Notes under the pieces: generated by a model | Told to the model about the DNA's origin: nothing | The model's input: only the letters and a program-made list of their open reading frames with translations | Databases searched by the model: none | Shown: one piece after another, positions 1 to 64,000 of the stretch | Position numbering within the stretch: position 1 is the stretch's first letter | Layout of the letters: the number at the start of each line of letters is the position of its first letter | Assembly (NCBI GenBank): GCA_963792075.1 | Contig: CAWBUW010000012.1 | Location: 2,099,840 to 2,163,839 of the forward strand | Reading direction: 5' to 3' | Length of the DNA: 64,000 nucleotides | DNA from: an uncultured Chloroflexia bacterium | GTDB lineage: Bacteria > Chloroflexota > Anaerolineae > Anaerolineales > UBA4823 | Program-made: the position numbers and the translations under genes

Positions 1-130
1 TCATGCGCGTGCTGCCTATGTTAGCCAGCCTGCCAGGGGCTTTGTTCTTACCCAGCATCCTGGCTGGCGAGTCGATGCAAGAGGCGGAGACTGCCCTTGA
101 ATCTTAAGGTCCGTTTGTGCATAGCAAACG

Positions 131-739
131 ATGATAAGGAGTGGAGCAACTATGATCGAACCGATTAATCCAGTTGTGGAAGAACGCCTGCGCCAGGGGT
201 TCCGTTATATGAACCGTTTCATGGTGCTGATGTGGCGGTTAGGATTGGGGCCTTTCATGAACCGGCGCGAAGTGAGCGGGCAGATCATGGTGATCACCCA
301 CACCGGGCGTAAGAGCGGGCAACAGCGGCGTACCCCGGTCAATTATGCGCTGGTGGATGGCGAGGTGTATTGTATGGCAGGGTTTGGCGCAGGTTCCGAT
401 TGGTGCCGCAACATCCAGGCGAACCCGCAGGTCGAAATCTGGCTGCCGGAGGGGTGGTGGGGTGGCGTGGCTGAAGACGTCAGCGCCTCACCGGACAGGC
501 TGAATCTGCTGCGACAGGTGCTGGTCGCCAGTGGATTTGCTTCCTACGCGGTGGGCATAGACCCCTTCAAGATCAGCGACGAAGACCTGGCAAGAGTGAC
601 GGATAAATACCGCCTGGTGCACATCCGCCGCACGACTCCTTGTACCGGGCCGGGCGGGCCTTCCGAATTAGCCTGGGTCTGGCCTTTGAGCACCTTTGCC
701 TTATTGGCTTTGCTGCTGCTCCGTCCGCGGCGGAGATAA
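131..739 (+). CDS. Deazaflavin (F420)-dependent nitroreductase-family / DUF385-like protein with hydrophobic C-terminal tail
   Basis: 202-aa ORF. Block ITHTGRKSGQQRRTPVNY..DGEVYCMAGFGAGSDWCRNIQANPQVEIW is typical of the DUF385 split-barrel family. C-terminal LSTFALLALLLL segment. Confidence 0.6.
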   Translation: MIRSGATMIEPINPVVEERLRQGFRYMNRFMVLMWRLGLGPFMNRREVSGQIMVITHTGRKSGQQRRTPVNYALVDGEVYCMAGFGAGSDWCRNIQANPQVEIWLPEGWWGGVAEDVSASPDRLNLLRQVLVASGFASYAVGIDPFKISDEDLARVTDKYRLVHIRRTTPCTGPGGPSELAWVWPLSTFALLALLLLRPRRR

Positions 740-776
740 GTGTTTTTGGACAGCCTGTAATACCCCAATTTCAGCA

Positions 777-785
777 TGGTATAAT
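777..785 (+). promoter_or_regulatory. Extended -10 promoter element (TGgTATAAT) upstream of the methyltransferase gene
   Basis: catGGTATAAT with TG at 777-778 and TATAAT at 780-785. AAGGTGA Shine-Dalgarno at 796-802, ATG at 807. Confidence 0.35.
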
Positions 786-806
786 TTTGCCTACTAAGGT
801 GAAAAA

Positions 807-1610
807 ATGAAAATTGATTATCAAGAAACAACCAACGATCTCCTAACCCGCATTGATATCCATCAGAAATACGGCGGGCGGGATATCGACCAGTGGATGT
901 TGGAAGTGCTCCAATTACAGCAGGGTATGCGCATCCTGGATGTGGGCTGTGGCGCGGGCAAGCAGTGTTTTGTCTTCGATGCCGCGCTGCAAGGAAAGGC
1001 CGATATCACCGGTGGGGATGTGTCGGTTGAGCTGCTGGAGAAGGCGCGCCAGGAAAACGCGGTCAAAGCCGCCGATCGGGTAAAGTTCATCGAGTTGGAT
1101 TTTGACAAGGTCTTCCCCTTCGAAGCAGACCAGTTTGACTTGCTCTCTGCCTGCTTTACGATCTATTACATGTCGGACATCCCCTTCACGGTGGGGCAGA
1201 TGCACCGTGTGCTCAAACCGGGTGGGCGGCTGTTCACCTCGGGCCCAATGCCAGAAAACAAGAAAGTCTTTTATGACATCATCCGCCAGGCCACAGGCAA
1301 ACCCATCCCATTGATGCCTGGCAGTTCGCGCTATGGCACGCTCATCCTTGAAATGATCCGCTCCGTCTTCAAAAATGTGGAGGTGCATATTTTCGAAAAC
1401 CCGCTGACTTTCGACGGAGTCGAGCCGTTCATGGCATACACCCGGGCTTCCTTGTCTGAGGACCGCAAGCTGTGGAAGAGCCTGTTCGAAGATAAAAAAG
1501 GCTTCGCCCGCGTGATCGAGCAGATCCAGGCCGTAGCGGAACGCCGCATTGCCCAGGAAGGCAAGATCGTGATGACCAAGGTAGTCGGTGGGTTCGTAGC
1601 CACCAAGTAG
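807..1610 (+). CDS. Class I SAM-dependent methyltransferase
   Basis: Motif I ILDVGCGAGKQ, acidic motif II, LKPGGRLF motif. 267 aa. Confidence 0.8.
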   Translation: MKIDYQETTNDLLTRIDIHQKYGGRDIDQWMLEVLQLQQGMRILDVGCGAGKQCFVFDAALQGKADITGGDVSVELLEKARQENAVKAADRVKFIELDFDKVFPFEADQFDLLSACFTIYYMSDIPFTVGQMHRVLKPGGRLFTSGPMPENKKVFYDIIRQATGKPIPLMPGSSRYGTLILEMIRSVFKNVEVHIFENPLTFDGVEPFMAYTRASLSEDRKLWKSLFEDKKGFARVIEQIQAVAERRIAQEGKIVMTKVVGGFVATK

Positions 1611-1618
1611 GCATTTCT

Positions 1619-2263
1619 ATGGGCTTGTCTTTTTACGGTCAGCGCTTGTGTTTCATCGGCGCCCACCCGGACGATATCGAGCTGGGCTGTGGGGCATTTA
1701 TCTCCAACGTCCTCGGGCAGGCAGAGATCCTGTGCGTTACGCTTTCAGATAACCAGAAGAACCCGGATTTGCAGCACCTGGTGGAAGAGCATTACCGCAG
1801 CATGGCTGTGCTGGGTGTGCCGCGCGAGCAGGTGCGCCTGGAGCCATTTGTCACCCGTCGTTTCCCGCAAGATCGCCAGGAAATCTTGGAATACCTGTTC
1901 CAGCTCAATAAGACCTATAAGCCGGATATCGTCTTCACGCATACCCGCTCGGATATCCACCAGGACCACGAGCAGACCACCGAAGAGGTGCTGCGGGCTT
2001 TTCGCGGTACCACCGTGTTGGGGTTCGATGTGACGCGTTCCAGCTACGGCTTCTTCCCACATTTCCTGGTCGAAGTGACTGCCGCGGACGTGGAAAAGAA
2101 AATCCAGGCGCTGGAGCAGTACACCACGTACCATGACCGCTACTATTTCAGCGCAGACCTGATCCGGGCGACCCTGATCCGGCACGGGGCATTGGCTGAA
2201 AAGCAGTTTGCAGAAGGGTTTGATATTTTGAGGATTGTGGGGAATTTCCAGAAGTGTCAGTAA
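1619..2263 (+). CDS. PIG-L / LmbE-family N-acetylglucosaminyl deacetylase
   Basis: AHPDDIELGCG and HQDH zinc-binding motifs characteristic of the PIG-L family. Confidence 0.8.
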   Translation: MGLSFYGQRLCFIGAHPDDIELGCGAFISNVLGQAEILCVTLSDNQKNPDLQHLVEEHYRSMAVLGVPREQVRLEPFVTRRFPQDRQEILEYLFQLNKTYKPDIVFTHTRSDIHQDHEQTTEEVLRAFRGTTVLGFDVTRSSYGFFPHFLVEVTAADVEKKIQALEQYTTYHDRYYFSADLIRATLIRHGALAEKQFAEGFDILRIVGNFQKCQ

Positions 2264-2321
2264 GCGGTCTCTACTTTGGCTGATAACCTGTTCTTTCATC
2301 AACAATGCAGGTGATGATCCT

Positions 2322-2639
2322 ATGCTAAGAAAAGATTTGAAGGTAGCCCGCACCTTGAGAAAACGTCTGGAAACCATTCCGGCATTCAAACGAATGATGG
2401 TCTTTGGCTCGCGTGCGCGCGGAGATGCCAATCCGGACTCTGACCTGGATTTATTCATTGAGGTTTCCGACCTCAATGCGGAAATTCGTGAGCAAATTCA
2501 AATGGCAGCCTGGGAAGTCAGCCTTGAAAATGGAGTTGTCATTTCCTCTTTTATTGCCAGTTCCTATTCGCTGAAGCACAGTTTATTGGCAGCTAACCCA
2601 TTGCTAAAGGCTATCGAAATGGATGGCATAGCAGTATGA
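2322..2639 (+). CDS. MNT-type minimal nucleotidyltransferase (antitoxin-like partner of HEPN)
   Basis: GSRARGDANPDSDLDL (GS-x9-12-DxD) Pol-beta-fold NTase motif. ATG at 2322 chosen over the upstream alternative start. The stop overlaps the next gene by 4 nt (ATGA). Locally AT-rich. Confidence 0.8.
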   Translation: MLRKDLKVARTLRKRLETIPAFKRMMVFGSRARGDANPDSDLDLFIEVSDLNAEIREQIQMAAWEVSLENGVVISSFIASSYSLKHSLLAANPLLKAIEMDGIAV

Positions 2640-3034
2640 GTGACAATCCACGCGCAGAGTTAATCACTTATCGCCTCCAACAGGCCAATGAGAGCCTTAA
2701 AGAGGCTCAAATCCTTGCTGAGGCCTCTCTATGGCGTGGCGCGATCAACCGCGCTTATTACGCCATGTTTTATGCAGTTCTGGCGCTAACGGTAATCAAC
2801 CAGCAAGTCATATCAAAACATTCTGGCGTGATCGCTTTTTTTGATAGGGATTTTGTACGGACCGGGATCTTCCCAAAGGAACTTTCCCGTTATTTGCATT
2901 TTGCTTTCGAGCGCAGGCAAAATAGCGACTACGGGGATTTATTTAGCGCAGATCAAGAAGAAACCAATCGAGCGATCAAAGAAGCTGATGAATTTGTCAC
3001 ACTGGTCAAGAATTACCTGCACGATAAGAATTGA
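2636..3034 (+). CDS. HEPN domain protein (toxin-like partner of MNT)
   Basis: All-helical 132-aa protein with AINRAYYAMFYA and ERRQNSDYGD blocks typical of classical HEPN (PF05168-like). Translationally coupled to the MNT gene. Confidence 0.75.
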   Translation: MSDNPRAELITYRLQQANESLKEAQILAEASLWRGAINRAYYAMFYAVLALTVINQQVISKHSGVIAFFDRDFVRTGIFPKELSRYLHFAFERRQNSDYGDLFSADQEETNRAIKEADEFVTLVKNYLHDKN

Positions 3035-3073
3035 CATCCCTGGACCTCAAACGAAATAATTACTTTCTTACCC

Positions 3074-3101
3074 TTGACCCAGAGTGGATCGCGGCTATAA
3101 T
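3074..3101 (+). promoter_or_regulatory. Sigma-70-type promoter at the head of the long plus-strand glycan gene array
   Basis: TTGACC (3074-3079), 16-nt spacer, TATAAT (3096-3101). First gene starts at 3139. Confidence 0.45.
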
Positions 3102-3115
3102 TCAGTTGCTGAATT
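3099..3115. promoter_or_regulatory. Operator-like palindrome AATTCAG-TTG-CTGAATT overlapping the -10/TSS region
   Basis: Perfect 7-bp inverted arms. CTGAAT occurs again at 3122-3127. Sits directly upstream of the wHTH regulator gene. Confidence 0.35.
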
Positions 3116-3138
3116 TCATGCACTGAATATAGGATATT

Positions 3139-3642
3139 ATGGATCATACTGCCGAAACCACTCACGATCTGGCCTTGCTGGAACAGATCGAAAACGACCC
3201 CAATATCACCCAGGCCTCGCTGGCAACCCGCCTGGGCGTTGCCGTGGGTACAGTCAACTGGCATATCAAGCGCCTGATCACCAAAGGATATGTCAAAGTC
3301 AAGCGCGCTGAGCGGCGCAAGCTGCGCTATATCATCACCCCCGAGGGGATCGCCCACCGCGCTCTTTTGACGGTAGACTATATCGAGCAGTCGCTGCTGA
3401 TGTACCGCAATACACGCCAGCGCGTGGTCGAGCACCTGCGGGCTGTAAAACACGCCGGGTATGACCGGGTGCGCATTATGGGGGAGAGCAGCATCGCTGT
3501 AGACCTGGCAGACATCTGCCGCCTTACCTGCCTGGAGCAGGGGGTGCAGGTGGTCGAGGATGGGGATGCGCCGGCGCTGGTGGTGCAGGGTTTTAGTGTA
3601 AAATTGGTGTTCGACCAGGCAGAGGCCGGGCAAAAGGTATAG
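3139..3642 (+). CDS. MarR-like winged-helix transcriptional regulator (EPS-locus-associated type)
   Basis: N-terminal wHTH ITQASLATRLGVAVGTVNWHIKRLITKGYVKVKR. First gene of the glycan array. Confidence 0.6.
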   Translation: MDHTAETTHDLALLEQIENDPNITQASLATRLGVAVGTVNWHIKRLITKGYVKVKRAERRKLRYIITPEGIAHRALLTVDYIEQSLLMYRNTRQRVVEHLRAVKHAGYDRVRIMGESSIAVDLADICRLTCLEQGVQVVEDGDAPALVVQGFSVKLVFDQAEAGQKV

Positions 3643-3662
3643 GAAGCTTGAGGCGAGAACGC

Positions 3663-4556
3663 ATGGCGCAGATAACCAACCCCGCCGCGGGTAGTGAGAT
3701 TCCCCACCCGAAAGAAGAAATCATCCTGATCCAGGCGACGCACGGCCTGGCGGCGCTGAACCTGCGCGACCTGTGGGTTTACCGCGAGCTGATCTTCTTC
3801 CTCATCTGGCGCGACCTGAAGGTGCGCTACAAGCAGACACTGCTGGGGGCCAGTTGGGCCATCTTGCAGCCGGTGCTGCAGATGGTGGTGTTCACCCTGC
3901 TGTTTGACCGCCTGGCAAACCTTTCCTCGGATGGCGTGCCGTACCCGATTTTCAATTACACCGCGCTGCTGCCCTGGGGACTGTTTTCCAAAGCCTTGAC
4001 GGATGCCGGGCGTTCGCTGGTCAACAACCGTAACATGATCACAAAAGTTTATTTTCCGCGCCTGGTCATTCCGCTGGCTTCGACGTTGAGCGGCATGGTG
4101 GATTTCGCGGTTGCCTTCCTGGTCCTGGTAGTGATGATGCTGTATTACCACTTCACGCCTGGTTCCGGCTACCAGTTCGTTCCCAGCACGGCGCTGCTGG
4201 CGCTGCTGCCGCTGTTGCTGCTGGCGCTGGTGGCGGCGTTGGGCGCCAGCCTGTGGCTCTCGGCGATGAACGTGCTCTACCGTGACGTGGGTTATGTATT
4301 GCCCTTCCTGACGCAGATCTGGTTCTTCGCCACCCCAATCGTGTATTCCTCCTCTGCGGTGCCGCAGCACCTGCGTTGGCTGTATGCCCTGAACCCCATG
4401 GTCGGTGTGATTGATGGTTTTCGCTGGGCGCTGCTGGGCACCCCTGCACCGGATACCCTGGGAATGGGGGTTTCGATTATTGTTGCGTTGGTACTGCTGG
4501 TCAGTGGGCTGGTGTATTTCCGGCGCATGGAACGCTCGTTTGCGGATGAGATTTAG
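3663..4556 (+). CDS. wzm: ABC-2 type polysaccharide export permease (Wzm/TagG/KpsM-like)
   Basis: LWVYRELIFFLIWRDLKVRYKQTLLGASWAILQP signature and about 6 TM segments. ATG at 3663 preferred over TTG at 3648. Confidence 0.8.
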   Translation: MAQITNPAAGSEIPHPKEEIILIQATHGLAALNLRDLWVYRELIFFLIWRDLKVRYKQTLLGASWAILQPVLQMVVFTLLFDRLANLSSDGVPYPIFNYTALLPWGLFSKALTDAGRSLVNNRNMITKVYFPRLVIPLASTLSGMVDFAVAFLVLVVMMLYYHFTPGSGYQFVPSTALLALLPLLLLALVAALGASLWLSAMNVLYRDVGYVLPFLTQIWFFATPIVYSSSAVPQHLRWLYALNPMVGVIDGFRWALLGTPAPDTLGMGVSIIVALVLLVSGLVYFRRMERSFADEI

Positions 4557-4568
4557 GAGCAGCGGCTG

Positions 4569-5840
4569 ATGTCGGACATAGCAATTCGCGTGGAGAAATT
4601 GAGCAAGCAGTTCAAGATTGGGTCTGCACCCGTCCAATACCGCACGCTGCGGGATTCGCTGACGGATGTGCTGGCTGCCCCGGCACGCTTGTTAAAGAGT
4701 GGCTCACCCGGTCGAGAAAAAAGTACGATCTGGGCGCTGCAGGATGTCTCATTCGAAATCCACAAAGGACAGGTCGTGGGTGTGATCGGCCGCAACGGTG
4801 CCGGGAAGAGCACGCTGTTGAAGATCCTCTCACGAGTGACCGAGCCAACCTCGGGCCGGGCGGAAGTGCGCGGCCGGGTGGGGGCGCTGCTCGAAGTGGG
4901 CACGGGGTTCCACCCCGAGTTGAGCGGGCGGGAGAATATCTACCTCAACGGCGCCATCCTGGGCATGAAGCGTACCGAGATCGAGCGCAAGTTCGATGAA
5001 ATCGTGGCTTTTTCGGAAGTGGAACAGTTCATTGATACGCCTGTGAAGCGCTATTCGAGCGGCATGTACCTGCGCCTGGCGTTTGCCGTGGCAGCACACC
5101 TGGAGCCGGAGATCCTGGTCGTGGATGAAGTGCTGGCAGTGGGCGATGCGGAGTTTCAGCGCAAGTGCCTGGGCAAGATGAGCGACGTGGCCCAGGAAGG
5201 GCGCACCGTATTGTTTGTCAGCCATAATATGTCGGCTATCCTGCGCCTGACCGATGAAGCGCTCGTGCTGGAAAAAGGCAAGCTGGCGCTGCGCGCTCCC
5301 ACGCCTGAGGCGGTGGATTATTACATGGCGGCGGGTTTTTCCGAAACCGGCGAGCGTACCTGGCAGCGTGACGAAATACCGGCAGACGCAGCGCCGTTTA
5401 CCCCCCTGGCGCTGCGCGTGCGCAACCCGCAGGGGCAGGTGGCAGACACGCTGCGCACCACCGATCCTGTGACGGTGGAATTTGATTATGAGCTGAGCAG
5501 CCCCATTACCGGGCTGCGCGTGGGGCTGTACCTGCTGACCTTGCGAGGGGAATACGTATTCACTTCGTTTGATACGGATGACCCGGAGCGGTTTGACCAG
5601 TATGGGGTGCGTGCAGCCGGGCGCTATACCAGCCGCTGCACACTACCGGCGAACCTGTTGAATGACGGGCGCTACGTGCTGGCAGTCAACGCCAGCGCCT
5701 TCCGTGTGCGGCGTTATTTTTATGACGATCACGCCCTGGCAATTACGCTGGATGGCACCGGCGCGCCCGGCAAGCACTGGCCGGAGCCGCGGTTGGGGCC
5801 GGTGCGGCCCGCGCTGGATTGGGAAATCCTGAAAAGATGA
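4569..5840 (+). CDS. wzt: Polysaccharide ABC transporter ATP-binding protein with C-terminal beta-rich extension (Wzt-like with putative glycan-binding domain)
   Basis: Walker A GRNGAGKST, YSSGM signature variant typical of Wzt/TagH, Walker B ILVVDE. About 170 extra C-terminal residues. Confidence 0.85.
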   Translation: MSDIAIRVEKLSKQFKIGSAPVQYRTLRDSLTDVLAAPARLLKSGSPGREKSTIWALQDVSFEIHKGQVVGVIGRNGAGKSTLLKILSRVTEPTSGRAEVRGRVGALLEVGTGFHPELSGRENIYLNGAILGMKRTEIERKFDEIVAFSEVEQFIDTPVKRYSSGMYLRLAFAVAAHLEPEILVVDEVLAVGDAEFQRKCLGKMSDVAQEGRTVLFVSHNMSAILRLTDEALVLEKGKLALRAPTPEAVDYYMAAGFSETGERTWQRDEIPADAAPFTPLALRVRNPQGQVADTLRTTDPVTVEFDYELSSPITGLRVGLYLLTLRGEYVFTSFDTDDPERFDQYGVRAAGRYTSRCTLPANLLNDGRYVLAVNASAFRVRRYFYDDHALAITLDGTGAPGKHWPEPRLGPVRPALDWEILKR

Positions 5841-7459
5841 GCGAGCGAAATATATTAAAAGATTGGTTGGGAGATTTACCCTGGGCAGCCGAGCTGTGGT
5901 GGCAGGTGCGCCAACCTGGCCGGCCGGTGACGGATAAATTTGCGCTGGACCATCTGCAAAAAGCGCTGCCGGGCTGGCGGACAGAGGTGGGGGAGGCGCT
6001 GCAGGAAAAGCTCAAAGCCGGGGATTCCCTGCCAGGGAAGAAAGTATTGGTTTTTGGCACACTGCGCTGGTGGGTGGAACATACCGCGCTGATAGGGTTA
6101 GGGTTGGCAGGCATGGGGCACCAGGTGACTTTAGCCTACCTGCCCTACGCCTTGTGGCAGGAGCCGATCAACCGCTTCGATTTGCATCGACAGAATGCTT
6201 ATGCGCGCCACTTACTCTCACAGGCCGAGCCGCTGGTGAAGGTAATCTCATTCCTGGACGAAAGGCTGGCTTTTAGAGGCTCGCTACCCGAAGAGGTCGA
6301 GCAGGCCGTGGCCCAGGTTGCGCTGCGCGATACGCAGTACACGCTGCAGGTGGAGCAGGTCTCCACGGATTCAGACCTGTACCGCTTACGCCTGGAGCGC
6401 AACCGGCAGGCGGCGCGCGTGGCATACGGTTGGCTGCAGCGCAACCGCCCGGAGGTGATCGTGCTGCCCAATGGCACGATCCTGGAATTTGGGGTGCTCT
6501 ACCAGGTGGCCCGTTACTTAGAGATCCCGGTGGTGACTTATGAATTTGGTGAACAGCGCCAGCGCATCTGGTTGGCGCGCAACGCGGAGGTAATGCGCCA
6601 GCAAACCGACGACCTCTGGCAGGCACGTAAGGACCAACCCCTGGATGCTTCTCAACAGCAGCAGGTTCGGAAGTTGTTTGCCGCGCGCCAACGCGCCAGC
6701 CTGTGGGAGAATTTTGCCCGGCGTTGGCAGGGCGCGCCCAGTGAGGGCGGTGAGCAGGCGCGGAAGACTTTAGGCCTGGACGGGCGTCCGGTTGTGCTGC
6801 TGGCGACCAATGTGATCGGCGATAGCCTGACGCTGGGGCGGCAGGTCTTCAGCGACTCGATGACCGGATGGCTCGAGCGCACCACGCAGTTCTTCGCCGG
6901 CCGCCCAGACGTGCAGTTTGTGATCCGCATCCACCCGGGCGAATTGATCACCAAGGGGCCTTCAGTGGCAGATGTGGTCCTGCGCGCCCTGGAAAAGACA
7001 GATGCCGCGGAACTACCCGAGCACATCCATATGGTCCCGGCAGATGGCAAGGTGAACACGTATGACTTGGTCGAGATCGCCGACCTGGGGTTGGTGTACA
7101 CCACCACGGTAGGGATGGAGATGGCGATGAGCGGTGTGCCGGTCCTGGTGGTCGGCAATACACATTACCGGGGCAAGGGGTTCACGCTCGATCCGCAGAC
7201 CTGGGAAGGGTATTTTGAGCTGCTCACGCAGGTTCTGGCGCAGCCAGCGCTTTTCCGCCCCACGCAGCAGCAGGTGGCAGATGCCTGGCATTATGCCTAC
7301 CGGTTCTTCTTCGATTACCCCCATCCTTTCCCCTGGCATGTAACGCGCATTTGGACGGATGTAGAGGAATGGCCGCTGCGACGTGTGCTGAGCACGGAGG
7401 GGCAGCAGGTGTTTGGCCAGACCTTCGCGTATTTGACCGGTGAAGCCGTAGTGTGGTAG
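5837..7459 (+). CDS. KpsS/KpsC-like (Capsule_synth-like) GT-B protein, putative CMP-ulosonic-acid-dependent glycosyltransferase (paralog 1)
   Basis: FVIRIHPGE HP motif followed about 58 aa later by VYTTTVGMEMAMSGVPVLVVG, resembling the HP and INSTxG blocks of KpsS/KpsC. ATGA overlap with the wzt stop. Confidence 0.5.
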   Translation: MSERNILKDWLGDLPWAAELWWQVRQPGRPVTDKFALDHLQKALPGWRTEVGEALQEKLKAGDSLPGKKVLVFGTLRWWVEHTALIGLGLAGMGHQVTLAYLPYALWQEPINRFDLHRQNAYARHLLSQAEPLVKVISFLDERLAFRGSLPEEVEQAVAQVALRDTQYTLQVEQVSTDSDLYRLRLERNRQAARVAYGWLQRNRPEVIVLPNGTILEFGVLYQVARYLEIPVVTYEFGEQRQRIWLARNAEVMRQQTDDLWQARKDQPLDASQQQQVRKLFAARQRASLWENFARRWQGAPSEGGEQARKTLGLDGRPVVLLATNVIGDSLTLGRQVFSDSMTGWLERTTQFFAGRPDVQFVIRIHPGELITKGPSVADVVLRALEKTDAAELPEHIHMVPADGKVNTYDLVEIADLGLVYTTTVGMEMAMSGVPVLVVGNTHYRGKGFTLDPQTWEGYFELLTQVLAQPALFRPTQQQVADAWHYAYRFFFDYPHPFPWHVTRIWTDVEEWPLRRVLSTEGQQVFGQTFAYLTGEAVVW

Positions 7460-7461
7460 TT

Positions 7462-8319
7462 ATGAAGGTTAAGCAACAGGTACAGGAATTTTATAACCAG
7501 GTTGGCTGGCAGCAGTTGAGCGAAGGGGTGTACCAGAACGCGGCGTATGAAGATCTGCGCCCGGTTTCGAGGGATTATATCCACAAATGTCACCTGCGTG
7601 TGCTGCGCTATCTGAAACCCAGCGGCCGGTTTTTCCTCGACGCGGGCTCTGGTCCGATCCAGTACATGGAATACCTGGAGTATTCGCGCCAGTACCAGCG
7701 GCGGGTATGCGTCGATATTTCCATCCTGGCGCTGCAAGAAGCGCGCCATCGGATTGGAGACCACGGCCTCTACGTGGTCGCGGACGTCGCCAACCTGCCC
7801 TTCAAAGCGGACAGCTTCGACGGCGGGGTGTCTTTGCATACGATCCACCATTTGCCTGCATCCGAGCATCCCCAGGCCTATACCGAGCTCGTGCGCGTGC
7901 TGGTAGACGACGCCACGGCGGTGGTGGTCAATGGATGGACGGACCCACCGTTGATGAAGCTTTTCGGTTGGCCGGTGGGGTGGGTGAAAGCGTGGCGCGA
8001 AAAGCGGGCAGCAAGAGCTGCCAACGCTGATGATGACCCTCAGCGAGCGCGTGAGCTCCTCGATCAGGCAGGCACTTTTGTGAGCAAGAACGATGCGGCC
8101 TGGCTGAAGCGCGAGGTGGGGGGACGCTTACCGCAGGGGACGCACCTGGAGATCTGGTGTTGGCGCAGCTTAAGTGTCGCATTTTTGCGCTCGTTTATTA
8201 ACGAACGCCTTGGGGGGCGGTGGCTGCTGCGCGGGATATTTTGGTTGGAAGAGCGTTTCCCACATTTCTTCGGGGAGCGCGGGCAGTATCCGCTGATCGT
8301 AATCAGGCGGGTTGGGTAG
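7462..8319 (+). CDS. Class I SAM-dependent methyltransferase
   Basis: FLDAGSGPIQ motif I, VVADVANLPF, SLHTIHHL blocks. Confidence 0.7.
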   Translation: MKVKQQVQEFYNQVGWQQLSEGVYQNAAYEDLRPVSRDYIHKCHLRVLRYLKPSGRFFLDAGSGPIQYMEYLEYSRQYQRRVCVDISILALQEARHRIGDHGLYVVADVANLPFKADSFDGGVSLHTIHHLPASEHPQAYTELVRVLVDDATAVVVNGWTDPPLMKLFGWPVGWVKAWREKRAARAANADDDPQRARELLDQAGTFVSKNDAAWLKREVGGRLPQGTHLEIWCWRSLSVAFLRSFINERLGGRWLLRGIFWLEERFPHFFGERGQYPLIVIRRVG

Positions 8320-8355
8320 GTATCGTGCCATTGAGTTTGCGCAAAGGAGAATGAA

Positions 8356-9363
8356 ATGGATTGGAGCCAACAAGTTGTTCTGGTGACTGGAGGAACGGGG
8401 TCTTTTGGCAAGCAGTTTGTCGAGATCATGCTCCAGGAGTGCCATCCGGCCAAGCTGATCGTTTTCAGCCGGGATGAGTTGAAACAACACGAGATGCGCG
8501 TGGCGGGTTTAGATCACCCCGACCTGCGCTATTTTATCGGGGACGTACGCGACGTGGAGCGCTTGCGCCGTGCCATGCACGGGGTAACCGTCGTGGTGCA
8601 CGCTGCGGCGTTGAAGCAGGTGCCGGCGTGCGAATACAACCCCATGGAAGCGATCAAGACCAATATCCTGGGCAGCAGCAACGTGATTGAGGCGGCGCTG
8701 GATGCGGGGGTGAAGCAGGTCCTGGCACTGAGTACCGATAAAGCGGTCAACCCGGTGAACCTGTATGGCGCCACCAAGTTGGCCGCAGAAAAGTTGTTTG
8801 TGCAAAGCAACTCGTACGCCGCCGGGACGAGAACCCGCTTTAGCTGCGTGCGCTATGGCAACGTCGTCGGCAGCCGCGGCAGCGTGGTGCCGGTCTTTAT
8901 CCGCCAACGCCAGACCGGCAAGTTGACCATTACCGACGACCGCATGACGCGCTTCTGGCTGACGCTGGACCAGGGTGTGCGTTTCGTGATCCACTGCATC
9001 GAGCAGATGCAGGGGGGCGAAGTGTTTGTGCCCAAGATCCCCAGCACACGCATCATTGACCTGGCGCGGGTGATCGCCCCAGAAGCGGAATATGACATTG
9101 TGGGAATTCGCCCGGGTGAGAAGCTGCATGAGGTGCTGATCTCAGAAGATGAATCGCGCTCAACGGTGGAGCGGGAGGAAATGTTCATCGTCAAGCCTGC
9201 CGCGACTCTGTGGCAGCGTGACCTGGCGTATGAAGGCAAGCCGCTGCCAGACGGCTTCCGCTATTCCAGCGACAACAACCCGGTCTGGTTAACCGAAGCG
9301 CAGATCCGGGAGATTGTGGCTCCCTTCGAAAAAGGGTCTACGCTGCAGGAGGCGGTTGGGTAA
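8356..9363 (+). CDS. pseB: UDP-N-acetylglucosamine 4,6-dehydratase (inverting), PseB/FlaA1 type
   Basis: VTGGTGSFGK, SRDELKQ, FIGDVRD, YGATKLAAEK, RYGNVVGSRGSVVP and IRPGEKLHE blocks are collinear with the PseB sequence as I recall it. Confidence 0.85.
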   Translation: MDWSQQVVLVTGGTGSFGKQFVEIMLQECHPAKLIVFSRDELKQHEMRVAGLDHPDLRYFIGDVRDVERLRRAMHGVTVVVHAAALKQVPACEYNPMEAIKTNILGSSNVIEAALDAGVKQVLALSTDKAVNPVNLYGATKLAAEKLFVQSNSYAAGTRTRFSCVRYGNVVGSRGSVVPVFIRQRQTGKLTITDDRMTRFWLTLDQGVRFVIHCIEQMQGGEVFVPKIPSTRIIDLARVIAPEAEYDIVGIRPGEKLHEVLISEDESRSTVEREEMFIVKPAATLWQRDLAYEGKPLPDGFRYSSDNNPVWLTEAQIREIVAPFEKGSTLQEAVG

Positions 9364-10343
9364 TGCGCGTTTTGGTGACGGGCGCCTCGGGCTTGCTGGG
9401 GTTGAACCTGGCCTATGAGATCTCAGGAGCGCTGGACAGCCAGCCCCAGACGGTTACATATACCAGGCATGTTGTGACTGGCACGATGAACGAACATCCC
9501 TTGCGTACGGATGTGTTCGTCACCCGGCAAGTGGATTTGTTGGCTCCGGGCGCATTAGAGCGCCTGCTGGAAGATGCCCAGCCTGACTGGGTGATCCATT
9601 GCGCCGCGCTGGCAAACCTGGACGCATGTGAGGCGAGCCCGGAGCTGGCGCGCCAACTCAATACAGAATTGCCCCGGCGTTTGGCGCAGCTTGTTGCCAA
9701 TGGGGGTGCGTGCTTCCTGCACGTCTCTACCGATTCGGTATTCGATGGGCAGCGCGGCGGCTACACAGAACTGGATACGCCCGCACCTCCGGGAGTATAT
9801 TCCCAGACCAAGCTGGATGGGGAATTGGCTGTGTTAGAAGCCAACCCACAGGCCGTCGTAGCGCGGGTGAATTTGTTTGGCTGGAGCCTGGCGGGCAAGC
9901 GTAGTTTAGGCGAATTTTTTGTCAACAACCTGCGCGCCGGCAAACCGGTGATGGGTTTTACGGATGTGATTTTCTGTCCGCTGTTGGCGAATGACCTGGC
10001 TTGGATCTTTTGTGAGATGCTGGAGAAAGGTCTGTGTGGGTTGTACCACACGGTATCCTCTGAATGCCTGAGTAAATACGAGTTCGGGCTGTTGCTGGCG
10101 CGGCGTTTTGGCCTGGATGGCAGCCTGATCCGGCCGACCAGGGTGGCGCAAAGCGGGTTGAAAGCCGCGCGTTCGCCCAACCTCGATCTAAAAACCGATA
10201 AGCTGGCCAGCGCGCTGGGGCATGCGCTCCCCACGGTTGGGCCAGCAATTGAACGCTTTTACCAACTCGAGCAGCAGGGTTACCCACAAATGCTGAGGGC
10301 GTTGGAATGCCCGGCGACTGAAGGAGGATCTCATGGAAATTAA
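9363..10343 (+). CDS. RmlD-like NAD(P)-dependent sugar-nucleotide 4-reductase
   Basis: VLVTGASGLLG Rossmann motif, YSQTKLDGE catalytic YxxxK. TAATG overlap with pseB. Confidence 0.7.
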   Translation: MRVLVTGASGLLGLNLAYEISGALDSQPQTVTYTRHVVTGTMNEHPLRTDVFVTRQVDLLAPGALERLLEDAQPDWVIHCAALANLDACEASPELARQLNTELPRRLAQLVANGGACFLHVSTDSVFDGQRGGYTELDTPAPPGVYSQTKLDGELAVLEANPQAVVARVNLFGWSLAGKRSLGEFFVNNLRAGKPVMGFTDVIFCPLLANDLAWIFCEMLEKGLCGLYHTVSSECLSKYEFGLLLARRFGLDGSLIRPTRVAQSGLKAARSPNLDLKTDKLASALGHALPTVGPAIERFYQLEQQGYPQMLRALECPATEGGSHGN

Positions 10344-11406
10344 GATTGGCCAACGCTTGATTGGCCCCAAGCATCCGACTTATTTCATTGCAGACGTGGC
10401 TGCCAATCACGATGGCGACCTGGAACGCGCCAAACTGCTGATCCGCCTGTGCAAAGAAGCGGGCGCCGACGCGGCCAAGTTCCAGAATTTCCGCGCCCCG
10501 AAGATCGTCTCGGATTACGGCTTCCGCCACCTGGCTGGGGGTGGACAGGTTTCGCACCAGGCGGCCTGGAAGAAATCGGTTTTCCAGGTTTATTCGGAAG
10601 CATCCATTCCCTTCGAATGGACGGAAATCTTGAAGGAAGAATGTGACCGGGTGGGATTGGATTTCTTCTCCGCGCCGTATGACTTCGAAGCAATCGACAT
10701 GCTCGATCCTTATGTAAAGATGTATAAAGCTGGCTCAGGCGAGATCGATTGGATCGAAGCGCTGGAACTTATGGCGAAGAAGAACAAGCCGTTCTTCGTC
10801 GCTACCGGTGCATCGACAATTGGGGAAGTACAGCGGGCAGTGCATGCGATTCTAAAGATCAACCCGCAGTTGGTGCTGATGCAATGTAATACCAATTACA
10901 CTGCCAGCCCGGATAATTACGACCACTTGCACCTGAACGTACTGCGCACCTATGCGACGATGTTCCCGGATGTGATCTTGGGGCTATCGGACCATACCCA
11001 CGCGGTTGCGCCGGTGCTGGGCGCAGTGACTTTAGGAGCGCGCGTCATCGAGCGGCATTTTACCGACAGCAATCGGCGCGAGGGGCCCGATCACAAATTT
11101 GCCATGAACCCGGAAACCTGGGCCAAGATGGTGGAAGAGACCCGCCTGTTAGAACGCGCGCTTGGCTCGGCAGATAAGTTTGTTGCTGAGAATGAGGTGC
11201 AGACCGCGGTGATCCAGAGGCGCTGCCTGAGGGCGGCGCGGGATATCCGGGCGGGCGAGATCTTGACGCGGGAGATGATTGACGTGCTGCGCCCGGCCGC
11301 TCCAGGTGCAATCTTGCCGCATGAGATCCAGGCCGTGGTTGGCACCCGGGCACTGCAAGATATCCCCTTTGGCAAAGAGCTGCGTTGGACGGATATTGGA
11401 GCGTAG
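10333..11406 (+). CDS. NeuB-family nonulosonic/ulosonic acid synthase with C-terminal SAF domain
   Basis: TYFIADVAANHDGDLERAKLLI, DAAKFQNF, LGLSDHT and ERHFT blocks, plus C-terminal SAF-like IRAGEILTREMI. Confidence 0.85.
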   Translation: MEIKIGQRLIGPKHPTYFIADVAANHDGDLERAKLLIRLCKEAGADAAKFQNFRAPKIVSDYGFRHLAGGGQVSHQAAWKKSVFQVYSEASIPFEWTEILKEECDRVGLDFFSAPYDFEAIDMLDPYVKMYKAGSGEIDWIEALELMAKKNKPFFVATGASTIGEVQRAVHAILKINPQLVLMQCNTNYTASPDNYDHLHLNVLRTYATMFPDVILGLSDHTHAVAPVLGAVTLGARVIERHFTDSNRREGPDHKFAMNPETWAKMVEETRLLERALGSADKFVAENEVQTAVIQRRCLRAARDIRAGEILTREMIDVLRPAAPGAILPHEIQAVVGTRALQDIPFGKELRWTDIGA

Positions 11407-11456
11407 AAGAATGTCGATCCAGGCGATCGAGGCTCGGCTGATCGATGAGGAAGACA

Positions 11457-11554
11457 CCCTCACCCTGCCCTCTCCCAAAGGGAGAGGGGGAAGAGGTCTT
11501 ACCCCTCCCCCAACGGGGGAGGGAAGCGTTGGCGTAGCCAACGCAGGGTGAGGG
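11457..11554. repeat. 98-nt nested palindromic element (outer 11-bp stem enclosing three GC-rich hairpins)
   Basis: Outer stem CCCTCACCCTG (11457-11467) pairs with CAGGGTGAGGG (11544-11554). Inner hairpins: CCCTCTCCC-AAA-GGGAGAGGG (11468-11488), CCCTCCCCC-AAC-GGGGGAGGG (11503-11523), GCGTTGGC-GTA-GCCAACGC (11526-11544). Confidence 0.7.
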
Positions 11555-11564
11555 GCTAAGTTAA

Positions 11565-12692
11565 GTGAAAATCCTCTATTTCACCCGCGACTATACCACG
11601 CATGACCACCGTTTTCTGAGCGCCCTGGCGCAGACAGAGCACCAGGTGGCTTATTTACGCTTGGAGCAGCGCGGGCATACGTTGGAGGACCGGGCGCTAC
11701 CGCCGCAGATCGAGCAAATTTCCTGGAAGGGGGGACGGCAGCCGTTCAGTTATGGGAACCTGCTGCCGCTGCTGCTCGACTTGAAACGGGTGATCCGGGA
11801 AGTGCAGCCAGACATGATCCAGGCAGGGCCGGTCCAGACCGCCGCGTTTCTGGTGGCGCTGGCGGGGCACTGCCGGTTGGTGAGCATGTCATGGGGTTAT
11901 GACCTGCTGCATGATGCCCAGCGCAATGCGCTCTGGCGCTGGATGACACGCTTCACGCTGAGCCGCAGCGCAGCGCTGGTAGGAGACTGCGATCCGGTGC
12001 GCCAGCAGGCGATTGCCTTTGGCATGCCAGGCGAGCGGATTGTGACTTTCCCGTGGGGCGTAGATCTCAAGCATTTTACCCCGGCAGGCAAGACAGAAGA
12101 GCCTGGGAAAACCCTGACGGGTGAAGCTGCCGCCCCTCTGTGTTTGCTTTCTACCCGCAGTTGGGAACCGATTTACGGCGTAGAAGTGCTGGCGCGCGGC
12201 TTTGCCCAGGCTGCGCAGCGTTTGGGGCCCGATCAAGTGCAGTTGGTGATGTTGGGGAATGGGCCCCTGGCTGGCACTCTGCGCCAGATTTTCAACCGGG
12301 CAGGGGTGAGTGAGCGGGTGTTCTTTCCTGGACAGGTCAACCAAAGCGAGCTGCCGCGCTATTATCAGCAGGCAGACCTGTACCTGAGCGCCTCGCGCAC
12401 CGATGGAACTTCCATTTCGCTGTTGGAAGCGCTGGCATGTGGAACGCCTGTGTTGCTTTCGGATATTCCCGGCAACCGGGGATGGCTGGAGCCGGGCGTG
12501 CAGGGCTGGTATTTCAAAGATGGCGACGCTGAGTCACTCGCCCAGGCGATTGTGCATGCGGCTGATCAGCGCCAGCGGCTGTTTGAAATGGGCAGCGCCG
12601 CGCGGGCGCTGGCTGAGGCGCGCGCTGATTGGGTAAAGAATTTTCCAAAACTATTGGAGGCCTATGCAATTGCAACCACCCCCGTCCCTTAA
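11565..12692 (+). CDS. GT4-family glycosyltransferase
   Basis: C-terminal GTSISLLEALACGTPVLLSD (EX7E-type) motif. GTG start. Confidence 0.8.
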   Translation: MKILYFTRDYTTHDHRFLSALAQTEHQVAYLRLEQRGHTLEDRALPPQIEQISWKGGRQPFSYGNLLPLLLDLKRVIREVQPDMIQAGPVQTAAFLVALAGHCRLVSMSWGYDLLHDAQRNALWRWMTRFTLSRSAALVGDCDPVRQQAIAFGMPGERIVTFPWGVDLKHFTPAGKTEEPGKTLTGEAAAPLCLLSTRSWEPIYGVEVLARGFAQAAQRLGPDQVQLVMLGNGPLAGTLRQIFNRAGVSERVFFPGQVNQSELPRYYQQADLYLSASRTDGTSISLLEALACGTPVLLSDIPGNRGWLEPGVQGWYFKDGDAESLAQAIVHAADQRQRLFEMGSAARALAEARADWVKNFPKLLEAYAIATTPVP

Positions 12693-14193
12693 ACCGAATC
12701 CTTTGGTCGCCAGGATCACTGCTCTTGTAAATTGGGGAGCCAGGACTGCGGAGTTCTACCTGCGGGCCTTGTTCTATCCCGACGTAGAAGCTCAGCAGCG
12801 TTGGTTCGCCTGGGGCGTATTAATTGCGTGCTATTTAGCCGGGCTGTATTTTTGGGGCACTTTTTTGAACTGGGGCCGGTTCAATTATAACTATGAGGAT
12901 TGGGCAGCCATCAACCTGCCGCGCATTGCATTTGTGAAAGACGCGGTGAGCAAAGGTCAGTTGCCGTTGCATATGTCAGAAACGGCTCATCTACATAACC
13001 TGACAGACCGCTATCTTGCCATGCATGATGTGATCCTCTCACCCCAAATGGTCGTGCTGCCCTTTATTCACGTGTTGACCTATGTCGTCATCAATACGTT
13101 GGGATTTTATTCTTTGGGGTTCCTGGGCCTTCTCTGGCTGCGGCGCAGGTTTTCGTTATCCTTGTCCGCTTTTATCATCTTATTCGTTCTGACCAATCTG
13201 AACGGTCACCTCATTGCTCACATTGCAGTGGGGCATGTTTACTGGTGGGTAAACTTCCTGTTCCCCCTCTTCGCGGCCCTTGTATTTCAGGCTTTAGATG
13301 GCGGGCAAGGTTGGAAGTGGACTGCCAGCGTGGCATTCTTGCTGTTCTTTATTTATCTCAATGGTGGTTTTCACCAATTTGTCTGGCTGTTGATTTTTCT
13401 GATCCTCCTCGGAGCTGCTTCGCGCCGGCTGCTGGGGCTGATGTTCCAAACGGTGATTGCTACGGTCTGCCTGAGCCTGTTCCGCATTCTGCCACCTATC
13501 TTACTCCTGGGGTCTTTTGATAAGGCGATGTTAGGGGGCTACCCATCCCTGTTGAAGGTTTTGGAAAGCCTGACTGTCCTCAAAGTCCCTGGTCAAGATC
13601 CTGTGAGCATCGTCGCGGACGTCGGCCAATTGGTAGGGTGGTGGGAGTTTGACCTCTATATCGGCGTCTTGGGCGCAGCATTCATCCTTCTGGCAGGCAT
13701 TCTCGGTTGGCTGCGCGGATCCAGTCGCCATCCTGGCTTTCATGAATTAAGCCTTCCGATCGTTTTTACTTTTGTGCTGGCAATCGGGAATTTGCACCGA
13801 TTGGTAAATTGGGTGCCCCTGTTTGCGGGTGAACGGGTTACTTCACGGATCATTTACGCTCCTTTTATCTTCCTGGCAGTCCTGGCAGTGATCCGTTATC
13901 AAGACTGGCTGCAAGACCATAAACAGCCTGCGGCTGTACTGGCCGCACAAGGTGTACTCATCCTGGTAGGAGTGAAAGATATGTGGCATCAAGGCAGCTT
14001 GTGGAACGTGGGCCAGGCCTTGAAGGCGTTTCCGATCACTCCGGTGAACTTAAGTATAAAAGTCGTAATGAACCACCCCGACCCGGCTTATTTTTGGATG
14101 GTCGGCATTGGTGCGGCTCTCTCGTTATTGACGGCTGTATTCCTGATCTGGAAGGCAATCCGTCCGAAAGGTGATGAACGTGTTACCCGGTGA
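12664..14193 (+). CDS. Polytopic membrane protein (10 or more hydrophobic segments), possible GT-C-fold glycosyltransferase, ligase or polymerase
   Basis: 509-aa ORF dominated by hydrophobic helices. Lower GC than its neighbours. No recognisable soluble domain. Confidence 0.45.
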   Translation: MQLQPPPSLKPNPLVARITALVNWGARTAEFYLRALFYPDVEAQQRWFAWGVLIACYLAGLYFWGTFLNWGRFNYNYEDWAAINLPRIAFVKDAVSKGQLPLHMSETAHLHNLTDRYLAMHDVILSPQMVVLPFIHVLTYVVINTLGFYSLGFLGLLWLRRRFSLSLSAFIILFVLTNLNGHLIAHIAVGHVYWWVNFLFPLFAALVFQALDGGQGWKWTASVAFLLFFIYLNGGFHQFVWLLIFLILLGAASRRLLGLMFQTVIATVCLSLFRILPPILLLGSFDKAMLGGYPSLLKVLESLTVLKVPGQDPVSIVADVGQLVGWWEFDLYIGVLGAAFILLAGILGWLRGSSRHPGFHELSLPIVFTFVLAIGNLHRLVNWVPLFAGERVTSRIIYAPFIFLAVLAVIRYQDWLQDHKQPAAVLAAQGVLILVGVKDMWHQGSLWNVGQALKAFPITPVNLSIKVVMNHPDPAYFWMVGIGAALSLLTAVFLIWKAIRPKGDERVTR

Positions 14194-15037
14194 AAAAACA
14201 ACCAGGGTGGTTGCAATCGTACAGGCACGCATGTCTTCTTCCCGGCTGCCTGGGAAGGTGATGCGCGAAATCCTGGACCAGCCCATGCTGGTGCAGGTCA
14301 TGGAGCGCTTGAGCCGGGCGGAATCATTGCACCAGGTGATTGTGGCGACAACAACGGAAGCCGCGGATGACCCCGTCGCTGCGTTGTGCCAGAAGCAAGG
14401 CTACGCGTATTTCCGCGGCAGCTTGCAAGATGTTTTGGATCGTTTTTACCAGGCAGCCCTGGCTTACCACGCAGACGTCGTCGTGCGGGTAACCGCGGAC
14501 TGCCCGTTGATTGATCCCGCTGTCGTGGACCTGACGGTGCGGGCCTTTCTGGGGCAGGTAAAACCGCCTGCTCAACGGACCAGTTTGGGCGCTATTCCTC
14601 CGTATGATTTTGCCTCTAACCGTTTACCTCCACCGTGGAAGCGTACCTTCCCGATCGGGCTGGATACAGAGGTGGTCAGCTTTGCCGCCCTGGAAAGAGC
14701 CTGGAAAGAAGCAGCTCAGCAGCACCAACGCGAGCATGTGCTGCCGTACCTGTACGATGATATTGGGGTGGACTTTGACCAGCCTTCACGGTTCCGGGTG
14801 CTGGTGGTGGATTGGACGCAGGATTATAGCAGCCTGCGTTGGACCGTGGACACACCCCAAGACCTGGATCTGGTACAGCGCATCTTCTCTGCCTTTGGGC
14901 ACAATCGATTTGGCTGGCAGGATGTGCTGGCTCTGTTCGAGCGCCAGCCTGAGCTGGCGCAGATCAATGCGGCGATAGAGCATAAGACCGCGTTCGATGT
15001 CGACCAGCGGTCCATCCGTCCGGAGAAGAAATCGTGA
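14174..15037 (+). CDS. SpsF/PseF-like cytidylyltransferase (CMP-ulosonic acid synthetase family)
   Basis: VAIVQARMSSSRLPGKVM N-terminal motif, VTADCPLIDP block. Confidence 0.75.
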   Translation: MNVLPGEKTTRVVAIVQARMSSSRLPGKVMREILDQPMLVQVMERLSRAESLHQVIVATTTEAADDPVAALCQKQGYAYFRGSLQDVLDRFYQAALAYHADVVVRVTADCPLIDPAVVDLTVRAFLGQVKPPAQRTSLGAIPPYDFASNRLPPPWKRTFPIGLDTEVVSFAALERAWKEAAQQHQREHVLPYLYDDIGVDFDQPSRFRVLVVDWTQDYSSLRWTVDTPQDLDLVQRIFSAFGHNRFGWQDVLALFERQPELAQINAAIEHKTAFDVDQRSIRPEKKS

Positions 15038-16005
15038 ACCGGATTTTGACCCTCTTCACTGCTCCCAAGCCCTTTACGAACCCACACATCGCCGCGATCC
15101 AGCGCAATGCGCTGCGCTGCTGGATGAATCTGGGAGCGGAGGTGCAGGTCATCGTGATCGGAGAGGAAGCAGGGCTTGCAGAGGCCGCCGCGGAATTGGG
15201 TGTACAGCATGTGCCGCAGGTACGGCGCAACGCGCAGGGCACGCCCCTGGTCAGCGATATTTTTGAGCAAGCGCGGCGTCATTCCGACAGCCCGCTCCTG
15301 GCTTATGTCAATGCAGATATGCTGCTGCTGCACGACTTCGTGACTGCGGCTCGCACCCTGAGCGAGTCCGCCGAGAAATTTTTGATAGTCGGGCAGCGTT
15401 GGGACTTGGACATGAGTTTGTCAGATGGATGCACCCGGCAGTTGGCGTTTGAGACTGATTGGGACCCCGATCTGCGGGCGGAAGTGCAGCAGCGCGGGCG
15501 TCTCCACCCGCCGGGAGGAAGCGATTATTTTATCTTTCCCAGGGCCTGCTTCACCGAAATGCCTGCCTTTGCAATTGGCCGGGCGGGCTGGGATAACTGG
15601 ATGTTTTTCTACGCGCGGCAGCAGGGCTGGCCTGTTGTCGATGCAACCTCCGCGCTGATGGTGATCCACCAGGACCATGATTACAGCCACCTTCCGGGTG
15701 GACAGCCGCATTACCGGATGCCGGAAACAACCGAGAATGTGCGCCTGGCGGGCGGACGGAGGACGATCTTCACGCTGCACGACGCCGATTTTAAGTTGGA
15801 ACAGAGCCGGTTACAGCCGGCCCCTGTGCGCGGGGCCAGGCGGATGCGAGAATGGGAGACTTGGCCGCTGCGCAAGTTGCGCGGCCGCCCGGCTTTTGTG
15901 TTGGGCGAGGTGACTTTTGCACTGTTCCATCCGGGCAAAGCCTGGGGTGAGCTGCGCGGCCGGGCGCAATATTGGCTGAAGCAGCGTGGCCTGGGGAAAA
16001 AGTGA
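15034..16005 (+). CDS. Hypothetical protein, possibly GT-A-like
   Basis: Clean 323-aa ORF with GTGA coupling to the upstream gene. YVNADMLL and GGSDYFIF blocks are reminiscent of DxD-type transferases. No firm family call. Confidence 0.35.
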   Translation: MNRILTLFTAPKPFTNPHIAAIQRNALRCWMNLGAEVQVIVIGEEAGLAEAAAELGVQHVPQVRRNAQGTPLVSDIFEQARRHSDSPLLAYVNADMLLLHDFVTAARTLSESAEKFLIVGQRWDLDMSLSDGCTRQLAFETDWDPDLRAEVQQRGRLHPPGGSDYFIFPRACFTEMPAFAIGRAGWDNWMFFYARQQGWPVVDATSALMVIHQDHDYSHLPGGQPHYRMPETTENVRLAGGRRTIFTLHDADFKLEQSRLQPAPVRGARRMREWETWPLRKLRGRPAFVLGEVTFALFHPGKAWGELRGRAQYWLKQRGLGKK

Positions 16006-16033
16006 GGTAGCTAGAAAATGGTAAAGGGAACCT

Positions 16034-16993
16034 ATGCGTAAAGGGCAAAATCCGGCGAAGTTCGTGACGCACGTGGCGCAGCCGCAGCGGATCACGGTAG
16101 CGGTCTTGAACTACATCCCGTTCTTGAGCGGTTTCTATGCTCAGACATTGGATGTATTGAAGACCTGCCTGGGAACGATCTGGGAAAACAGTGATCTGCC
16201 GTATGACCTGCTGGTATTCGATAATGGCTCGTGCCAGGAAGTGATTGATTACCTCACGGACGCTCAAGATGAGGGGAAGATCCAGTATTTGATGCTCTCC
16301 GAGAAGAATATGGGTAAGGGGGGGGCCTGGAACATGATGCTCAAAGCGGCACCAGGGGAGATTATCGCTTATACCGATAACGACGCCTATTTTTATCCTG
16401 GGTGGTTGTCCAAATCTGTGCAGATCCTGGAACATTTCCCCCGCGTGGGGATGGTGACCAGCCGGCCTTTCCGTACCAACCCGGAATATTATTCCAATAC
16501 CCTGCGCTGGGCCGGACAGACCGCGCAGGTACACCTGGAGCGCGGCCAGTTCATTCCCTGGGAGGAGTTCAAGGCATTTGATATGAGCCTGGGCACACCT
16601 GAAGAAGAAGTACGCCAGCGGTACGAAGTGACGGAAGATGTACGCATCACGTATGCGGGGTTGACTGCGCAAGCTGGCGCCAGCCACTGGCAGTTCGTGT
16701 GTTATAAATCGGTAATGGATGCGTTCCTGCCCTTCAACATGGAACGGCCCATGGGGCAGGTGAAACAGCTTGACCAGCGTATGAATGAGGCAGGCTACCT
16801 GCGCTTGATGCCGGTAGAGTTCCTGGCGCAGAATATGAGCAACCGCCTGGATTGGATCCATTCGCCGGGAGAAGCTGCCGGTGCGGCTGGCGCAAACAAA
16901 CCGGGGTTGTGGAAGCGGGCGATCCAGCAGCCGCTGCTCAAGCGGGTGCTGCTGGGCGTGTACGACCGCATCTTTCGTTGGTATTACGAATAA
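16034..16993 (+). CDS. GT2-family glycosyltransferase
   Basis: ITVAVLNY..LLVFDNGS..AYTDNDAYF (DxD) blocks. Confidence 0.75.
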   Translation: MRKGQNPAKFVTHVAQPQRITVAVLNYIPFLSGFYAQTLDVLKTCLGTIWENSDLPYDLLVFDNGSCQEVIDYLTDAQDEGKIQYLMLSEKNMGKGGAWNMMLKAAPGEIIAYTDNDAYFYPGWLSKSVQILEHFPRVGMVTSRPFRTNPEYYSNTLRWAGQTAQVHLERGQFIPWEEFKAFDMSLGTPEEEVRQRYEVTEDVRITYAGLTAQAGASHWQFVCYKSVMDAFLPFNMERPMGQVKQLDQRMNEAGYLRLMPVEFLAQNMSNRLDWIHSPGEAAGAAGANKPGLWKRAIQQPLLKRVLLGVYDRIFRWYYE

Positions 16994-16998
16994 AAAAC

Positions 16999-17041
16999 AT
17001 GCAGGTATCAGGCGCTGCATTGCAGCGCCTGATACCTGCAT
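16999..17041. repeat. 43-nt perfect palindrome (21-bp arms) immediately after a stop codon
   Basis: ATGCAGGTATCAGGCGCTGCA-T-TGCAGCGCCTGATACCTGCAT. No T-tract. Next ATG at 17060. Confidence 0.7.
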
Positions 17042-17059
17042 AACAAGTATAGAGGCATA

Positions 17060-18523
17060 ATGGGCGAAGAAGGTAAAACCGTATTTATCAGTGCGGATCA
17101 CGGGCTGGCGATCGTGTATTTTTTGCAGAGCGACGTGGTGCCGCAGCTCCTGGCTGCCGGGGTACGCGTGGTGGTGCTGACGGATGACGCGCTGCGCGAA
17201 CAAATCCAGGCGCGCTTTGGTCAGCCTGGGCTGATTGTAGAAGGGCTGCGCTTGAAGCAGGCCCAGGAATATGCCAGCCGGCACATGGGCGAGCTGCAGT
17301 GGTGGCTGCATTTCCTGCGCCGGGTCGGCGGGTCGAAGCGGATTAACATTGAAGCGATGGAGAGTTACGTGCAGCAGGTGCACGCTGAGGAACCGCGCCG
17401 GAGGCAGATCTTCTTCCCACTGGCACAGGCGGCGGTTGGGCTGCTGCGCCGCTCTGCGGCAGCGCGCAAAGCGCTGGTACGGCTGCAGATGGCGTTCACG
17501 CCCCAGCTTTACGCCGACCTGTTCGAAAAGTACCAACCATCGCTGGTGATCGCCAGTACCCCCGGCTGGCGTCTGGATCGCTACCTGCTGCGCGAAGCGC
17601 ATGCGCGCGGGGTTGAAACCGCGGCGGTCATCGTGGGCTGGGATAACTCCAGTTCCTACAGTATTCCTGGGGCGCCGGTAGATTGGATCACCTGCTGGTC
17701 GCAGCAGCAGAAAGATGAGCTGGTATATGGATCGGATTGGGTGCCGGAACGGGTGCACATTGGCGGTATCCCATCGTACGATGGCTATTTCCGCAAGACC
17801 TGGTTGATGCCGCGGGAGGAGTATTTCAAGCTGCATGGATTGGACCCACAGCGGAAGTTGCTTTCGTATGCAGCCAGCTTTGTCAGCTTTTCGCCCAATT
17901 ACCAAAATATCGAAGCACTGGCCCGCCTGGTGGCCTCGGATGCGCTGGTTGAACCCGGCCAACTCTTAGTCCGGCTGCACCCTAACCATTTTTGGGACAA
18001 TCCGCTGTTTGCCGGCGAGCGCGAGAAAATCATGCAGTTGGCCAAAGTCACCCCGCACATGCACGTGGTGGAGCCGGTGCCCTTAGGCGGCTCTCTGGGG
18101 TATTATTCGGGCGAGGATATGCCTGAAAAGACCTCGATGATGGCATATTCCGATGTCTTCTGCACGGTGTATTCTACGATGGTGGTAGAAGCCGCCATCC
18201 ACGAGCAGCCGATCGTGAGCGTATGTATCGACGCGCCGGGCGGCTGGAACACGCCGCGCAAATTCTCGCTGCCGCTGTCAGAGATCGGCAACTGGCCGAC
18301 GCACCTGCGCTTCCGTGAGGCAGGCGCCGGGCGCGTGGCGTTGGATGAAGCGGCTCTGCGGGAAGCAGTCAATGCCTCGCTGCGTGAACCCGAAGCCGAC
18401 CGGGCAAAACGCCGGGAGTTTATCCTCCAGGAATGTACTTATACGGATGGCAGCGCAGGTAAGCGCACGGCTGATTTTCTGCTGACTCTTCTCAACCGTG
18501 ACACACAGGGATGTATCCAGTGA
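17060..18523 (+). CDS. KpsS/KpsC-like HP-motif GT-B protein (paralog 2, most divergent)
   Basis: LLVRLHPNH followed by VFCTVYSTMVVEAAIHEQPIVSV. N-terminal Rossmann-like KTVFISADHG. Confidence 0.4.
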   Translation: MGEEGKTVFISADHGLAIVYFLQSDVVPQLLAAGVRVVVLTDDALREQIQARFGQPGLIVEGLRLKQAQEYASRHMGELQWWLHFLRRVGGSKRINIEAMESYVQQVHAEEPRRRQIFFPLAQAAVGLLRRSAAARKALVRLQMAFTPQLYADLFEKYQPSLVIASTPGWRLDRYLLREAHARGVETAAVIVGWDNSSSYSIPGAPVDWITCWSQQQKDELVYGSDWVPERVHIGGIPSYDGYFRKTWLMPREEYFKLHGLDPQRKLLSYAASFVSFSPNYQNIEALARLVASDALVEPGQLLVRLHPNHFWDNPLFAGEREKIMQLAKVTPHMHVVEPVPLGGSLGYYSGEDMPEKTSMMAYSDVFCTVYSTMVVEAAIHEQPIVSVCIDAPGGWNTPRKFSLPLSEIGNWPTHLRFREAGAGRVALDEAALREAVNASLREPEADRAKRREFILQECTYTDGSAGKRTADFLLTLLNRDTQGCIQ

Positions 18524-19521
18524 AGTTCCTGATTGCAGGTTTTGGCTCCATCGGGAGGCGGCATTTCCGCAACCTGTTGGCGCTGGGTGAGACGGATATC
18601 GTTTTGTACCGTACCGGCCACAGCACGCTGCCGGATGACGAAATCATAGGGTTCCCGGTTGAGACCAACCTTCAGGCCGCGCTGGCGCACCGGCCCGATG
18701 CGGTCATTGTCGCCAACCCGACCGCGCTGCACCTGGATGTGGCGATCCCGGCTGCTGCGGCGGGCTGCCACCTGTTCCTGGAAAAACCTATTTCTCATTC
18801 GCTGGCGCGCGTTGGCGAACTGCAGCAAGCCGTCCAAAGCAGCCAGGTGAAAGTGCTGGTGGGATTCCAATTCCGCTTCCACCCGGGGCTGCGTAAAATC
18901 CGGGAAATCTTGCAGGGTGGCACGCTTGGCCGCACCCTGAGCGTGCGCGCACATTGGGGCGAATACCTGCCGGACTGGCATCCCTGGGAAGATTACCGCC
19001 AGGGTTATGCTGCGCGGGCTGACCTGGGGGGAGGGGTGGTATTGACATTGAGCCATCCGATTGATTATTTACGTTGGCTGTTTGGCGAAGTAGCGCAGGT
19101 TCACGCCTTTGTCGGGCATTTGAGCGACCTGGAAGTGCAGACGGAAGACCTGGCTGAGATCCTCTTCCGTTTCGAGACGCGCGTTGTGGGCAGCCTGCAC
19201 CTGGATTACTGCCAACAGCCGCCGGTTCATCGCATGGAAATTGTGTGTACAAAGGGCACCCTGCGCTGGGACAATGCGGACGGCGCTGTGCAGGTGTACG
19301 TGGTTGGCGACCCGGCAATATCAGCCTGGGAGACGTTCCCCGTACCTGCGGGCTTTGATCGCAATGAGATGTTCCTGGATCAAACCCGGCATTTCATCGA
19401 AGTAGTCCGCGGCGCCAGCCAGCCGGTGTGTACGCTGCAAGATGGCGTGCGCGCCTTGGAGCTGGCTTTGCTGGCTAATGATTTGGGGGCTGCCCAAAAA
19501 GAAACAAAGGAAGAAAATTAA
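18520..19521 (+). CDS. Gfo/Idh/MocA-family NAD(P)-dependent sugar oxidoreductase
   Basis: KFLIAGFGSIGRRH Rossmann motif, EKP motif (FLEKPIS). GTGA coupling at 18520; an ATG at 18511 is also possible. Confidence 0.85.
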   Translation: MKFLIAGFGSIGRRHFRNLLALGETDIVLYRTGHSTLPDDEIIGFPVETNLQAALAHRPDAVIVANPTALHLDVAIPAAAAGCHLFLEKPISHSLARVGELQQAVQSSQVKVLVGFQFRFHPGLRKIREILQGGTLGRTLSVRAHWGEYLPDWHPWEDYRQGYAARADLGGGVVLTLSHPIDYLRWLFGEVAQVHAFVGHLSDLEVQTEDLAEILFRFETRVVGSLHLDYCQQPPVHRMEIVCTKGTLRWDNADGAVQVYVVGDPAISAWETFPVPAGFDRNEMFLDQTRHFIEVVRGASQPVCTLQDGVRALELALLANDLGAAQKETKEEN

Positions 19522-19569
19522 TACGTATCTGTGGGGGTGGTGCGAAGCACCACCCCCACAGATACGTAT
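19521..19569. repeat. 49-nt perfect hairpin (23-bp arms, GAA loop) at a gene end, probable terminator or RNA-stability element
   Basis: ATACGTATCTGTGGGGGTGGTGC-GAA-GCACCACCCCCACAGATACGTAT. Imperfect complementarity extends to about 19501-19590. Confidence 0.7.
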
Positions 19570-19619
19570 ATTTTCTCCTTGTTTTCGTCTTTTTGGACAA
19601 CCCCAAAACCCTAGAAGAT

Positions 19620-19649
19620 TTGACACAGGACATAGAATTGGTTTATGAT
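19620..19649 (+). promoter_or_regulatory. Sigma-70-type promoter upstream of the SDR gene
   Basis: TTGACA (19620-19625), 17-18 nt spacer, TATGAT (19644-19649). ATG at 19688. Confidence 0.45.
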
Positions 19650-19687
19650 CTACCCCAGGCAATTGCCCCGAATGCAATGGAAAAGGA

Positions 19688-20518
19688 ATGAACATGAAAA
19701 GAATCCAACATGCTTTTGAATTGTCCGGGCGCGTGGCGGTGGTCACCGGCGGCCCGGGTTTATTAGGCAAGGAATTCTGCCGGACTCTGGCCGAGGCCGG
19801 GGCGGCAGTGGCCGTGGTGGATATTAATGCCGCAGGTTGCACGTCGGTCGCCGAGGATCTGAAGGCGCAGGGATACGCAGCATTAGCCGTGCCGACCGAC
19901 ATCACACAGCCCGAATCCGTACACAACATGGTCGAAAGCACGCTGCGCACATTCGGGCGGTTGGATATCCTGGTCAACAGCGCGGCGTTGGATCCCAAAT
20001 TCGACCCACAGCATCTCGGCCCAGGAGCCTCTGGAGCTTTTGAAGACTATCCGCTGGAATCCTGGAAGCAGGCGTTAGACGTAAACCTGACGGGGATGTT
20101 CCTATGCTGCCAGGCATCTGTAAAGCCAATGTTAGCCCAGGGTCAAGGGGTGATTATCAATATCTGTTCAACTTACGGGCTGGGCGGTCCAGACCAGCGT
20201 ATTTACGAGCGCCCAGGGCAGCCGAAACGGTATAAACCGGTGTATTACACCGTGACCAAGGCCGGCGTGCTGGGGATGACCAAATACCTGGCCACGTATT
20301 ACGGCGAGCAAAATATCCGTGTCAATGCATTGACGCCGGGCGGTGTGTATAACAACCACGACGAAGATTTCGTTAAAGCCTATGCTTACCGTACGGTGTT
20401 GGGACGCATGGCGCAGCGGCACGAGATGAATGGCGCTCTGTTATTCCTGGCCTCGGATGCGTCTTCTTACATGACGGGGAACAACCTGGTGGTCGATGGA
20501 GGGTGGACAGCATGGTAA
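19688..20518 (+). CDS. SDR-family oxidoreductase
   Basis: VTGGPGLLGKEF (TGxxxGxG), YTVTKAG (YxxxK). Confidence 0.85.
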   Translation: MNMKRIQHAFELSGRVAVVTGGPGLLGKEFCRTLAEAGAAVAVVDINAAGCTSVAEDLKAQGYAALAVPTDITQPESVHNMVESTLRTFGRLDILVNSAALDPKFDPQHLGPGASGAFEDYPLESWKQALDVNLTGMFLCCQASVKPMLAQGQGVIINICSTYGLGGPDQRIYERPGQPKRYKPVYYTVTKAGVLGMTKYLATYYGEQNIRVNALTPGGVYNNHDEDFVKAYAYRTVLGRMAQRHEMNGALLFLASDASSYMTGNNLVVDGGWTAW

Positions 20519-21162
20519 ATACCCGTTCGGAACCCGCGAGCTCTCTCGGGATGCACAGCGCTACACACAACGATACCGGCCCAGCCTCTGACGATTTTGT
20601 TACCGTGCGTATGTCACGGCGTGGAGATATCTGCGTCCTGATGTCACCTAAGAGCGATAAACCCACGCCTGCACTCTTGCAGCACCTGGAAGCGCTGCAG
20701 AGCATAGTCGGCGGGCGTATTGCTGGTCGCATTCACATTACGGCGCAGCGCTTTGAACCGTCAGACGAGACTGCCGGAGAACGTATCCTGGAACGGTTGA
20801 AGAGCTGTGCGGCAGAACAATTTAAATTTAAGGTCGGCGCAACCGGATATATCCCGATGCATTCGGTGTTCCGCAATACGCACATGTTAAAGTGGTCTGT
20901 CGCCGGAACCGAGCCATTGGAGCATTATTACCGGCTGGTTGATCACCTGGGACGTGAGGTGGGTCTGAAGCCGCTGTATATGCGCCGGGCCACAGGAGCG
21001 CGTGTAACCGCTTTGCTAGAAATTATGCCTAAAGATAACCCCGCGCTGGCACAGGTCCCGCTGCTTGAGCCCTTATTCAATGTGGAAAGGCTGATCGTTA
21101 CGCGCATCCTGGCTCCGAATGAGTATGAAGTGCTGGGAGAAGTTGGTTTAGGAGCTTCGTAA
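20512..21162 (+). CDS. Hypothetical protein
   Basis: Clean ORF, overlaps the SDR stop by 7 nt. One HITA (HxT-like) motif only, so no confident family. Confidence 0.35.
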   Translation: MVNTRSEPASSLGMHSATHNDTGPASDDFVTVRMSRRGDICVLMSPKSDKPTPALLQHLEALQSIVGGRIAGRIHITAQRFEPSDETAGERILERLKSCAAEQFKFKVGATGYIPMHSVFRNTHMLKWSVAGTEPLEHYYRLVDHLGREVGLKPLYMRRATGARVTALLEIMPKDNPALAQVPLLEPLFNVERLIVTRILAPNEYEVLGEVGLGAS

Positions 21163-21165
21163 CCC

Positions 21166-22419
21166 ATGGAAGTGTTAGCCTTGATCCCTGCGCGCGGGGG
21201 ATCCAAATCCATCCCGCGTAAGAATATCCGTCCATTGGCCGGGCATCCGTTGATTGCGTATAGCATTGCAGCCGGACGGCAGGCGGCCCTGGTGACGCGC
21301 ACGCTCGTCTCGACGGATGACGAGGAGATTGCTGCCGTGGCGCGCAGCTATGGAGCCGAGACACCTTTCCTGCGCCCGGCAGAGTATGCCCAGGACAACA
21401 CGACCGATTTCCCGGTCTTTGAGCATGCCCTGTGCTGGCTGGCAGAGCATGAAGATTATCACCCAGAAATGGTGGTCCAACTTCGTCCGACTTCCCCCAT
21501 CCGCCCGGTGGGGATGGTGGACCAGGCGCTGCGAATGTTATTGGAAGATGCGCAGGCCGAATCGGTACGGGGTGTGGTGCCGGCGGGGCAGAACCCCTTT
21601 AAAATGTGGCGCATCGAAGACGGGCGCATGGTCCCCCTGTTAAAAGTGGAGGGGATTGCTGAACCATATAACGCGCCGCGCCAGGCGCTGCCGGCCGCAT
21701 TCTGGCAGACGGGGCATATTGATGCCATCCGGGTGCGTACTATCTTGGAAAAAAACTCACTGAGCGGAGATACGATCCTGCCGCTTAAGATCGACCCGCG
21801 CTATACAATTGATATCGATACCCTGAATGACTGGCGGCGCGCCGAAAAGCTGATGGAAGAACTGCCCACGCAGGGGCTGGATTTTGTGCGTCCGGGGCCG
21901 CTGGTAAGCGTTCATTCGGAGGCGCAGGTCTCTAAGCGCGACCTGCCAGAAGACGTGCAGTTGATCGTTTTTGATTTCGATGGCGTGATGACCGACAATC
22001 GCGTCTGGGTGGACCAGGACGGGAGGGAGATGGTGGCTGCGAACCGCAGCGATAGCATGGGGTTGAAGCACCTGCGTAATTCTGGCGTCCGGGCGATGGT
22101 GCTCTCCACCGAGGTCAACCCGGTAGTGACCGTGCGCTGCCGCAAGCTCGATTTGCCGGTGATCCAGGGCGTGGAAGACAAGGGGATAGTACTCAAGAAA
22201 TACCTGGAAGTGGAGAAGCTTGATCCTGCCCAGGTGGTCTATGTTGGGAATGATATCAATGATCTGCCCTGCTTCTCGCTGGTGGGATGCGCCGTGGTCG
22301 TGGCAGATGCCCAGCCTGAAGCGATGCAGCAAGCGGACCTTGTGCTGTCGCAGCGCGGCGGGCACGGGGCAGTGCGTGAAATTTGTGACACTATTTTGAA
22401 GAGAAAAGGAGCTAAGTAA
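21166..22419 (+). CDS. Bifunctional acylneuraminate-type cytidylyltransferase (NeuA-like) fused to a KdsC-like HAD phosphatase
   Basis: N-terminal ALIPARGGSKSIPRKNI. C-terminal HAD motifs LIVFDFDGVMTDNRV (DxDGV) and YVGNDINDL. Confidence 0.8.
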   Translation: MEVLALIPARGGSKSIPRKNIRPLAGHPLIAYSIAAGRQAALVTRTLVSTDDEEIAAVARSYGAETPFLRPAEYAQDNTTDFPVFEHALCWLAEHEDYHPEMVVQLRPTSPIRPVGMVDQALRMLLEDAQAESVRGVVPAGQNPFKMWRIEDGRMVPLLKVEGIAEPYNAPRQALPAAFWQTGHIDAIRVRTILEKNSLSGDTILPLKIDPRYTIDIDTLNDWRRAEKLMEELPTQGLDFVRPGPLVSVHSEAQVSKRDLPEDVQLIVFDFDGVMTDNRVWVDQDGREMVAANRSDSMGLKHLRNSGVRAMVLSTEVNPVVTVRCRKLDLPVIQGVEDKGIVLKKYLEVEKLDPAQVVYVGNDINDLPCFSLVGCAVVVADAQPEAMQQADLVLSQRGGHGAVREICDTILKRKGAK

Positions 22420-22424
22420 AGCCA

Positions 22425-23297
22425 ATGGCACGTGAAATACGCATCGGTGATCGCCTGGTGGGAGATGGACACCCCACTTTTATTGTGGCCGAGATCGGCA
22501 TCAACCACAACGGGGACGTGGAGATTGCCAAGCAATTGATCGACGTAGCAGTAAAGAACGGCGTGGACGCGGTGAAATTCCAGAAGCGCACGCCAGAGCT
22601 ATGCGTTCCTCCTGAACAACGCGGCCAGATGCGGGAGACACCCTGGGGGTATATCACCTACCTGGATTACCGCTATAAGACAGAGTTTGGCGAGGCGGAG
22701 TATGGCGAGATTGAACGCTATTGCAAAGAAAAAGGGATTAACTGGTTCGCTTCGGTGTGGGATGAGCCTGCGGCGGATTTTATGCAGCAGTTCGATACGG
22801 CCTGCTATAAAGTCCCGTCCGCCTCACTGACGGATCATAAATTGCTGGCACACCTGCGCAAAATTGGCAAGCCAATTATTCTCTCCACGGGGATGTCCAC
22901 GATGGACCAGATCCGGGCCTCGGTCAAAATGCTGGGCGAGGAAGACTTGATTGTTTGCCATGCTACCAGCACTTACCCGTGCGACCCGCACGAATTGAAC
23001 CTGCGCATGATCCAGACACTGCGCCACAGTTTCAATTGTCCTATCGGCTACTCGGGGCATGAAGTGGGCCTGATTCCTTCGGTTGTGGCCGTCTCGCTGG
23101 GAGCCTGCCTGCTGGAACGGCATATTACGCTGGACCGGGCGATGTGGGGCAGTGACCAGGCTGCTTCGGTGGAACCGGGCGGTGTGGAGCGATTGGTGAA
23201 GTACATCCGTGTCACCGAGCAGTCGATGGGAGATGGCATCAAGCGCGTGTATGACAGCGAGATGTCTTCGTTGAAAAAACTACGCCGGGTGACCTGA
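22425..23297 (+). CDS. Short NeuB-family (ulosonic acid or ulosonic acid-phosphate) synthase lacking a full SAF domain
   Basis: TFIVAEIGINHNGDVEIAKQLI, DAVKFQKR, IGYSGHE and ERHITLD blocks. Only 290 aa. Confidence 0.8.
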   Translation: MAREIRIGDRLVGDGHPTFIVAEIGINHNGDVEIAKQLIDVAVKNGVDAVKFQKRTPELCVPPEQRGQMRETPWGYITYLDYRYKTEFGEAEYGEIERYCKEKGINWFASVWDEPAADFMQQFDTACYKVPSASLTDHKLLAHLRKIGKPIILSTGMSTMDQIRASVKMLGEEDLIVCHATSTYPCDPHELNLRMIQTLRHSFNCPIGYSGHEVGLIPSVVAVSLGACLLERHITLDRAMWGSDQAASVEPGGVERLVKYIRVTEQSMGDGIKRVYDSEMSSLKKLRRVT

Positions 23298-23320
23298 TTC
23301 TGGCGGAAGAGGGAATAGAC

Positions 23321-24973
23321 TTGTCCAGAATCAAGTATGCCCAGGCGGTGCTGCGACAGCATTGGACTCGCTGGCAAGTGAACCGGGAAATCCGGGGATT
23401 GGTGCAGCGAGTTTCCCGGCACGTCCAGCTTGATCCGGACCGTGGGCCGGTGGTGCTGTTCAACGCATCCACGCGGTTGACCGGGATGAGCCTGAACGCG
23501 GCCTTCTCGCTGCTGTTGGGGCTGGGGCTGCAAACCGCCGGGATTCCTGTGGTGCGTTTTGCCTGCCAGGCCGGGATGAGCCGCTGTGTGCTGGGTACGA
23601 ACCGGGATGATCCGAACCAGGCGCCGCCCTGCCGGGCTTGTGTGGCCCAATCGCAGACTTTGTTCATGGATGCACCTACCGTTTGGTTCCGCTTCCAGGC
23701 TGATCCTGCGCTGCAGCAGGCTATGGAAGGCCTGACGGCAGCGCAGCTTTCGGAATTTGAATGGTCGATTAATCTGCCAGCGGTGGGCGAGCGCAGCCTC
23801 CCGCTGGGGGCGCTGGCGTTGCCTGCACTGCGTTGGGTGCTGCGTAGGCATCACTTGCCCGACGAAGCGCCGGTACGCCAACTGCTGCGCGAATACATCC
23901 TTTCGGCGTATCACCTCGCCCAAGAATTTGCGAGTTTGGTGAGTGAGGTGCATCCGGCAGCAGTGGTGGTATTCAACGGGCAGTTTTTCCCCGAAGCGAC
24001 GGCGCGTTGGGTCGCGCGGGAATATCGCATCCCCTCGGTGTCCCACGAAGTGGGCCTGATGCCATTCACGGCGTATTTTACGACGGGCGAAGCCACGGCA
24101 TATCCGTTGGATATCCCCGCATCGTTTACGCTTTCGGACGCTCAAAATGCACGCCTGGACGAGTACCTGTCCCAGCGTTTTCAGGGACAATTTTCGATGG
24201 CAGGGGTGCAGTTCTGGCCCGAAATGCGCGGGCTGGATGCAGAATTTTTGGAGAAAGCGGTAGGATTTAAGCAGATTGTCCCCATCTTCACCAATGTGGT
24301 TTTTGATACCAGCCAGCCCCATTCCAATGTGATATTCCCCCACATGTTTGCCTGGCTGGATGAAGTCTTGGATGTGATGAAGCGTCATCCAGAAACGCTG
24401 TTTGTGCTGCGCGCGCACCCGGATGAGCACCGGCCGGGCAAAGAAAGCCTGGAAAGTGTCCGCCAATGGGTGGAGCAGAACCAAGTGACCGCGTTGTCCA
24501 ATGTGGTTTTTTACGACTCGGCGCAGTTTGTCAGCTCTTACCAACTGCTCCAGCGCTCTAAGTTCGTGCTGATCTATAATTCGACCATTGGGTTAGAAGC
24601 CGCCATCCTGGGGATGCCGGTGTTATGCGCCGGGCGAGCGCGATTTACGCAGATTCCAACCGTGTTTTTCCCGCAATCACCTGCGGCTTACCTCCAACAG
24701 TTGGAGGAGTTCCTGGCAGCCGAGAAAGTGAGCGCACCAGCAGAATTTCAATCGAATGCCCGGCGTTTCTTATACTATCAACTGTTCCGCTCTTCCCTTC
24801 CCTTTGGTGATTTCCTGGAAGATGAGCAATTGTGGCCGGGGTTTGTCCGCCTGCGCCGCTTCGGTTGGGAACAACTAACACCTGCCTGTTCGTCTGCCAT
24901 GCGGGTGTTGGCGGAAGAGCTGGGAAAATTGGAATTTACCCGGCCAGTCTCCTCTTTCCTGTTACCTGATTGA
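23321..24973 (+). CDS. KpsS/KpsC-like HP-motif GT-B protein (paralog 3)
   Basis: FVLRAHPDEHRPGK and FVLIYNSTIGLEAAILGMPVLCAG closely resemble the KpsS HHP and INSTAG blocks. TTG start inferred. Confidence 0.5.
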   Translation: MSRIKYAQAVLRQHWTRWQVNREIRGLVQRVSRHVQLDPDRGPVVLFNASTRLTGMSLNAAFSLLLGLGLQTAGIPVVRFACQAGMSRCVLGTNRDDPNQAPPCRACVAQSQTLFMDAPTVWFRFQADPALQQAMEGLTAAQLSEFEWSINLPAVGERSLPLGALALPALRWVLRRHHLPDEAPVRQLLREYILSAYHLAQEFASLVSEVHPAAVVVFNGQFFPEATARWVAREYRIPSVSHEVGLMPFTAYFTTGEATAYPLDIPASFTLSDAQNARLDEYLSQRFQGQFSMAGVQFWPEMRGLDAEFLEKAVGFKQIVPIFTNVVFDTSQPHSNVIFPHMFAWLDEVLDVMKRHPETLFVLRAHPDEHRPGKESLESVRQWVEQNQVTALSNVVFYDSAQFVSSYQLLQRSKFVLIYNSTIGLEAAILGMPVLCAGRARFTQIPTVFFPQSPAAYLQQLEEFLAAEKVSAPAEFQSNARRFLYYQLFRSSLPFGDFLEDEQLWPGFVRLRRFGWEQLTPACSSAMRVLAEELGKLEFTRPVSSFLLPD

Positions 24974-24983
24974 GGCGGTATCC

Positions 24984-25934
24984 ATGCCTGCGCCGCGTTG
25001 TTCGTTGATCATCCGCTCCTATAATGAGGAGAAGCACATCGGGCGTTTGCTGGAGGGTGTGATGCACCAGGGTATAGGCGACGTGGAGATCATCCTGGTC
25101 GATTCCGGCTCGACGGATGCGACCGTGGCGATTGCCACGCACTACCCGGTGCAGGTAATCAAGATCCGGCCGGAGGAGTTTACATTCGGACTCTCCCTCA
25201 ACCTGGGCATCCAGCATGCCCAGGCAGAACGGATTGTTTTTGCCAGCGCGCATGTGTACCCTGTGTATCCGGACTGGTTGGAGAAACTGCTGGCGCCCTT
25301 TGCGGATGAACAGGTGGCGCTGGTATACGGCAAGCAGCGCGGCGGCGAAACGACGAAGTTCTCGGAACACCAGGTTTTTGCGCATTGGTTCCCCGAGCAA
25401 TCTGTAGCGCGCCAATCGACGCCTTTCTGCAATAACGCCAACGCTGCCATCCGCCGAAAAATTTGGGAGGAGCATCCCTACGATGAGAACCTGCCTGGCC
25501 TGGAAGATTTGAGCTGGGCAAATTGGGCGATGAGCCAGGGATATTTTATTGCCTATGCTGCCGAAGCGGAGATCATCCATGTGCACAACGAGACGCCGGG
25601 TGGGATATACAACCGTTACCGGCGCGAAGCCATGGCTTTCAAGCGCCTTTTCCCTCACGAGCGCTTTCGGCTGGTGGATTTCTTCCGCCTATCTGCGACG
25701 AATATCGGCAGCGACTTGTGGCATGCCTTCCGCCAAAAGAAAATCGGAAGCAGCCTGGGGAGCATTTTCTGGTTCCGCCTGATGCAGTTTTGGGGAACTT
25801 ACCAGGGGTACCGGCATACCGGTCCGCTGACCTGGAAATTACGCCAGACCTTCTACTATCCACGCAGCCTGGATGCCGCCGCGGCGGCGCAGAGCCGGGT
25901 GGTTGAGCCCATCCGTTACGATAAACAGGAGTAA
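24984..25934 (+). CDS. GT2-family glycosyltransferase
   Basis: SLIIRSYNEEKHI..IILVDSGSTD blocks. Confidence 0.8.
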   Translation: MPAPRCSLIIRSYNEEKHIGRLLEGVMHQGIGDVEIILVDSGSTDATVAIATHYPVQVIKIRPEEFTFGLSLNLGIQHAQAERIVFASAHVYPVYPDWLEKLLAPFADEQVALVYGKQRGGETTKFSEHQVFAHWFPEQSVARQSTPFCNNANAAIRRKIWEEHPYDENLPGLEDLSWANWAMSQGYFIAYAAEAEIIHVHNETPGGIYNRYRREAMAFKRLFPHERFRLVDFFRLSATNIGSDLWHAFRQKKIGSSLGSIFWFRLMQFWGTYQGYRHTGPLTWKLRQTFYYPRSLDAAAAAQSRVVEPIRYDKQE

Positions 25935-25943
25935 GGGAAGCTG

Positions 25944-26621
25944 ATGAATCAAACGCTCAAGATTGCTGCACTGGTACCGATCCGGCACCATTCACAGCGT
26001 GTGCCGGGCAAAAATTACCGTCCCCTGGCAGGAAAACCGCTCTACCAGCACATTATTGGAACCCTGTTGGCCTGCCCTGAGATTTCTACGGTCGTGGTGG
26101 ATACGGACAGCCCGATCGTGCGCGATGGGCTGGCGCAGCATTTCCCACAGGTGCAGGTGTTGGTGCGCCCGGAACACTTGCGGGCAGATGCCGTCCCCAT
26201 GAACGAAATCCTGGCTTATGATACCGGCCAGGTGGAGGCAGATTTCTATCTGCAAACGCATACCACCAATCCGCTGTTGAAAACCGAGACGGTGCGCCGC
26301 GGTTTGCAGCGTTTCCAGGACAGCTACCCGGCGTATGATTCGCTGTTTTCGGTCACGCGCCTGCAGACCCGCCTCTGGGACGAGCTGGGACGGGCAATCA
26401 ACCACAACCCGGCGATCCTGCTGCAAACGCAAGACCTCCCGCCGGTGTACGAGGAGAATTCGTGCCTGTACCTGTTCAGCCGCGAGACGCTGTTGCGGCG
26501 GCGCAACCGGCTGGGTGAACGGCCGATGATGTTTGAGATGGATGCCTCAGAAGCCTGGGATATTGATGAAGAGTTGGATTTTCAAATTACCGAATTTTTA
26601 ATGAAACAGCGAGGCCAGTGA
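25944..26621 (+). CDS. Acylneuraminate-type cytidylyltransferase (third CMP-sugar synthetase-like gene)
   Basis: AALVPIRHHSQRVPGKNYRPLAGKPL N-terminal motif. 225 aa. Confidence 0.75.
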   Translation: MNQTLKIAALVPIRHHSQRVPGKNYRPLAGKPLYQHIIGTLLACPEISTVVVDTDSPIVRDGLAQHFPQVQVLVRPEHLRADAVPMNEILAYDTGQVEADFYLQTHTTNPLLKTETVRRGLQRFQDSYPAYDSLFSVTRLQTRLWDELGRAINHNPAILLQTQDLPPVYEENSCLYLFSRETLLRRRNRLGERPMMFEMDASEAWDIDEELDFQITEFLMKQRGQ

Positions 26622-27604
26622 TGGAAAAAACAGGCAAGTTGGCGGTGCTTTTTTCTGCGCCTTATATGATCCCTTATCGAGTACGTTTCCAACCGTTTTT
26701 TGCGCATTACGGTTTGGATTTGATTTTCCCGCCGGTACAGGAACGCCTATCCGAGGCAGAAATTCTGGAATGGGCCGGCCAGTTCGATGCCGCGGTATGC
26801 GGCGATGACCGTTTCACCGCCCGCGTGCTGCAGGCGTGTGCCCCGCGCTTGAAAGTGATTTCAAAGTGGGGGACGGGGGTTGACTCCATCGACCGGGTGG
26901 AGGCTGCCCGGCTGGGCATCCAGGTGCGCAACACGCCGAATGCTTTCACGCTGCCGGTAGCAGATTCAACCCTGGGGTATATGCTAGATTTTGTGCGCCG
27001 TTTGCATTGGATGGATCAAAAGGTAAAGCGAGGCCAGTGGGAAAAGATCCCGGGTCTTTCGTTAAGCGAATGCACCTTAGGCGTGGTAGGCGTGGGCAAC
27101 GTGGGCAAAGCGGTGCTGCGCAGGGCGCGCGCTTTCGGGATGAAGCTGCTGGGCAATGATATTATTCCCATTGCACCGGATTTCCTGCTGGAGAACAACG
27201 TCGAGATGACCGGCCTGGAGGATTTGCTGCGCCGGGCGGATTTTGTCAGCCTGCATCCGGATCTGAACCCAACCTGTTACCACCTGATCAACGCGCAAAC
27301 CCTGGCGTGGATGAAGCCCACTGCGGTGTTGATCAACACATCGCGGGGACCCGTGGTCGATGAGCCTGCGCTGATTGCGACGCTGCAAACTGGCCGGATT
27401 GCAGGTGCTGCGCTGGACGTCTTCGAGGTGGAACCGCTGCCGGCGGACAGTCCACTGCGGAACATGGAGCAAGTCATGCTGGCTGCGCATAATTCGAATT
27501 CCAGCCCGGCAGCCTGGGAACGTGTGCACCGGAATACGCTGCGCAACCTGTTGGAAGGCCTGGCGATCCCGGTGGATGAGGCGTTTGAAGACCTGGTGAA
27601 ATAG
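26621..27604 (+). CDS. D-isomer-specific 2-hydroxyacid dehydrogenase (PGDH/GyaR-like)
   Basis: GVVGVGNVGKAV NAD motif, NTSRGPVVDE, HNSN catalytic His block. Confidence 0.85.
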   Translation: MEKTGKLAVLFSAPYMIPYRVRFQPFFAHYGLDLIFPPVQERLSEAEILEWAGQFDAAVCGDDRFTARVLQACAPRLKVISKWGTGVDSIDRVEAARLGIQVRNTPNAFTLPVADSTLGYMLDFVRRLHWMDQKVKRGQWEKIPGLSLSECTLGVVGVGNVGKAVLRRARAFGMKLLGNDIIPIAPDFLLENNVEMTGLEDLLRRADFVSLHPDLNPTCYHLINAQTLAWMKPTAVLINTSRGPVVDEPALIATLQTGRIAGAALDVFEVEPLPADSPLRNMEQVMLAAHNSNSSPAAWERVHRNTLRNLLEGLAIPVDEAFEDLVK

Positions 27605-27622
27605 TGGATTGTCAAATCTGTT

Positions 27623-27667
27623 TTTATTGTTTGTTTGAGCGCCGAAGGCGCTCAAACAAACAATAAA
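27623..27667. repeat. 45-nt perfect hairpin (21-bp arms, GAA loop) between genes
   Basis: TTTATTGTTTGTTTGAGCGCC-GAA-GGCGCTCAAACAAACAATAAA. Next gene has an AGGAG SD and ATG at 27700. Confidence 0.7.
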
Positions 27668-27699
27668 TTACCTTTGACAAACGAATAGGAGTTTTGTAA

Positions 27700-28479
27700 A
27701 TGGATAAGAATCAGAATAAAAAAGTAGTATTGATCACCGGTGCGGCAGGCGGGATTGGCCGCGCAGCGGTGAAGCTGTTCAGCCAGTATGGTTGGAGCGT
27801 GATCGGGGTTGACCGGCTCGCGCCAGCGGATTTTATTGAAAATTTCCCCAAGGATGGCAGGTTCATCCAGGCGGATATCTCGATTGGTGAAAACCTGGAG
27901 CGAATCTATGCAGAGGCGGAGCGTTTCAGCCCGCGCCTGGATGCGTTGGTGAACAACGCTGCGCTGCAGATCGCCAAGCCGCTGCTGCAGACCAGTGTCG
28001 AAGAGTGGGATGCGGTGATGGCCTCGAACCTGCGTTCGGTCTTCCTGGGCGTGAAGCTTGCCCACCCGCTGTTCAAAGCTGCGGGCGGCGGGGCGGTTGT
28101 GAATATGTCCTCGGTGCATGCGGTAGCGACCTCAGCCAATATTGCTGCGTATGCGACCAGCAAAGGCGGACTGCTGGCGCTGACCAGGGCGATGGCGATC
28201 GAGTTCGCGCCGGATAACATTCGCGTGAATGCGATCTTGCCTGGCGCAGTGGATACACCCATGCTGCGCGCCGGGCTGGGGCGCGGCCACGTGGGGGCCG
28301 GCACGATGATCGAGCGGCTGGATAACCTGGCGCGCAAGACCGTCAACGGGCGCGTGGGCCAGCCCGAGGAGATTGCCCATGCGATCTACTTCCTGGCGGA
28401 CAACACGCAGTCTTCGTTTATGACCGGGCAGGCGCTGATCGTGGATGGCGGCGCTACGGCGCGGTTGAGCACGGAGTAA
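27700..28479 (+). CDS. SDR-family oxidoreductase
   Basis: ITGAAGGIGRA, YATSKGG (YxxxK). Confidence 0.85.
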   Translation: MDKNQNKKVVLITGAAGGIGRAAVKLFSQYGWSVIGVDRLAPADFIENFPKDGRFIQADISIGENLERIYAEAERFSPRLDALVNNAALQIAKPLLQTSVEEWDAVMASNLRSVFLGVKLAHPLFKAAGGGAVVNMSSVHAVATSANIAAYATSKGGLLALTRAMAIEFAPDNIRVNAILPGAVDTPMLRAGLGRGHVGAGTMIERLDNLARKTVNGRVGQPEEIAHAIYFLADNTQSSFMTGQALIVDGGATARLSTE

Positions 28480-28481
28480 AC

Positions 28482-29309
28482 ATGAAGGCTACCTTGAAGA
28501 AAATCATCCCGGCTCCGCTTTGGAAGCTGGGATCAGACCCCTACTGGTGGTGGCGCAACCGTGGACAGCACACGGTAGGCCGCGCATTCAGCCCGCAGTG
28601 GCGGGAGAACCAGCGCCGCCTGGCAGCTTATCGCCAGCGCCACACCGGGCAGCGCTGCTTTATCATCGGCAACGGGCCCAGCCTGAAGCAGACCGACCTC
28701 AGCAAGCTGCAGGGAGAGTTCACCTTTGGCTTGAACCGGCTTTACCTTCTTTTCCCGGAGCTGGGTTTCCAGACGACCTACCTGGTCTCGGTCAATGAGC
28801 TGGTGCTGGAACAGTGCGCCGCGGAGATGGCGGAGCTGGCCTTGCCGCGCTTTTTGACCTGGCGGGCGCGGCGCTGGTTTGGAGATAAACCGGCGCAGGA
28901 TCCCAGGCTGATGTTCCTGGACAGCGATTTCACCGGCGACGAAGATTTCAGCGGTGAAGCTACCGGGCGCTTGTTCGAAGGGTTTACCGTCACTTATGTT
29001 GCCCTGCAGTTGGCCTTTTACATGGGCTTCTCCGAAGCCATTTTGATCGGCGTGGACCATAGTTTCACCACCCAGGGACCTGCCAATACCACGGTAGTTT
29101 CCCAGGGGGATGACCCGAACCATTTCGCGCCGGGGTACTTTGGTAAGGGCTTTCGCTGGCAGCTTCCGGACCTGGATGGCTCTGAGCGGGCCTACCTGCT
29201 GGCGCGAGAAGCCTATGCGCGCGCCGGACGGCGCGTGGTAGATGCCACGGTGGGCGGGAAACTGCAAATCTTCCCCAAGGCAGATTACCTGAGCTTGTTT
29301 AGCAAATGA
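28482..29309 (+). CDS. DUF115/MptE-like or CstII (GT42)-like putative nonulosonic-acid transferase
   Basis: [23 protein letters not shown] matches the N-terminal GNGPSL block of Cst-type sialyltransferases and Maf/DUF115 proteins. Confidence 0.55.
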
Positions 29310-30298
29310 ACCGCGCAAGACCCCTGGTCTCGATCATCACCCCGTCGTATAACCAACGCCAGTACCTGGAACAGACCATCCAGTCTGTGTTATGGCAGGA
29401 TTACCAGCCGTTGGAATACATCATCGTGGATGGGGGATCCACGGATGGGAGTGTCGAGGTCATCCAAAAATACGCCTCGCGCTTGGCGGCCTGGGTATCC
29501 GAGCCAGACCAGGGGCAAGCCGATGCGATTAACAAAGGTTTTCGCCAGGCGCAGGGGGAAATCATTGCCTGGATCAATTCGGATGATTTGTACTACCGTT
29601 CGGATGTGATCAGCCAGGCGGTGCAGGCGCTGGAAGCCAACCCGCAGGTGGGGATGGTTTACGGGGACGGGGTGATGGTGGATGCCGCTGGTTGCTTGCT
29701 GGATTGGCATGGCTACCCACAATACAACCTGGTGGATCTGCTCAGCTTCAATGTCCTTCTACAGCCGGCGGTGGTCATGCGGCGTTCTGCGCTGGAGACA
29801 GCCGGCCTGTTAAGCACGGATTATCACCTGATCCTGGACCATTTATTGTGGGTCCAGATCGCGGCGCAGGGACCCATCCTGCATATACCGGAAACCTGGG
29901 CGGTAGAGCGCACGCACGAGGCAGCCAAAACGATGGCACAGGCCGGGCGATTTGTGGATGAGGCTTTCCGTGCCACGGCGGCGTTCAAGGAGCAGCCCAG
30001 GTTTCAGGAAGTATTGGTCAAGCATGAGCGGGACATCCTGGCTGGACTGCATCTCTTCGCAGGGAAACGCCTGATTGATGCCGGGCAGCCGCGGCAGGCA
30101 TTGGGCTATTTCCTGCGTGCCGGGCGGTATTCGCCGCGTGCGCTGGGGAAAGTCTGGTATAAAGCAGTGCAGGCGCTGGGAGGCACGCTGGGCCTGACGC
30201 AGCTTTTCCTGGCCTACCGCCGGACGCGGCGGGCAGTGCAGCACCAGGCGCGCCAGCTTGTCGTGGATGAGCAGGGCGTGCGTTGGGAGGATGCTTGA
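29306..30298 (+). CDS. GT2-family glycosyltransferase
   Basis: [30 protein letters not shown] blocks. ATGA coupling. Confidence 0.8.
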
Positions 30299-31076
30299 AT
30301 GGCAGTCCGAGTATCGATCATTACCCCCTCCTATAACCAGGCAGCATTTCTGGAAGCAACGATCCGGTCGGTGCTGGAGCAAGATTACCTGGATGTGGAA
30401 TATATCCTGGTGGATGGCGGCTCAACGGATGGCAGCCTCGAGATCATCCAAAAATATGCCACCCGCCTGGCAGGGTGGGTATCGGAACCGGACCGCGGCC
30501 AGACGGATGCAATCAACAAAGGCTTTGCCCGGGCGAGCGGAGATATCCTGGCCTGGATCAATTCGGATGATACGTACCAACCCGGCGCTGTGTCTGAAGC
30601 AGTGGCCTACTTGCAGGCTCACCCGGACGTAGGCATGGTGTACGGAGATGCCAATTTGATTGACGAAAATGGCTCCGTGTTGGGGCGTTTCCCCGCGCAA
30701 CAAACGGATTATCGCGCGCTTGCTGCAGGGATCGGTGCATATCCCGCAGCAGGCCAGCTTTTTCCGCGCCAGCTTGTGGCGCCAGGTGGGACCCCTGGAC
30801 AATTCGTTTTACTTTGCCATGGATTACGATCTTTGGGTGCGGCTGGCGAAGATCAGCCGTTTGGTTTACTATCCCCGGCTGTGGGCAAACTTCCGCCTGC
30901 ACGGACAGGCGAAGACGATGGCCAGCGACGACCGCTGTTATCCGGAGATGCTGCGCGTCTACCGGCGGGAGGGTGGCAAACCGTGGGGGCGGTTAGCGCT
31001 CAAAGCCTGGCTGCGCCCGCTGATCTACGCCTGGCTGCCGGTCCGATTGCGCATCTGGTTGCGCAATCGCGTGTAG
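30299..31076 (+). pseudogene. GT2-family glycosyltransferase, tandem paralog of 29306-30298, with an apparent frameshift at about 30713-30722
   Basis: N-terminal half is in the frame of 30299 ([28 protein letters not shown]). The homologous C-terminal half (LLQGSVHIPQQASFFRASL..DYDLWVRLA..) continues in the frame of ORF 30660-31076. The switch maps to a CGCGCGC tract. Confidence 0.6.
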
Positions 31077-31086
31077 GAGGCGTTTT

Positions 31087-31797
31087 TTGCTCAGTTACCT
31101 CCCCCGTTACTACCCGATCTGGCAGGAACTGAAACAATTCAGCCAGAGTCGCCCCGCCGGAGAAGTTGGGAAACAATACAAGCCAGTGGTGCTGGAAGTG
31201 GGCAGCGGGGCTGAAGGCCTGGCGCTGTTTTGGAAAGGGCCATTGGTGGGGGTGGACGTGCGCTTTAAACGCTGGCCAATGGCTCAAGGAGTCGCTGGTT
31301 CAGCACTGCGATTGCCTTTTGCGGAGGCCAGTTTCCCGCTTGTGATAAGTTGCGATATGTTGGAGCATCTTCCAGGAGAAATGCGCCAGGCGGCAGTTTT
31401 GGAAATGATCCGCGTGTGCGGCGAAAGCCTGCTGCTTGCTTTCCCGAGTGGGGCAGCGGCCTGGGGAATGTATCAAAGGCTGGCGAAGAAATGGGACCAG
31501 GTGCTTCCGCCGTGGCTGGAAGAACACCTGGTATTTGGGCTGCCAGCATCAGAAGATGTGGCTGGCTGGTTGCAGCAAGCAGGTTGGAAAGTGGAGACCC
31601 TGTGGTACAAATCGGCGGCGGAACATTTTCGCCGGATTTTATGGGAGCGTGCCGGCTTGCAGCGCTGGATCTCCTATCTGGCCGCGCGGGCTTTCGGACC
31701 GTGGCTGATCCGCCGGGAGCAGAACAGGGCGCCAGTGGATCCACTCCGGGTTTTAATCCACGCACGGCGACCCAAGGACATGGTGATATGTCAATAA
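31087..31797 (+). CDS. Class I SAM-dependent methyltransferase
   Basis: VLEVGSGAEG motif I, VISCDMLEHL. TTG start inferred. Confidence 0.6.
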   Translation: MLSYLPRYYPIWQELKQFSQSRPAGEVGKQYKPVVLEVGSGAEGLALFWKGPLVGVDVRFKRWPMAQGVAGSALRLPFAEASFPLVISCDMLEHLPGEMRQAAVLEMIRVCGESLLLAFPSGAAAWGMYQRLAKKWDQVLPPWLEEHLVFGLPASEDVAGWLQQAGWKVETLWYKSAAEHFRRILWERAGLQRWISYLAARAFGPWLIRREQNRAPVDPLRVLIHARRPKDMVICQ

Positions 31798-32819
31798 AAA
31801 TCGAGCTTTTCCCTTTAACAGATGCAAGTGATGGCCAATACCGGCAGTTCAATGCGTTCAACAACCGGTTGATGGCTGAGCGGCTGCCAGATGACCCGCC
31901 CATACCTTTGAAGGATATGCTGGCGAACATCCGCACGATCCCGGATTTTGTGGATGTGCGCATCTGGGCAGCCTGGGAATCAAATGGGGCGCTAGCCGGT
32001 ATGGCCGGGTTCGAAGGGCTGCGAACTGAGGAAAACCGCCACCAGGTCACGATCTCGGTATCCGTTTTACCCGAATACCGCCAGCAGGGGATCGGGTGGC
32101 GACTGTTGGCTCAGGTGGTAGAGGCAGCCCAGGCCGACCAGCGCCATTTGATGTTTACTCAGAGTTTTGGAGCGGTTCCGGCCGGCGAGCGCTTTCTAGA
32201 ACGTTTGGGAGCCCTACGCGGTCTTGAAACGCATATCAACCAATTGACCCTGGCGAACCTGGACCGATCCCTGCTTCAGCGCTGGCAGGTGCCTGTTGCC
32301 GGCTTTGAGCTGGGTTTCTGGCCTGGGGCTTATCCGGAAAGTGAGCTACAGGCGGTAACGGCATTGACCGAGCTGACCAACCAGCAGCCGATGGGGGCAC
32401 TGGATGTTGTGGATTTTCACTACTCACCGGATATCCTGCGCCAGGCAGAGCAGCGCCTGTTTGGCCGAGGGCGGCAGCGCTGGACTTACTTTGTGCGTGA
32501 GCAGGCTACCGGACTTTACGCGGGTTACACCGAAATTGTCTGGATGCCCGAACGGCCACGCGTCATCGACCAGGACATGACGGGCGTCTTCCCTCAATTC
32601 CGCACGCGGGGATTGGGCCGCTGGCTGAAAGCAGCCATGTTGGCGCGCATCCTGGATGAAATCCCGCAGGCAAAATTTGTGCGTACGGGGAATGCAGATA
32701 CCAACACGGCCATGTTGAGGATCAATACCGAGTTGGGCTTTCATCCCTACCTGTCTTCGTGCGTATGGCAGGTGGAGACAAAGCAAGCTGCGGCGTATAT
32801 CTCGACGAAAGGATTTTAA
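31788..32819 (+). CDS. Tandem-GNAT N-acetyltransferase
   Basis: Two GNAT A-motifs: [11 protein letters not shown] and [13 protein letters not shown] at 31788 chosen; the upstream ORF extension overlaps the methyltransferase gene. Confidence 0.65.
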
Positions 32820-32826
32820 ATTATTT

Positions 32827-33633
32827 ATGGACAAAAAAGATATTGTGGCATATAACCAGGCAGCCTGGGATAAAAATGTAGAAAAGGGGAATGTGTGGAC
32901 GGTGCCGGTGACGCCAGAACAGGTGGCGGCGGCCCGGAGCGGGAAATGGTCCGTTTTATTGACCGAAAGCAAGCCTGCACCACTTGAATGGTTCCCATTA
33001 GATGCAGCAGGGCATTTCCTGCCAGGTACGCGAGTCCTGTGCCTGGCTTCAGGAGGTGGGCAGCAGGGACCCATCCTGGCGGCTGCGGGGGCGCAGGTGA
33101 CAGTGTTTGATAATTCCCCCCGCCAGTTAGAACGTGACCGCATGGTGGCCCAACGCGAAGGGTTAGCGATCGATACAGTGCAGGGAGATATGGCAGATCT
33201 ATCTGCCTTTCCGAATGCGGCCTTTGACTTGATTGTGCACCCGGTCTCGAATGTGTTTGTGCCTGCGGTGCGCCCGGTTTATCGAGAAGCATTCCGTGTG
33301 CTGCGCCCATGCGGGGCGCTTTTGACTGGCTTCATGAATCCGGATCTGTATATCTTGGATGAGAATGAGGAAGAACAGGGGCGGATGGTGGTACGCTTCC
33401 GGTTGCCTTATTCTGACCTGGAAAGCCTTTCTGAAGAGGAAAGGCTGCGCATGTATGGCCCAGACATGGCGCTGGAATGGAGCCATACTCTGGAGGAGCA
33501 GATCGGCGGACAACTTGAGGCGGGATTCGTATTGACTGCGCTCTATGAAGAGCGTTCACCTCAGAGGGTAAGCGCGGAATACTTTCCCACTTACTTCGCC
33601 ACGCGGGCCGTGAAGCTGGCAACCGGATCTTAG
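32827..33633 (+). CDS. Class I SAM-dependent methyltransferase
   Basis: [12 protein letters not shown] motif [18 protein letters not shown]. Confidence 0.75.
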
Positions 33634-33670
33634 CGACTCTTTCTGGCCTTGGATCCGTTATTACTTGCAT

Positions 33671-34240
33671 ATGACATTTGTATCACGCAAGAACCAGATT
33701 TGGGAAGTTTCTGAGGATGTGGTACGGCGCGCCTGCCGGGGTGATACGTTGGCAGTTGCCGCGATTTATGACCATTATGAACCGCGCCTGTATCGCTTCC
33801 TCGCTGCCCGCTCGCCAGACCTGGTTGTAGCACAGGATCTCACTGCAGATGTGTTTTTGCGCATGGTGCGCGCTTTGCCAGGCTATCAGGTGCAAGGCAT
33901 CCCGTTTTCGGTCTGGCTGTTCCAAATTGCACGTAATCTCTTGACGGATCATTTCCGGCAGCAGAAGGTGCATCAAAATGTGGAATTAGTAGATGATATG
34001 CCGGACCGTGGACTGAACCTGGAAGTTATCGTTGAAAATTCTTTGCTGCGTGCTTCCTTGCGAAAAGCAATGGCGGACTTGCCGCAGGAGCAGGCGGATG
34101 CGCTGGCGTTACGTTTTCTCGCCGGCCTGCCGATTGCTGAAACGGCTCGAACAATGGGAAAAAGCGAAGATGCAATTAAGGGCTTACAACGCCGTGGGTT
34201 AATTGCAATGCGCAATGTACTGTCAGAAAGAGAGGTATAA
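33671..34240 (+). CDS. ECF-type sigma-70 family RNA polymerase sigma factor
   Basis: Region 2 (YRFLAARS..AQDLTADVFLRM..WLFQIARN) and region 4 HTH (LAGLPIAETARTMGKSEDAIKGLQRRG). Confidence 0.8.
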   Translation: MTFVSRKNQIWEVSEDVVRRACRGDTLAVAAIYDHYEPRLYRFLAARSPDLVVAQDLTADVFLRMVRALPGYQVQGIPFSVWLFQIARNLLTDHFRQQKVHQNVELVDDMPDRGLNLEVIVENSLLRASLRKAMADLPQEQADALALRFLAGLPIAETARTMGKSEDAIKGLQRRGLIAMRNVLSEREV

Positions 34241-34241
34241 C

Positions 34242-36158
34242 ATGTTAGATTTGGATAGCTTACTGCAACAGAGTTTAAAGGACCTTGAAGAAGGGAAAGT
34301 CTTGGAAGCGGTGCTGGCAGATTTGCCGGCGGAAGCTGCAGAACTAAGGCCTTTGATTGAAACTGCTGCCCGTCTCCGAGCAGGCCCGCCGATTGTAATG
34401 CCTCAACCGCAGCGAACGGCGCTGCGGGCGCAGGTGATTGAAACCGCCCGGCGTGAGATCCCAACGGTGAAATCCCCTCAGCAGAGCGCTTGGGGATGGC
34501 TTGGCGTCCCGGCTGTTTTCGGAGTGCTGACGGTTTTCTTAGTGACTGCGCTTGTGTTGGGTGGCCTGGGGCTCTGGTTTGCAGGCCCTCCAACCGCTCA
34601 TGCAGCGGAATTGGTAGAGATCACCGGCCCGGTGGAAGTAGCCACTTTCCGTGCGCCGGATGCCTGGAAGGCCGTGACGGATGCCAGCCGCATCCACGCA
34701 GGCGACTTCGTGCGCACAGGCCCTGGAGGCAGCGCGGCATTGGTTTATTTTGACGGTAGCCGCACGGCGATTGGCGAAAACACCCAATTGACCCTGACCC
34801 GTCTGGATGGACAGTGGGGCAAAGTGCTTCAGGTAGAAATAACCCAACAAATGGGTGAGACCTGGCACAGCGTGGTTCCATTCAAGGGTAAACAGGCGCT
34901 CTTCGTTGTATTCACACCAACCGGCGAAGCACGCGTGCATGGTACCCAGTTCAGTGTCCTGGTAGGAGCGAATGGTGTTTCCCGGATGGCTGTGGAAAGA
35001 GGCGTCGTAGCTGTTTCCAGTGAAGCGGGCGAGATTGACCTGACTGCGGGCCAAACATCACGGTTGGACGCAGGCCAGGCGCCTCAGTTGATGGGGTACG
35101 GGTTCAGTTTGAACGAACCTCTGGTCGCGGCAGACAAAGGCCAATTGATATTGGCGGATATGACGATCCAGATGAACGATCAAACCATGTTATCCAATGA
35201 GGGCTTGAAGAGCGGCCTGGTCCACATTGAAGGTTATGTCCAGGCGGATGGCAGTTGGATGGCAGACAGCGTGGGGCTAACCACACAACCTGGCGATAAG
35301 AGCTCCCATTTCTCAGGCAAGATCGAGACAATGGAAGGCGACCTTTGGCAGATCGGCGGCGAGTCGGTCCTGGTGAATGACGTCACCGAATTAAAAGGGA
35401 ACCTGGCAGTGGGGCAGGTTGTCAAAGTTGAGTTTGTCAACCTGGATGGGGGACGCTGGCTGGCGCTGGAGATTAAGGCGCTCGACGACGTAGAAGATGA
35501 AGGTGAACTGACCAGTGGAGAACCTGTAACAGGAACTACCACAGGAACTGTGACAGGAACTGTGACAGGAACTATAACTGGAACTGTTACGGCCTGCACC
35601 GGCTCAGAACCGCACCCCACCGGAACAGAACTGGCCCAGCGCTACAGCGTGCCATACGAAGAGATCATGGGATGGTTCTGCCAGGGTTTCGGTTTTGGTG
35701 AGATCGATCTCGCTTACAGCCTGGCATTGGAAACGGGTTTGCCGGTCGATCAAATCTTCGCCATGAAGCAAAACGGAATGGGCTGGGGCAATGTCCGCCG
35801 AGAGCTGAGTTTTAGTACCACGGTGACCACTACAGTCCCGGTTGAGATAAACCTTGAAGGTGAACCGCTGAACCAGGGCGCGATGTGCACCGGCCAGAAC
35901 GTTCACCCGACAGGGACCCGCTTAGCCGAGCGCTTTGGGGTTCCATATGAACAGGTAATGACCTGGTTCTGCCAGGGGTACGGTTTTGGTGAAATTGACA
36001 TGGCTTATACCCTGAGCAAACAGAGCGGAACGCCGGTGGAACAAATCTTTGCGCTCAAGCAAGGCGGCATGGGTTGGGGCGAGATCAAGAAACAGTTCGA
36101 GACCGTAAATACTCCGCCGGGAAAAGATCCAAAAGATAAAAAACAGCACAAACCGTAA
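34242..36158 (+). CDS. Membrane-anchored anti-sigma-like protein: TM helix, FecR-like domain, DUF5666-like barrel, TG-rich linker and two C-terminal Cys/His repeats of about 70 aa
   Basis: Starts 1 nt after the sigma stop. TM WLGVPAVFGVLTVFLVTALVLGGLGLWF, FecR-like GDFVRTGPGGSAALVYFDGSRTAIGENTQL. Repeats at 35595-35810 and 35886-36099. Confidence 0.6.
   Translation: MLDLDSLLQQSLKDLEEGKVLEAVLADLPAEAAELRPLIETAARLRAGPPIVMPQPQRTALRAQVIETARREIPTVKSPQQSAWGWLGVPAVFGVLTVFLVTALVLGGLGLWFAGPPTAHAAELVEITGPVEVATFRAPDAWKAVTDASRIHAGDFVRTGPGGSAALVYFDGSRTAIGENTQLTLTRLDGQWGKVLQVEITQQMGETWHSVVPFKGKQALFVVFTPTGEARVHGTQFSVLVGANGVSRMAVERGVVAVSSEAGEIDLTAGQTSRLDAGQAPQLMGYGFSLNEPLVAADKGQLILADMTIQMNDQTMLSNEGLKSGLVHIEGYVQADGSWMADSVGLTTQPGDKSSHFSGKIETMEGDLWQIGGESVLVNDVTELKGNLAVGQVVKVEFVNLDGGRWLALEIKALDDVEDEGELTSGEPVTGTTTGTVTGTVTGTITGTVTACTGSEPHPTGTELAQRYSVPYEEIMGWFCQGFGFGEIDLAYSLALETGLPVDQIFAMKQNGMGWGNVRRELSFSTTVTTTVPVEINLEGEPLNQGAMCTGQNVHPTGTRLAERFGVPYEQVMTWFCQGYGFGEIDMAYTLSKQSGTPVEQIFALKQGGMGWGEIKKQFETVNTPPGKDPKDKKQHKP
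35529..35588 (+). repeat. Five tandem 12-nt units (ACAGGAACTGTG consensus) encoding (TGTV)n
   Basis: acaggaactacc acaggaactgtg acaggaactgtg acaggaactata actggaactgtt, read directly from the sequence. Confidence 0.8.
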
Positions 36159-36166
36159 ATCGCTTT

Positions 36167-36200
36167 GGGGCCCAGTCAAGATGGCTGGGCCCCTTTTTTT
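36167..36200 (+). terminator. Rho-independent terminator after the anti-sigma gene
   Basis: GGGGCCCAG-9 nt-CTGGGCCCC followed by T7. Confidence 0.8.
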
Positions 36201-36264
36201 CTCCTGGTGCTATACTAATAGCATTGAAATTAAATTACGAGGTGAGGCTGTCCAGGAGTGAAAG

Positions 36265-36903
36265 ATGGCAAAGCATCTCATCGTTGTGGCAGGTAATATT
36301 GGTGCGGGGAAAACATCGTTGACCGAGCGTATCGGGGCACGCTTGGGCTGGCAAACTGCGTTTGAGTCGGTGGCGGATAATCCTTACCTCCCCGACTTTT
36401 ATGCAGACATGAGCGTATGGTCCTTTCATTTGCAAGTCTTTTTCCTGGGACATCGTGCGCAACAGTACCTGGACCTGGCGAACAGCCCGCAATCCGCGAT
36501 CCTGGATCGAAGTATTTACGAAGATGCCTACATTTTTGCCCGGGCGCTGCATCACATGAGCAACCTGAACGAACGGGATTACCTGGCTTACCGGCGCTTG
36601 TTTGACCTGGTGGTCTCCCAACTGCCACCGCCGGATTTGCTGATCTATTTGAGAGCTCCGGTAAAGGTGTTGATGGGGCGCATTCAAAGCCGCGGGCGGG
36701 AAATTGAGAGTGGGATCAGTGCTGAGTACCTGACACTCCTGGAGTCATTCTACGACGATTGGATGCGTGAATTCGACATCTGTCCCGTGCTGACGATCCG
36801 GACCGATGACCTGGACTTTGTGAACAAGAAACGCCACCTGGAAATTGTGGTGCAGCGCATCCAGGACCGGTTAGCAGGCAAAGAAGATATTGTATTTGAA
36901 TAA
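36265..36903 (+). CDS. Deoxynucleoside kinase (dAK/dCK/dGK family)
   Basis: P-loop GNIGAGKTS, DRSIYED and ER-type motifs. TGcTATACT extended -10 at 36208-36216. Confidence 0.85.
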   Translation: MAKHLIVVAGNIGAGKTSLTERIGARLGWQTAFESVADNPYLPDFYADMSVWSFHLQVFFLGHRAQQYLDLANSPQSAILDRSIYEDAYIFARALHHMSNLNERDYLAYRRLFDLVVSQLPPPDLLIYLRAPVKVLMGRIQSRGREIESGISAEYLTLLESFYDDWMREFDICPVLTIRTDDLDFVNKKRHLEIVVQRIQDRLAGKEDIVFE

Positions 36904-36946
36904 CCTGTGCGGCAGAAGCCCGTGCCAACCCATCCGCATCGAGATT

Positions 36947-38140
36947 TTATCCAGCCAGTATGGTGACTACCTCGCGCAGGGCTGAGCAAACGGAATCTAC
37001 CTGAGCTTCGCTCATCACACTGGAGAACGGCAGAGCCAACCCGCGGGCGCCGAGGTCTTCGGTAATGGGGAAATCGCCCCGCAGATAGCCAAACCGTTTG
37101 ACCATATACGGCTGCAGGTGAATGGGGATGAAATAAGGGCGGGCGGGCACACCGCGGTCAGCCAGTGCCCTGGCAACGGCGCCGCGTTCCAAAGATGCGT
37201 CGAAGCGCACCACGTAAACAAACCAGCTCATGCGCGTAGTTGTCTCAACGATACGGGGTGCCTGCACCAGCGGGATTTCGGCGAGGCGTTCGGCGTACCA
37301 GCCGGCGACCTGCTGCCGGCAATCCAGCAGCTCATCCAGGCGGGTCATTTGTACACGGCCCAGGGCAGCGCTCATTTCATCCAGGCGGTAGTTATAGCCC
37401 AGGTAAGTGTGGTCCAGCCAGGTATCGCCTGGGGCACGACCCTGGTTGCGCAGGGCGCGCATCATGGCTGCTGCCTGGTCATCGTCCGTGACGATCAGAC
37501 CGCCTTCCCCGGTCGTGATCTGCTTGTTGGGATAAAAGGCAAACACGCCATAATCCCCCATCGTTCCGGCCTGGCGGCTTTTGTAGGTCGCGCCAAGCGC
37601 TTCGCAGGAGTCCTCGATCAGTTTTATCCCATATTTCTGAGCTGTGTCTCGCAAGGGATCATAATCGGCAGGCTGGCCAAAGACATCTACCGCCAGGATC
37701 GCTTTCAGTGAAGTAACCGCATGAGCCCCTTTGCGCGGCAGCCAGCGCTGGATGGCAGCACCACCTGCCGAAAGGTCAGCCGCAGCCTGCTGGACCAATA
37801 CAGGATCAATATTCCCTGTGACGGGATCGACATCCACGAAAACGGGCACGGCGCGCTCAAACAGCAGCACGTTGCTCGAAGCAACAAAGGAGAAAGGTGT
37901 GGTAATTACCAGGTCGCCTTCCCCAATGCCGGCAGCATGCACACATAAGTGCAGCCCGGCAGTCCCAGAGTTGACTCCGATGGCGTGCTTGAGACCGGTT
38001 TGCTTCGTGAAGGCGGATTCGAAGGCGGTAATTTCGCCTCCCATACTCAGGTTGGGTGTGCGCAGCACCGCGGCAACGGCCTGGCGTTCAGCATCTGTCA
38101 AATCGGGAGACGACATAGGAATTGTAAATTCTGGGGGCAT
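36947..38140 (-). CDS. DegT/DnrJ/EryC1/StrS-family PLP-dependent sugar aminotransferase
   Basis: FAFYPNKQITTGEGG PLP-lysine block, GVNSGTAGLHL. Alternative start at 38116. Confidence 0.85.
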   Translation of the reverse strand: MPPEFTIPMSSPDLTDAERQAVAAVLRTPNLSMGGEITAFESAFTKQTGLKHAIGVNSGTAGLHLCVHAAGIGEGDLVITTPFSFVASSNVLLFERAVPVFVDVDPVTGNIDPVLVQQAAADLSAGGAAIQRWLPRKGAHAVTSLKAILAVDVFGQPADYDPLRDTAQKYGIKLIEDSCEALGATYKSRQAGTMGDYGVFAFYPNKQITTGEGGLIVTDDDQAAAMMRALRNQGRAPGDTWLDHTYLGYNYRLDEMSAALGRVQMTRLDELLDCRQQVAGWYAERLAEIPLVQAPRIVETTTRMSWFVYVVRFDASLERGAVARALADRGVPARPYFIPIHLQPYMVKRFGYLRGDFPITEDLGARGLALPFSSVMSEAQVDSVCSALREVVTILAG

Positions 38141-38193
38141 AGGCTAATCTTCGGGTGACCTTTGAATGGTTTGTAGGGTAGGGTTCTCTGGGA

Positions 38194-39318
38194 TCAGGGT
38201 TTGTCGGATGGCCAGGTGGTGCCGGCGCGTACGATCCCCCCCTCGGGAACGTCGGACTTGACCACCGCGCTGTTACCAATGCGCGCGCCTTGTCCAATCA
38301 CAGCGCGCAGGTTGATGGTTGCCCCCATGCCGATCAGGACACCTGCGCCTACCTGCACCTGTCCTGCGAGGATGGAACCTGGCGAGAGGTTGGCGAAATC
38401 GCCGACCTGGCATTCGTGAGAGACGATCGCTCCGGTGTTGACGATTGCGCCGTAACCAAGGTGGGTTTCGCTGCCCACGTAAGCGTGAGGGAAGACCTGT
38501 ACACCCGCGGCCAGGCTGGCAGAAGGCTCGACGAAAGCAGTCGGATGGACCAGCGCCGGGCAGGCGAAACCGGCCTGGGTGAGACGCTGGAAAATCAAGA
38601 TGCGGATGCTGACATTACCGATGCCTCCCACGGCATTTACGGCCAGGCGCACACCGCGGCGGTGCAGCTCGGGGAGCTGGTCGGCACCACCCAGGAGCGG
38701 CACCCCCATCATTTGGGGCGTCTCGGCAGGGTCCATGCCATCATCCACGATACCGGCAATGTGAAAGGTGCCCAGGGCGCGGATTAAATCGATCAACGCC
38801 TTGGCATGCCCACCGCCGCCATAGACCAGGATCGCTGTAGGGTCGAACTCGCCGGAGGGGGGAGCAAAATCGGGCCGGTTAAGGTGTTCAATCCGCTTCT
38901 GGATGTCGCGTTCGGTGATCAGGGTGCCTGTGGGTAGCTCGCTCAGGTCAAGCTTGTGCTGGCGGGCTAGCGCCACAGCGGGTTGGGTGATGCGCAGGCC
39001 CTCAGGGAGCTGTTCTGGAGTGCCCGTCTTGCCTGGAAGTGGCTGCTCTCTGGCCGGCGGCTGCCAGTCAGGCGAGGGTGCCAGGTAGCACAGCAGGTCT
39101 CCGGCACGGGCGGTCTGGCCCTGCGCCAGGCGCAAGCCCACCACGTAACCGTCCTTTTCGGCCTGTAAATCCGCAGTGGATTTGGTGGTTTCCAACGTAC
39201 AAAGCAGGTCACCGGAGGCAACCAACTGGCCCTCTTGTACGTGCAGAGCGGCGAGCTGCGCTTCAGGCTCATTGGGGTTGAGCAGGGGGATGGTGACGGA
39301 AAAGGGTTCAGTCTGCAT
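38194..39318 (-). CDS. Chimeric E2-like protein: lipoyl domain + peripheral-subunit-binding domain + PglD/NeuD-type left-handed beta-helix acyltransferase
   Basis: N-terminal CTLETTKSTADLQAEKDGYV (lipoyl-lysine context). LRITQPAVALARQHKLDLSELPTGTLITERDIQKRI (PSBD-like). ILVYGGGGHAKALIDLI Rossmann-like PglD_N plus hexapeptide repeats. ATG at 39318; the upstream ORF extension is rejected. Confidence 0.7.
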   Translation of the reverse strand: MQTEPFSVTIPLLNPNEPEAQLAALHVQEGQLVASGDLLCTLETTKSTADLQAEKDGYVVGLRLAQGQTARAGDLLCYLAPSPDWQPPAREQPLPGKTGTPEQLPEGLRITQPAVALARQHKLDLSELPTGTLITERDIQKRIEHLNRPDFAPPSGEFDPTAILVYGGGGHAKALIDLIRALGTFHIAGIVDDGMDPAETPQMMGVPLLGGADQLPELHRRGVRLAVNAVGGIGNVSIRILIFQRLTQAGFACPALVHPTAFVEPSASLAAGVQVFPHAYVGSETHLGYGAIVNTGAIVSHECQVGDFANLSPGSILAGQVQVGAGVLIGMGATINLRAVIGQGARIGNSAVVKSDVPEGGIVRAGTTWPSDKP

Positions 39319-39341
39319 GGTGAGAATTATACCCGTATGTC

Positions 39342-40418
39342 TCAAGACTGGCTGGCGATCCTGGCTGCGATGAAAATGTCCTCGACGCCGGGCAGCGTGG
39401 CGGCCTCCAGGGGTCCAGAGGCAGGAATGGGATGTTCGTGGGCGGCCAGGCGGCGAGCGCTTTTGAGCCGGGGACCCAGGGCTTCGGCTGCCTGCGCCAG
39501 CACCTCTGCACCCCAACCCAGAGCCAGGGTGCCCTCTTCAATGGCAAGCAGGCGACCTGTGCGGCCGACCGAGGCGATCAAAGGAGCCAGCTCGAAGGGA
39601 GCAAGCTGCGTCGGGATGACTAATTCGACGAATACCTCGGCTTCGTAGGCCAGGCGCAAGGCCGCCTGGCGGGCAAGCTCGGCCATGTGCCCATATGCTG
39701 CCAGCGTGAGGCTGGCCGGGGGGGCGCCCTGGATGGAGAGCGTATAGGTGGGGCAGGGCAGCGGTGTCAGGCAGGATACGGCGGCTCCCGCGTGGGTTTG
39801 CAGCGTGAAGTCGGGCAGCGCAGCCGCGTCCTGGACGGGCTGCAAGTAAAGCAGTTTATTTTCAATAAATAGAGCAGGGTCTTCACCCAGCAGCACCTGG
39901 CGGTAGAGCAGATCGGCCGGGCCACCGTAAGGGAAGGGGCTGGCGGAGGGAAGCTTTGAATACTGCAGGGCACACGGGGCCAGGATGCGCAGTCCGGGAA
40001 TACCGAGGAATAGCTTCTCCAGGGTCTGCGAGTGGGTAGGGCCATAGCCGCGCCGCCCGCCCATCGGGGTGCGCAGGGTGAGCGGCAGGCGCACCTGGTC
40101 ATTGTACATCCAGCGGAACTTGGCGATGTGATTGACGATCTGGTCCGCAGCCAGCGTGATGAAATCACCGAACATGATCTCAACAACCGGGCGCAAGCCG
40201 CGCAAGGCCATGCCGGCGGCCACGCCGACGATGCCGGCTTCGGAGATGGGCGTGGTCAGGACACGCTGGGGATAGGCGCTGGACAGGCCGCGGGCAACTT
40301 TGAAAGCGCCGCCATAGGGATCAAGCAGGTCTTCACCGAGCAAGTAGACGCGTTCGTCCTCAGCGAACAGACGGTGAAGACAGGCATTCAGAGCATCGAG
40401 TACAGTCTGGGATGGCAT
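39342..40418 (-). CDS. TPP-dependent 2-oxoacid (pyruvate/acetoin/branched-chain type) dehydrogenase E1 beta subunit
   Basis: YLLGEDLLDPYGGAFKVARGL..TPISEAGIVGVAAGMALRGLRPVVEIMFGDF blocks. Confidence 0.85.
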   Translation of the reverse strand: MPSQTVLDALNACLHRLFAEDERVYLLGEDLLDPYGGAFKVARGLSSAYPQRVLTTPISEAGIVGVAAGMALRGLRPVVEIMFGDFITLAADQIVNHIAKFRWMYNDQVRLPLTLRTPMGGRRGYGPTHSQTLEKLFLGIPGLRILAPCALQYSKLPSASPFPYGGPADLLYRQVLLGEDPALFIENKLLYLQPVQDAAALPDFTLQTHAGAAVSCLTPLPCPTYTLSIQGAPPASLTLAAYGHMAELARQAALRLAYEAEVFVELVIPTQLAPFELAPLIASVGRTGRLLAIEEGTLALGWGAEVLAQAAEALGPRLKSARRLAAHEHPIPASGPLEAATLPGVEDIFIAARIASQS

Positions 40419-40430
40419 ACGCGGCTGGTA

Positions 40431-41318
40431 TCAGGGTGAAGGATAAGGGTCTTGTAAAGCCTGGGTGAATGCATGGGCGATTTCAGTGTCCACCTGGGAT
40501 TGAATAAGGGAGAGCTCGGTAGGAGGGATACGGGCTGCCTGCAAGGTGAGCGGGTCGCGGGTCTGGCGCAGGTGGCCCACTTCCTCGGAGGAACGGGTAT
40601 CATCGCCTTTCGAATGTGGGCCAAAACGGCAGGTGTGCAGGATCAAGCCCTGCGGTGTGCGCTGCTGGCGGGCTTCGGCCAGCAATGCGGCTGCGGTGGG
40701 GCAGATTTCCTGCACATCGCTGGTATCCAGTTCTGCCGCCGGGATGCCAAAAGCCGAGAAGCGGGCCGGCATGCTGCCCGCCACGCCCAGGGCAGAGGGG
40801 GTGGTTTGCGCAATGTTATTGGCTTCGAGCACATACAGGATGGGAAGCTGCCACAGAGAGGCCAGGTTGAGCGCTTCATATACAACGCCCTCGCCGAGCG
40901 TGCCATCCCCAATGAAAACGATCGTCACCGCCTGGGTCTTTTTGGCTTTTTCTGCCAATGCCATGCCTGTGGCGACGGGGACAATGCCACCTTGGACGCC
41001 GTTCGAATAAAAATCGCGCCAGTGCAGATGCTGCGAGCCGCCGCGCCCTCCACACACGCCGGTGGATTTGCCCATCAGCTCGGCGAATAAGGCGCGCGGG
41101 TCGCCGCCATAGGCCAGGAAATGACCGTGGCAGCGGTGGTTGCTGAATACTGGATCGCCTGGTTGTATGTGCGAAAGCACCCCCACGGCATTCGCCTCTT
41201 GTCCAAGATAGGTGTGGGTGGTGCCAAAGAAGACCCCTTTGGGAAAGTTGTCCAGCACGGTCTCTTCGAAACGCCGGATGCGGTAAAGCTCCCGGTATAA
41301 ATCGGCGGGGTTAACCAT
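40431..41318 (-). CDS. TPP-dependent 2-oxoacid dehydrogenase E1 alpha subunit
   Basis: TPP motif FIGDGTLGEGVVYEALNLASLWQLPILYVLEANN. YRIRRFEE N-terminal block. Confidence 0.85.
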   Translation of the reverse strand: MVNPADLYRELYRIRRFEETVLDNFPKGVFFGTTHTYLGQEANAVGVLSHIQPGDPVFSNHRCHGHFLAYGGDPRALFAELMGKSTGVCGGRGGSQHLHWRDFYSNGVQGGIVPVATGMALAEKAKKTQAVTIVFIGDGTLGEGVVYEALNLASLWQLPILYVLEANNIAQTTPSALGVAGSMPARFSAFGIPAAELDTSDVQEICPTAAALLAEARQQRTPQGLILHTCRFGPHSKGDDTRSSEEVGHLRQTRDPLTLQAARIPPTELSLIQSQVDTEIAHAFTQALQDPYPSP

Positions 41319-41364
41319 GTCGAGAATTATACTTCACACTGGGGGTTGGCTTGGATGGTTGAGA

Positions 41365-42006
41365 TCAATCATCGTCAAAACAGTGGAAATCGACCGGTGA
41401 GCCCCTGAACTCTTCGGCAGTGGCATGACCAGGCTGGCTGATGCCTTCACGCTGGAAGACTTTCCATATCGTCAGAGCAAGGATTTTGATATCCAACCAG
41501 ATCGAATGATGATCTACATACCATACATCCAGGCAGAACTTCTGCTCCCAGGTGATGGCGTTGCGCCCGTTGACCTGTGCCCAGCCGGTGATGCCGGGCA
41601 GCACGTGATGGCGGCGGGCCTGTTCAGGAGAGTAGCGGTCGAGGTACTGCATGAGCAGTGGGCGGGGCCCGACCAGGCTCATTTCACCGTGTAAAACGTT
41701 GTACAATTCAGGCAGCTCATCCAGGCTGGTTGCACGCAGGAAGCGTCCCAGGCGAGTCAGGCGCAGTACATCCGGGAGCAGGTTGCCTTGAGCATCGCGG
41801 GCATTGGTCATGGTGCGGAACTTGTACAGCGTGAATGGGCGACCCAGGAAACCAGGGCGTTGCTGGGAAAAAAGGACCGGCCAACCATGGAAGATCCGGA
41901 CAAGCAAGACGAGCAGCAGCAGCAGGGGTGAGATTACGATCAGGCCGGGGATGGTCAGCAGGATGTCAAAGATACGTTTCGAAATGGGGATCGACGGCAC
42001 GTGCAT
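41365..42006 (-). CDS. PglC/WbaP-C-type monotopic phosphoglycosyl transferase (initiating sugar-1-phosphate transferase)
   Basis: [23 protein letters not shown] re-entrant helix, [32 protein letters not shown] at 42006; the upstream extension translates a palindrome. Confidence 0.85.
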
Positions 42007-42014
42007 ACATAAAC

Positions 42015-42023
42015 ATTGTACCA
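42015..42023 (-). promoter_or_regulatory. Extended -10 element (TGgTACAAT) only 8 nt upstream of the PGT start codon, suggesting a possible leaderless mRNA
   Basis: Minus-strand reading ctcTGGTACAATgtttatgtATG. No Shine-Dalgarno sequence. Confidence 0.35.
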
Positions 42024-42039
42024 GAGGCCGCTGGAGAAT

Positions 42040-42083
42040 ATATGGTATTTTGTGCGGGCATGCGCCCGCACAAAATACCATAT
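42040..42083. repeat. 44-bp palindrome, copy A of a two-member family
   Basis: ATATGGTATTTTGTGCGGGC-ATGC-GCCCGCACAAAATACCATAT. 33 nt from the PGT start codon. Confidence 0.75.
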
Positions 42084-42100
42084 TTATACCTTTTTGAATC

Positions 42101-42138
42101 TAAAAGAACATCCCTGCCGCTGTTCAGCGACAGGGATG
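42101..42138 (-). terminator. Probable rho-independent terminator of lexA
   Basis: Minus strand: CATCCCTG-t-CGCTG-aa-CAGCG-g-CAGGGATG followed by TTCTTTTA. Confidence 0.55.
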
Positions 42139-42169
42139 CCTGTTCTTCGGAAATGGGGGATAGTTAGAT

Positions 42170-42913
42170 TTATTGAACGGTGTGGAGGGAACGTATCACC
42201 ATGACAACTTTACCCTGTACCCGAACGGTGGCGGGGTTGTCAATGTAAATAGGCTTCATGGTCGGGTTAGCGGGCTGCAAGCGGATGCGTTTGCCTTCTT
42301 TGAAAAAGTACTTGAGCGTGGTTTCTTCGCGGTCATCCAACCAGACGGCAACCATTTCCCCATTGCGTACGTCACGTGCCGGGCGCATAATGACATAGTC
42401 GCCCTCGTTGACCATCGCATCGATCATGGAGTCTCCCCGCACTTCGAGCGCGAAGAGCTCTTCAGTTTTCTCTCGGCCGGGAAGCATGGAACGCGCGATA
42501 TCCACAAAGCCCATGTAGCGGAAGTCAGTATCGGGCAGAGGTACAGGCTCACTGGCGAAGATACGTCCTACTAGTGGGATTTTGATCATTTCTTCGACGG
42601 AGGAGAGTGCACGCTTGGCGGCATCTTTTAGCGCCTGACCGGGGATAGGTCCAGAGGCTTCGGCCTCAAGCATTTCTGCCAGCGGTTTGACCAGGCGGAT
42701 GCCGCGCGAGACGCGACCTGCGCGCTCGATCATACCGCGCTCTTCCAATTGGTCGAGATAATAATTAGCCACTGAAGTAGATGAAATATCTGCTCGTTGG
42801 CAAATTTCGCGAATGGAAGGGGGGTAACCATGCTGCTGTTGGTAACGGTCGAGCACTTCCAGGATATGGAGCTGGCGCTCGGTCAATTCTTTCTTGCGTT
42901 GTCGGGCCATCAT
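42170..42913 (-). CDS. lexA: LexA repressor (wHTH + S24 peptidase) with extended linker and Ala-Ser at the expected cleavage position
   Basis: TERQLHILEVL..PPSIREICQRADISSTSVANYYLDQLEERGMIER wHTH. VGRIFASEP, GDSM (Ser) and TTLKYF (Lys) S24 motifs. GAGGAGG SD. Confidence 0.85.
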   Translation of the reverse strand: MMARQRKKELTERQLHILEVLDRYQQQHGYPPSIREICQRADISSTSVANYYLDQLEERGMIERAGRVSRGIRLVKPLAEMLEAEASGPIPGQALKDAAKRALSSVEEMIKIPLVGRIFASEPVPLPDTDFRYMGFVDIARSMLPGREKTEELFALEVRGDSMIDAMVNEGDYVIMRPARDVRNGEMVAVWLDDREETTLKYFFKEGKRIRLQPANPTMKPIYIDNPATVRVQGKVVMVIRSLHTVQ

Positions 42914-42999
42914 CTGAGCCTCCTCGGTGAGTGAGTTATCCAGAACCCACTGTATTCGTTCGGATAATTAAGAAACAGAAAAAGTGTTCTATAATTGAG

Positions 43000-43028
43000 A
43001 TATTATCAGAACTATTGTTCTGTGTCAA
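43000..43028 (-). promoter_or_regulatory. lexA promoter with an SOS (Cheo-type GAAC-N4-GTTC) box inside the spacer
   Basis: Minus strand TTGACA (43023-43028), 17-nt spacer, TAATAT (43000-43005). AGAACAATAGTTCT occupies 43008-43021. Confidence 0.65.
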
Positions 43029-43150
43029 GACCCAGTTTCTTTTTTTTCTTTTTGGACAGCCCCCACATTTGCCCTCTATCACGGCGATTCCCAGAGAGCC
43101 TCCTCAATTTCACAAACAGGTGGAGTGTGAGATAATCAGCCTGAAAGCTT

Positions 43151-43591
43151 ATGCCAAAAGACCTGGTCACCTCATTGTTATACGCCCGCCGGATGCCGGT
43201 GTTGGGCCGGGCGGCGTATTATGCACTGAAGCTGTTAGGCGTCGAGGTGCCGCTTTCGGTGCCGGTTGGACCAGGCTGCGAGTTGGAGCATGGCGGTTTT
43301 GGGGTGGTGATCCATTCCAAAGCGCGGCTCGGCAGCCGGGTGAAGCTTTATCCGGGTGTAACTTTAGGTCGGGCAGATATTTACCGGCCAGCCACGCAGT
43401 CCAGGTTCGAGGGGATTGTGATCGAAGATGACGTGATCCTGTGCCCAGGCGCAAAAGTGTTATGTAAAGAAGGGGTGCTGGTGGTTGGCCGGGGCACGGT
43501 CCTTGGAGCGAACGCGGTGTTGTTGGGCTCCACGGGTGAAAATGAAATTTGGGCCGGCGTGCCGGCGCGCTGTGTGGGGAAGCGGGAATAG
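43151..43591 (+). CDS. Serine-acetyltransferase-like hexapeptide O-acetyltransferase
   Basis: Left-handed beta-helix repeats GFGVVIHSKARLGSRVKLYPGVTLG..IVIEDDVILCPGAKVL. 146 aa. Confidence 0.7.
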   Translation: MPKDLVTSLLYARRMPVLGRAAYYALKLLGVEVPLSVPVGPGCELEHGGFGVVIHSKARLGSRVKLYPGVTLGRADIYRPATQSRFEGIVIEDDVILCPGAKVLCKEGVLVVGRGTVLGANAVLLGSTGENEIWAGVPARCVGKRE

Positions 43592-43594
43592 GAT

Positions 43595-44620
43595 ATGGGG
43601 ATGAAGCGCGTCTGCCTCGTGCCTCGTTTACGCGGTGTGGGCGGGATGGTCTCTTTCCAGGCCAAGCTGGCGGCCGGGTTGGAACGCCAGGGATATGCCG
43701 TCAGCTACGACCTGTCCGACCGTCCTTACCAGGCGGTCCTGGTGATTGGCGGAACGAGCTCGCTGCGCGGGCTGCTCCAGGCCCGGCGAGAAGGCGCGCG
43801 GATCGTGCAGCGCCTGGATGGGATGAATTGGATCCATCGCCTGCGCCATACAGGGGTGAAACACTACCTGCGCGCCGAGTACGGCAACCTGGTCCTTTCG
43901 CAAATCCGGCGCCGGATAGCAGAGCGGATTGTCTACCAGAGCGCTTTCAGCCACGCCTGGTGGGAGCGAGTATATGGCTCCACGCGCCAGCCCTGGTCCA
44001 TGGTGCATAATGGAGTGGACTTGCAGGCGTATACGCCCTCCGGTGAGCAAGATCGCCCCTCCGACCGTTTTCGCTTGCTCCTGGTGGAAGGGAACCTGGG
44101 CGGAGGGTATGAAATCGGATTGGAAACAGGAGTGCACCTGGCAGAGCGGCTGCAAAGCGAACAGCAGCAAAAGGTCGAATTGATGGTGGTGGGCAGGGTG
44201 ACGCCCCAATTGGCAGCAGAGTGGCAGGGCAGGGCAAGCGTGCCTCTGGTTTTCGCCGGGCTGGTGGATCGCCAGCGTATCCCGCAGATCGATCGCTCGG
44301 CGCACTTGCTGTATGCGGCAGATGTCAACGCAGCCTGTCCAAACTCGGTAATCGAGGCGCTGGCCTGTGGGCTGCCGGTCGTGGCTTTTGATACCGGTGC
44401 GCTGCCCGAACTGGTGACGGGCTCAGCCGGTCGGGTCGTGCCGTACGGAGGGGACCCCTGGCGGCTGGATCCGCCGGACATTTCAGCGTTGGCATCCGCG
44501 GCCATGGATGTGCTGGCGGAGCAAGAACGCTTCCGGGCCGGGGCCCGTCAGCGGGCAGAAGAGGCCCTTGGCTTGGAGAAGATGATAGAAGGGTATCTTG
44601 AGGTTTTGGTGGGTGGTTAA
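43595..44620 (+). CDS. GT4-family glycosyltransferase
   Basis: NSVIEALACGLPVVAFDTGALPELV motif. Confidence 0.8.
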   Translation: MGMKRVCLVPRLRGVGGMVSFQAKLAAGLERQGYAVSYDLSDRPYQAVLVIGGTSSLRGLLQARREGARIVQRLDGMNWIHRLRHTGVKHYLRAEYGNLVLSQIRRRIAERIVYQSAFSHAWWERVYGSTRQPWSMVHNGVDLQAYTPSGEQDRPSDRFRLLLVEGNLGGGYEIGLETGVHLAERLQSEQQQKVELMVVGRVTPQLAAEWQGRASVPLVFAGLVDRQRIPQIDRSAHLLYAADVNAACPNSVIEALACGLPVVAFDTGALPELVTGSAGRVVPYGGDPWRLDPPDISALASAAMDVLAEQERFRAGARQRAEEALGLEKMIEGYLEVLVGG

Positions 44621-44644
44621 CCACGAAGGAAAAAAGGCGCGAAG

Positions 44645-45055
44645 ATGGACACAAAGCCAAAGAAAATATTTCCTGTTCTTTCAGCCCAAGAAGAGGAAAT
44701 TGGAAAGCAGGTAGTCGACGCAGCTTTCCAGGTGCATCATGCCTTAGGTCCAGGGCTGTTAGAAAATGTGTATGAGATTTGCTTTTGCCATGAGTTGGCA
44801 AAGCGCGGATTAGAATTCCAGCGGCAAGTCCCTGTGCCAATTGAATACGATGGGATCTACTTTGACGAAGCATTTCGTCTGGATGTGCTGGTTGAAAATC
44901 TGGTCATCTGTGAATTAAAGGCGCTAGATGTGCTGCTGCCGGTTCACCAGGCGCAGTTGCTAAGCTATCTTAGGCATAAACGAAAGCGGCTTGGTTACCT
45001 GATCAATTTTCACGTTCCACTGATCAAGCATGGTATTCATCGCTATGTTTTTTAA
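44645..45055 (+). CDS. GxxExxY protein (PD-(D/E)XK-like small nuclease-fold family)
   Basis: GPGLLENVYE signature, 136 aa. Markedly AT-richer than the flanking GT genes. Confidence 0.8.
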   Translation: MDTKPKKIFPVLSAQEEEIGKQVVDAAFQVHHALGPGLLENVYEICFCHELAKRGLEFQRQVPVPIEYDGIYFDEAFRLDVLVENLVICELKALDVLLPVHQAQLLSYLRHKRKRLGYLINFHVPLIKHGIHRYVF

Positions 45056-45088
45056 CCTCTTTGTGAAACTTCGTTCCTTAGTGTCTTC

Positions 45089-46237
45089 GTGGTGAATCCA
45101 GTGAGCTTTTCTACGATTTTACGTTTAGGAGTGCAGCAGCGGGTGCTGCCGGAGTACCGGGCAGCGTTTATGGAAACGCTGGCAGACGTGTGCAGCGGCG
45201 GGCTGAGCGTGTTTGCCGGGCAGCCGTTGTCCAAAGAAGCGATTGCACCGGCGAAAACGCTGCGCGGGGCCGAATGGGTGCCGGCGCGCAACTGGTACTT
45301 GTTTGACCCGGCTTCGCCTTTTTTCCTGTGCTGGCAAAGAGGTTTTGTGGATTGGCTGGAGCGCTGGCAGCCAGAAGTGCTGGTAGTCGAAGCCAACCCG
45401 CGCAATTTGAGCACGCGCCGCGCAGCGCGTTGGATGCATGCCCATCAGCGTCCCGTGTTGGGCTGGGGATTGGGCGCACCGGCCTTAACTGGGCCTCTGC
45501 AAGCGCTGCGATTCTGGGAACGGCGCAGCTTCCTGGGTGTGCTGGATGGGGTGATCGCTTACAGTCAGCGTGGCGCAGAGGAATATTTAGCTGCCGGATT
45601 GCCCGCGGAACGCGTGTTTGTGGCGCATAATGCCGTGGCGCGCCGCCCCAGCGAGCCGCCGCCTGACCGGCCAGCCGGCTTTGCCGATCGCCCGGTGGTG
45701 TTGTTTGTCGGGCGGCTGCAAGCACGCAAGCGGATCGACCTGTTGTTGAGCGCTTGCGCCGGGCTGCCCACGGCGCTCCAACCACGGCTGGTGATCGTGG
45801 GGGATGGGCCCGACCGGGCGCAGATGGAAGCGCAGGCGCAGGAAATATACCCATCCACTGAGTTCCCTGGCGCCAGGCATGGCGCCGAACTGGCGGCATA
45901 CTTTGCCCAGGCAGACCTGTTCGTGCTGCCGGGCACCGGGGGATTGGCCGTGCAGCAAGCGCTGACTTATGGCCTGCCCGTGATCGTGGCTCGCGGCGAT
46001 GGCACGCAGGATGACCTGGTGCGCTCCGAGAACGGCTGGCTGATCCAGCCGGATGACCTCGCAGCGTTGGGGTCGGCGCTGGCGGAAGCGCTGGCAAGCC
46101 CGGAACGCCTGCGGCGCATGGGCGCGTGTGGGTATCGGATTGTGGCTGAAGAAGTCAATCTGGAGCAGATGGCGGCGGTGTTTGTCCAGGCGGCCGAAAA
46201 GGTGTATAATCTTCAATCATTGAGGAGCGATAGATGA
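45089..46237 (+). CDS. GT4/GT1-family glycosyltransferase
   Basis: FVLPGTGGLAVQQALTYGLPVIVARGDG block. GTG start. Confidence 0.8.
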   Translation: MVNPVSFSTILRLGVQQRVLPEYRAAFMETLADVCSGGLSVFAGQPLSKEAIAPAKTLRGAEWVPARNWYLFDPASPFFLCWQRGFVDWLERWQPEVLVVEANPRNLSTRRAARWMHAHQRPVLGWGLGAPALTGPLQALRFWERRSFLGVLDGVIAYSQRGAEEYLAAGLPAERVFVAHNAVARRPSEPPPDRPAGFADRPVVLFVGRLQARKRIDLLLSACAGLPTALQPRLVIVGDGPDRAQMEAQAQEIYPSTEFPGARHGAELAAYFAQADLFVLPGTGGLAVQQALTYGLPVIVARGDGTQDDLVRSENGWLIQPDDLAALGSALAEALASPERLRRMGACGYRIVAEEVNLEQMAAVFVQAAEKVYNLQSLRSDR

Positions 46238-46309
46238 TACTGCACTAAGCCATACCAAAATTTCGGGCAACCTCTCGGGTGAATTGCGCGCAACGCGCGC
46301 GTCTGCGGC

Positions 46310-46339
46310 CGGGGGCTGGAGCCCTCGGTTTTTGTTTTA
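46310..46339 (+). terminator. Rho-independent terminator (or attenuator) 15 nt upstream of the ABC-F start
   Basis: CCGGGGGC-TGGA-GCCCTCGG (one G-U pair) followed by TTTTTGTTTT. Confidence 0.6.
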
Positions 46340-46353
46340 ACTTTGGTGAGGGA

Positions 46354-48045
46354 ATGATGGCTAGTGTTTTAGGCGCTTTGACAGTACAAAATATATCGAA
46401 ATCCTTTGGGATCGAGCCGGTCCTGAAGGATATTTCGTTCAGCCTTAATCCAGGCGACCGGTTGGGATTGGTGGGTCCGAACGGCTGCGGAAAAACTACA
46501 CTGTTGCGCATCCTGGTAGGTCAGGAGCGAGCTGACAGGGGCGTAGTACGCTTCAATCCGCCCGAAATCCGCATCGGTTATTTGCCACAGGGGCTGTTAC
46601 CGGGGCCGCAAGATACGTTGGGCAGCTTTTTGGAGAGCGTGGGTGGCAGCCTGGATATGCTGGGGGCAGAAGTGGAACGCCTGGCGGCTGCGTTGGCTGC
46701 AGATGGCGAACCAATGGTAGCCGGTAGAGCCGCCTTGCAGCAGGCCTTCAACGCCGCACTCGGACGGCTGGAAGCGGCAGTAGAGTCGGCCGGGCGAGCG
46801 CCGCAGGTGCTGGCGGCGTTGGGCCTGGATCAGTTTGGGGTTGACACGCCGGTGACTCACCTGAGCGGCGGGCAAAAGACGCGCCTGGCGCTGGCGAGCG
46901 TGCTGTTAAGTGATCCCCAGATCCTATTATTGGATGAGCCTACCAACCACCTGGATATCGAGATGTTGAAATGGCTGGAAGGTTGGCTGAAGGTTTATCG
47001 CGGTGCAGTTCTGATCGTCTCGCATGACCGCGCTTTCCTCGATCAGGTCGTGGGGGGCATCCTGGATCTGAACCCGGAGACACGCACCCTGCGTGAATAC
47101 CCCGGAAATTATTCGGCTTACGTGGAACAGGTGGCCTCTGAACAGCACAAACAGATGGCTGTGTACCAGGACCAGGTGTATGAAATTCGCCGCATGAAGC
47201 AGGATATCCAACGCACCAAACAGCAATCATTACACGTGGAAATGACGACTACCTCTCGCCAGCCTGGTGTGCGCAGGATTGCCAAGAAAGTGGCCCGCAA
47301 GGCCAAGTCGCGCGAGCGCAAACTGGAGCGCTACCTGGATTCAGATGCGCGCGTTGAAAAACCACATACTGGCTGGCAAATGCACCAGGATTTTTTTGCT
47401 GCAAACGATATCGATCAGCAGCACTTCAGCCAGGCGGTGCTGGCAACGGAGTACCTATCCGTGGGATATCCGGGTAGTGAGCCGCTGTTAATTGAAATGA
47501 ACTTGCATATTCGCCTGGGACAGCGGATTGTATTGACCGGGGTGAACGGCAGCGGGAAAACAACGCTGTTGCGTACGATAGCCGGGAAGCTGCCGCCTTT
47601 GGCGGGCAGTGTGCGCCTGGGAGCCAGCTTACGCCTGGGTTACATGACCCAAGAGCAGGAAGGCCTGGATCCAGAAGAGGATGCTCTTCAAACGATCCGG
47701 CGTTATGCCCCCTTGCCTGAAACTGAGGCGCGCACCTTTCTGCACAAGTTCCTGTTCAGCGGGGATGACGTTTTTACGCGGGTGGGTTCGTTGTCGTATG
47801 GTGAGCGGGCCCGGCTGATGCTGGGTTGCCTGGTCGCACAAGGCTGTAATTTCTTGCTGTTGGATGAACCCATCAACCACCTGGATATCCCTTCCAGGGT
47901 GCGGTTCGAGCAGGCCCTGGAAAATTTCGATGGGACTGTACTGGCCGTAGTGCACGACCGGTATTTTATCCGGGAATTCGCCACCGAAATCTGGTGGGTG
48001 GACCAGATGGGAATCCGGGCGGAGTATCCACCGTTCGAGATCTAA
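46354..48045 (+). CDS. ABC-F family ATPase (two ABC cassettes, no TMD)
   Basis: GPNGCGKTT / LSGGQKTRLAL / LLLDEPTNHLD and GVNGSGKTT / LSYGERARLML / LLLDEPINHLD. Confidence 0.85.
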   Translation: MMASVLGALTVQNISKSFGIEPVLKDISFSLNPGDRLGLVGPNGCGKTTLLRILVGQERADRGVVRFNPPEIRIGYLPQGLLPGPQDTLGSFLESVGGSLDMLGAEVERLAAALAADGEPMVAGRAALQQAFNAALGRLEAAVESAGRAPQVLAALGLDQFGVDTPVTHLSGGQKTRLALASVLLSDPQILLLDEPTNHLDIEMLKWLEGWLKVYRGAVLIVSHDRAFLDQVVGGILDLNPETRTLREYPGNYSAYVEQVASEQHKQMAVYQDQVYEIRRMKQDIQRTKQQSLHVEMTTTSRQPGVRRIAKKVARKAKSRERKLERYLDSDARVEKPHTGWQMHQDFFAANDIDQQHFSQAVLATEYLSVGYPGSEPLLIEMNLHIRLGQRIVLTGVNGSGKTTLLRTIAGKLPPLAGSVRLGASLRLGYMTQEQEGLDPEEDALQTIRRYAPLPETEARTFLHKFLFSGDDVFTRVGSLSYGERARLMLGCLVAQGCNFLLLDEPINHLDIPSRVRFEQALENFDGTVLAVVHDRYFIREFATEIWWVDQMGIRAEYPPFEI

Positions 48046-48057
48046 CTAGAGGGGAAA

Positions 48058-48099
48058 TTGGGGGAGTGCGGTGGGGTTTTCCCCACCGCACTCCCCCAA
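48058..48099. terminator. Bidirectional terminator hairpin between convergent genes
   Basis: TTGGGGGAGTGCGGTGGGG-TTTT-CCCCACCGCACTCCCCCAA (19-bp arms) between the stops at 48045 (+) and 48108 (-). Confidence 0.7.
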
Positions 48100-48107
48100 A
48101 CCCCACT

Positions 48108-50297
48108 TTAAAGTGTTCCAGGCGGCTGGGCCATATTGTCCGGATTCTGCCAGGCAGAAGCAGGGAGACGGATGATCAAGCGGGTACCCGGCGTATCCGG
48201 GATGATTTCAAGCGTGCCACCCGCCACTGCCATTAAAGTTGAGTGGAGCGCCAATCCCTGGCCGCTGCCAGCAGGGAGCGTGGATGGGTGGGTAAAATCT
48301 CCAGCATTATTGCTGTTTTGGGTGGATATACCCACGCCGTTGTCGGCAATCTCGATCAGCAAACCCTCCTGCCAGCGAAGCGCGATTTGTAAGTGAAGGG
48401 GAGCATCCGGCTTTTCTCCACGGGCGTGGCGCGCAGCATTGCGCACTCCCTCACGCGCCGCATAATACAGCACTTCGGCCAACCAGGGCGGGAGCGTCGC
48501 CAGGCCCTGCTCTGCGGCAGGGTCAACCAGCCAACGAACCTGTTCGAAATCCTGGGCATGTTCACGTTCGAGCAGCAGGCGCAGCGCCTGGGTTACGCCA
48601 AGCCGGCTGACCTCGGGGACTGCCGGAGGCAATTCGCGCAGCAAGCCTGCAATCTTGCGATGCACGGCCGCCAGCGTGCTCAACCCATCTTCCTTCTGTG
48701 CCGGTTCCGTCGCTGCGCTAAGCGAAAGCATGGCCGCGTGCAAATCGGGGAGAATATCATCATGCAGGACGCGGCGGGCGCGCCTGTCCAGAACCTGGGA
48801 TTCGGCCAGGCGCTGGCGTTGTAAGGCAGCCAGGCGATGGGCCATTTCCAGGCCGACCTGGGTATCCATTAATCGCTCAGCAGCCGAACGAGCAATCTCG
48901 ATTTCTTCCTGGGTATATAAGCTGCCATCGTTCTTCTCACCCAGCAAGAACATGCCAATCTGGCCGCGGTCCGCCCATAAGGGAACCGCCCAACGATAGC
49001 CGGAGAAACTTGCCGGGTCGAGCGGCAGGCAAAGCTCGCTGCTGGAGGCGGATAATTGACTGACCAGAGAGAGATCAGGGAGCGGCATGTGGGCAGGGTA
49101 GGTCAAGGGAGGGCCAGCCAGCGGGGCCAGCAGCCCGGAAGGTAGAAGACAGGCTTGCAGGGTTCCCAGTACATCGCGACACAGGGCTTCGAAAGGTGAG
49201 GATAAACTATCCGGTTTTGCTGCCAGAGGTTCCAGGATCTGCTCGGATAAACGCTGCGCGCCAGGGGCAGCCGTGACAAAGGGACGCAGGCTCTCAATCG
49301 TGCGGTCGCGCTCGCTGAAGGCGCGCCAGGAGAGAAAGGCAAAGAATAATGTGACCACTAAGACACTTAACAACAAGTTGTAAATACGCGGCAGTCCAAA
49401 GAGCAGCCCCCCGGCCGTCACTGCGCTGAAGCCTAGTGCGAGGATAATCGCCCGCCGCCAGTAGCGCAGCAAGCCGCGACGGGGCAAGGTCTTACCGGTA
49501 AAGATCTCGTAGGCGACAATCGCCTGGCCAACGAGCAGCGTGATCAAGGCGATCAAGCTGGCGATGACCAGGTCAAACCAGGCAATGGAGATGACCAGGT
49601 TTGGGTCCGTACGGCGGGCGTTGAGAGAGAAAACGATCCAGGCCACCGCAGCTCCGACAAGCAGGCTGACCAGGCTCAGCGCCAACGAAGCGCCCACGAG
49701 CCATGGGCGAGCGCGCTGGCGGGCGAGATTGCCCATGATCAAGGGGGTAGGGGAAGGACGGCGGAGCACGTCCAGCGATAAGCCTGTGCAAAGCAGGCAG
49801 TAGAAGGGATAGGCCAGGATCAGTAAGGGCACACCGCGTACCGATGGCGCGGCATTTATTTTGTATTGGATAAGCTGGGCCGCGGACGGCAGGGGGTTAA
49901 AGAAGGCCAGAGCGAACAGGATACCCAGCGCCAGGAGGAAAGTGATGCCAAACGGGGGGCGGTGGCGGAGGTAGAGCGATGAGGCGGGCTTTTCCCAAAA
50001 TCCGTTATACCAAAGCATGATGGCATACCATGCAAAGGGCAGGCCGGTCAGCAGCACCCAGCCCAGGTGCCACCAAAAATCGAGCGGCGTTGCGATGAAT
50101 ATCGGGCCGGAGCCGACGATGGCTGAATGGCTTAAGAAGAACAGGCCGCCCAGAAGCAGCGCACCTGCTGCCAGCCACAAACCAAAGGTGCGCCTTTCGG
50201 CATTCAGCAGCACCGTCAGGCCAAGCCAGAAGAGCAGGATGGTATTGAAAAGCGAGACGGTGAGGACGGCCCAATCAAGGAAGAATTGGCCGGTCAT
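48108..50297 (-). CDS. Polytopic sensor histidine kinase (HisKA_3 / NarX-type) with large N-terminal membrane domain and GAF-like region
   Basis: About 10 TM segments. H-box VLHDDILPDL, N-box EGVRNAARHA, G-boxes DNGVGI and GQGLALHS. Confidence 0.8.
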   Translation of the reverse strand: MTGQFFLDWAVLTVSLFNTILLFWLGLTVLLNAERRTFGLWLAAGALLLGGLFFLSHSAIVGSGPIFIATPLDFWWHLGWVLLTGLPFAWYAIMLWYNGFWEKPASSLYLRHRPPFGITFLLALGILFALAFFNPLPSAAQLIQYKINAAPSVRGVPLLILAYPFYCLLCTGLSLDVLRRPSPTPLIMGNLARQRARPWLVGASLALSLVSLLVGAAVAWIVFSLNARRTDPNLVISIAWFDLVIASLIALITLLVGQAIVAYEIFTGKTLPRRGLLRYWRRAIILALGFSAVTAGGLLFGLPRIYNLLLSVLVVTLFFAFLSWRAFSERDRTIESLRPFVTAAPGAQRLSEQILEPLAAKPDSLSSPFEALCRDVLGTLQACLLPSGLLAPLAGPPLTYPAHMPLPDLSLVSQLSASSSELCLPLDPASFSGYRWAVPLWADRGQIGMFLLGEKNDGSLYTQEEIEIARSAAERLMDTQVGLEMAHRLAALQRQRLAESQVLDRRARRVLHDDILPDLHAAMLSLSAATEPAQKEDGLSTLAAVHRKIAGLLRELPPAVPEVSRLGVTQALRLLLEREHAQDFEQVRWLVDPAAEQGLATLPPWLAEVLYYAAREGVRNAARHARGEKPDAPLHLQIALRWQEGLLIEIADNGVGISTQNSNNAGDFTHPSTLPAGSGQGLALHSTLMAVAGGTLEIIPDTPGTRLIIRLPASAWQNPDNMAQPPGTL

Positions 50298-50322
50298 TCT
50301 GCGCTCCCAGATCTAAACGAGA

Positions 50323-51084
50323 TCATGTATTCGGGACCGGCTGCCATTTTCCGTTTTCATCTAACGCCAACATGCTGCCCGCCTCATCCCAGGCGAGCAT
50401 GCGGTGCAATTGAACGATCAGGGCAGCGCGTGTGCGAGCGATCTTTTCATCGGTCGTGGACTGGGCCAGCCCCCAGGTCGCGTAGATCTGCCCGTTGGTG
50501 CGGCTGATGGTGCGTTTATCCTGGAAACCCAAACGAGCCGCAATTTGTTCGTTGGTCAGGCCCTGGGCCAGCAAACGGGCTACCACCTGCTCGTTTGGCT
50601 CCAGCAGCGCCATGGGGTCGTTTTCATCCTTGTGACGTACTTCCTGTACCCGTGCTTCGATTTCAGGATCAATGAAGCTGCGTCCAGACACAGCATCTTG
50701 CAGCAGGGGGAGGATCATTGCCGGCAGCAGGTAGTTGGATTTGCGCACATAGGCATAGTGGCTGAGGATGCCGGAACGGCGAAAATCCCGGTAGTAAGTG
50801 TCCTCATCCTGGATCGAGTAAAACACGACCGGCAGGCGGGGAAATTCTCGGCGGATAGCGACTGCCGCCTGGATCCCGTTCATTTGCCCTGCCAGTTGTA
50901 CATCCATCAAGATCACGGAGGGGATGGGTTGGTCGTTGGATGCGGCGCATTGCAGGCAGTATTCCAGGGCTGCCTCACCGCTGGCGCAGTCATAGACAAC
51001 GTGGACTCCGCCGGTAGCATGTAGACCATCTTTGAGCGCCTGCCGCAGGCGAGGATTATCTTCGACGAGGAGAGTGATTAACAT
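50323..51084 (-). CDS. NarL/LuxR-family response regulator (REC + LuxR HTH) with C-terminal extension
   Basis: LLVEDNPRL, ILMDVQL phospho-acceptor context, LTNEQIAARLGFQDKRTISRT HTH. ATG at 51084 has a GGAAG SD; an alternative start lies at 51111. Confidence 0.8.
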   Translation of the reverse strand: MLITLLVEDNPRLRQALKDGLHATGGVHVVYDCASGEAALEYCLQCAASNDQPIPSVILMDVQLAGQMNGIQAAVAIRREFPRLPVVFYSIQDEDTYYRDFRRSGILSHYAYVRKSNYLLPAMILPLLQDAVSGRSFIDPEIEARVQEVRHKDENDPMALLEPNEQVVARLLAQGLTNEQIAARLGFQDKRTISRTNGQIYATWGLAQSTTDEKIARTRAALIVQLHRMLAWDEAGSMLALDENGKWQPVPNT

Positions 51085-51218
51085 GAGATTTCTTCCATTA
51101 CTTTTACCCATGGAGGATAATCGCGAGGTGTGGTTTGGTCAAGCACCTGGGTGCGCGTATCCGGGGTTTCAGAGGGTGTCTGGATAAAGGATTTTATCTG
51201 AAAATGGTGCTATCCAAT

Positions 51219-51262
51219 ATAGGGTATTTTGTACGGACGTACGCCCGCACAAAATACCCTAT
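51219..51262. repeat. 44-bp palindrome, copy B of the family seen at 42040-42083
   Basis: ATAGGGTATTTTGTACGGAC-GTAC-GCCCGCACAAAATACCCTAT. 31 nt upstream of the radical SAM start. The two A:C mismatches on the plus strand become G:U pairs on the minus strand. Confidence 0.75.
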
Positions 51263-51293
51263 GTAATGAACCTGATTGATTGTGAGGTGCATC

Positions 51294-52733
51294 ATGCGAG
51301 TAAAAATGATCTTACCGGCTCTGACCGAAGCAAAAAGCCCGTTTTGGAGGCCGATCAAATATTCGTTGTTCCCCCCGCTCGGCCTGGCAACGCTGGCAGG
51401 TTATTTGGATGAAAACGATGAGGTCACAATTCAGGACGAACATGTTGAAACGCTAACCCTGGAAGATGAACCCGATCTGGTTGTGATTCAGGTGTATATC
51501 ACCTCTGCTTACCGGGCATATGCCCTGGGGGATCATTACCGGCGCAAAGGAGCATATGTGTGTATGGGTGGGCTGCATGTGACCTCGATGCCGTGGGAAG
51601 CGCTGGCGCACGCCGATAGTGTCTTTCTGGGCCCGGGGGAGGATACCTGGCCCGCATTCCTGGCTGATTTCCGCCGCGGGCAAGCGCAGCGGACTTATAC
51701 TTCACAGGTGCGCACGCTGGCTGGTTTACCACGCCCGCGGCGGGACCTGCTCCGGCGCGAACTGTACCTGGTGCCCAATTCGCTGGTCGTCTCGCGAGGC
51801 TGCCCGCATGTATGTGACTTTTGCTATAAAGAAGCCTTTTTTCAGGGGGGAAAATCGTTTTACACCCAGGCTGTCGATGTAGCCCTGGCCGAGATCGAGA
51901 GCCTCCCCGGCCGGCACCTGTACTTCCTGGATGACCATCTGTTGGGCAGCCCTCGCTTTGCCGCAGCATTATTTACGGGCATGCAGGGGACGGGGCGCGT
52001 ATGGCAGGCAGCCGGTACGGTGCAATCGGTCCTGCGCCCTGGGCTGCTGGAGCAGGCGGCTGCCAGCGGGCTGCGCAGCTTGTTCGTCGGTTTCGAGACG
52101 CTCAACCCCAACAACCTGCGCGAACAGCATAAATATCAAAATCTGGACCGGGACTATGCACTGGCCATCCGGAGGCTGCACGACCTGGGGATTATGGTGA
52201 ATGCCAGCTTCGTGTTTGGCATGGATGGGGATGACCCTGGCGTTTTTGAACGCACCACGGCCTGGGCTATCGAGCAGGGTGTGGAAACGGCGACATTTCA
52301 CATTTTGACCCCTTATCCTGGCACTGTACTGCACCAGCGCATGGTGGCTGAGGACCGTATGCTTACAGCGGATTGGGACCGATATGATACGCGCCACGTG
52401 GTGTTTCGACCGCATGGCATGACGGCTGAACAATTAGAGACCGGATACTGGTGGGCTTATCACGAATTTTACCGCTGGCAATCGATCTTCCAGGGAGCCC
52501 GGAATAAACCAGACTGGACCGGCCGGCTGCGCCACCTGGCTTACGCCGGTGGTTGGAAGAAGCTTGAACCTCTGTGGGATTGGATCATCCGAGTTCGCCG
52601 GTTAGGGCAGGCGCTGCCTTTGTTGGAAGCAGTCCTGGGTGAAAGCCTGGCGGGGCATTCGAGTGTCGCTGAAGAGGTTTGGACGCCTCCCAACAAAGTG
52701 CAGGAGCGCCAGAATATGTCTCGCTTCGAATAG
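51294..52733 (+). CDS. B12-binding-domain radical SAM protein (class B-like)
   Basis: N-terminal B12-like domain (PPLGLATLAGYL), CxxxCxxC RGCPHVCDFCY. GAGGTG SD 5 nt upstream. Confidence 0.8.
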   Translation: MRVKMILPALTEAKSPFWRPIKYSLFPPLGLATLAGYLDENDEVTIQDEHVETLTLEDEPDLVVIQVYITSAYRAYALGDHYRRKGAYVCMGGLHVTSMPWEALAHADSVFLGPGEDTWPAFLADFRRGQAQRTYTSQVRTLAGLPRPRRDLLRRELYLVPNSLVVSRGCPHVCDFCYKEAFFQGGKSFYTQAVDVALAEIESLPGRHLYFLDDHLLGSPRFAAALFTGMQGTGRVWQAAGTVQSVLRPGLLEQAAASGLRSLFVGFETLNPNNLREQHKYQNLDRDYALAIRRLHDLGIMVNASFVFGMDGDDPGVFERTTAWAIEQGVETATFHILTPYPGTVLHQRMVAEDRMLTADWDRYDTRHVVFRPHGMTAEQLETGYWWAYHEFYRWQSIFQGARNKPDWTGRLRHLAYAGGWKKLEPLWDWIIRVRRLGQALPLLEAVLGESLAGHSSVAEEVWTPPNKVQERQNMSRFE

Positions 52734-52748
52734 TGCTACAATGGAGCC

Positions 52749-54011
52749 ATGCGCATCCTTTTTGTAGCAGATGGCCGTTCGCCGATTGCGGTGAATTGGA
52801 TCCAGTATTTCCGGAAGCCCGAATACCAGGTGCATCTGGCTTCTACTTTCCCTGTCGTTCCTGGGTTGCAAGAGCAGCTTGGCTTGCAATCGTTGCAGAC
52901 CATCCCGGTGGCTTTCAGTGGGGCAAAAGAAGCTCCAGAAGCTGGAGACGCTCCCCAGGTAGAGCGAGCGCAAACTGGCCTGTCATACCGGTTGAAGGGG
53001 CTGGTTTGGGGAGCCAGGCTGGTGGGGGTGCGCACCGCGGTCCGGCAGTGGCTGGGCCCACTCACCCTGCCCGGCGCGGCGCGCCGGCTGGAGGAAATGA
53101 TTGTACGCCTGCAGCCCGACCTGGTACACGCCATGCGCATTCCATACGAGGGGATGCTGGCAGCCCTGGCGCTGGAAAGCCACCCGAAAACACCCCTGCT
53201 GGTTTCTGTGTGGGGGAATGATTTCACGCTGCATGGGCGGGCTAATCCCTGGATGGCTTCGCTGACACGGCGGGTAATGCAGCGGGCGGATGCACTGCAC
53301 ACGGACTGTGTGCGTGACCAGCGGCTGGCCCTGGATTGGGGCTTCCGCGCAGGCAGGCCCACCCTGGTGCTGCCGGGGAATGGGGGAATTGACCTGGCGA
53401 TTTTTCGCCCGGCAGAGAGCCTGGCCGGTACGCTCCAGGTGGTCAACCCGCGTGGCGTGCGGGCCTATGTGCGTAATGACACTTTCTTTCAGGCCGCGGC
53501 TTTGGTGCTGCGGGAGCTGCCCGAGACACGCTTTGTTTGCTTGGGGATGGCGGGTGAGGCGTTGGCAGAGGGTTGGCTGCAGCAGTTGGGGATCGAGAAG
53601 CAGGTGGTCTTACTGCCGAAGTTACCCCGCGCCGGTGTGGCGGAGCTGTTTCGAGGCAGTGCGGTGGCAGTTTCACCCACCACACACGATGGAACGCCCA
53701 ATACGCTGCTGGAGGCGATGGCGAGCGGTTGTTTCCCGGTGGTAGGCGATCTCGAATCGCTGCGCGAATGGATTGTCCAGGGCCAAAACGGTTTCCTGGT
53801 GGATCCGGCTAATCCGGCAGCCCTGGCGCACGCCATCGTCGCCGCGCTGCGCCAACCGGAATTACGCCAACAAGCGGAAGGAATCAACCAACGGTTGATT
53901 GCGGAACGGGCAGAATACCAGCACTGCATGCAAGCCGCTGAAAGTTTTTATCTCCACTCCCTGCTTACATGTGGATCGCCTGTCCCTCCGCACCGTGGGC
54001 AGCTTCCATAA
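52749..54011 (+). CDS. GT4-family glycosyltransferase
   Basis: HDGTPNTLLEAMASGCFPVVGDLESLREWI motif. The 3' end overlaps the convergent lpd by 47 nt. Confidence 0.75.
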   Translation: MRILFVADGRSPIAVNWIQYFRKPEYQVHLASTFPVVPGLQEQLGLQSLQTIPVAFSGAKEAPEAGDAPQVERAQTGLSYRLKGLVWGARLVGVRTAVRQWLGPLTLPGAARRLEEMIVRLQPDLVHAMRIPYEGMLAALALESHPKTPLLVSVWGNDFTLHGRANPWMASLTRRVMQRADALHTDCVRDQRLALDWGFRAGRPTLVLPGNGGIDLAIFRPAESLAGTLQVVNPRGVRAYVRNDTFFQAAALVLRELPETRFVCLGMAGEALAEGWLQQLGIEKQVVLLPKLPRAGVAELFRGSAVAVSPTTHDGTPNTLLEAMASGCFPVVGDLESLREWIVQGQNGFLVDPANPAALAHAIVAALRQPELRQQAEGINQRLIAERAEYQHCMQAAESFYLHSLLTCGSPVPPHRGQLP

Positions 54012-55368
54012 GAACTTCACTGAGCGTTGGGTGGGCATGCACGTTCCGGGCGATCTCGGCAGGGGTGATCTCCATCATCTGCGCCAGGGTCAATTCGGGC
54101 AGCAGCTCAGTGACTTCGGGGCCGATCATGTGAGCGCCAAGGATTTCACCATATTTCGAGTCCGTGATGATCTTGACCCAGCCAGACCCTTCCCCTAACC
54201 CGAGGGCTTTGCCGTTTGCCTGGAAGGGGAAGCGGCTAACTTTGACTTCATAGCCCTTCTCTTTGGCCTGCGCTTCGGTATAACCGAATGAGGCAATCTG
54301 TGGCTGGCAGTAAGTCGCGCGCGGCATCATGGCGTAATCCAACTTGATCGTTGCGTGGCCGGCGATGTGCTCTGCACAAATAATCCCCTGGGCTGAACCA
54401 ACGTGCGCCAGCATCAGCTTGCCGGTGACATCGCCAATCGCCCAGATGCCGGGTATGTTCGTAGCCATGCGCTCGTCAATTTCGATAAAACCGCGCTCGT
54501 TGATCTGCACACCGAGTGCTTCCAACCCCAGGTTCTTGCTGTTGGGCCGGAAACCGATCGCAACCAGCGCCTGGTCTGCTTCCAGGGTGGTTTCTTTGCC
54601 TTCGTTGGAAACGACCACACGCACGCCGGTTTCGGTAGTGGCGACCGATTCAACTTTGTGGCCAATCATCGTCTTGATGCCGCGCTTCTTGAAAGCCTTG
54701 GCCAGTTCCGCGCTGGTTTCTTCATCTTCCAGGGGTACCAGCCGCGGCAGCATCTCAACGATGGTCACGTCCACGCCGTAAGCGTTCCAGACGGTTGCAA
54801 ATTCTACCCCAATCGCACCCGAGCCGATCACAATGGCGGATTGGGGAAGCTTTTCTTGCAGGATGGCTTCCTTGTAAGTAACGACTTTCTCGCCATCTAC
54901 TTTCCATGCACCCGGTACCGCCGCGCTGGCGCCCGTGGCTACGATGATGTTCTTAGCCTTAAGTGCGGTGATATTCCCATCACTGGCAGTCACTTCAACC
55001 GTATCCAGGGCGGTCATCCGGGCTGCGCCCATGTGTACTGCGATGTTATTCTTCTTCATCAAGAACCCCACGCCCTTGACCAAACGGTCCGAGACCTGGC
55101 GGCTGCGCTTGACGGCAACGCTAAAGTCAAGGGTCAGGTTTTCGAAGGCGAAGCCGAACTCTTTGCCGCGCTCGCGCAGCGTGTGGGCAACTTCAGCGTT
55201 CTTGAGCAGGGATTTAGATGGGATGCAGCCCACATTAAGGCAGACGCCCCCCAGCCACTGCTTGTCAACAATGGCGGTTTTCAGGCCAAGCTGAGCTGCA
55301 CGGATTGCGGCCACGTAGCCGCCGGGGCCAGCACCCATGATGATCGTATCGTATTGTGTTTCGCTCAC
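53965..55368 (-). CDS. lpd: Dihydrolipoyl dehydrogenase (E3)
   Basis: GAGPGGY FAD motif, redox-active CLNVGCIPSK, C-terminal HAHPTLSE. Confidence 0.9.
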   Translation of the reverse strand: MSETQYDTIIMGAGPGGYVAAIRAAQLGLKTAIVDKQWLGGVCLNVGCIPSKSLLKNAEVAHTLRERGKEFGFAFENLTLDFSVAVKRSRQVSDRLVKGVGFLMKKNNIAVHMGAARMTALDTVEVTASDGNITALKAKNIIVATGASAAVPGAWKVDGEKVVTYKEAILQEKLPQSAIVIGSGAIGVEFATVWNAYGVDVTIVEMLPRLVPLEDEETSAELAKAFKKRGIKTMIGHKVESVATTETGVRVVVSNEGKETTLEADQALVAIGFRPNSKNLGLEALGVQINERGFIEIDERMATNIPGIWAIGDVTGKLMLAHVGSAQGIICAEHIAGHATIKLDYAMMPRATYCQPQIASFGYTEAQAKEKGYEVKVSRFPFQANGKALGLGEGSGWVKIITDSKYGEILGAHMIGPEVTELLPELTLAQMMEITPAEIARNVHAHPTLSEVLMEAAHGAEGQAIHM

Positions 55369-55401
55369 AGTTACCTTCCTGGTTTCAAAGAAGTGGGAGG
55401 C

Positions 55402-55434
55402 GAGGTATGTGCGGGTCCTGCCCGCACATACCTC
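55402..55434 (-). repeat. Intercistronic hairpin between E2 and E3 sharing the GTGCGGG/CCCGCAC core
   Basis: GAGGTATGTGCGGG-TCCTG-CCCGCACATACCTC (14-bp arms). Confidence 0.6.
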
Positions 55435-55453
55435 ACCTGGCCGAATGGTAGGG

Positions 55454-56710
55454 TTATTTTACTATGTTTAGCGGCCAATCGCGCAGCGTTTCCACAACTT
55501 TACCCAGCCAGGCGTCGGCAATCGCGCCATCCAGGATGCGGTGATCAAAGGTCAGGCTGAGGTAAAGCATGGGGCGGATGGCGATCACGTCCCCCAGGGC
55601 AGGATCGCTGAGGACTACAACTCGTTTTTGGATGGCTCCCACGCCCAGGATTCCGCATTGTGGCTGGTTGATAATCGGTGTGGCAAAGAGAGAACCGCTG
55701 ATACCATGGTTGGTAATTGTAAAAGTGCCGCCCTTGACCTCGTCTGGGGTTAGTTTGCGCGCCCGCGCCCGGTTTGCCAGGTCGTTGATCGTGCGCGCCA
55801 GGCCCAATAAGGAGAGGCTGTCAGCGTTCTTGATCACAGGAACGATCAACCCTTCTTCGCCCAGGGACGTGGCTATACCGAGGTTGATCTGGTGATGGAT
55901 CAGGATGCCTGCCTCGCTCCAGGAAGCGTTTACCATTGGGGTAGCTTTCAAGGCTGCAACCGCGGCAGCGGCAAAGTACGCCGTAAAAGTCAGGTTAACC
56001 CCTTCGCGAGCGAAAGCCTCCTTATTCGCGGCCCGGTGGGCAACGACCCGGCTCAGGTCAACTTCCATGACTGTCGTGACGTGCGGTGAGCTGCGCTCAG
56101 AAAAGACCATATGCTCGGCAATCAAACGGCGCACCGGGGACAGCGGCTTGATCTCGTCGCCCGCCAGGCCGGCCGGGAATTGGACGGGTGCAGAGAGTTT
56201 ATTTTCCTGAACCTCTGCCCTGGCTGCCTTTTCGGTGGATGGCGCAGCCGTGGGTACAGCCGGTGCAGCCAGCGAAGCCTGCGGAGCCAGCGAAGCCTGC
56301 GGAGCTACAAGGTAATCCAACACATCTTTCTTGGTGATGCGCCCCCCTTCGCCGGTACCGGTCACCTGGTACAAATCGATGTGATGTTCGGTTGCCAGCC
56401 TGGCAACGATGGGGGAGATGAAACCCAGCTCGCGGTTTCGCCCGCTTGTGGATTCTACCGGAAGCTTTTCTCCCGGTTCACCGATCACCGCCAACAAACT
56501 GCCTGCCTGGACAGTCGTGTTGGGCTCCACCAGGATTTCCAGCACCACGCCGGACGCCGGACTGGGTATCTCTGCAACCACTTTGTCTGTATTCACTTCG
56601 AGCAGTGGCTCGAATTCTTTGATGGGGTCGCCAACGGCTTTGAGCCATTCGATCACGGTAGCTTCGACAACCAATTCACCGAGTTGGGGCATCAGAACCT
56701 TTGTGGGCAT
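55454..56710 (-). CDS. Dihydrolipoamide acyltransferase (E2) of a 2-oxoacid (branched-chain-type) dehydrogenase complex
   Basis: Lipoyl LEVNTDKVVAEI, PSBD ISPIVARLATEHHIDLYQVTGTGEGGRITKKDV, catalytic LTFDHRILDG. ATG at 56710. Confidence 0.9.
   Translation of the reverse strand: MPTKVLMPQLGELVVEATVIEWLKAVGDPIKEFEPLLEVNTDKVVAEIPSPASGVVLEILVEPNTTVQAGSLLAVIGEPGEKLPVESTSGRNRELGFISPIVARLATEHHIDLYQVTGTGEGGRITKKDVLDYLVAPQASLAPQASLAAPAVPTAAPSTEKAARAEVQENKLSAPVQFPAGLAGDEIKPLSPVRRLIAEHMVFSERSSPHVTTVMEVDLSRVVAHRAANKEAFAREGVNLTFTAYFAAAAVAALKATPMVNASWSEAGILIHHQINLGIATSLGEEGLIVPVIKNADSLSLLGLARTINDLANRARARKLTPDEVKGGTFTITNHGISGSLFATPIINQPQCGILGVGAIQKRVVVLSDPALGDVIAIRPMLYLSLTFDHRILDGAIADAWLGKVVETLRDWPLNIVK
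56267..56302. repeat. Perfect 18-nt tandem duplication inside the E2 linker
   Basis: AGCCAGCGAAGCCTGCGG x2, encoding APQASL-APQASL on the minus strand. Confidence 0.8.
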
Positions 56711-56726
56711 AGAATCTCCTCTGCGA

Positions 56727-59129
56727 TCACGGTTCGAAAAGATTGGGATAAGTCCTTGGGTCCGTTTCACGCATCATGCCATATACAGCATTGAAGATGG
56801 TCTCTGTATTGGGCTTGGACCAGTAATCGCCATCGGATCCGTAGGCAGGGCGATGGGCAGCTCCAGGTAAGGTAAGAGGCGGGGAGTCAAGCCAGGAGTA
56901 GCCGCCTTGCTTCTCGATCACTTGCTGGAGCATGTAAGCGGTAGCGCCTCCGGGCACATCTTCATCCACAAACAGGATCCGGCTGGTTTTTTTGAGCGAA
57001 GACAGGATTGCGCCGTGCAGATCGAAGGGGAGCAAGGTTTGAACATCCATGACTTCGGTGTCAATCCCAAACTTCGCTAAGGTGTTGGCGGCTTCCAGGG
57101 CAATGCGGCAGGTAGCGCCGTACGTGACCAGGGTGACATCGGAGCCGGGACGCAGCACTTCCGGCACACCCAGCGGGACGGTGAAACTGCCCAGATTATC
57201 CGGCAAGCGTTCTTTCAGACGGTAACCGTTCAATACTTCGATAATCAGCGCAGGTTCTTCAGCCAGGAGGAGTGTGTTGTAAAAGCCTGCTGCCTGGACG
57301 AAGTTGCGCGGTACCAGCACGTGCATCCCCCGCACCAGGTTGAGTATCCCGGCCATAGGCGAGCCAGAATGCCAGATGCCTTCCAGCCGGTGGCCGCGTG
57401 TGCGTACGATGACCGGCGCACGCTGCCCACCTTTGGTGCGCCAGGCGAGGTTGGCGAGATCGTCCGCCATGAGCTGCAGGGCATAAAGCACGTAATCCAG
57501 GTATTGGATCTCGGCAATGGGGCGCAGACCGCGCAGCGCCAGTCCAATGGCCTGGCCCAGGATGGTGGCTTCACGGATGCCGGTGTCGGTCACGCGGAAA
57601 GGACCGTATTTCTCCTGCAGCCCGCGGAAAGCCTGGTTGACGTCACCGAGCTGGCCAACGTCTTCACCGAAGGCCAACAAGCGCGGTTCACGCGCCAGGG
57701 CCGCGTCGAAGGCGGCATTCAGAATCTCAAAGCCCATCAAGGTGGGGGACTGATCTGAATAAACCGGCTTGATTTCAGGCACTTGCAGCGCCGATCCCGG
57801 CCCGGTGAGATAAAGGTGCGAGCTGTAGCGATCGACCGAGGCTTCGGCCAATTGCTGCTGCCAACCAACCAGGACCTGGCGGGCCTGGGAGGGCTGGGCA
57901 GACGTGGCGAGCAGTGCTTCATGGACGGCTTTATTCAAGTCCCGCCGTAAGGGGGTGAGCAGGGAGGCAAGACTCGACTGGATCTTTTGCACTTCTTCTG
58001 GTGCTGCAGTGTTTTCCGCAAGCTGCCCCAGCATCCTGCTTACCTGTTCTCGCTCATCCAGGATAGGTTGCTGGTAAGCCTCCCAGGCAAGTTTACGGTC
58101 GTTTTCGACCGTCTGGCGGTCTGCTTCCTCCATTTGATCGAGCTGGTCGGAGGCGGCAATGCCCTGCAAAAGGATCCACTCACGGAATTTCTTGACGCAG
58201 TCATTTTCGGCTTCCCATTCCAGGCGTTCTTTGGATTTGTAACGCTCGTGGCTGCCAGAGGTGGAATGGCCTTGAGGCTGTGTCAATTCAGAGACGTGCA
58301 GGATGGACGGCATGTGCTCCGTGCGCGCCACCTGAGAGGCTTTATCGAAAGCCTCGACCAGCGCGGGATAATCCCAACCCTTGATTGAGTAAATATCGAA
58401 GCCATCACAACAAACCCCTGGTGGACGAACAAAACCCATCAGCAGCTCAGAGAGATTCTCCTTGGCGATCTGGTTCACGTTGGTAACCGAGATGCCGTAG
58501 CCGTCATCGTAGATCGTGATCACGGCCGGCACACGCAGTACACCGATGGCATTGATCGTCTCCCAGAAGAGCCCTTCTGCCGCGCTGGCGTTGCCAATCG
58601 TAGCAAACGCGACCTCGTTGCCGTTCTGGGAGAATTGGGTATAACCGCGGAGTTCCTCGAGCTCGCGGTAGAGCTTGGATGCATAAGCCAGGCCTACCAC
58701 GCGCGGCATTTGCGCTGCAGTAGGTGAGAGGTCTGTGGCTGAGTTCATCTGTGCAGTGAGGTCTTTCCAACTCCCATCTGGGTTAAGACTGCGCGTGCCA
58801 AAGTGACCATTCATGGCTCGCCCGGCAGTAGTAGGCTCTGCTTCCAGGTCGGCATGAGCGTAAAGCTGGGCAAAGAACTGCTGGATGGTGGTCATGCCGG
58901 TGGCGAACATAAAAGTCTGGTCACGGTAATAACCAGAGCGGAAATCACCTTTACGGAACACGTGTGCCATGGCAAGCTGAGGTAGTTCTTTGCCATCGCC
59001 AAAAATACCGAACTTGGCCTTGCCGCTGATGACCTCACGCCGCCCGATGTAAGAGGCCTGGCGGCTCCGGTACGCGATGCGATAATCCTCCAAGATCTGT
59101 TCAGAGGGTAGCGGAAGATTTACCGGCAT
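56727..59129 (-). CDS. Fused E1 alpha/beta 2-oxoacid dehydrogenase (TPP-dependent)
   Basis: 800-aa single polypeptide. N-terminal E1-alpha-like TPP region, C-terminal transketolase-like E1-beta region (TDTGIREATILGQAIGLALRGLRPIAEIQYLDY). Confidence 0.85.
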   Translation of the reverse strand: MPVNLPLPSEQILEDYRIAYRSRQASYIGRREVISGKAKFGIFGDGKELPQLAMAHVFRKGDFRSGYYRDQTFMFATGMTTIQQFFAQLYAHADLEAEPTTAGRAMNGHFGTRSLNPDGSWKDLTAQMNSATDLSPTAAQMPRVVGLAYASKLYRELEELRGYTQFSQNGNEVAFATIGNASAAEGLFWETINAIGVLRVPAVITIYDDGYGISVTNVNQIAKENLSELLMGFVRPPGVCCDGFDIYSIKGWDYPALVEAFDKASQVARTEHMPSILHVSELTQPQGHSTSGSHERYKSKERLEWEAENDCVKKFREWILLQGIAASDQLDQMEEADRQTVENDRKLAWEAYQQPILDEREQVSRMLGQLAENTAAPEEVQKIQSSLASLLTPLRRDLNKAVHEALLATSAQPSQARQVLVGWQQQLAEASVDRYSSHLYLTGPGSALQVPEIKPVYSDQSPTLMGFEILNAAFDAALAREPRLLAFGEDVGQLGDVNQAFRGLQEKYGPFRVTDTGIREATILGQAIGLALRGLRPIAEIQYLDYVLYALQLMADDLANLAWRTKGGQRAPVIVRTRGHRLEGIWHSGSPMAGILNLVRGMHVLVPRNFVQAAGFYNTLLLAEEPALIIEVLNGYRLKERLPDNLGSFTVPLGVPEVLRPGSDVTLVTYGATCRIALEAANTLAKFGIDTEVMDVQTLLPFDLHGAILSSLKKTSRILFVDEDVPGGATAYMLQQVIEKQGGYSWLDSPPLTLPGAAHRPAYGSDGDYWSKPNTETIFNAVYGMMRETDPRTYPNLFEP

Positions 59130-59205
59130 AGCAGCTCCTCAGAAAAAGAATGCGACCGATTTTAGCGTCTTTATCTGATTATAGCCGATTTAAGCGAAGA
59201 TCTGC

Positions 59206-61219
59206 TTAGGGTTCCCTTATGATTTGAGCTGCGACGATTTCGGCGATATCCAGCACCTGCATTTCGCTGTTGGCATCTTTCTTGGCATCCGTGAGCATCA
59301 CCATGCAGAAGGGGCAGCCAACTGCAAGTGTCTCTGCGCCCGAGGCCTGCGCTTCTCTGAAGCGGTTGGCATTGATGCGCTCGGTGCCATGTTCTTCCTC
59401 TTTCCACATCTGGGCGCCGCCTGCGCCGCAGCAGAAAGACTGTGTGCCGTGGCGGGGCATTTCGACGAGCTGGGCTCCTGCGCTGGTAAGTGCCTGGCGT
59501 GGCTCGGCGATGATCTGGTTGTGGCGGCTCAAGTAGCACGGGTCATGCAGTGTGACCTTTTCAGCGCCACCGGGTTTGAGCTTGAGTTTGCCAGTCGCGA
59601 CCAGCTCATTGATCAACTGTGTGTGGTGAATAACGGTGTAATTGCCGCCAAAAGCGGGATATTCGTTCTTTAAGGTGTGCAGGCAGTGCGGGCAGGTGGT
59701 CACGATGCGTTTTGATTTCACTTCGTTGAGGATTTCAATGTTTGCCTGGGCCAGGCCGAAGAAAATATCTTCTTTACCCGCCCGGCGGGCTGAGTCGCCC
59801 GTACACTGTTCACCCTCGCCCAACACAGCGTAGTTGACGCCAGCCGTATTCAGGATCTCGGCAAAAGCGCGGGCGGTCTTCTGGGCGCGGGCATCGGTAG
59901 CGGGGGCACATCCTACCCACCAGAGTAATTCTGGCTCAGGATTCTCGTCAATCGTGGTAACGGTCATACCCTGGGCCCACTTCATGCGCTCGGCAGGAGA
60001 AATGCCCCAGGGATTGGCGTTGCGCTCCATGCCGCGGAAGGCGGCCTGGAACTGCTTGGGGAATTCATTTTCCATGAGCACCAGCGAACGGCGGATATCC
60101 ATAATATCGCGCATCGGCTCGTTGTTCACCGGGCAGATGTCGATACATGCGCCGCAGGCTGTGCAGGCCCAGACTGCTTCGGGGGGAATGGCAAACTCGA
60201 TCAGAAGTTGAGAGGAAGCCTCTCCCCTGGCAATCTTCTCACCTTCGAAGTTGAGCAAATAGCGTTTGTTGATCTCCAAAGCTGCCGGCGAGAGGACCTT
60301 GCCCGTGTTGTAGGCCGGGCATACCTGCTGGCAGCGATAACACTGGATGCAGGCATAGGCATCCATCAATTGTTCCCAACCCAGGTCCTCCAGGCGAGTA
60401 GCCCCGAATTGTTCGATGCTTTCGTCATCGAAGTCGAGCTTGCTTAACTCACCGATCGAGCGCCGTTCGGGCTTGAGCAAGAAGTTGAGCGGAGCAAAGA
60501 TAAGATGGATGTGCTTGGAGTAAAGGAAGTAAGGCACAAAAGCCAGGATCAATCCAATGGCCAGCCAAAAAGCAACGTGCTCACCCATCACCAGTGCAGA
60601 TTCGCTCCAACCGCGCCAGAGGCCGGCAACCGCGCTGGCAAATGGCTGCCACGCATCCGCTCCACCCTGCGAGGCAATCTGAAAAGTTTCACCGATGAAA
60701 CGCCCGCCAACGTGGAAGAGGATAAAGGTCCCCACGATCGCAGAGTCGCGCCGGATGCCCGCGAGCGTGCGGGTGGAGCAGCACATCCTCACGAGCTGAG
60801 AGCTGTTTGTCTTTTAGCACAAAGCGGCGAAACAGCATCGCCAGCATGCCCACCAGCACAGCGACGCTGAGCAAATCGCCCAGCAGGCGGTAAATGCCGC
60901 CAATCCAGTGATCGCCGAGGAATTGGAAGTTGGGGAGAAAGCCTTCGAGTACATCCCCGAAATTTACCAGCAGGTAATAAATAAAACCCCAGGCAATGAA
61001 GGCGTGCAGCAGGCTGGAGCCCAGGCGGATCTTAAAGGTGGGCTGCATACTTGCCACTTTGATCAACACCGCCACCAGGCGCTGCCGGGCAAGCTTCAGG
61101 TCAGGTTTGCCGTTCCCGCGGTGGATGATTTTGATGATCCTAACGGCTGCCAGGTATGCGGCATACCCAGATGCGGCGGCTGCGATTAGGAACACGATTT
61201 TTTCTACCAACGTGAGCAT
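59206..61219 (-). pseudogene. Membrane-anchored HdrD/GlpC-like Fe-S oxidoreductase (two 4Fe-4S motifs + two CCG domains), split by an apparent 1-nt frameshift near 60758-60760
   Basis: ORF 60689-61219 (TM-rich N-terminus) and ORF 59206-60792 (CIQCYRCQQVCP, CTACGACIDICP, CCGAGG) overlap in different frames. Removing one G of the GGG run joins ..LLHPHAR to GIRRDSAIVGTF. Confidence 0.6.
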
Positions 61220-61255
61220 AGTTCCTCCCAGGATGCAGTAGTTTTCCTCATAAAA

Positions 61256-62686
61256 TCAAGGTTGGAGATCATCAAAATGGGCCATTGCCGCCTGTACAAG
61301 GGGATCGTTCTCAATCGTAAATTGATCCCATTGCACGGGGATTTCTAAATCGGGGATGATGCCGGTTTCTTCCCAATTTTCTTCGGGATGGTTGTAAGGG
61401 CGGAAGGCTTCATGCGCCAGCCAGAGGCGTGAGCCATCCTCGAAATCGAAGCTCCACAGAGTTTCTACGTTGCCATCTGTAGTCTCACCGATCAGATAGG
61501 CGCGGTTCAAATCTTTGAGCACACCTGACATCACCTCGCCGTAACTGGCAGTGTTCTTGCCAATCAGCACCACTAACGGCACCTGCTGCGAGCCGTTGAT
61601 ATCCGTTCCAGATCGGATTTGCAAAGGCCGTTCGCCGTCATGGCTGATAAAGTGTCCCAAAGTTCCGCTGGTGAAAAGCCCCAGGATGGGCTTGAGCACG
61701 GTATCTGCCCCGCCCCCGTTCTGAGTGTTGTCGATGATCAGCCCATCCAGCGGGCCTTTAGCGGTAAGATCCTCCCAGGCAGCACGAAATGTATCTACGA
61801 TGGTGCTGTCTTCCAGTGTGGGCAGTAGGATATACCCTACCCGTTTCCTCTGGGGAGAACTGAGCAGTGCATGGGGAACGGATTGGTTCGAATGGATGGC
61901 GCTGCGGATGATCGTCAGTTGGCGTGGCTCTTCACCGGGGGTTTGAGCCATGATGGTTACCTCAGAACCTTCCGGGCCGCGGATGATCGGTTTAAGCCAG
62001 CCATCTTCGGTGAGGATCGCCTCGCCATTGGCGCTGAGGATGGCGTCGCGTGAATGTAGGCCGGCAGCTTCTGCCGGTGAATTGGGGAAAACGCTGAGGA
62101 TAACCGCCCGGTTGCGTTCGGGCACCGGTGCGATGAGAACGCCAATGCCAACGTAGTTAAACCCTCCTTGAAATTCGGCCTCCCAATCGGCATTCTCTTC
62201 TGGGGAAAGAAAAGCAGAGTGATCATCGCCGAGGGCATAAATCATGTCTGAGATCGTGGCATAGAAATCAGCATTGGTCAGGCCAGCTTCAATTTTTGCC
62301 TGGTATTCGGTGTGCACGGCTTCCCAATCCAGGCCGTTATAATCAGGGTAAAGGTAGTTATCTCGCACCGTTTCCCACACGCTCTGAAAGACGCTCAACT
62401 GCAGGTCGAGCGGCATCGGGGTGGGAGGTGCTTCTGGTGTATTGAGCAGGGTAGCGGTGGCCAGCACGATGGGTGCTTCGGTGGGCGTCGCTGTAGGCTG
62501 TGGGGTAGACGTTTGTGTAGGGGTCGGAAATGGGGTTGGCGTGGTTGTTGGCGGTAGCGGGGTGGGGGTTTCGGTAGGCAACAATCCCACGGCCCGGTAC
62601 AAGGTGCGGCAGGCCAACAGCCCCAGCGCCAGGAGGATGATCAGGAGGAAACGGTAGAGATTTCGAGGACTAGATTGGAGACGCAT
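61256..62686 (-). CDS. S41-family C-terminal processing peptidase with lipoprotein-like signal, Pro/Thr linker and PDZ-like region
   Basis: LLALGLLAC signal. IIDNTQNGGGAD and GKNTASYGEV (Ser nucleophile context) blocks. Confidence 0.8.
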   Translation of the reverse strand: MRLQSSPRNLYRFLLIILLALGLLACRTLYRAVGLLPTETPTPLPPTTTPTPFPTPTQTSTPQPTATPTEAPIVLATATLLNTPEAPPTPMPLDLQLSVFQSVWETVRDNYLYPDYNGLDWEAVHTEYQAKIEAGLTNADFYATISDMIYALGDDHSAFLSPEENADWEAEFQGGFNYVGIGVLIAPVPERNRAVILSVFPNSPAEAAGLHSRDAILSANGEAILTEDGWLKPIIRGPEGSEVTIMAQTPGEEPRQLTIIRSAIHSNQSVPHALLSSPQRKRVGYILLPTLEDSTIVDTFRAAWEDLTAKGPLDGLIIDNTQNGGGADTVLKPILGLFTSGTLGHFISHDGERPLQIRSGTDINGSQQVPLVVLIGKNTASYGEVMSGVLKDLNRAYLIGETTDGNVETLWSFDFEDGSRLWLAHEAFRPYNHPEENWEETGIIPDLEIPVQWDQFTIENDPLVQAAMAHFDDLQP

Positions 62687-62692
62687 GCCGGT

Positions 62693-63943
62693 TTATGCTC
62701 CACCTTCCCCATAAAATGCAGGGTCTGTCGGCGTCTGGCCAGAAGGGTCCCAGACATACACGGAATCGCCATCCTTTGCCCACTCAAAAATCCAACGTGC
62801 GTCCGCCGGTGAGAGGTTGACACAGCCATGGGATTGGGGAAAACCGAAGCGAGTGCGCCAGTAAGCACCGTGCAGGGCGCGGGCTTGGTCATAGTACATC
62901 ACGTAAGGCACATCGTCGAGATAATAATAATCCGAGCGGTCAGCTTCGAAAGAGCCACTCATCGGCGTGACTTCCAGTCTCTTGTATATGGGGAACACAC
63001 CTGGGCGTGTGTAAAATGGCTTCGCGCCCGTCGCAATCAATGTGGCAAATACCAGGCGATTCTGATCGTAGACGGCAAGTGTTTGTTCGAACAAATTAAC
63101 TTCGACCCATCTCCCGCTGGTAACACCTTCTGGCGGGGTCGTATTGACCTTCACGAGGCCAACCGCGCGCTGTGGTACCCATTCATCCGGGCCGATCATG
63201 TGCCAGAGGGTGTCACCGACTTGCTGCGAAGCAAAGACTTCTACGATGCCGTATTCTGTAATCTGGTGACCGGTATAATCTTGCCGGTCGTATCCAGGGG
63301 TGCGTTTTGTCTCAACATATGGGTTGAGAGGCAGGACCCAACCGAAGGAGCGGGTGGGAGTTTGGGTGAAAGTAATACCCTGAAAACGGGTGATCGCATT
63401 TTCACGACGGGCAACACTGCTGGAAGCGACCCAACTGCCGTCTCGTAACTGGAAATAATCGGGCTTCGGTTGATCGTTGACATTGACGGCATCAATATAG
63501 GACAGGTAGCGCATCTCGCCGGCTTCGAGCCAGCGAGTTGGGTTTTTACCGGCAATGGCAGCCTCCATTGAATTATAAATGGGGGTGGCTTCGTTTGCTT
63601 TCAGGCGCAGGTAGAGGTAGGGCAGGAGAGTCAGGTCGGCAGAAGGATGTTCCGCTTGCAGTGGGCGTTGAGGGAAAGAGATTCCCAGGCTGCCCATTTT
63701 GGTCAGGTACTCCGCCGGCCCCGCAGCCAGGCAGTCTTGTGGCTCTTCTAAGTACATCGCGGGGTAGCAAAGGACTGGCGAATCCGGCTGGGTGGTAGTG
63801 GCAGGTGAAGTTGCTGCCTGGACATAGGGGATGGAGGCAAAAAAGAGGAGTGTGCAGAACATACTATACAGGATCAGGCGTAATGCAAAACGGTGCAGCA
63901 GTTGCAAGGACTTTGCAGAGAAGTTAGTTATTGTGGATAGCAT
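62693..63943 (-). CDS. L,D-transpeptidase (YkuD domain) with N-terminal signal/anchor
   Basis: C-terminal YkuD block RALHGAYWRTRFGFPQSHGCVNLSPADARWIF. Confidence 0.8.
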   Translation of the reverse strand: MLSTITNFSAKSLQLLHRFALRLILYSMFCTLLFFASIPYVQAATSPATTTQPDSPVLCYPAMYLEEPQDCLAAGPAEYLTKMGSLGISFPQRPLQAEHPSADLTLLPYLYLRLKANEATPIYNSMEAAIAGKNPTRWLEAGEMRYLSYIDAVNVNDQPKPDYFQLRDGSWVASSSVARRENAITRFQGITFTQTPTRSFGWVLPLNPYVETKRTPGYDRQDYTGHQITEYGIVEVFASQQVGDTLWHMIGPDEWVPQRAVGLVKVNTTPPEGVTSGRWVEVNLFEQTLAVYDQNRLVFATLIATGAKPFYTRPGVFPIYKRLEVTPMSGSFEADRSDYYYLDDVPYVMYYDQARALHGAYWRTRFGFPQSHGCVNLSPADARWIFEWAKDGDSVYVWDPSGQTPTDPAFYGEGGA

Positions 63944-64000
63944 AGCGCCGATTATACCCGTTTTGTGCAGGGATGGCAGGGAGGCATGATATACTGGGTG

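Follow-up and report, generated by a model that had tools for sequence, protein, structure and literature searches.

A lipoyl domain fused to a PglD/NeuD-type acyltransferase and co-inherited with E1 genes suggests an E1-driven route to N-acylated sugars

We describe an operon that encodes the two subunits of a thiamine diphosphate (ThDP)-dependent E1 together with a protein joining a lipoyl domain to a sugar N-acyltransferase. It lies in a 64,000-nucleotide stretch of DNA from an uncultured Chloroflexia bacterium (hereafter the window). E1 alpha/beta and the fusion probably form a dedicated module, which on sequence evidence would take the place of the acetyl-CoA-dependent PglD/LegH step toward a 2-acetamido-4-acylamino-2,4,6-trideoxyhexose. 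The domain architecture, the conservation of the catalytic and carrier residues and the co-inheritance of E1 with the fusion are directly supported; that dihydrolipoyl hands the acyl group straight to the sugar amine without CoA, and which acyl group this would be, we infer. The module points to an uncharacterised, probably CoA-independent bacterial route for acylating cell-surface sugars, and a literature search returned no paper on such an E1 and lipoyl-acyltransferase module.

Organization of the operon

The first-pass annotation of this DNA had claimed five close, co-directional minus-strand genes with gaps of 12-53 nt. All five are found at the positions below, and their identities are borne out by Pfam and NCBIfam matches.

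42107..42140, minus strand: terminator-like hairpin between lexA and the PglC gene (15-bp stem, then a T-rich tail; a consensus match only)
41365..42006, minus strand: PglC-type small phosphoglycosyl transferase, 213 aa (Bac_transf)
40431..41318, minus strand: ThDP-dependent E1 alpha, 295 aa (E1_dh)
39342..40418, minus strand: E1 beta, 358 aa (Transket_pyr and Transketolase_C)
38194..39318, minus strand: fusion protein, 374 aa (Biotin_lipoyl, PglD_N, Hexapep, TIGR03570)
39079..39303, minus strand: lipoyl domain of the fusion, aa 6-80 (Biotin_lipoyl, 42 bits; best matches E2p lipoyl domains)
38881..39006, minus strand: peripheral-subunit-binding-domain-like segment of the fusion, aa 105-146 (helices 112-120 and 136-146)
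38209..38835, minus strand: PglD/NeuD-type N-acyltransferase part of the fusion, aa 162-370 (TIGR03570 above cut-off)
36947..38140, minus strand: DegT-family sugar aminotransferase, 397 aa (DegT_DnrJ_EryC1)

From the end of the PglC gene to DegT, the intergenic gaps of the five co-directional open reading frames (ORFs) measure 46, 12, 23 and 53 nt. The terminator-like hairpin suggests that the operon is a transcription unit apart from lexA. No 4,6-dehydratase is encoded within the five genes according to the ORF list and Pfam. The public gene call of the fusion, 383 aa, is 9 codons longer than our 374-aa ORF, and homologues favour the ATG at 39318 as its start.

A chimeric protein with a lipoyl-type carrier lysine

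The fusion consists, in order, of a lipoyl domain, a Pro/Ala-rich linker, a helix-loop-helix segment, a PglD_N Rossmann domain and a left-handed beta-helix acyltransferase. Its Pfam matches are Biotin_lipoyl (aa 20-79, 42 bits, cut-off 22), PglD_N (aa 163-246, 41 bits, cut-off 23) and Hexapep (40 bits, cut-off 27), and the NCBIfam NeuD/PglB/VioB model TIGR03570 scores 167.5 bits (cut-off 160.8). The Pfam/NCBIfam scan found no 2-oxoacid_dh catalytic domain, in agreement with the earlier description of an E2-like chimera lacking that domain. The AlphaFold2 model has a mean pLDDT of 81, and a homologue search places the protein in a large conserved family.

In the model the lipoyl domain folds as a flattened beta-barrel (pLDDT >90). 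The candidate acyl-carrier lysine, K46 in 'LETTKS' (codon at nt 39181-39183), sits at the tip of a beta-hairpin, in the turn joining strands 38-43 and 48-52. K46 is invariant in 43/43 homologues, two Actinomycetes among them, and in all 113 diverse representatives retained after 50% clustering (identity down to 28%); in these 113 the Glu beside it is invariant too. We considered whether this domain might instead be a biotin carrier, making the module a carboxylase or transcarboxylase variant. Pfam Biotin_lipoyl cannot tell the two cofactors apart, and biotinyl domains do occur among the weaker structural and sequence matches of the fusion. However, the biotin-type A-M-K-M motif, with its Met-Lys-Met core, is absent around K46, the family context being E-T-(T/S)-K-(A/S); the family profile scores 52-80 bits against solved E2p lipoyl domains versus about 30-36 bits against biotin carriers; and what accompanies the fusion is an E1 and neither a biotin carboxylase nor a carboxyltransferase. 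A biotin carrier is thus highly improbable, and the alternative of a non-conserved lysine is contradicted by the 113 sequences.

The segment that follows the linker had been described as resembling a peripheral-subunit-binding domain. Part of this description stands: AlphaFold2 predicts helices 112-120 and 136-146 at pLDDT 81-92, and E3_binding is the top Pfam family. The family assignment falls short of the Pfam threshold, since the match reaches 15.2 bits for a cut-off of 23.7. E3_binding matches 5 of 32 homologues (best E 0.0039), the best solved-structure match is to 2eq8_C, the binding domain of Thermus E2p (E 0.26), and pairwise comparison with the binding domain of the window's own canonical E2 gave no significant similarity. 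E1 and/or E3 may dock at this segment.

The acyltransferase half and its acyl donor

The C-terminal half proved to be a bona fide PglD/NeuD member with its catalytic histidine, as judged by TIGR03570 and His301 (codon at nt 38416-38418). Profile searches matched PerB (4ea7, E 5.8e-41), the acetyltransferase domain of N. gonorrhoeae PglB (4m98, 1.5e-38) and C. jejuni PglD (1.2e-28), and Foldseek aligned the modelled domain with TM-scores of up to 0.84 (on 4m99). His301 is retained in 112/114 alignment rows and shares its column with His141 of PerB, the residue replaced in the H141N and H141A entries of that enzyme.

The fused domain shares 50-59% identity with unfused Anaerolineae PglDs, which presumably use acetyl-CoA, and the two classes differ consistently at five positions only (276, 277, 295, 297 and 328), so that nothing in the sequence indicates a loss of CoA binding. 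The arm loaded by E1 might therefore serve a CoA shuttle, in which the beta-helix domain acts as a substitute E2, acylates bound CoA and then N-acylates the sugar; the module would in that case be a local generator of scarce acyl-CoA and not a CoA-free route. This fits a domain that scores above the TIGR03570 cut-off as a normal acetyl-CoA-using PglD/NeuD member, is almost indistinguishable from its unfused paralogues and has solved relatives that all bind CoA or acetyl-CoA. Yet direct delivery explains the fusion of carrier and transferase more simply, and we know of no PglD active site with thiol-to-thiol transferase activity. In addition, every fused protein has a hydrophobic residue (L/V/I/T) at position 328, where 18 of the 19 unfused Anaerolineae paralogues carry Q, PerB carries F and the N. 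gonorrhoeae enzyme R, a hint that the donor groove of the fused proteins is somewhat remodelled. We regard a CoA shuttle as unlikely.

The E1 subunits

E1 alpha matches Pfam E1_dh (163 bits) and, at 227 bits, TIGR03182, for which the pyruvate dehydrogenase (PDH) equivalog cut-off is 394. It carries the GDG-x27-NN motif from aa 137, as expected of the ThDP-dependent E1 alpha that had been proposed, and its 'GPHS' histidine aligns with His263-Ser264 of human E1p alpha. E1 beta scores 124-151 bits against its five top matches among solved E1 beta chains and lower against the rest, and its histidine at aa 130 lies within 'THSQ', which we take to be the site of the conserved beta His128. The 'GPHS' and 'HSQ' histidines are presumably those required for reductive acylation of lipoyl. 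The module E1s, including those beside the distant fusions described below, score 197-279 bits against the window's E1 alpha, compared with 128 bits for human PDH E1 alpha, and share the motifs GTxH(T/S)xxGQE, NHRxHGH and GxGGSQH; the window's own canonical E1 gave no match to the E1 alpha query. By these sequence comparisons, the module E1s form a distinct clade that accompanies the fusion.

The same chemistry could start from a donor other than a 2-oxo acid, either an acetoin-type alpha-hydroxyketone or a ketose phosphate, with acetyl or glycolyl loaded on the arm, on the model of acetoin dehydrogenase AcoA/AcoB and of QncN/QncL. In the QncN/QncL system the loading of a lipoyl arm from ketose phosphate is documented (PMC6335953). 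Consistent with such a donor, E1 alpha stays below the PDH cut-off, its NHRxHGH differs from 'AYRAHGF' in human PDH, and several orthologues bear the JGI name 'acetoin:2,6-dichlorophenolindophenol oxidoreductase subunit alpha' (generically, 'pyruvate/acetoin dehydrogenase alpha'). These names are automatic, however, the closest solved E1 alpha is a human-type pyruvate dehydrogenase (130 bits), and neither the operon nor its relatives showed any gene linked to acetoin metabolism or to ketoses. Such a donor keeps a small but appreciable chance.

Co-inheritance of E1 and the fusion

E1 is present at 31 of the 33 genomic loci bearing the fusion, upstream on the same strand in 30 of these 31; nearly all genomes surveyed, from several lineages, show this synteny. 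No E1 was found at the loci of unfused PglD relatives (0/33) or near the close unfused Anaerolineae paralogues (0/19); 31/2 fused loci against 0/19 close paralogues gives a Fisher p of 2.8e-12, uncorrected for shared ancestry. The two fused loci without E1 in the available DNA are a 2.6-kb contig (L028) and a region of plus or minus 6 kb (L030).

The association holds for distant fusions (28-31% identity), Geobacter sulfurreducens PCA and marine metagenomes among them. In all eight distant loci with complete gene calls (L067, L068, L069, L072, L073, L074, L075 and L081), E1 lies directly upstream of the fusion with a stop/start overlap of 4-11 nt; it is a single alpha-beta polypeptide in seven and split in L069. 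The Geobacter locus occurs a second time as L080, arranged in the same way; in L071, a ninth locus that is cut, a fragment resembling E1 beta lies upstream of the fusion. L069 and L072 share the gene order dehydratase, DegT, E1, fusion, NeuB, Epimerase_2, in which the E1-fusion pair occupies the LegH position of a legionaminic-acid-type cluster. In Geobacter the pair is flanked by genes for a methyltransferase and DegT, within a flagellar glycosylation region. An Actinomycetes locus encodes, adjoining E1 beta, a second fusion of a lipoyl domain and a binding-domain-like segment to a different beta-helix acyltransferase, by its sequence a recurrence of the design independent of the main fusion.

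Together with the conservation of K46 and His301, the 31/33 loci support the original reading of an E1-loaded lipoyl arm feeding a fused sugar N-acyltransferase. The lipoyl-like domain could also be a docking or regulatory appendage, with the acyltransferase using acetyl-CoA and E1 acting elsewhere in the pathway, as might befit an acyltransferase half that looks fully acyl-CoA-competent and a module with neither a dedicated E3 nor a lipoate ligase. But the invariance of K46 and the adjacent Glu in 113 divergent sequences is hard to square with a non-catalytic domain, E1 and the fusion are co-inherited and translationally coupled, and E1 retains the histidines that we take to be specific to lipoyl acylation; to our knowledge, a lipoyl domain is the only acceptor of E1 enzymes in this class. 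We therefore hold an appendage to be quite improbable.

Proposed pathway

The following genes elsewhere in the window could assist an E1-loaded arm that delivers its acyl group directly.

8356..9363, plus strand: PseB, inverting UDP-GlcNAc 4,6-dehydratase (TIGR03589, 488 bits, cut-off 408)
53965..55368, minus strand: dihydrolipoyl dehydrogenase, E3 (TIGR01350, 562 bits, cut-off 409)
55454-56770: canonical E2, adjoining E3
56727-59129: fused canonical E1, neighbour of E3 and the canonical E2

PseB is the only candidate within the window to supply a 4-keto sugar to DegT, and its link to the operon is a presumed one. The DegT protein (DegT_DnrJ_EryC1, 356 bits), whose best NCBIfam models, PseC (281 bits) and LegC (266 bits), are both under their cut-offs, probably makes the 4-amino sugar acceptor. 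Neither an E3 gene nor a lipoate ligase gene lies within any module locus examined. The organism encodes a canonical E2 with a lipoyl domain, and E3, as supporting machinery; we assume that housekeeping enzymes lipoylate and re-oxidise the fusion, E3 presumably acting on its dihydrolipoyl arm in trans.

In the proposed pathway, a 4,6-dehydratase encoded outside the operon, possibly PseB, would give a nucleotide-linked 4-keto sugar, which DegT would convert into the 4-amino sugar. E1, with thiamine diphosphate, would cleave a small 2-oxo acid, pyruvate being the default guess and an acetoin-type donor possible, and would reductively move the acyl group onto lipoyl-Lys46. The swinging arm would bring its S-acyl-dihydrolipoyl thioester to the trimeric beta-helix domain, into the groove that normally accommodates the pantetheine arm of acetyl-CoA, where the sugar 4-amine, activated by His301, would attack it and yield the N-acyl sugar with no free acyl-CoA. 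Dihydrolipoyl dehydrogenase would then re-oxidise the arm with NAD+, and the PglC-type enzyme would transfer the sugar phosphate to undecaprenyl phosphate, starting the glycan. It may count against the direct route that, were the acyl group acetyl, no selective gain over acetyl-CoA is evident.

The PglC-type protein matches Bac_transf at 213.6 bits with 179/179 profile positions covered, and NCBIfam sugar-transferase models cover its C-terminal catalytic domain alone; its probable role is to load the completed N-acyl amino sugar phosphate onto undecaprenyl phosphate. In most Anaerolineae loci its gene is kept upstream of the one for E1 alpha.

A five-gene operon with a lipoyl-acyltransferase fusion

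The ORF listing recovered the five co-directional minus-strand genes that the first-pass annotation had read from the sequence, and Pfam and NCBIfam matches bore out each of its assignments. Positions are as follows:

36947-38140, minus strand: DegT aminotransferase (DegT), 397 aa
38194-39318, minus strand: lipoyl domain, linker and PglD/NeuD-type acyltransferase (hereafter the fusion), 374 aa
39342-40418, minus strand: E1 beta, 358 aa
40431-41318, minus strand: E1 alpha, 295 aa
41365-42006, minus strand: PglC-like transferase, 213 aa

From the PglC-like gene to DegT, the intergenic gaps are 46, 12, 23 and 53 nt; E1 alpha, E1 beta and the fusion are referred to together as the module. The PglC-like protein matches Bac_transf with 213.6 bits over the full profile, and with its 213 aa it has the features of a PglC-type monotopic phosphoglycosyl transferase; the WbaP, WcaJ and EPS models match it by their C-terminal parts only. 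WbaP and WcaJ carry a large N-terminal membrane domain, which the short PglC-type enzymes (about 200 aa) are without. A terminator-like hairpin (42107-42140) between the operon and the upstream lexA suggests that lexA is not an operon member, and in relatives lexA is found on either side of the operon and in either orientation, so that we regard it as a neighbour only. Downstream of the operon lies a deoxynucleoside kinase gene on the opposite strand.

A public gene call gives the fusion 383 aa, with a start 9 codons before the ATG at 39318 that directly adjoins the E1 beta stop (39318-39345). The shorter form is more likely, because homologues align from the ATG at 39318.

The core order in Anaerolineae is PglC, E1 alpha, E1 beta, fusion, DegT. 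Some loci of relatives have single-gene insertions, either between E1 beta and the fusion (L003, L004, L007, L025, L026, L029) or between PglC and E1 alpha (L008, L011, L012, L015, L020). The inserted genes encode NHL-repeat proteins (some of these have a membrane segment and, at the N-terminus, a zinc-ribbon-like CxxC pair), EamA/DMT-family transporters and, in L011, a TPR histidine kinase; these identities rule out the insertions as lipoate ligase or dihydrolipoyl dehydrogenase (E3). The recurring EamA/DMT transporter might be a flippase-like component.

Domain architecture of the fusion

We showed that the fusion carries Biotin_lipoyl (PF00364, aa 20-79, 42 bits against a cut-off of 22.1), PglD_N (aa 163-246) and Hexapep, the latter two also above their cut-offs. 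Its N-terminus had been read as a lipoyl domain, and the family profile agrees, giving E2p lipoyl domains 52-80 bits and biotinyl domains about 30-36. In the AlphaFold2 model (41 homologues as input, mean pLDDT 81), aa 6-80 form a beta-barrel (pLDDT >90), K46 sits in the turn that joins strands 38-43 and 48-52, and Foldseek relates this domain to the human E2p L2 domain (TM-score 0.79-0.84 on target). K46 is invariant in 43/43 and 113/113 homologues, and E43 is present in 112 of the 114 rows of the alignment of 113 full-length representatives on which our conservation counts are based. The lysine lies in the context E-T-(T/S)-K-(A/S), not A-M-K-M, and the Asp that usually precedes it is replaced by Thr or Ser. 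The domain fits the lipoyl attachment domains of the E2/H-protein type, with K46 as the predicted site of lipoylation.

The window also encodes a complete canonical 2-oxoacid dehydrogenase complex, E3 included:

53965-55368, minus strand: dihydrolipoyl dehydrogenase (E3), TIGR01350, 562 bits against a cut-off of 409
55454-56770, minus strand: canonical E2 with lipoyl, E3_binding and 2-oxoacid_dh domains
56727-59129, minus strand: fused alpha-beta E1, 800 aa

As listed, the canonical E1 and E2 frames overlap by about 44 nt. Since a canonical E2 of the lipoylated type is encoded, the gene content suggests that the organism lipoylates proteins. In the module loci examined, no gene for E3 or lipoate ligase was found; the E3 of the window could recycle the arm of the fusion.

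After the lipoyl domain, the model continues with a Pro-rich linker that is disordered, then helices 112-120 and 136-146 (pLDDT 81-92) and a second linker, the flanking Pro-rich linkers being of low confidence. The first-pass annotation had described a peripheral-subunit-binding-domain-like segment here. The compact two-helix layout following the lipoyl domain fits that description, but E3_binding (PF02817) stays below its gathering score (15.2 against 23.7 bits). E3_binding is the top Pfam family for the segment, with 5 of 32 family members matching at E up to 10 (best 0.0039), and a segment profile run against solved structures places the Thermus E2p binding domain first (E 0.26), the Thermus loop being about three residues longer than that of the helix-loop-helix. 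Pairwise comparison found no similarity between the segment and the window's own E2. Because all three binding-domain tests fell below threshold, we call the segment 'binding-domain-like' only; its resemblance is weak.

The C-terminus had been assigned to the PglD/NeuD type and not to the 2-oxoacid-dehydrogenase catalytic domains, and both halves of that assignment stand: the fusion passes TIGR03570 (NeuD/PglB/VioB; 167.5 against a curated cut-off of 160.8), and PF00198, which scores 245 bits in the canonical E2 (55454-56770), has no match in it. The model shows a Rossmann-like domain at aa 162-248 and then a beta-helix. Against solved structures, the family profile finds PerB (5.8e-41), the acetyltransferase domain of Neisseria PglB (1.5e-38), C. 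jejuni PglD (1.2e-28) and also VioB, and Foldseek agrees with this placement. The column of His301, kept in 112/114 rows, holds Asn in 4eaa (H141N) and Ala in 4eab (H141A), both PerB entries; this alignment with PerB His141 makes His301 the predicted catalytic base, the counterpart in C. jejuni PglD being His125. By descent, the fusion is a NeuD-family transferase with an added lipoyl arm; with PF00198 absent, it does not descend from E2 and may at most be its functional analogue.

The best-scoring 120 clusters (90% identity) are 60-73% identical to the window fusion and all have lipoyl, PglD_N and Hexapep. An exhaustive search of 1.84 billion representatives gave 433 proteins at E up to 1e-30, and among the best 150 of these more than 100 are single full-length matches from lipoyl domain to beta-helix, down to about 29% identity. 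Where names are given, they are 'NeuD/PglB/VioB sugar acetyltransferase', 'EpsM' or 'UDP-perosamine 4-acetyltransferase'; together with 'pyruvate/acetoin dehydrogenase' for E1, such names hide the link between the two. In one database the Geobacter fusion is named 'Acyltransferase, left-handed parallel beta-helix family, lipoyl ...', which indicates that annotators had noticed the architecture. Two long matches, P0154 (865 aa) and P0258 (638 aa), were set aside because they are tandem hexapeptide proteins that lack a lipoyl domain and lie in unrelated contexts, and a genome scan with a distant representative (P0185) returned only unrelated lipoyl-domain matches.

Co-inheritance of E1 and the fusion

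The GDG-x27-NN motif attributed to E1 alpha is present at aa 137, and E1_dh is matched; E1 beta carries Transket_pyr and Transketolase_C, which with E1 alpha completes the domain set of a heterotetrameric ThDP-dependent E1. A 'GPHS' in E1 alpha aligns with human 'GHS', and a 'THSQ' in E1 beta is conserved against solved E1 beta chains. The histidines for reductive acylation of lipoyl are His263 of the human alpha chain and His128 of the beta chain. E1 alpha falls below the cut-off of the pyruvate dehydrogenase equivalog TIGR03182 (227 against 393.85 bits); the closest solved structure is a human-type PDH E1 alpha, and some sources label the protein acetoin dehydrogenase alpha.

In a survey of one genome per species, 31 of 33 fused loci carry E1, so that the synteny on which the first-pass annotation depended extends to other genomes. 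E1 lies upstream on the same strand in 30 of these 31, usually 1-70 nt off and sometimes with one inserted gene between. The two fused loci lacking E1 are L028, a 2.6-kb contig, and L030, from Actinomycetes, with 6 kb of flank only. In contrast, E1 was not found within 6 kb of unfused PglD relatives, those without the lipoyl domain (0/33 loci). The unfused set includes 19 close Anaerolineae paralogues, for instance in Thermanaerothrix, Longilinea, Bellilinea and Flexilinea, which are 50-59% identical to the fused domain; set against these (31 with and 2 without E1, versus 0/19), the association gives a Fisher p of 2.8e-12, uncorrected for shared ancestry. That concern is mostly removed by distant lineages that also have E1 and the fusion, namely Geobacter sulfurreducens PCA (AAR36412.1; AE017180.2 around 3.31 Mb) and metagenomes of marine and other origin. 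The distant fusions (28-31% identity) all have E1 immediately upstream with a 4-11 nt overlap on the fusion start codon, and their E1s are mostly a single alpha-beta polypeptide of 645-690 aa.

These distant E1s score 197-279 bits against the window E1 alpha, where human PDH E1 alpha scores 128, and the window's canonical E1 gave no match to the E1 alpha query. Motifs common to the module E1s are GTxH(T/S)xxGQE, NHRxHGH and GxGGSQH. On sequence grounds the module E1s are placed in a clade of their own, and this shared clade, with the tight linkage, argues that E1 and the fusion evolve as one unit.

An Actinomycetes MAG (L035) contains, besides its PglD-type fusion at 5941-7068, a second and different fusion of 531 aa (7118-8713, minus strand) directly beside E1 beta (8720-9499). 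It is convergent with the PglD-type fusion. Its lipoyl domain ('IETTKAT') is combined with a binding-domain-like stretch that is more canonical ('TRKARELAQRHDIDLDAI...GFITTSDVE') and with another beta-helix hexapeptide acyltransferase; the design principle has hence appeared, or found renewed use, more than once. Both Actinomycetes loci have a sulfotransferase gene upstream.

Some E1 and DegT frames in the relatives are interrupted. In the distant contig L069, E1 beta (5999-7004) appears as two ORFs, one with Transket_pyr (127 aa) and one with Transketolase_C (201 aa), which reflects either a genuine split or a frameshift. In the long-read MAG loci L007, L026, L029 and L041, E1 or DegT matches are broken over frames, which looks like assembly error.

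Pathway context

In two distant contigs (L069, L072), E1 and the fusion replace LegH in a legionaminic-acid-type cluster, in the order 4,6-dehydratase, DegT, E1, fusion, NeuB, then Epimerase_2; CTP_transf_3 comes next in L069, and a methyltransferase stands between NeuB and Epimerase_2 in L072. In G. sulfurreducens PCA (L081, AE017180.2 3304627-3325742), E1 (652 aa), the fusion (371 aa) and DegT form a trio near flaG. The neighbours there include a 1825-aa repeat protein, a 1124-aa protein with Glyco_transf_56 and methyltransferases, and a multi-glycosyltransferase protein of >2400 aa; the region of this model organism resembles an island for glycosylation of flagellin or the surface. The module thus occupies the PglD/LegH slot across contexts, which places it, in several amino-sugar pathways, at the N-acylation that follows C4 transamination.

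The operon has no linked 4,6-dehydratase in the window. One of the window's two NeuB clusters contains a PseB (8356-9363) that scores above its equivalog cut-off, and the operon DegT is the only DegT among the window genes scanned; it is possible that this PseB supplies it. This first cluster (8356-15037, plus strand), of the nonulosonic-acid type, consists of PseB, an RmlD-like reductase, NeuB with SAF, GT4, a 509-aa protein for which no family match was found, and a cytidylyltransferase, and is without aminotransferase or N-acetyltransferase. The second NeuB cluster (18511-33633, plus strand) has an unusual gene content and encodes a GFO/IDH/MocA oxidoreductase, two short-chain dehydrogenases, a fusion of cytidylyltransferase and KdsC-like phosphatase, a short NeuB without SAF domain, a Capsule_synth protein, a second cytidylyltransferase, an MptE-like protein, three GT2 enzymes, two methyltransferases and a double GNAT. 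It also encodes a D-2-hydroxyacid dehydrogenase resembling glyoxylate/hydroxypyruvate reductase, a conceivable source of hydroxypyruvate or another 2-oxo acid.

Proposed mechanism and relation to known systems

The best-supported model is the one first proposed. E1 would reductively acylate lipoyl-K46, the acylated arm would swing to the donor groove of the beta-helix trimer, His301 would activate the 4-amine of the sugar, this amine would accept the acyl group directly, and E3 would re-oxidise the arm. Architecture, conserved residues and co-inheritance are the observed basis of the model; every chemical step we infer. We compared fused and unfused domains for loss of the CoA site and found only five consistently class-specific positions (276 F/L, 277 P/A, 295 T/A, 297 A/V and 328 L/Q), position 328 being hydrophobic (L/V/I/T) in all 113 fused representatives. 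So small a difference would be compatible with an alternative in which bound CoA shuttles the acyl group between the lipoyl arm and the sugar, an arrangement that we judge improbable. Direct transfer from lipoyl-K46 to the sugar remains our preferred model. A further reading, which we put forward tentatively and hold to be possible rather than probable, is that the module is a CoA-independent acyl-donor system for an N-acyl group without a cellular acyl-CoA pool; candidate acyls would then be glycolyl (from hydroxypyruvate or a ketose), propionyl (from 2-oxobutyrate) and formyl (from glyoxylate).

By analogy, the module would work like a 2-oxoacid dehydrogenase complex with its E2 core swapped for a sugar N-acyltransferase. 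Like such complexes (pyruvate dehydrogenase, for example), it has an E1 alpha/beta pair that keeps the ThDP motif as well as both catalytic histidines, and probably depends on the cell's dihydrolipoyl dehydrogenase. Like their E2, the fusion has an N-terminal lipoyl domain with a carrier lysine and a flexible Pro/Ala-rich linker, its short helix-loop-helix takes the place of the peripheral-subunit-binding domain, and its catalytic part is a predicted trimer, matching the building block of the E2 core. In contrast, the chloramphenicol-acetyltransferase-like domain (PF00198) is gone and a non-homologous left-handed beta-helix sugar N-acyltransferase stands instead; the presumed acceptor is a nucleotide-sugar amine and not CoA; E1, below the PDH equivalog cut-off, is placed in a separate clade; and the genes lie in loci for glycan biosynthesis instead of central metabolism.

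PglD of C. jejuni, the acetyltransferase domain of N. gonorrhoeae PglB, PerB, VioB and LegH are NeuD-family N-acetyltransferases of 4-amino-4,6-dideoxy sugars. The fusion shares with them the PglD_N Rossmann and beta-helix fold, the catalytic His with the following 'xC' motif, and the neighbourhood of a DegT aminotransferase, a PglC-type transferase, or NeuB with a NeuC-like enzyme. It differs by about 160 extra N-terminal residues (lipoyl domain and linker), by travelling with E1, and in its predicted acyl donor, its own acyl-dihydrolipoyl arm instead of acetyl-CoA. As in the bacillosamine (PglF/E/D/C) and legionaminic (LegB/C/H/G/I/F) pathways, the order would be 4,6-dehydration, C4 transamination and N-acylation, with the fusion in the PglD/LegH slot, followed by transfer to undecaprenyl phosphate or by hydrolysis/epimerisation and NeuB condensation. 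Unlike in those pathways, N-acylation has its own acyl-generating machinery, and in the window the dehydratase is unlinked to the operon.

The quinocarcin proteins QncN/QncL/QncM and the related SclQ1-4 (scleric acid) are the nearest functional precedent of the module. According to PMC6335953, which cites Peng et al. 2012, an E1-like ThDP enzyme in these systems loads a lipoyl arm for a biosynthetic purpose, and as in the module the acyl group goes to an acceptor other than free CoA; in the Qnc system, the lipoyl-borne glycolyl passes to an acyl carrier protein that serves a non-ribosomal peptide line. QncL has a normal E2-type acyltransferase domain, whereas the fusion has a beta-helix sugar N-acyltransferase and the module no carrier protein. 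AcoC-type acetoin dehydrogenase E2 proteins (lipoyl and alpha/beta-hydrolase) are a precedent for lipoyl on a non-classical catalytic domain, and NF011457 (AcoC-type) matches the N-terminal 100 residues of the fusion, the lipoyl part only; catalytic domain, acceptor and pathway are unrelated.

To our knowledge, all characterised bacterial amino-sugar N-acylations use acyl-CoA, acyl carrier protein, formyl-tetrahydrofolate or an ATP-activated acid. If the model is correct, the E1-loaded lipoyl swinging arm would be a further class of acyl donor, and the module the first 2-oxoacid-dehydrogenase-type assembly with a beta-helix sugar transferase core. It could explain unusual N-acyl groups on di-amino sugars and nonulosonic acids. 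On the more tentative reading of a CoA-independent donor system, the arm would be an acyl donor previously unrecognised in glycan biosynthesis and the module a portable cassette, which would account for some of the N-acyl diversity that is still unexplained among bacillosamine-, legionaminic- and pseudaminic-type sugars, in lineages including Chloroflexota, Actinomycetes MAGs, Geobacter and marine metagenome organisms. The module is widespread, in surface-glycan and flagellin-glycan pathways; G. sulfurreducens PCA is a cultivable and genetically tractable carrier, which makes the idea directly testable. A compact enzymatic route to N-acyl sugar variants from cheap 2-oxo acids could also be derived from it. 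The module is well supported genomically and its chemistry is predicted. Searches of the full-text literature found no description of it, though absence from the library searched is no proof of its being undescribed. The 'lipoyl' of PMC4875605 is a fatty-acyl decoration, and PMC3543383 deals with a different lipoyl carrier.

Other genes of the window

Just past lexA (43151-44620, plus strand) are a 146-aa hexapeptide-repeat protein and a GT4, a neighbourhood kept in at least two relatives (L011, L014), and two GT4 genes flank a PD-(D/E)XK nuclease-family gene (44645-45055). Between a response regulator and a GT4, 51276-52733 (plus strand) encodes a radical SAM protein with a B12-binding domain. 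At 33665-36158 (plus strand), an ECF-type sigma factor precedes a 651-aa FecR and DUF5666 protein, which contains a 'TGTTTGTVTGTVTGTITGTV' repeat and two near-identical C-terminal modules, 'HPTGT.LA.R..VPYE..M.WFCQG.GFGEID.AY'. Finally, 2636-3034 (plus strand) encodes a HEPN-domain protein of 132 aa.

Follow-up and report, generated by a model that had tools for sequence, protein, structure and literature searches.

Why should two 44-bp palindromes of almost the same sequence stand just upstream of the first genes of two glycan operons, one of them beside a gene for a response regulator? They might be operators through which that regulator governs both operons, or they might be members of a family of structured repeats. 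The question is raised by a stretch of 64 kb (the window in what follows), read from a 2.75-Mb contig of an uncultured Anaerolineales lineage. A preliminary description of this DNA had preferred the first answer, naming the LuxR-type regulator next door, and had offered a REP-like repeat family as the alternative. On balance we incline to the second answer: the palindromes seem best regarded as a REP-like dispersed hairpin repeat that is restricted to this lineage and distinct from the canonical GTAG and CGTC types of REP.

The palindromes themselves are much as first described (coordinates and sequences are collected in Table 1). Copy A precedes the start codon of a PglC-like gene (ATG at 42006, minus strand) by 33 nt, copy B that of a radical-SAM gene (ATG at 51294, plus strand) by 31 nt, and the two agree at 38 of 44 positions. 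The compensatory change claimed for position 4 is real, both arms being altered (positions 4 and 41 are T-A in A and G-C in B), and the two A:C mismatches of copy B on the plus strand do become G:U pairs on the minus strand, which folds into an unbroken 20-bp stem. The recurrence of the palindrome arm in the window is not due to chance: a 16-nt arm had four matches with at most two mismatches, and with at most three mismatches there were six matches against 0.88 expected, a number reached in none of 100 shuffles. Copy A lies downstream of lexA and of the lexA terminator found by a terminator scan (42107-42140, minus strand). Copy B is in the divergent intergenic region between the response regulator gene (50323-51084) and a B12-radical-SAM gene; a GT4 gene comes next in the radical-SAM operon. 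The Pfam domains found near the two copies are Bac_transf (in the PglC-like gene), B12-binding with Radical_SAM, GT4 and Response_reg; no HTH domain was detected in the regulator beside copy B at E 0.001, but its homologues carry the name NarL/FixJ family in the JGI annotation.

A covariance model (R1) was built from A, B and a copy on a metagenome contig (L204, described below), and was then run on the window. It found one diverged member, copy C, which keeps GGTAT, GTGCGGG / CCCGCAC and ATACC but has lost both the TTT of one arm and the AAA of the other. Copy C is in the 2-oxoacid dehydrogenase operon, between the genes for E2 and E3 (lpdA, dihydrolipoamide dehydrogenase), 16 nt past the E2 stop and 29 nt ahead of the E3 GTG. 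All the other long hairpins of the window scored 18-23 bits, the level attained by structure alone. Thus, of the two further hairpins in which the core had been thought to recur, that at 55398-55438 is a member and that at 48058-48099 (22.7 bits) does not outscore unrelated long hairpins of the window (17000, 27624 and 19521); since the latter lies between convergent genes, it is a generic terminator-like hairpin. The hairpin at 16998-17040 also reaches only the generic level in the covariance model (22 bits), and its membership of the family is uncertain. A half-copy at 2842-2862 was rejected, being inside a HEPN gene and best taken as a chance match. There are therefore three copies in the 64 kb of the 2.75-Mb contig that was read, all of them inside 13.4 kb. 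The model found no member in the 33-kb glycan cluster at 3-36 kb, which includes Wzm/Wzt, two NeuB genes, three cytidylyltransferase genes and many glycosyltransferase genes.

Table 1. Family members, a possible relative and control-region features discussed in the text
Feature	Position	Strand	Sequence	Remarks
Copy A	42040-42083	none	ATATGGTATTTTGTGCGGGC-ATGC-GCCCGCACAAAATACCATAT	20+4+20 palindrome, arms 100% complementary; covariance model 70 bits
Copy B	51219-51262	none	ATAGGGTATTTTGTACGGAC-GTAC-GCCCGCACAAAATACCCTAT	covariance model 68 bits
Copy C	55398-55438	none	AGGCGAGGTATGTGCGGG-TCCTG-CCCGCACATACCTCACCT	diverged member; covariance model 32.4 bits, E 8.5e-6
L204 copy			GGGGTATTTTGTGCGGGC-TTT-GCCCGCACAAAATACCCC	on a metagenome contig; 16-nt core identical in both arms
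Possible distant relative	16998-17040	none		perfect 21-bp stem with GGTAT...ATACC base; in the gap separating a GT2 gene from the gene after it
Conserved dyad	51138-51155	none	GTCAAGCACCTGGGTGCG	not a family member; conserved in the regulator/radical-SAM control region
Putative -10 of radical-SAM promoter	51200-51205	+	GAAAAT	column of orthologue alignment (17 leaders); 13 nt upstream of copy B
Putative -10 of E3 promoter	55456-55461	-	TAAAAT (in TAGTAAAAT)	TAGTAAAAT, GGTATAAT or TAGTACAAT in many orthologues; 17 nt upstream of copy C

How widely is the family distributed? A scan of JGI metagenomes with a two-arm pattern gave only one relevant match, the L204 contig, where the copy is 47 nt after the stop codon of a Transketolase_C (E1-beta-like) gene and 39 nt before the ATG of an enoyl-CoA hydratase gene. 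The same pattern had no match in 185,579 species genomes (one genome per species). Genome scans with a 16-nt arm returned only chance single-arm matches, none of 120 loci being palindromic (a 16-mer is too short for 596 Gb), and a 20-nt arm gave two matches, both unrelated. Extra copies in related metagenome runs were counted by aligning Logan contigs to the palindrome alone, a procedure that under-counts copies because these contigs break at the palindrome (even the contig of run X1 that carries copy B did not align to A). One further copy was nevertheless found, in a 206-nt contig of X1, a run from a related sample; it has six differences and unrelated flanks. Run on loci from Chloroflexota and others, 80 of them around radical-SAM genes and 80 around E3 genes, the covariance model detected no member. 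The exception among the radical-SAM loci is a 28.8-bit hairpin in L164 that has only GTACTTTGT in common with the family. So far, then, the family has been found only in the uncultured Anaerolineales lineage of the window. The E3 protein most similar to that of the window is 82% identical to it. Half-sites of the form GTAYTTTG / ATACTTTC precede radical-SAM genes in L164 and the L128 group; their spacing is 1, 10, 11 or 18 nt, and we regard them as an unexplained resemblance and not as evidence of homology.

Within the family it is the stem that is kept while the sequence around the core drifts. The core may be written GGTAT(TTT)GTGCGGG(C), a loop of 3-5 nt and (G)CCCGCAC(AAA)ATACC, in a stem of 18-22 bp; the loops are ATGC, GTAC, TTT and TCCTG, and the outer stems (ATAT, ATAG, GG and AGGCGA) are each matched by their own complement. 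In a model-guided alignment of the members 95.5% of the cells pair and 13 of the 20 pairs are invariant, and the three outermost variable pairs have changed on both sides. A further example is provided by copy C in the close relative X2, where 9 substitutions and 3 inserted bases are found in 41 nt, against differences at 4 of about 310 positions in the flanks. The X2 version still folds (-32 kcal/mol), G55404A being compensated by C55432T and A55435G mending the C:A mismatch that is the only one in copy C of the window. Near-identical strains differ here in an E2-E3 hairpin that has been rebuilt fast without loss of its stem, a natural case for the study of palindrome evolution, with two candidate causes, selection on RNA structure and hairpin-templated mutation. 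A varying distance from arm to arm, together with co-deletion in both arms, is hard to reconcile with a dimeric DNA-binding protein, and easy to reconcile with a hairpin, whether of RNA or of single-stranded DNA.

The individual copies also come and go. At the copy A locus of X2, lexA is about 98-99% identical to that of the window over the aligned stretches and the PglC-like gene about 85% identical, and the spacer between them is 100 nt long in place of the window's 163 nt (140 bases of the window were skipped by the aligner). No palindrome arm is present in the 30 nt at either side of the X2 spacer, the central 40 nt of which could hold a hairpin of less than 40 nt. On this evidence copy A is not kept even by all members of one species group. 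Copy B is kept in X1 with one change (T51255C), and the contigs of X2 end at its edges, a break that de Bruijn assembly is expected to make at a palindrome. In the radical-SAM leader of the window, 88 nt separate the conserved -10 column of the orthologue alignment from the ATG, a length made up of 44 nt and the 44 nt of the palindrome; the corresponding distance is 42 nt in L287 and 30 nt in L290, two close synteny matches. The 5' untranslated regions of radical-SAM orthologues vary widely in length. From the aligned leaders it seems likely that copy B is added sequence, inserted into the radical-SAM leader.

Unrelated contexts, a conserved stem and fast turnover all fit the repeat family that the preliminary description had put second. 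As with REP-type or miniature-palindrome elements, one core occupies functionally unrelated intergenic sites and is gained, lost or rebuilt from one close relative to another, and the stem is maintained while loop and outer stem drift. On this account most copies would be in transcribed, untranslated RNA, either in a 5' untranslated region, starting some 7-12 nt after the presumed transcription start, or in an intercistronic spacer. There the copies would probably act, if they act at all, as RNA stem-loops a short way ahead of the ribosome-binding site, which might protect against decay, be subject to RNase III-type processing or insulate transcription units, and sequence-specific control by the neighbouring response regulator would play no part. 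The family's manner of spreading, its transcription and any effect at the level of RNA are presumptive elements of this account.

How REP-like, then, is the family? A REP is a palindromic unit of 20-40 bp that recurs in intergenic DNA, in tens to thousands of copies per genome. The REP superfamilies are tagged by GTAG or CGTC, have stems of 5-13 bp and are mobilised by RAYT transposases (Di Nocera et al. 2013, PMC3733652). Our family resembles them in consisting of short intergenic palindromic units (37-44 bp; three copies in the window, one in L204 and one in run X1) that are found in unrelated operons, with a content that differs between close strains; REPs, too, are often transcribed and tolerant of G:U pairs, and have proposed roles in mRNA stability and termination. 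It departs from them in its stems (18-22 bp, against the 5-13 bp of PMC3733652), in having neither dimers nor clusters, in a copy number that is apparently low (in 64 kb of a 2.75-Mb contig) and in position, REPs being mostly downstream of genes whereas these copies hug the start of the next gene. Neither GTAG nor CGTC adjoins the stem in the flanks of A, B, C or the L204 copy, the nearest GTAG being 10 nt from C, and no RAYT or IS200-type transposase is among the window ORFs scanned against Pfam. Several observations stand against a REP-like reading: the lack of tag, target-site duplication and transposase in the window; the very few copies known beyond its three, high copy number being the hallmark of REPs; and the distance of 29-39 nt from the start codon, with a -10-like hexamer 13-18 nt upstream of each well-placed copy, which could reflect a selected regulatory position. 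The Correia elements of Neisseria and the ERIC sequences of enterobacteria are also long hairpins in untranslated mRNA that differ in presence between strains; their effect is on processing or stability, the Correia hairpins being substrates of RNase III. In contrast to these elements (100-150 bp, with terminal inverted repeats and target duplication), the present repeat is a bare hairpin of 37-44 bp with no recognisable target duplication. MITEs have terminal inverted repeats flanked by a target-site duplication and are typically longer than 50 bp; the unit here is an inverted repeat throughout, of less than 50 bp, and the flanking sequences of A, B, C and the L204 copy, compared by eye, have no direct repeat in common. 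It may be a new family of an ordinary kind, and a selected RNA-level role for some of its copies is possible.

How far could such a role extend? We think it unlikely that the hairpin is at heart a selected cis-regulatory RNA element of 5' untranslated regions, in which a trans-acting factor, either a double-strand-specific RNase or an RNA-binding protein, reads the GGUAUUUUGUGCGGGC stem and so co-ordinates the stability or translation of a few mRNAs. The maintenance of the stem by two-sided changes and co-deletion is what such an element would show, and the one mismatch of copy C is a G:U pair on the sense strand of E3. Moreover, the stem length of 18-22 bp agrees with the least that RNase III-type enzymes require of a substrate, and in another subgroup of Anaerolineales the orthologous radical-SAM leaders also have a hairpin, which stands 19-25 nt ahead of the ATG and has its G:U mismatches on the sense strand. 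Against this, hairpin-templated mutation can keep palindromes perfect without selection, and the mismatches of copy B favour the antisense strand: counting the X1 variant, all three would be G:U pairs in an RNA antisense to the radical-SAM gene (chance about 0.25). Nor does Rfam 15 recognise the element. The window had no match at the gathering threshold, and at E ≤1 the palindromes attracted sub-threshold models of eukaryotic microRNA precursors and one weak sRNA match, which amounts to generic hairpin scoring. The ompA-type stabilisers are likewise stable stem-loops near the 5' end of a transcript and upstream of the ribosome-binding site. They are gene-specific and unrepeated, unlike this family, whose predicted unpaired 5' tail of about 7-11 nt is longer than is known to protect.

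The promoters bear on the same possibility. All four well-placed copies are 29-39 nt before a start codon, and each begins 13-18 nt after a -10-like hexamer. Two of these hexamers, those of B and C, are backed by the alignment of orthologues (Table 1); the others, TAGATT 13 nt upstream of A and TATCAT 18 nt upstream of the L204 copy, are pattern matches found post hoc. If the aligned hexamers are indeed promoter elements, copy B would begin about 7-8 nt after the transcription start and occupy about +8 to +51 of the radical-SAM mRNA. Upstream of E3, TAGTAAAAT, GGTATAAT or TAGTACAAT is found in many of the 80 orthologous loci, the TAGTAAAAT of the window overlapping the E2 stop, and copy C would begin at about +11 of an E3 transcript. 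The PglC-like gene has a stronger candidate promoter downstream of copy A, namely TGGTACAAT. It stands 8 nt ahead of an ATG without a Shine-Dalgarno sequence, which suggests that the mRNA is leaderless and that copy A is outside the transcript, at about -33 to -76. Copy A may thus precede its gene's promoter, in which case a single RNA-level role would not cover all copies. Such heterogeneous promoter contexts fit a tolerated repeat better than one dedicated mechanism. The constant spacing, which had been taken to favour regulation, is a weak argument because the intergenic regions are short: by a rough estimate, the chance that four copies would all be within 40 nt of a start codon is about 0.07. 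We also considered whether the palindrome might be a bidirectional promoter, with CAAAAT / ATTTTG as outward-facing -10 hexamers, and rejected the idea, as copy C lacks those bases and the alignment puts the -10 upstream of B. A link of copy A with LexA was rejected as well, lexA having a classical GAAC-N4-GTTC box of its own upstream that is unrelated to A; with its own terminator and its own box, lexA leaves copy A as neither its terminator nor a LexA site.

That the palindrome is a DNA operator, by which the adjacent NarL/FixJ-type regulator or an unlinked one co-regulates the downstream operons, now appears distinctly improbable. Some features would suit it. The element is a dyad, as NarL/FixJ operators are, and its arms are highly conserved among A, B and the L204 copy. 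It is close to promoters, A at -33 to -76 of a plausible leaderless promoter and B and C just past their presumed starts, where a bound protein would be a roadblock. Copy B is in the regulator's own divergent control region, and the pairing of regulator and radical-SAM genes is syntenic in other Anaerolineales. The sites known for regulators of the NarL/FixJ (LuxR) type, however, are of 16-20 bp with fixed spacing. The palindrome is twice as long (37-44 bp, of which 32-40 bp are conserved), its loops are of 3, 4 or 5 nt and one member, copy C, is short by 3 nt in each arm. Nor do the genes make a coherent set for the glycan regulon originally proposed, since the contexts include lpdA and an enoyl-CoA hydratase gene, and most of the glycan operons in the window have no copy. 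No regulator gene is among the ORFs listed over 4 kb next to the L204 copy, and the close relative X2 is without copy A.

What, then, might the regulator recognise? The orthologous regulator/radical-SAM intergenic regions lack the palindrome, and have instead a 16-bp dyad, GTCAAGCAC-N4-GTGC, that overlies the regulator's -35. We aligned 18 dyad-bearing radical-SAM leaders, including that of the window; the syntenic regulator/radical-SAM regions (L287-L290) keep the order GT4 <- radical-SAM / regulator -> ORF of about 400 aa -> kinase. The dyad, in the form TCAAGCAC-N4-GTGC(TT), is shared by 17 orthologous loci and the window, 86-202 nt before the radical-SAM ATG, and has no second occurrence in the window. 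On the regulator strand it carries the -35 (TTGACA in the orthologues; TTGACC in the window, with TATCCT as -10). Downstream of the dyad come a CTSARRCGGTGGA box and then the -10 hexamer column, which reads TATAAT, TACAAT or TAGAGT in orthologues and GAAAAT in the window. An earlier placing of the regulator promoter at TAAAAT (51191-51196) is superseded by the conserved TTGACC-17-TATCCT at 51142-51114, and a sigma-54 reading of TGGCAGAATTTGCC in the orthologous leaders was rejected, its GG-to-GC spacing being 8 nt and not 10. On conservation and position the dyad thus appears to be a better operator candidate for the regulator than the palindrome, and it may be taken as a candidate operator of a two-component system found widely, and in synteny, across Chloroflexota. 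Some glycan operons are served by the ops/JUMPstart element; all seven matches to GGCGGTAG in the window are inside genes, and none is near 42.0 or 51.2 kb.

More speculative, and in our view very doubtful, is the idea that the hairpin is the site of a structure-specific trans-acting factor (a protein that binds double-stranded RNA or hairpin DNA, or a nuclease) that would link envelope glycan synthesis (the PglC-like and radical-SAM/GT4 operons) with 2-oxoacid dehydrogenase or lipoyl-dependent genes in this lineage, site and factor co-evolving too fast to be visible in other species. Genes of E1, E2 or E3 type are present in three of the four contexts, an observation that attaches to this idea. 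It is highly unlikely that the hairpins are intrinsic terminators or insulators between neighbouring transcription units. In favour of this, A, C and the L204 copy are between co-directional genes and the stems have great stability (compared with shuffled sequences, the 146 nt around A fold with a z-score of -8.5). Against it, neither strand has a T-run after the stem (the 3' flanks of the copies are ATTCTCC, TTATACC, GTAATGA and ATTGGAT), the consensus scans for terminators report neither A nor B, lexA already has its canonical terminator, B is between divergent genes with nothing to terminate, and C is downstream of the presumed E3 promoter.

Returning to the dispersed hairpin repeat that we favour, we ask how it would sit among the hairpins of its relatives. 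If that reading is right, long perfect palindromes a short way upstream of start codons in Anaerolineales would be common, species-specific and mostly not operators, and so unfit for inferring regulons in genome annotation. In Anaerolineales-rich sets of loci (the radical-SAM set among them also includes other phyla) a hairpin whose arms are 13 bp or longer is met about once in 7-12 kb, compared with once per 18 kb in random loci. At the same place in the E3 leader, other Anaerolineales have unrelated, species-specific hairpin families, such as GGTTAAGGGTATAATCGCCCTTAACC (nine loci), GTCATTGCGAG...CTCGCAATGAC and GACTTCCGAAGTC. GGTAT is at the stem base of four of the eight long hairpins of the window; the corresponding figures are 5 of 154 for related loci and 0 of 49 for random ones. 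Finally, one locus, L189, has a palindrome family of its own, with units of 80 bp and four copies in 13 kb.

In the divergent control region between the response regulator and the radical-SAM gene, the dyad GTCAAGCAC-N4-GTGC(TT) has been kept across Chloroflexota, being present in the window and in 17 of the comparison loci drawn from genomes and metagenomes. It overlaps the -35 of the regulator and is followed by a CTSARRCGGTGGA box and then by the -10 column; the dyad is an operator candidate for a two-component system that is widespread and syntenic.

Positions of the features considered in this section (L-numbers, comparison loci)
Feature	Position	Strand or setting
GTCAAGCAC-N4-GTGC(TT) dyad	window 51138-51155; also L126, L127, L132, L133, L135, L144, L145, L149, L157, L160, L177, L182, L183, L202, L287, L289, L290	divergent response-regulator/radical-SAM control region
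Subgroup leader hairpin	L128:5940-5975; also L134, L140, L152, L154, L161	19-25 nt 5' of radical-SAM ATG
45-bp near-perfect palindrome	L164:5926-5970	Chthonomonadaceae genome, 30 nt 5' of radical-SAM ATG
Palindrome family of L189	L189:4746-4802, 9216-9292, 10643-10723, 12361-12439	
Four further hairpins, perfect or near-perfect	window 16998-17040, 19520-19568, 27622-27666, 48057-48098	intergenic spacers
lexA promoter, TTGACA-17-TAATAT	window 42998-43030	minus strand
Canonical lexA terminator	window 42107-42140	
PglC-like operon	window 38194-42006	minus strand
Minimal nucleotidyltransferase/HEPN gene pair	window 2235-3034	adjoins glycan cluster
Small PD-(D/E)XK_3 family gene	window 44645-45055	between two GT4 glycosyltransferase genes
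GGCGGTAG octamer	window 11697, 29899, 30214, 37384, 37687, 39899, 62550	all seven within genes

A different radical-SAM leader is found in a second Anaerolineales subgroup (six loci, among them L128), where direct repeats (CTGAYA-N4-TTGAYAGT) are followed by TGGCAGAAT, a hairpin (GATACTTTC...GAAAGTATC) and a T-run. The mismatches of this hairpin become G:U in the sense strand, and hairpin and T-run together look like a leader terminator or attenuator. The palindrome upstream of the radical-SAM gene in the Chthonomonadaceae genome overlaps a TTGACA-17-TATGAT promoter; it has only GTACTTTGT in common with the dispersed palindromic hairpin repeat of the window, and scores 28.8 bits with the covariance model built from window copies A and B and a metagenome copy.

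Species-specific hairpin families also occupy the E3 (lpdA) leaders of many Anaerolineales (L206-L285; e.g. L237:2935-2970, L229, L233, L281), lying 3' of a conserved -10, TAGTAAAAT / GGTATAAT. One such family, GGTTAAGGG-TATAATCG-CCCTTAACC, holds TATAAT in its loop (nine loci), and another is the widespread repeat GTCATTGCGAG...CTCGCAATGAC. Between the window and X2, a sequencing run with a close relative of the window strain, 12 positions have changed within the 41 nt of the E2-E3 hairpin (55398-55438), its stem being retained despite these differences, while the flanks are ~99% identical. Either the structure is under strong selection, or the changes arose by hairpin-templated (template-switch) mutation.

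At the spacer that carries copy A, identity to X2 falls from ~98% in lexA (42170-42419) to ~85% in the PglC-like gene (41738-42029), and this drop marks a recombination boundary, on the margin of a glycan operon that is variable. The lexA promoter has a classical SOS box (GAACAATAGTTC) inside its spacer. Both E1-alpha and E1-beta are encoded in the PglC-like operon, together with a DegT aminotransferase and with a lipoyl-domain protein joined to a PglD-like acetyltransferase, an unusual coupling of 2-oxoacid dehydrogenase parts to sugar modification. The nucleotidyltransferase/HEPN pair is a toxin-antitoxin-like module.

A Chloroflexia genome (L189) has four copies of a ~57-81-bp palindrome family in 13 kb, in which the foot (GTTTTGTGTGGGT...) is conserved and the apex varies. 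An ~80-bp palindrome on an unrelated AT-rich metagenome contig (L205:240-350) is not counted in the window's family; only its core (ATATTTTGTCCGGAC...GTCCGCACAAAATAT) matched the search pattern. The four further window hairpins have stems of 19-23 bp, and two of them, 19 and 33 nt 5' of the next start codon, lack a 3' T-run; the uniformity of stem length, at about two helical turns, is striking.

Finally, the window has seven copies of the ops core, the octamer GGCGGTAG, with 1.8 expected, and none of 100 shuffles gave as many as seven; this excess probably reflects codon or peptide bias.
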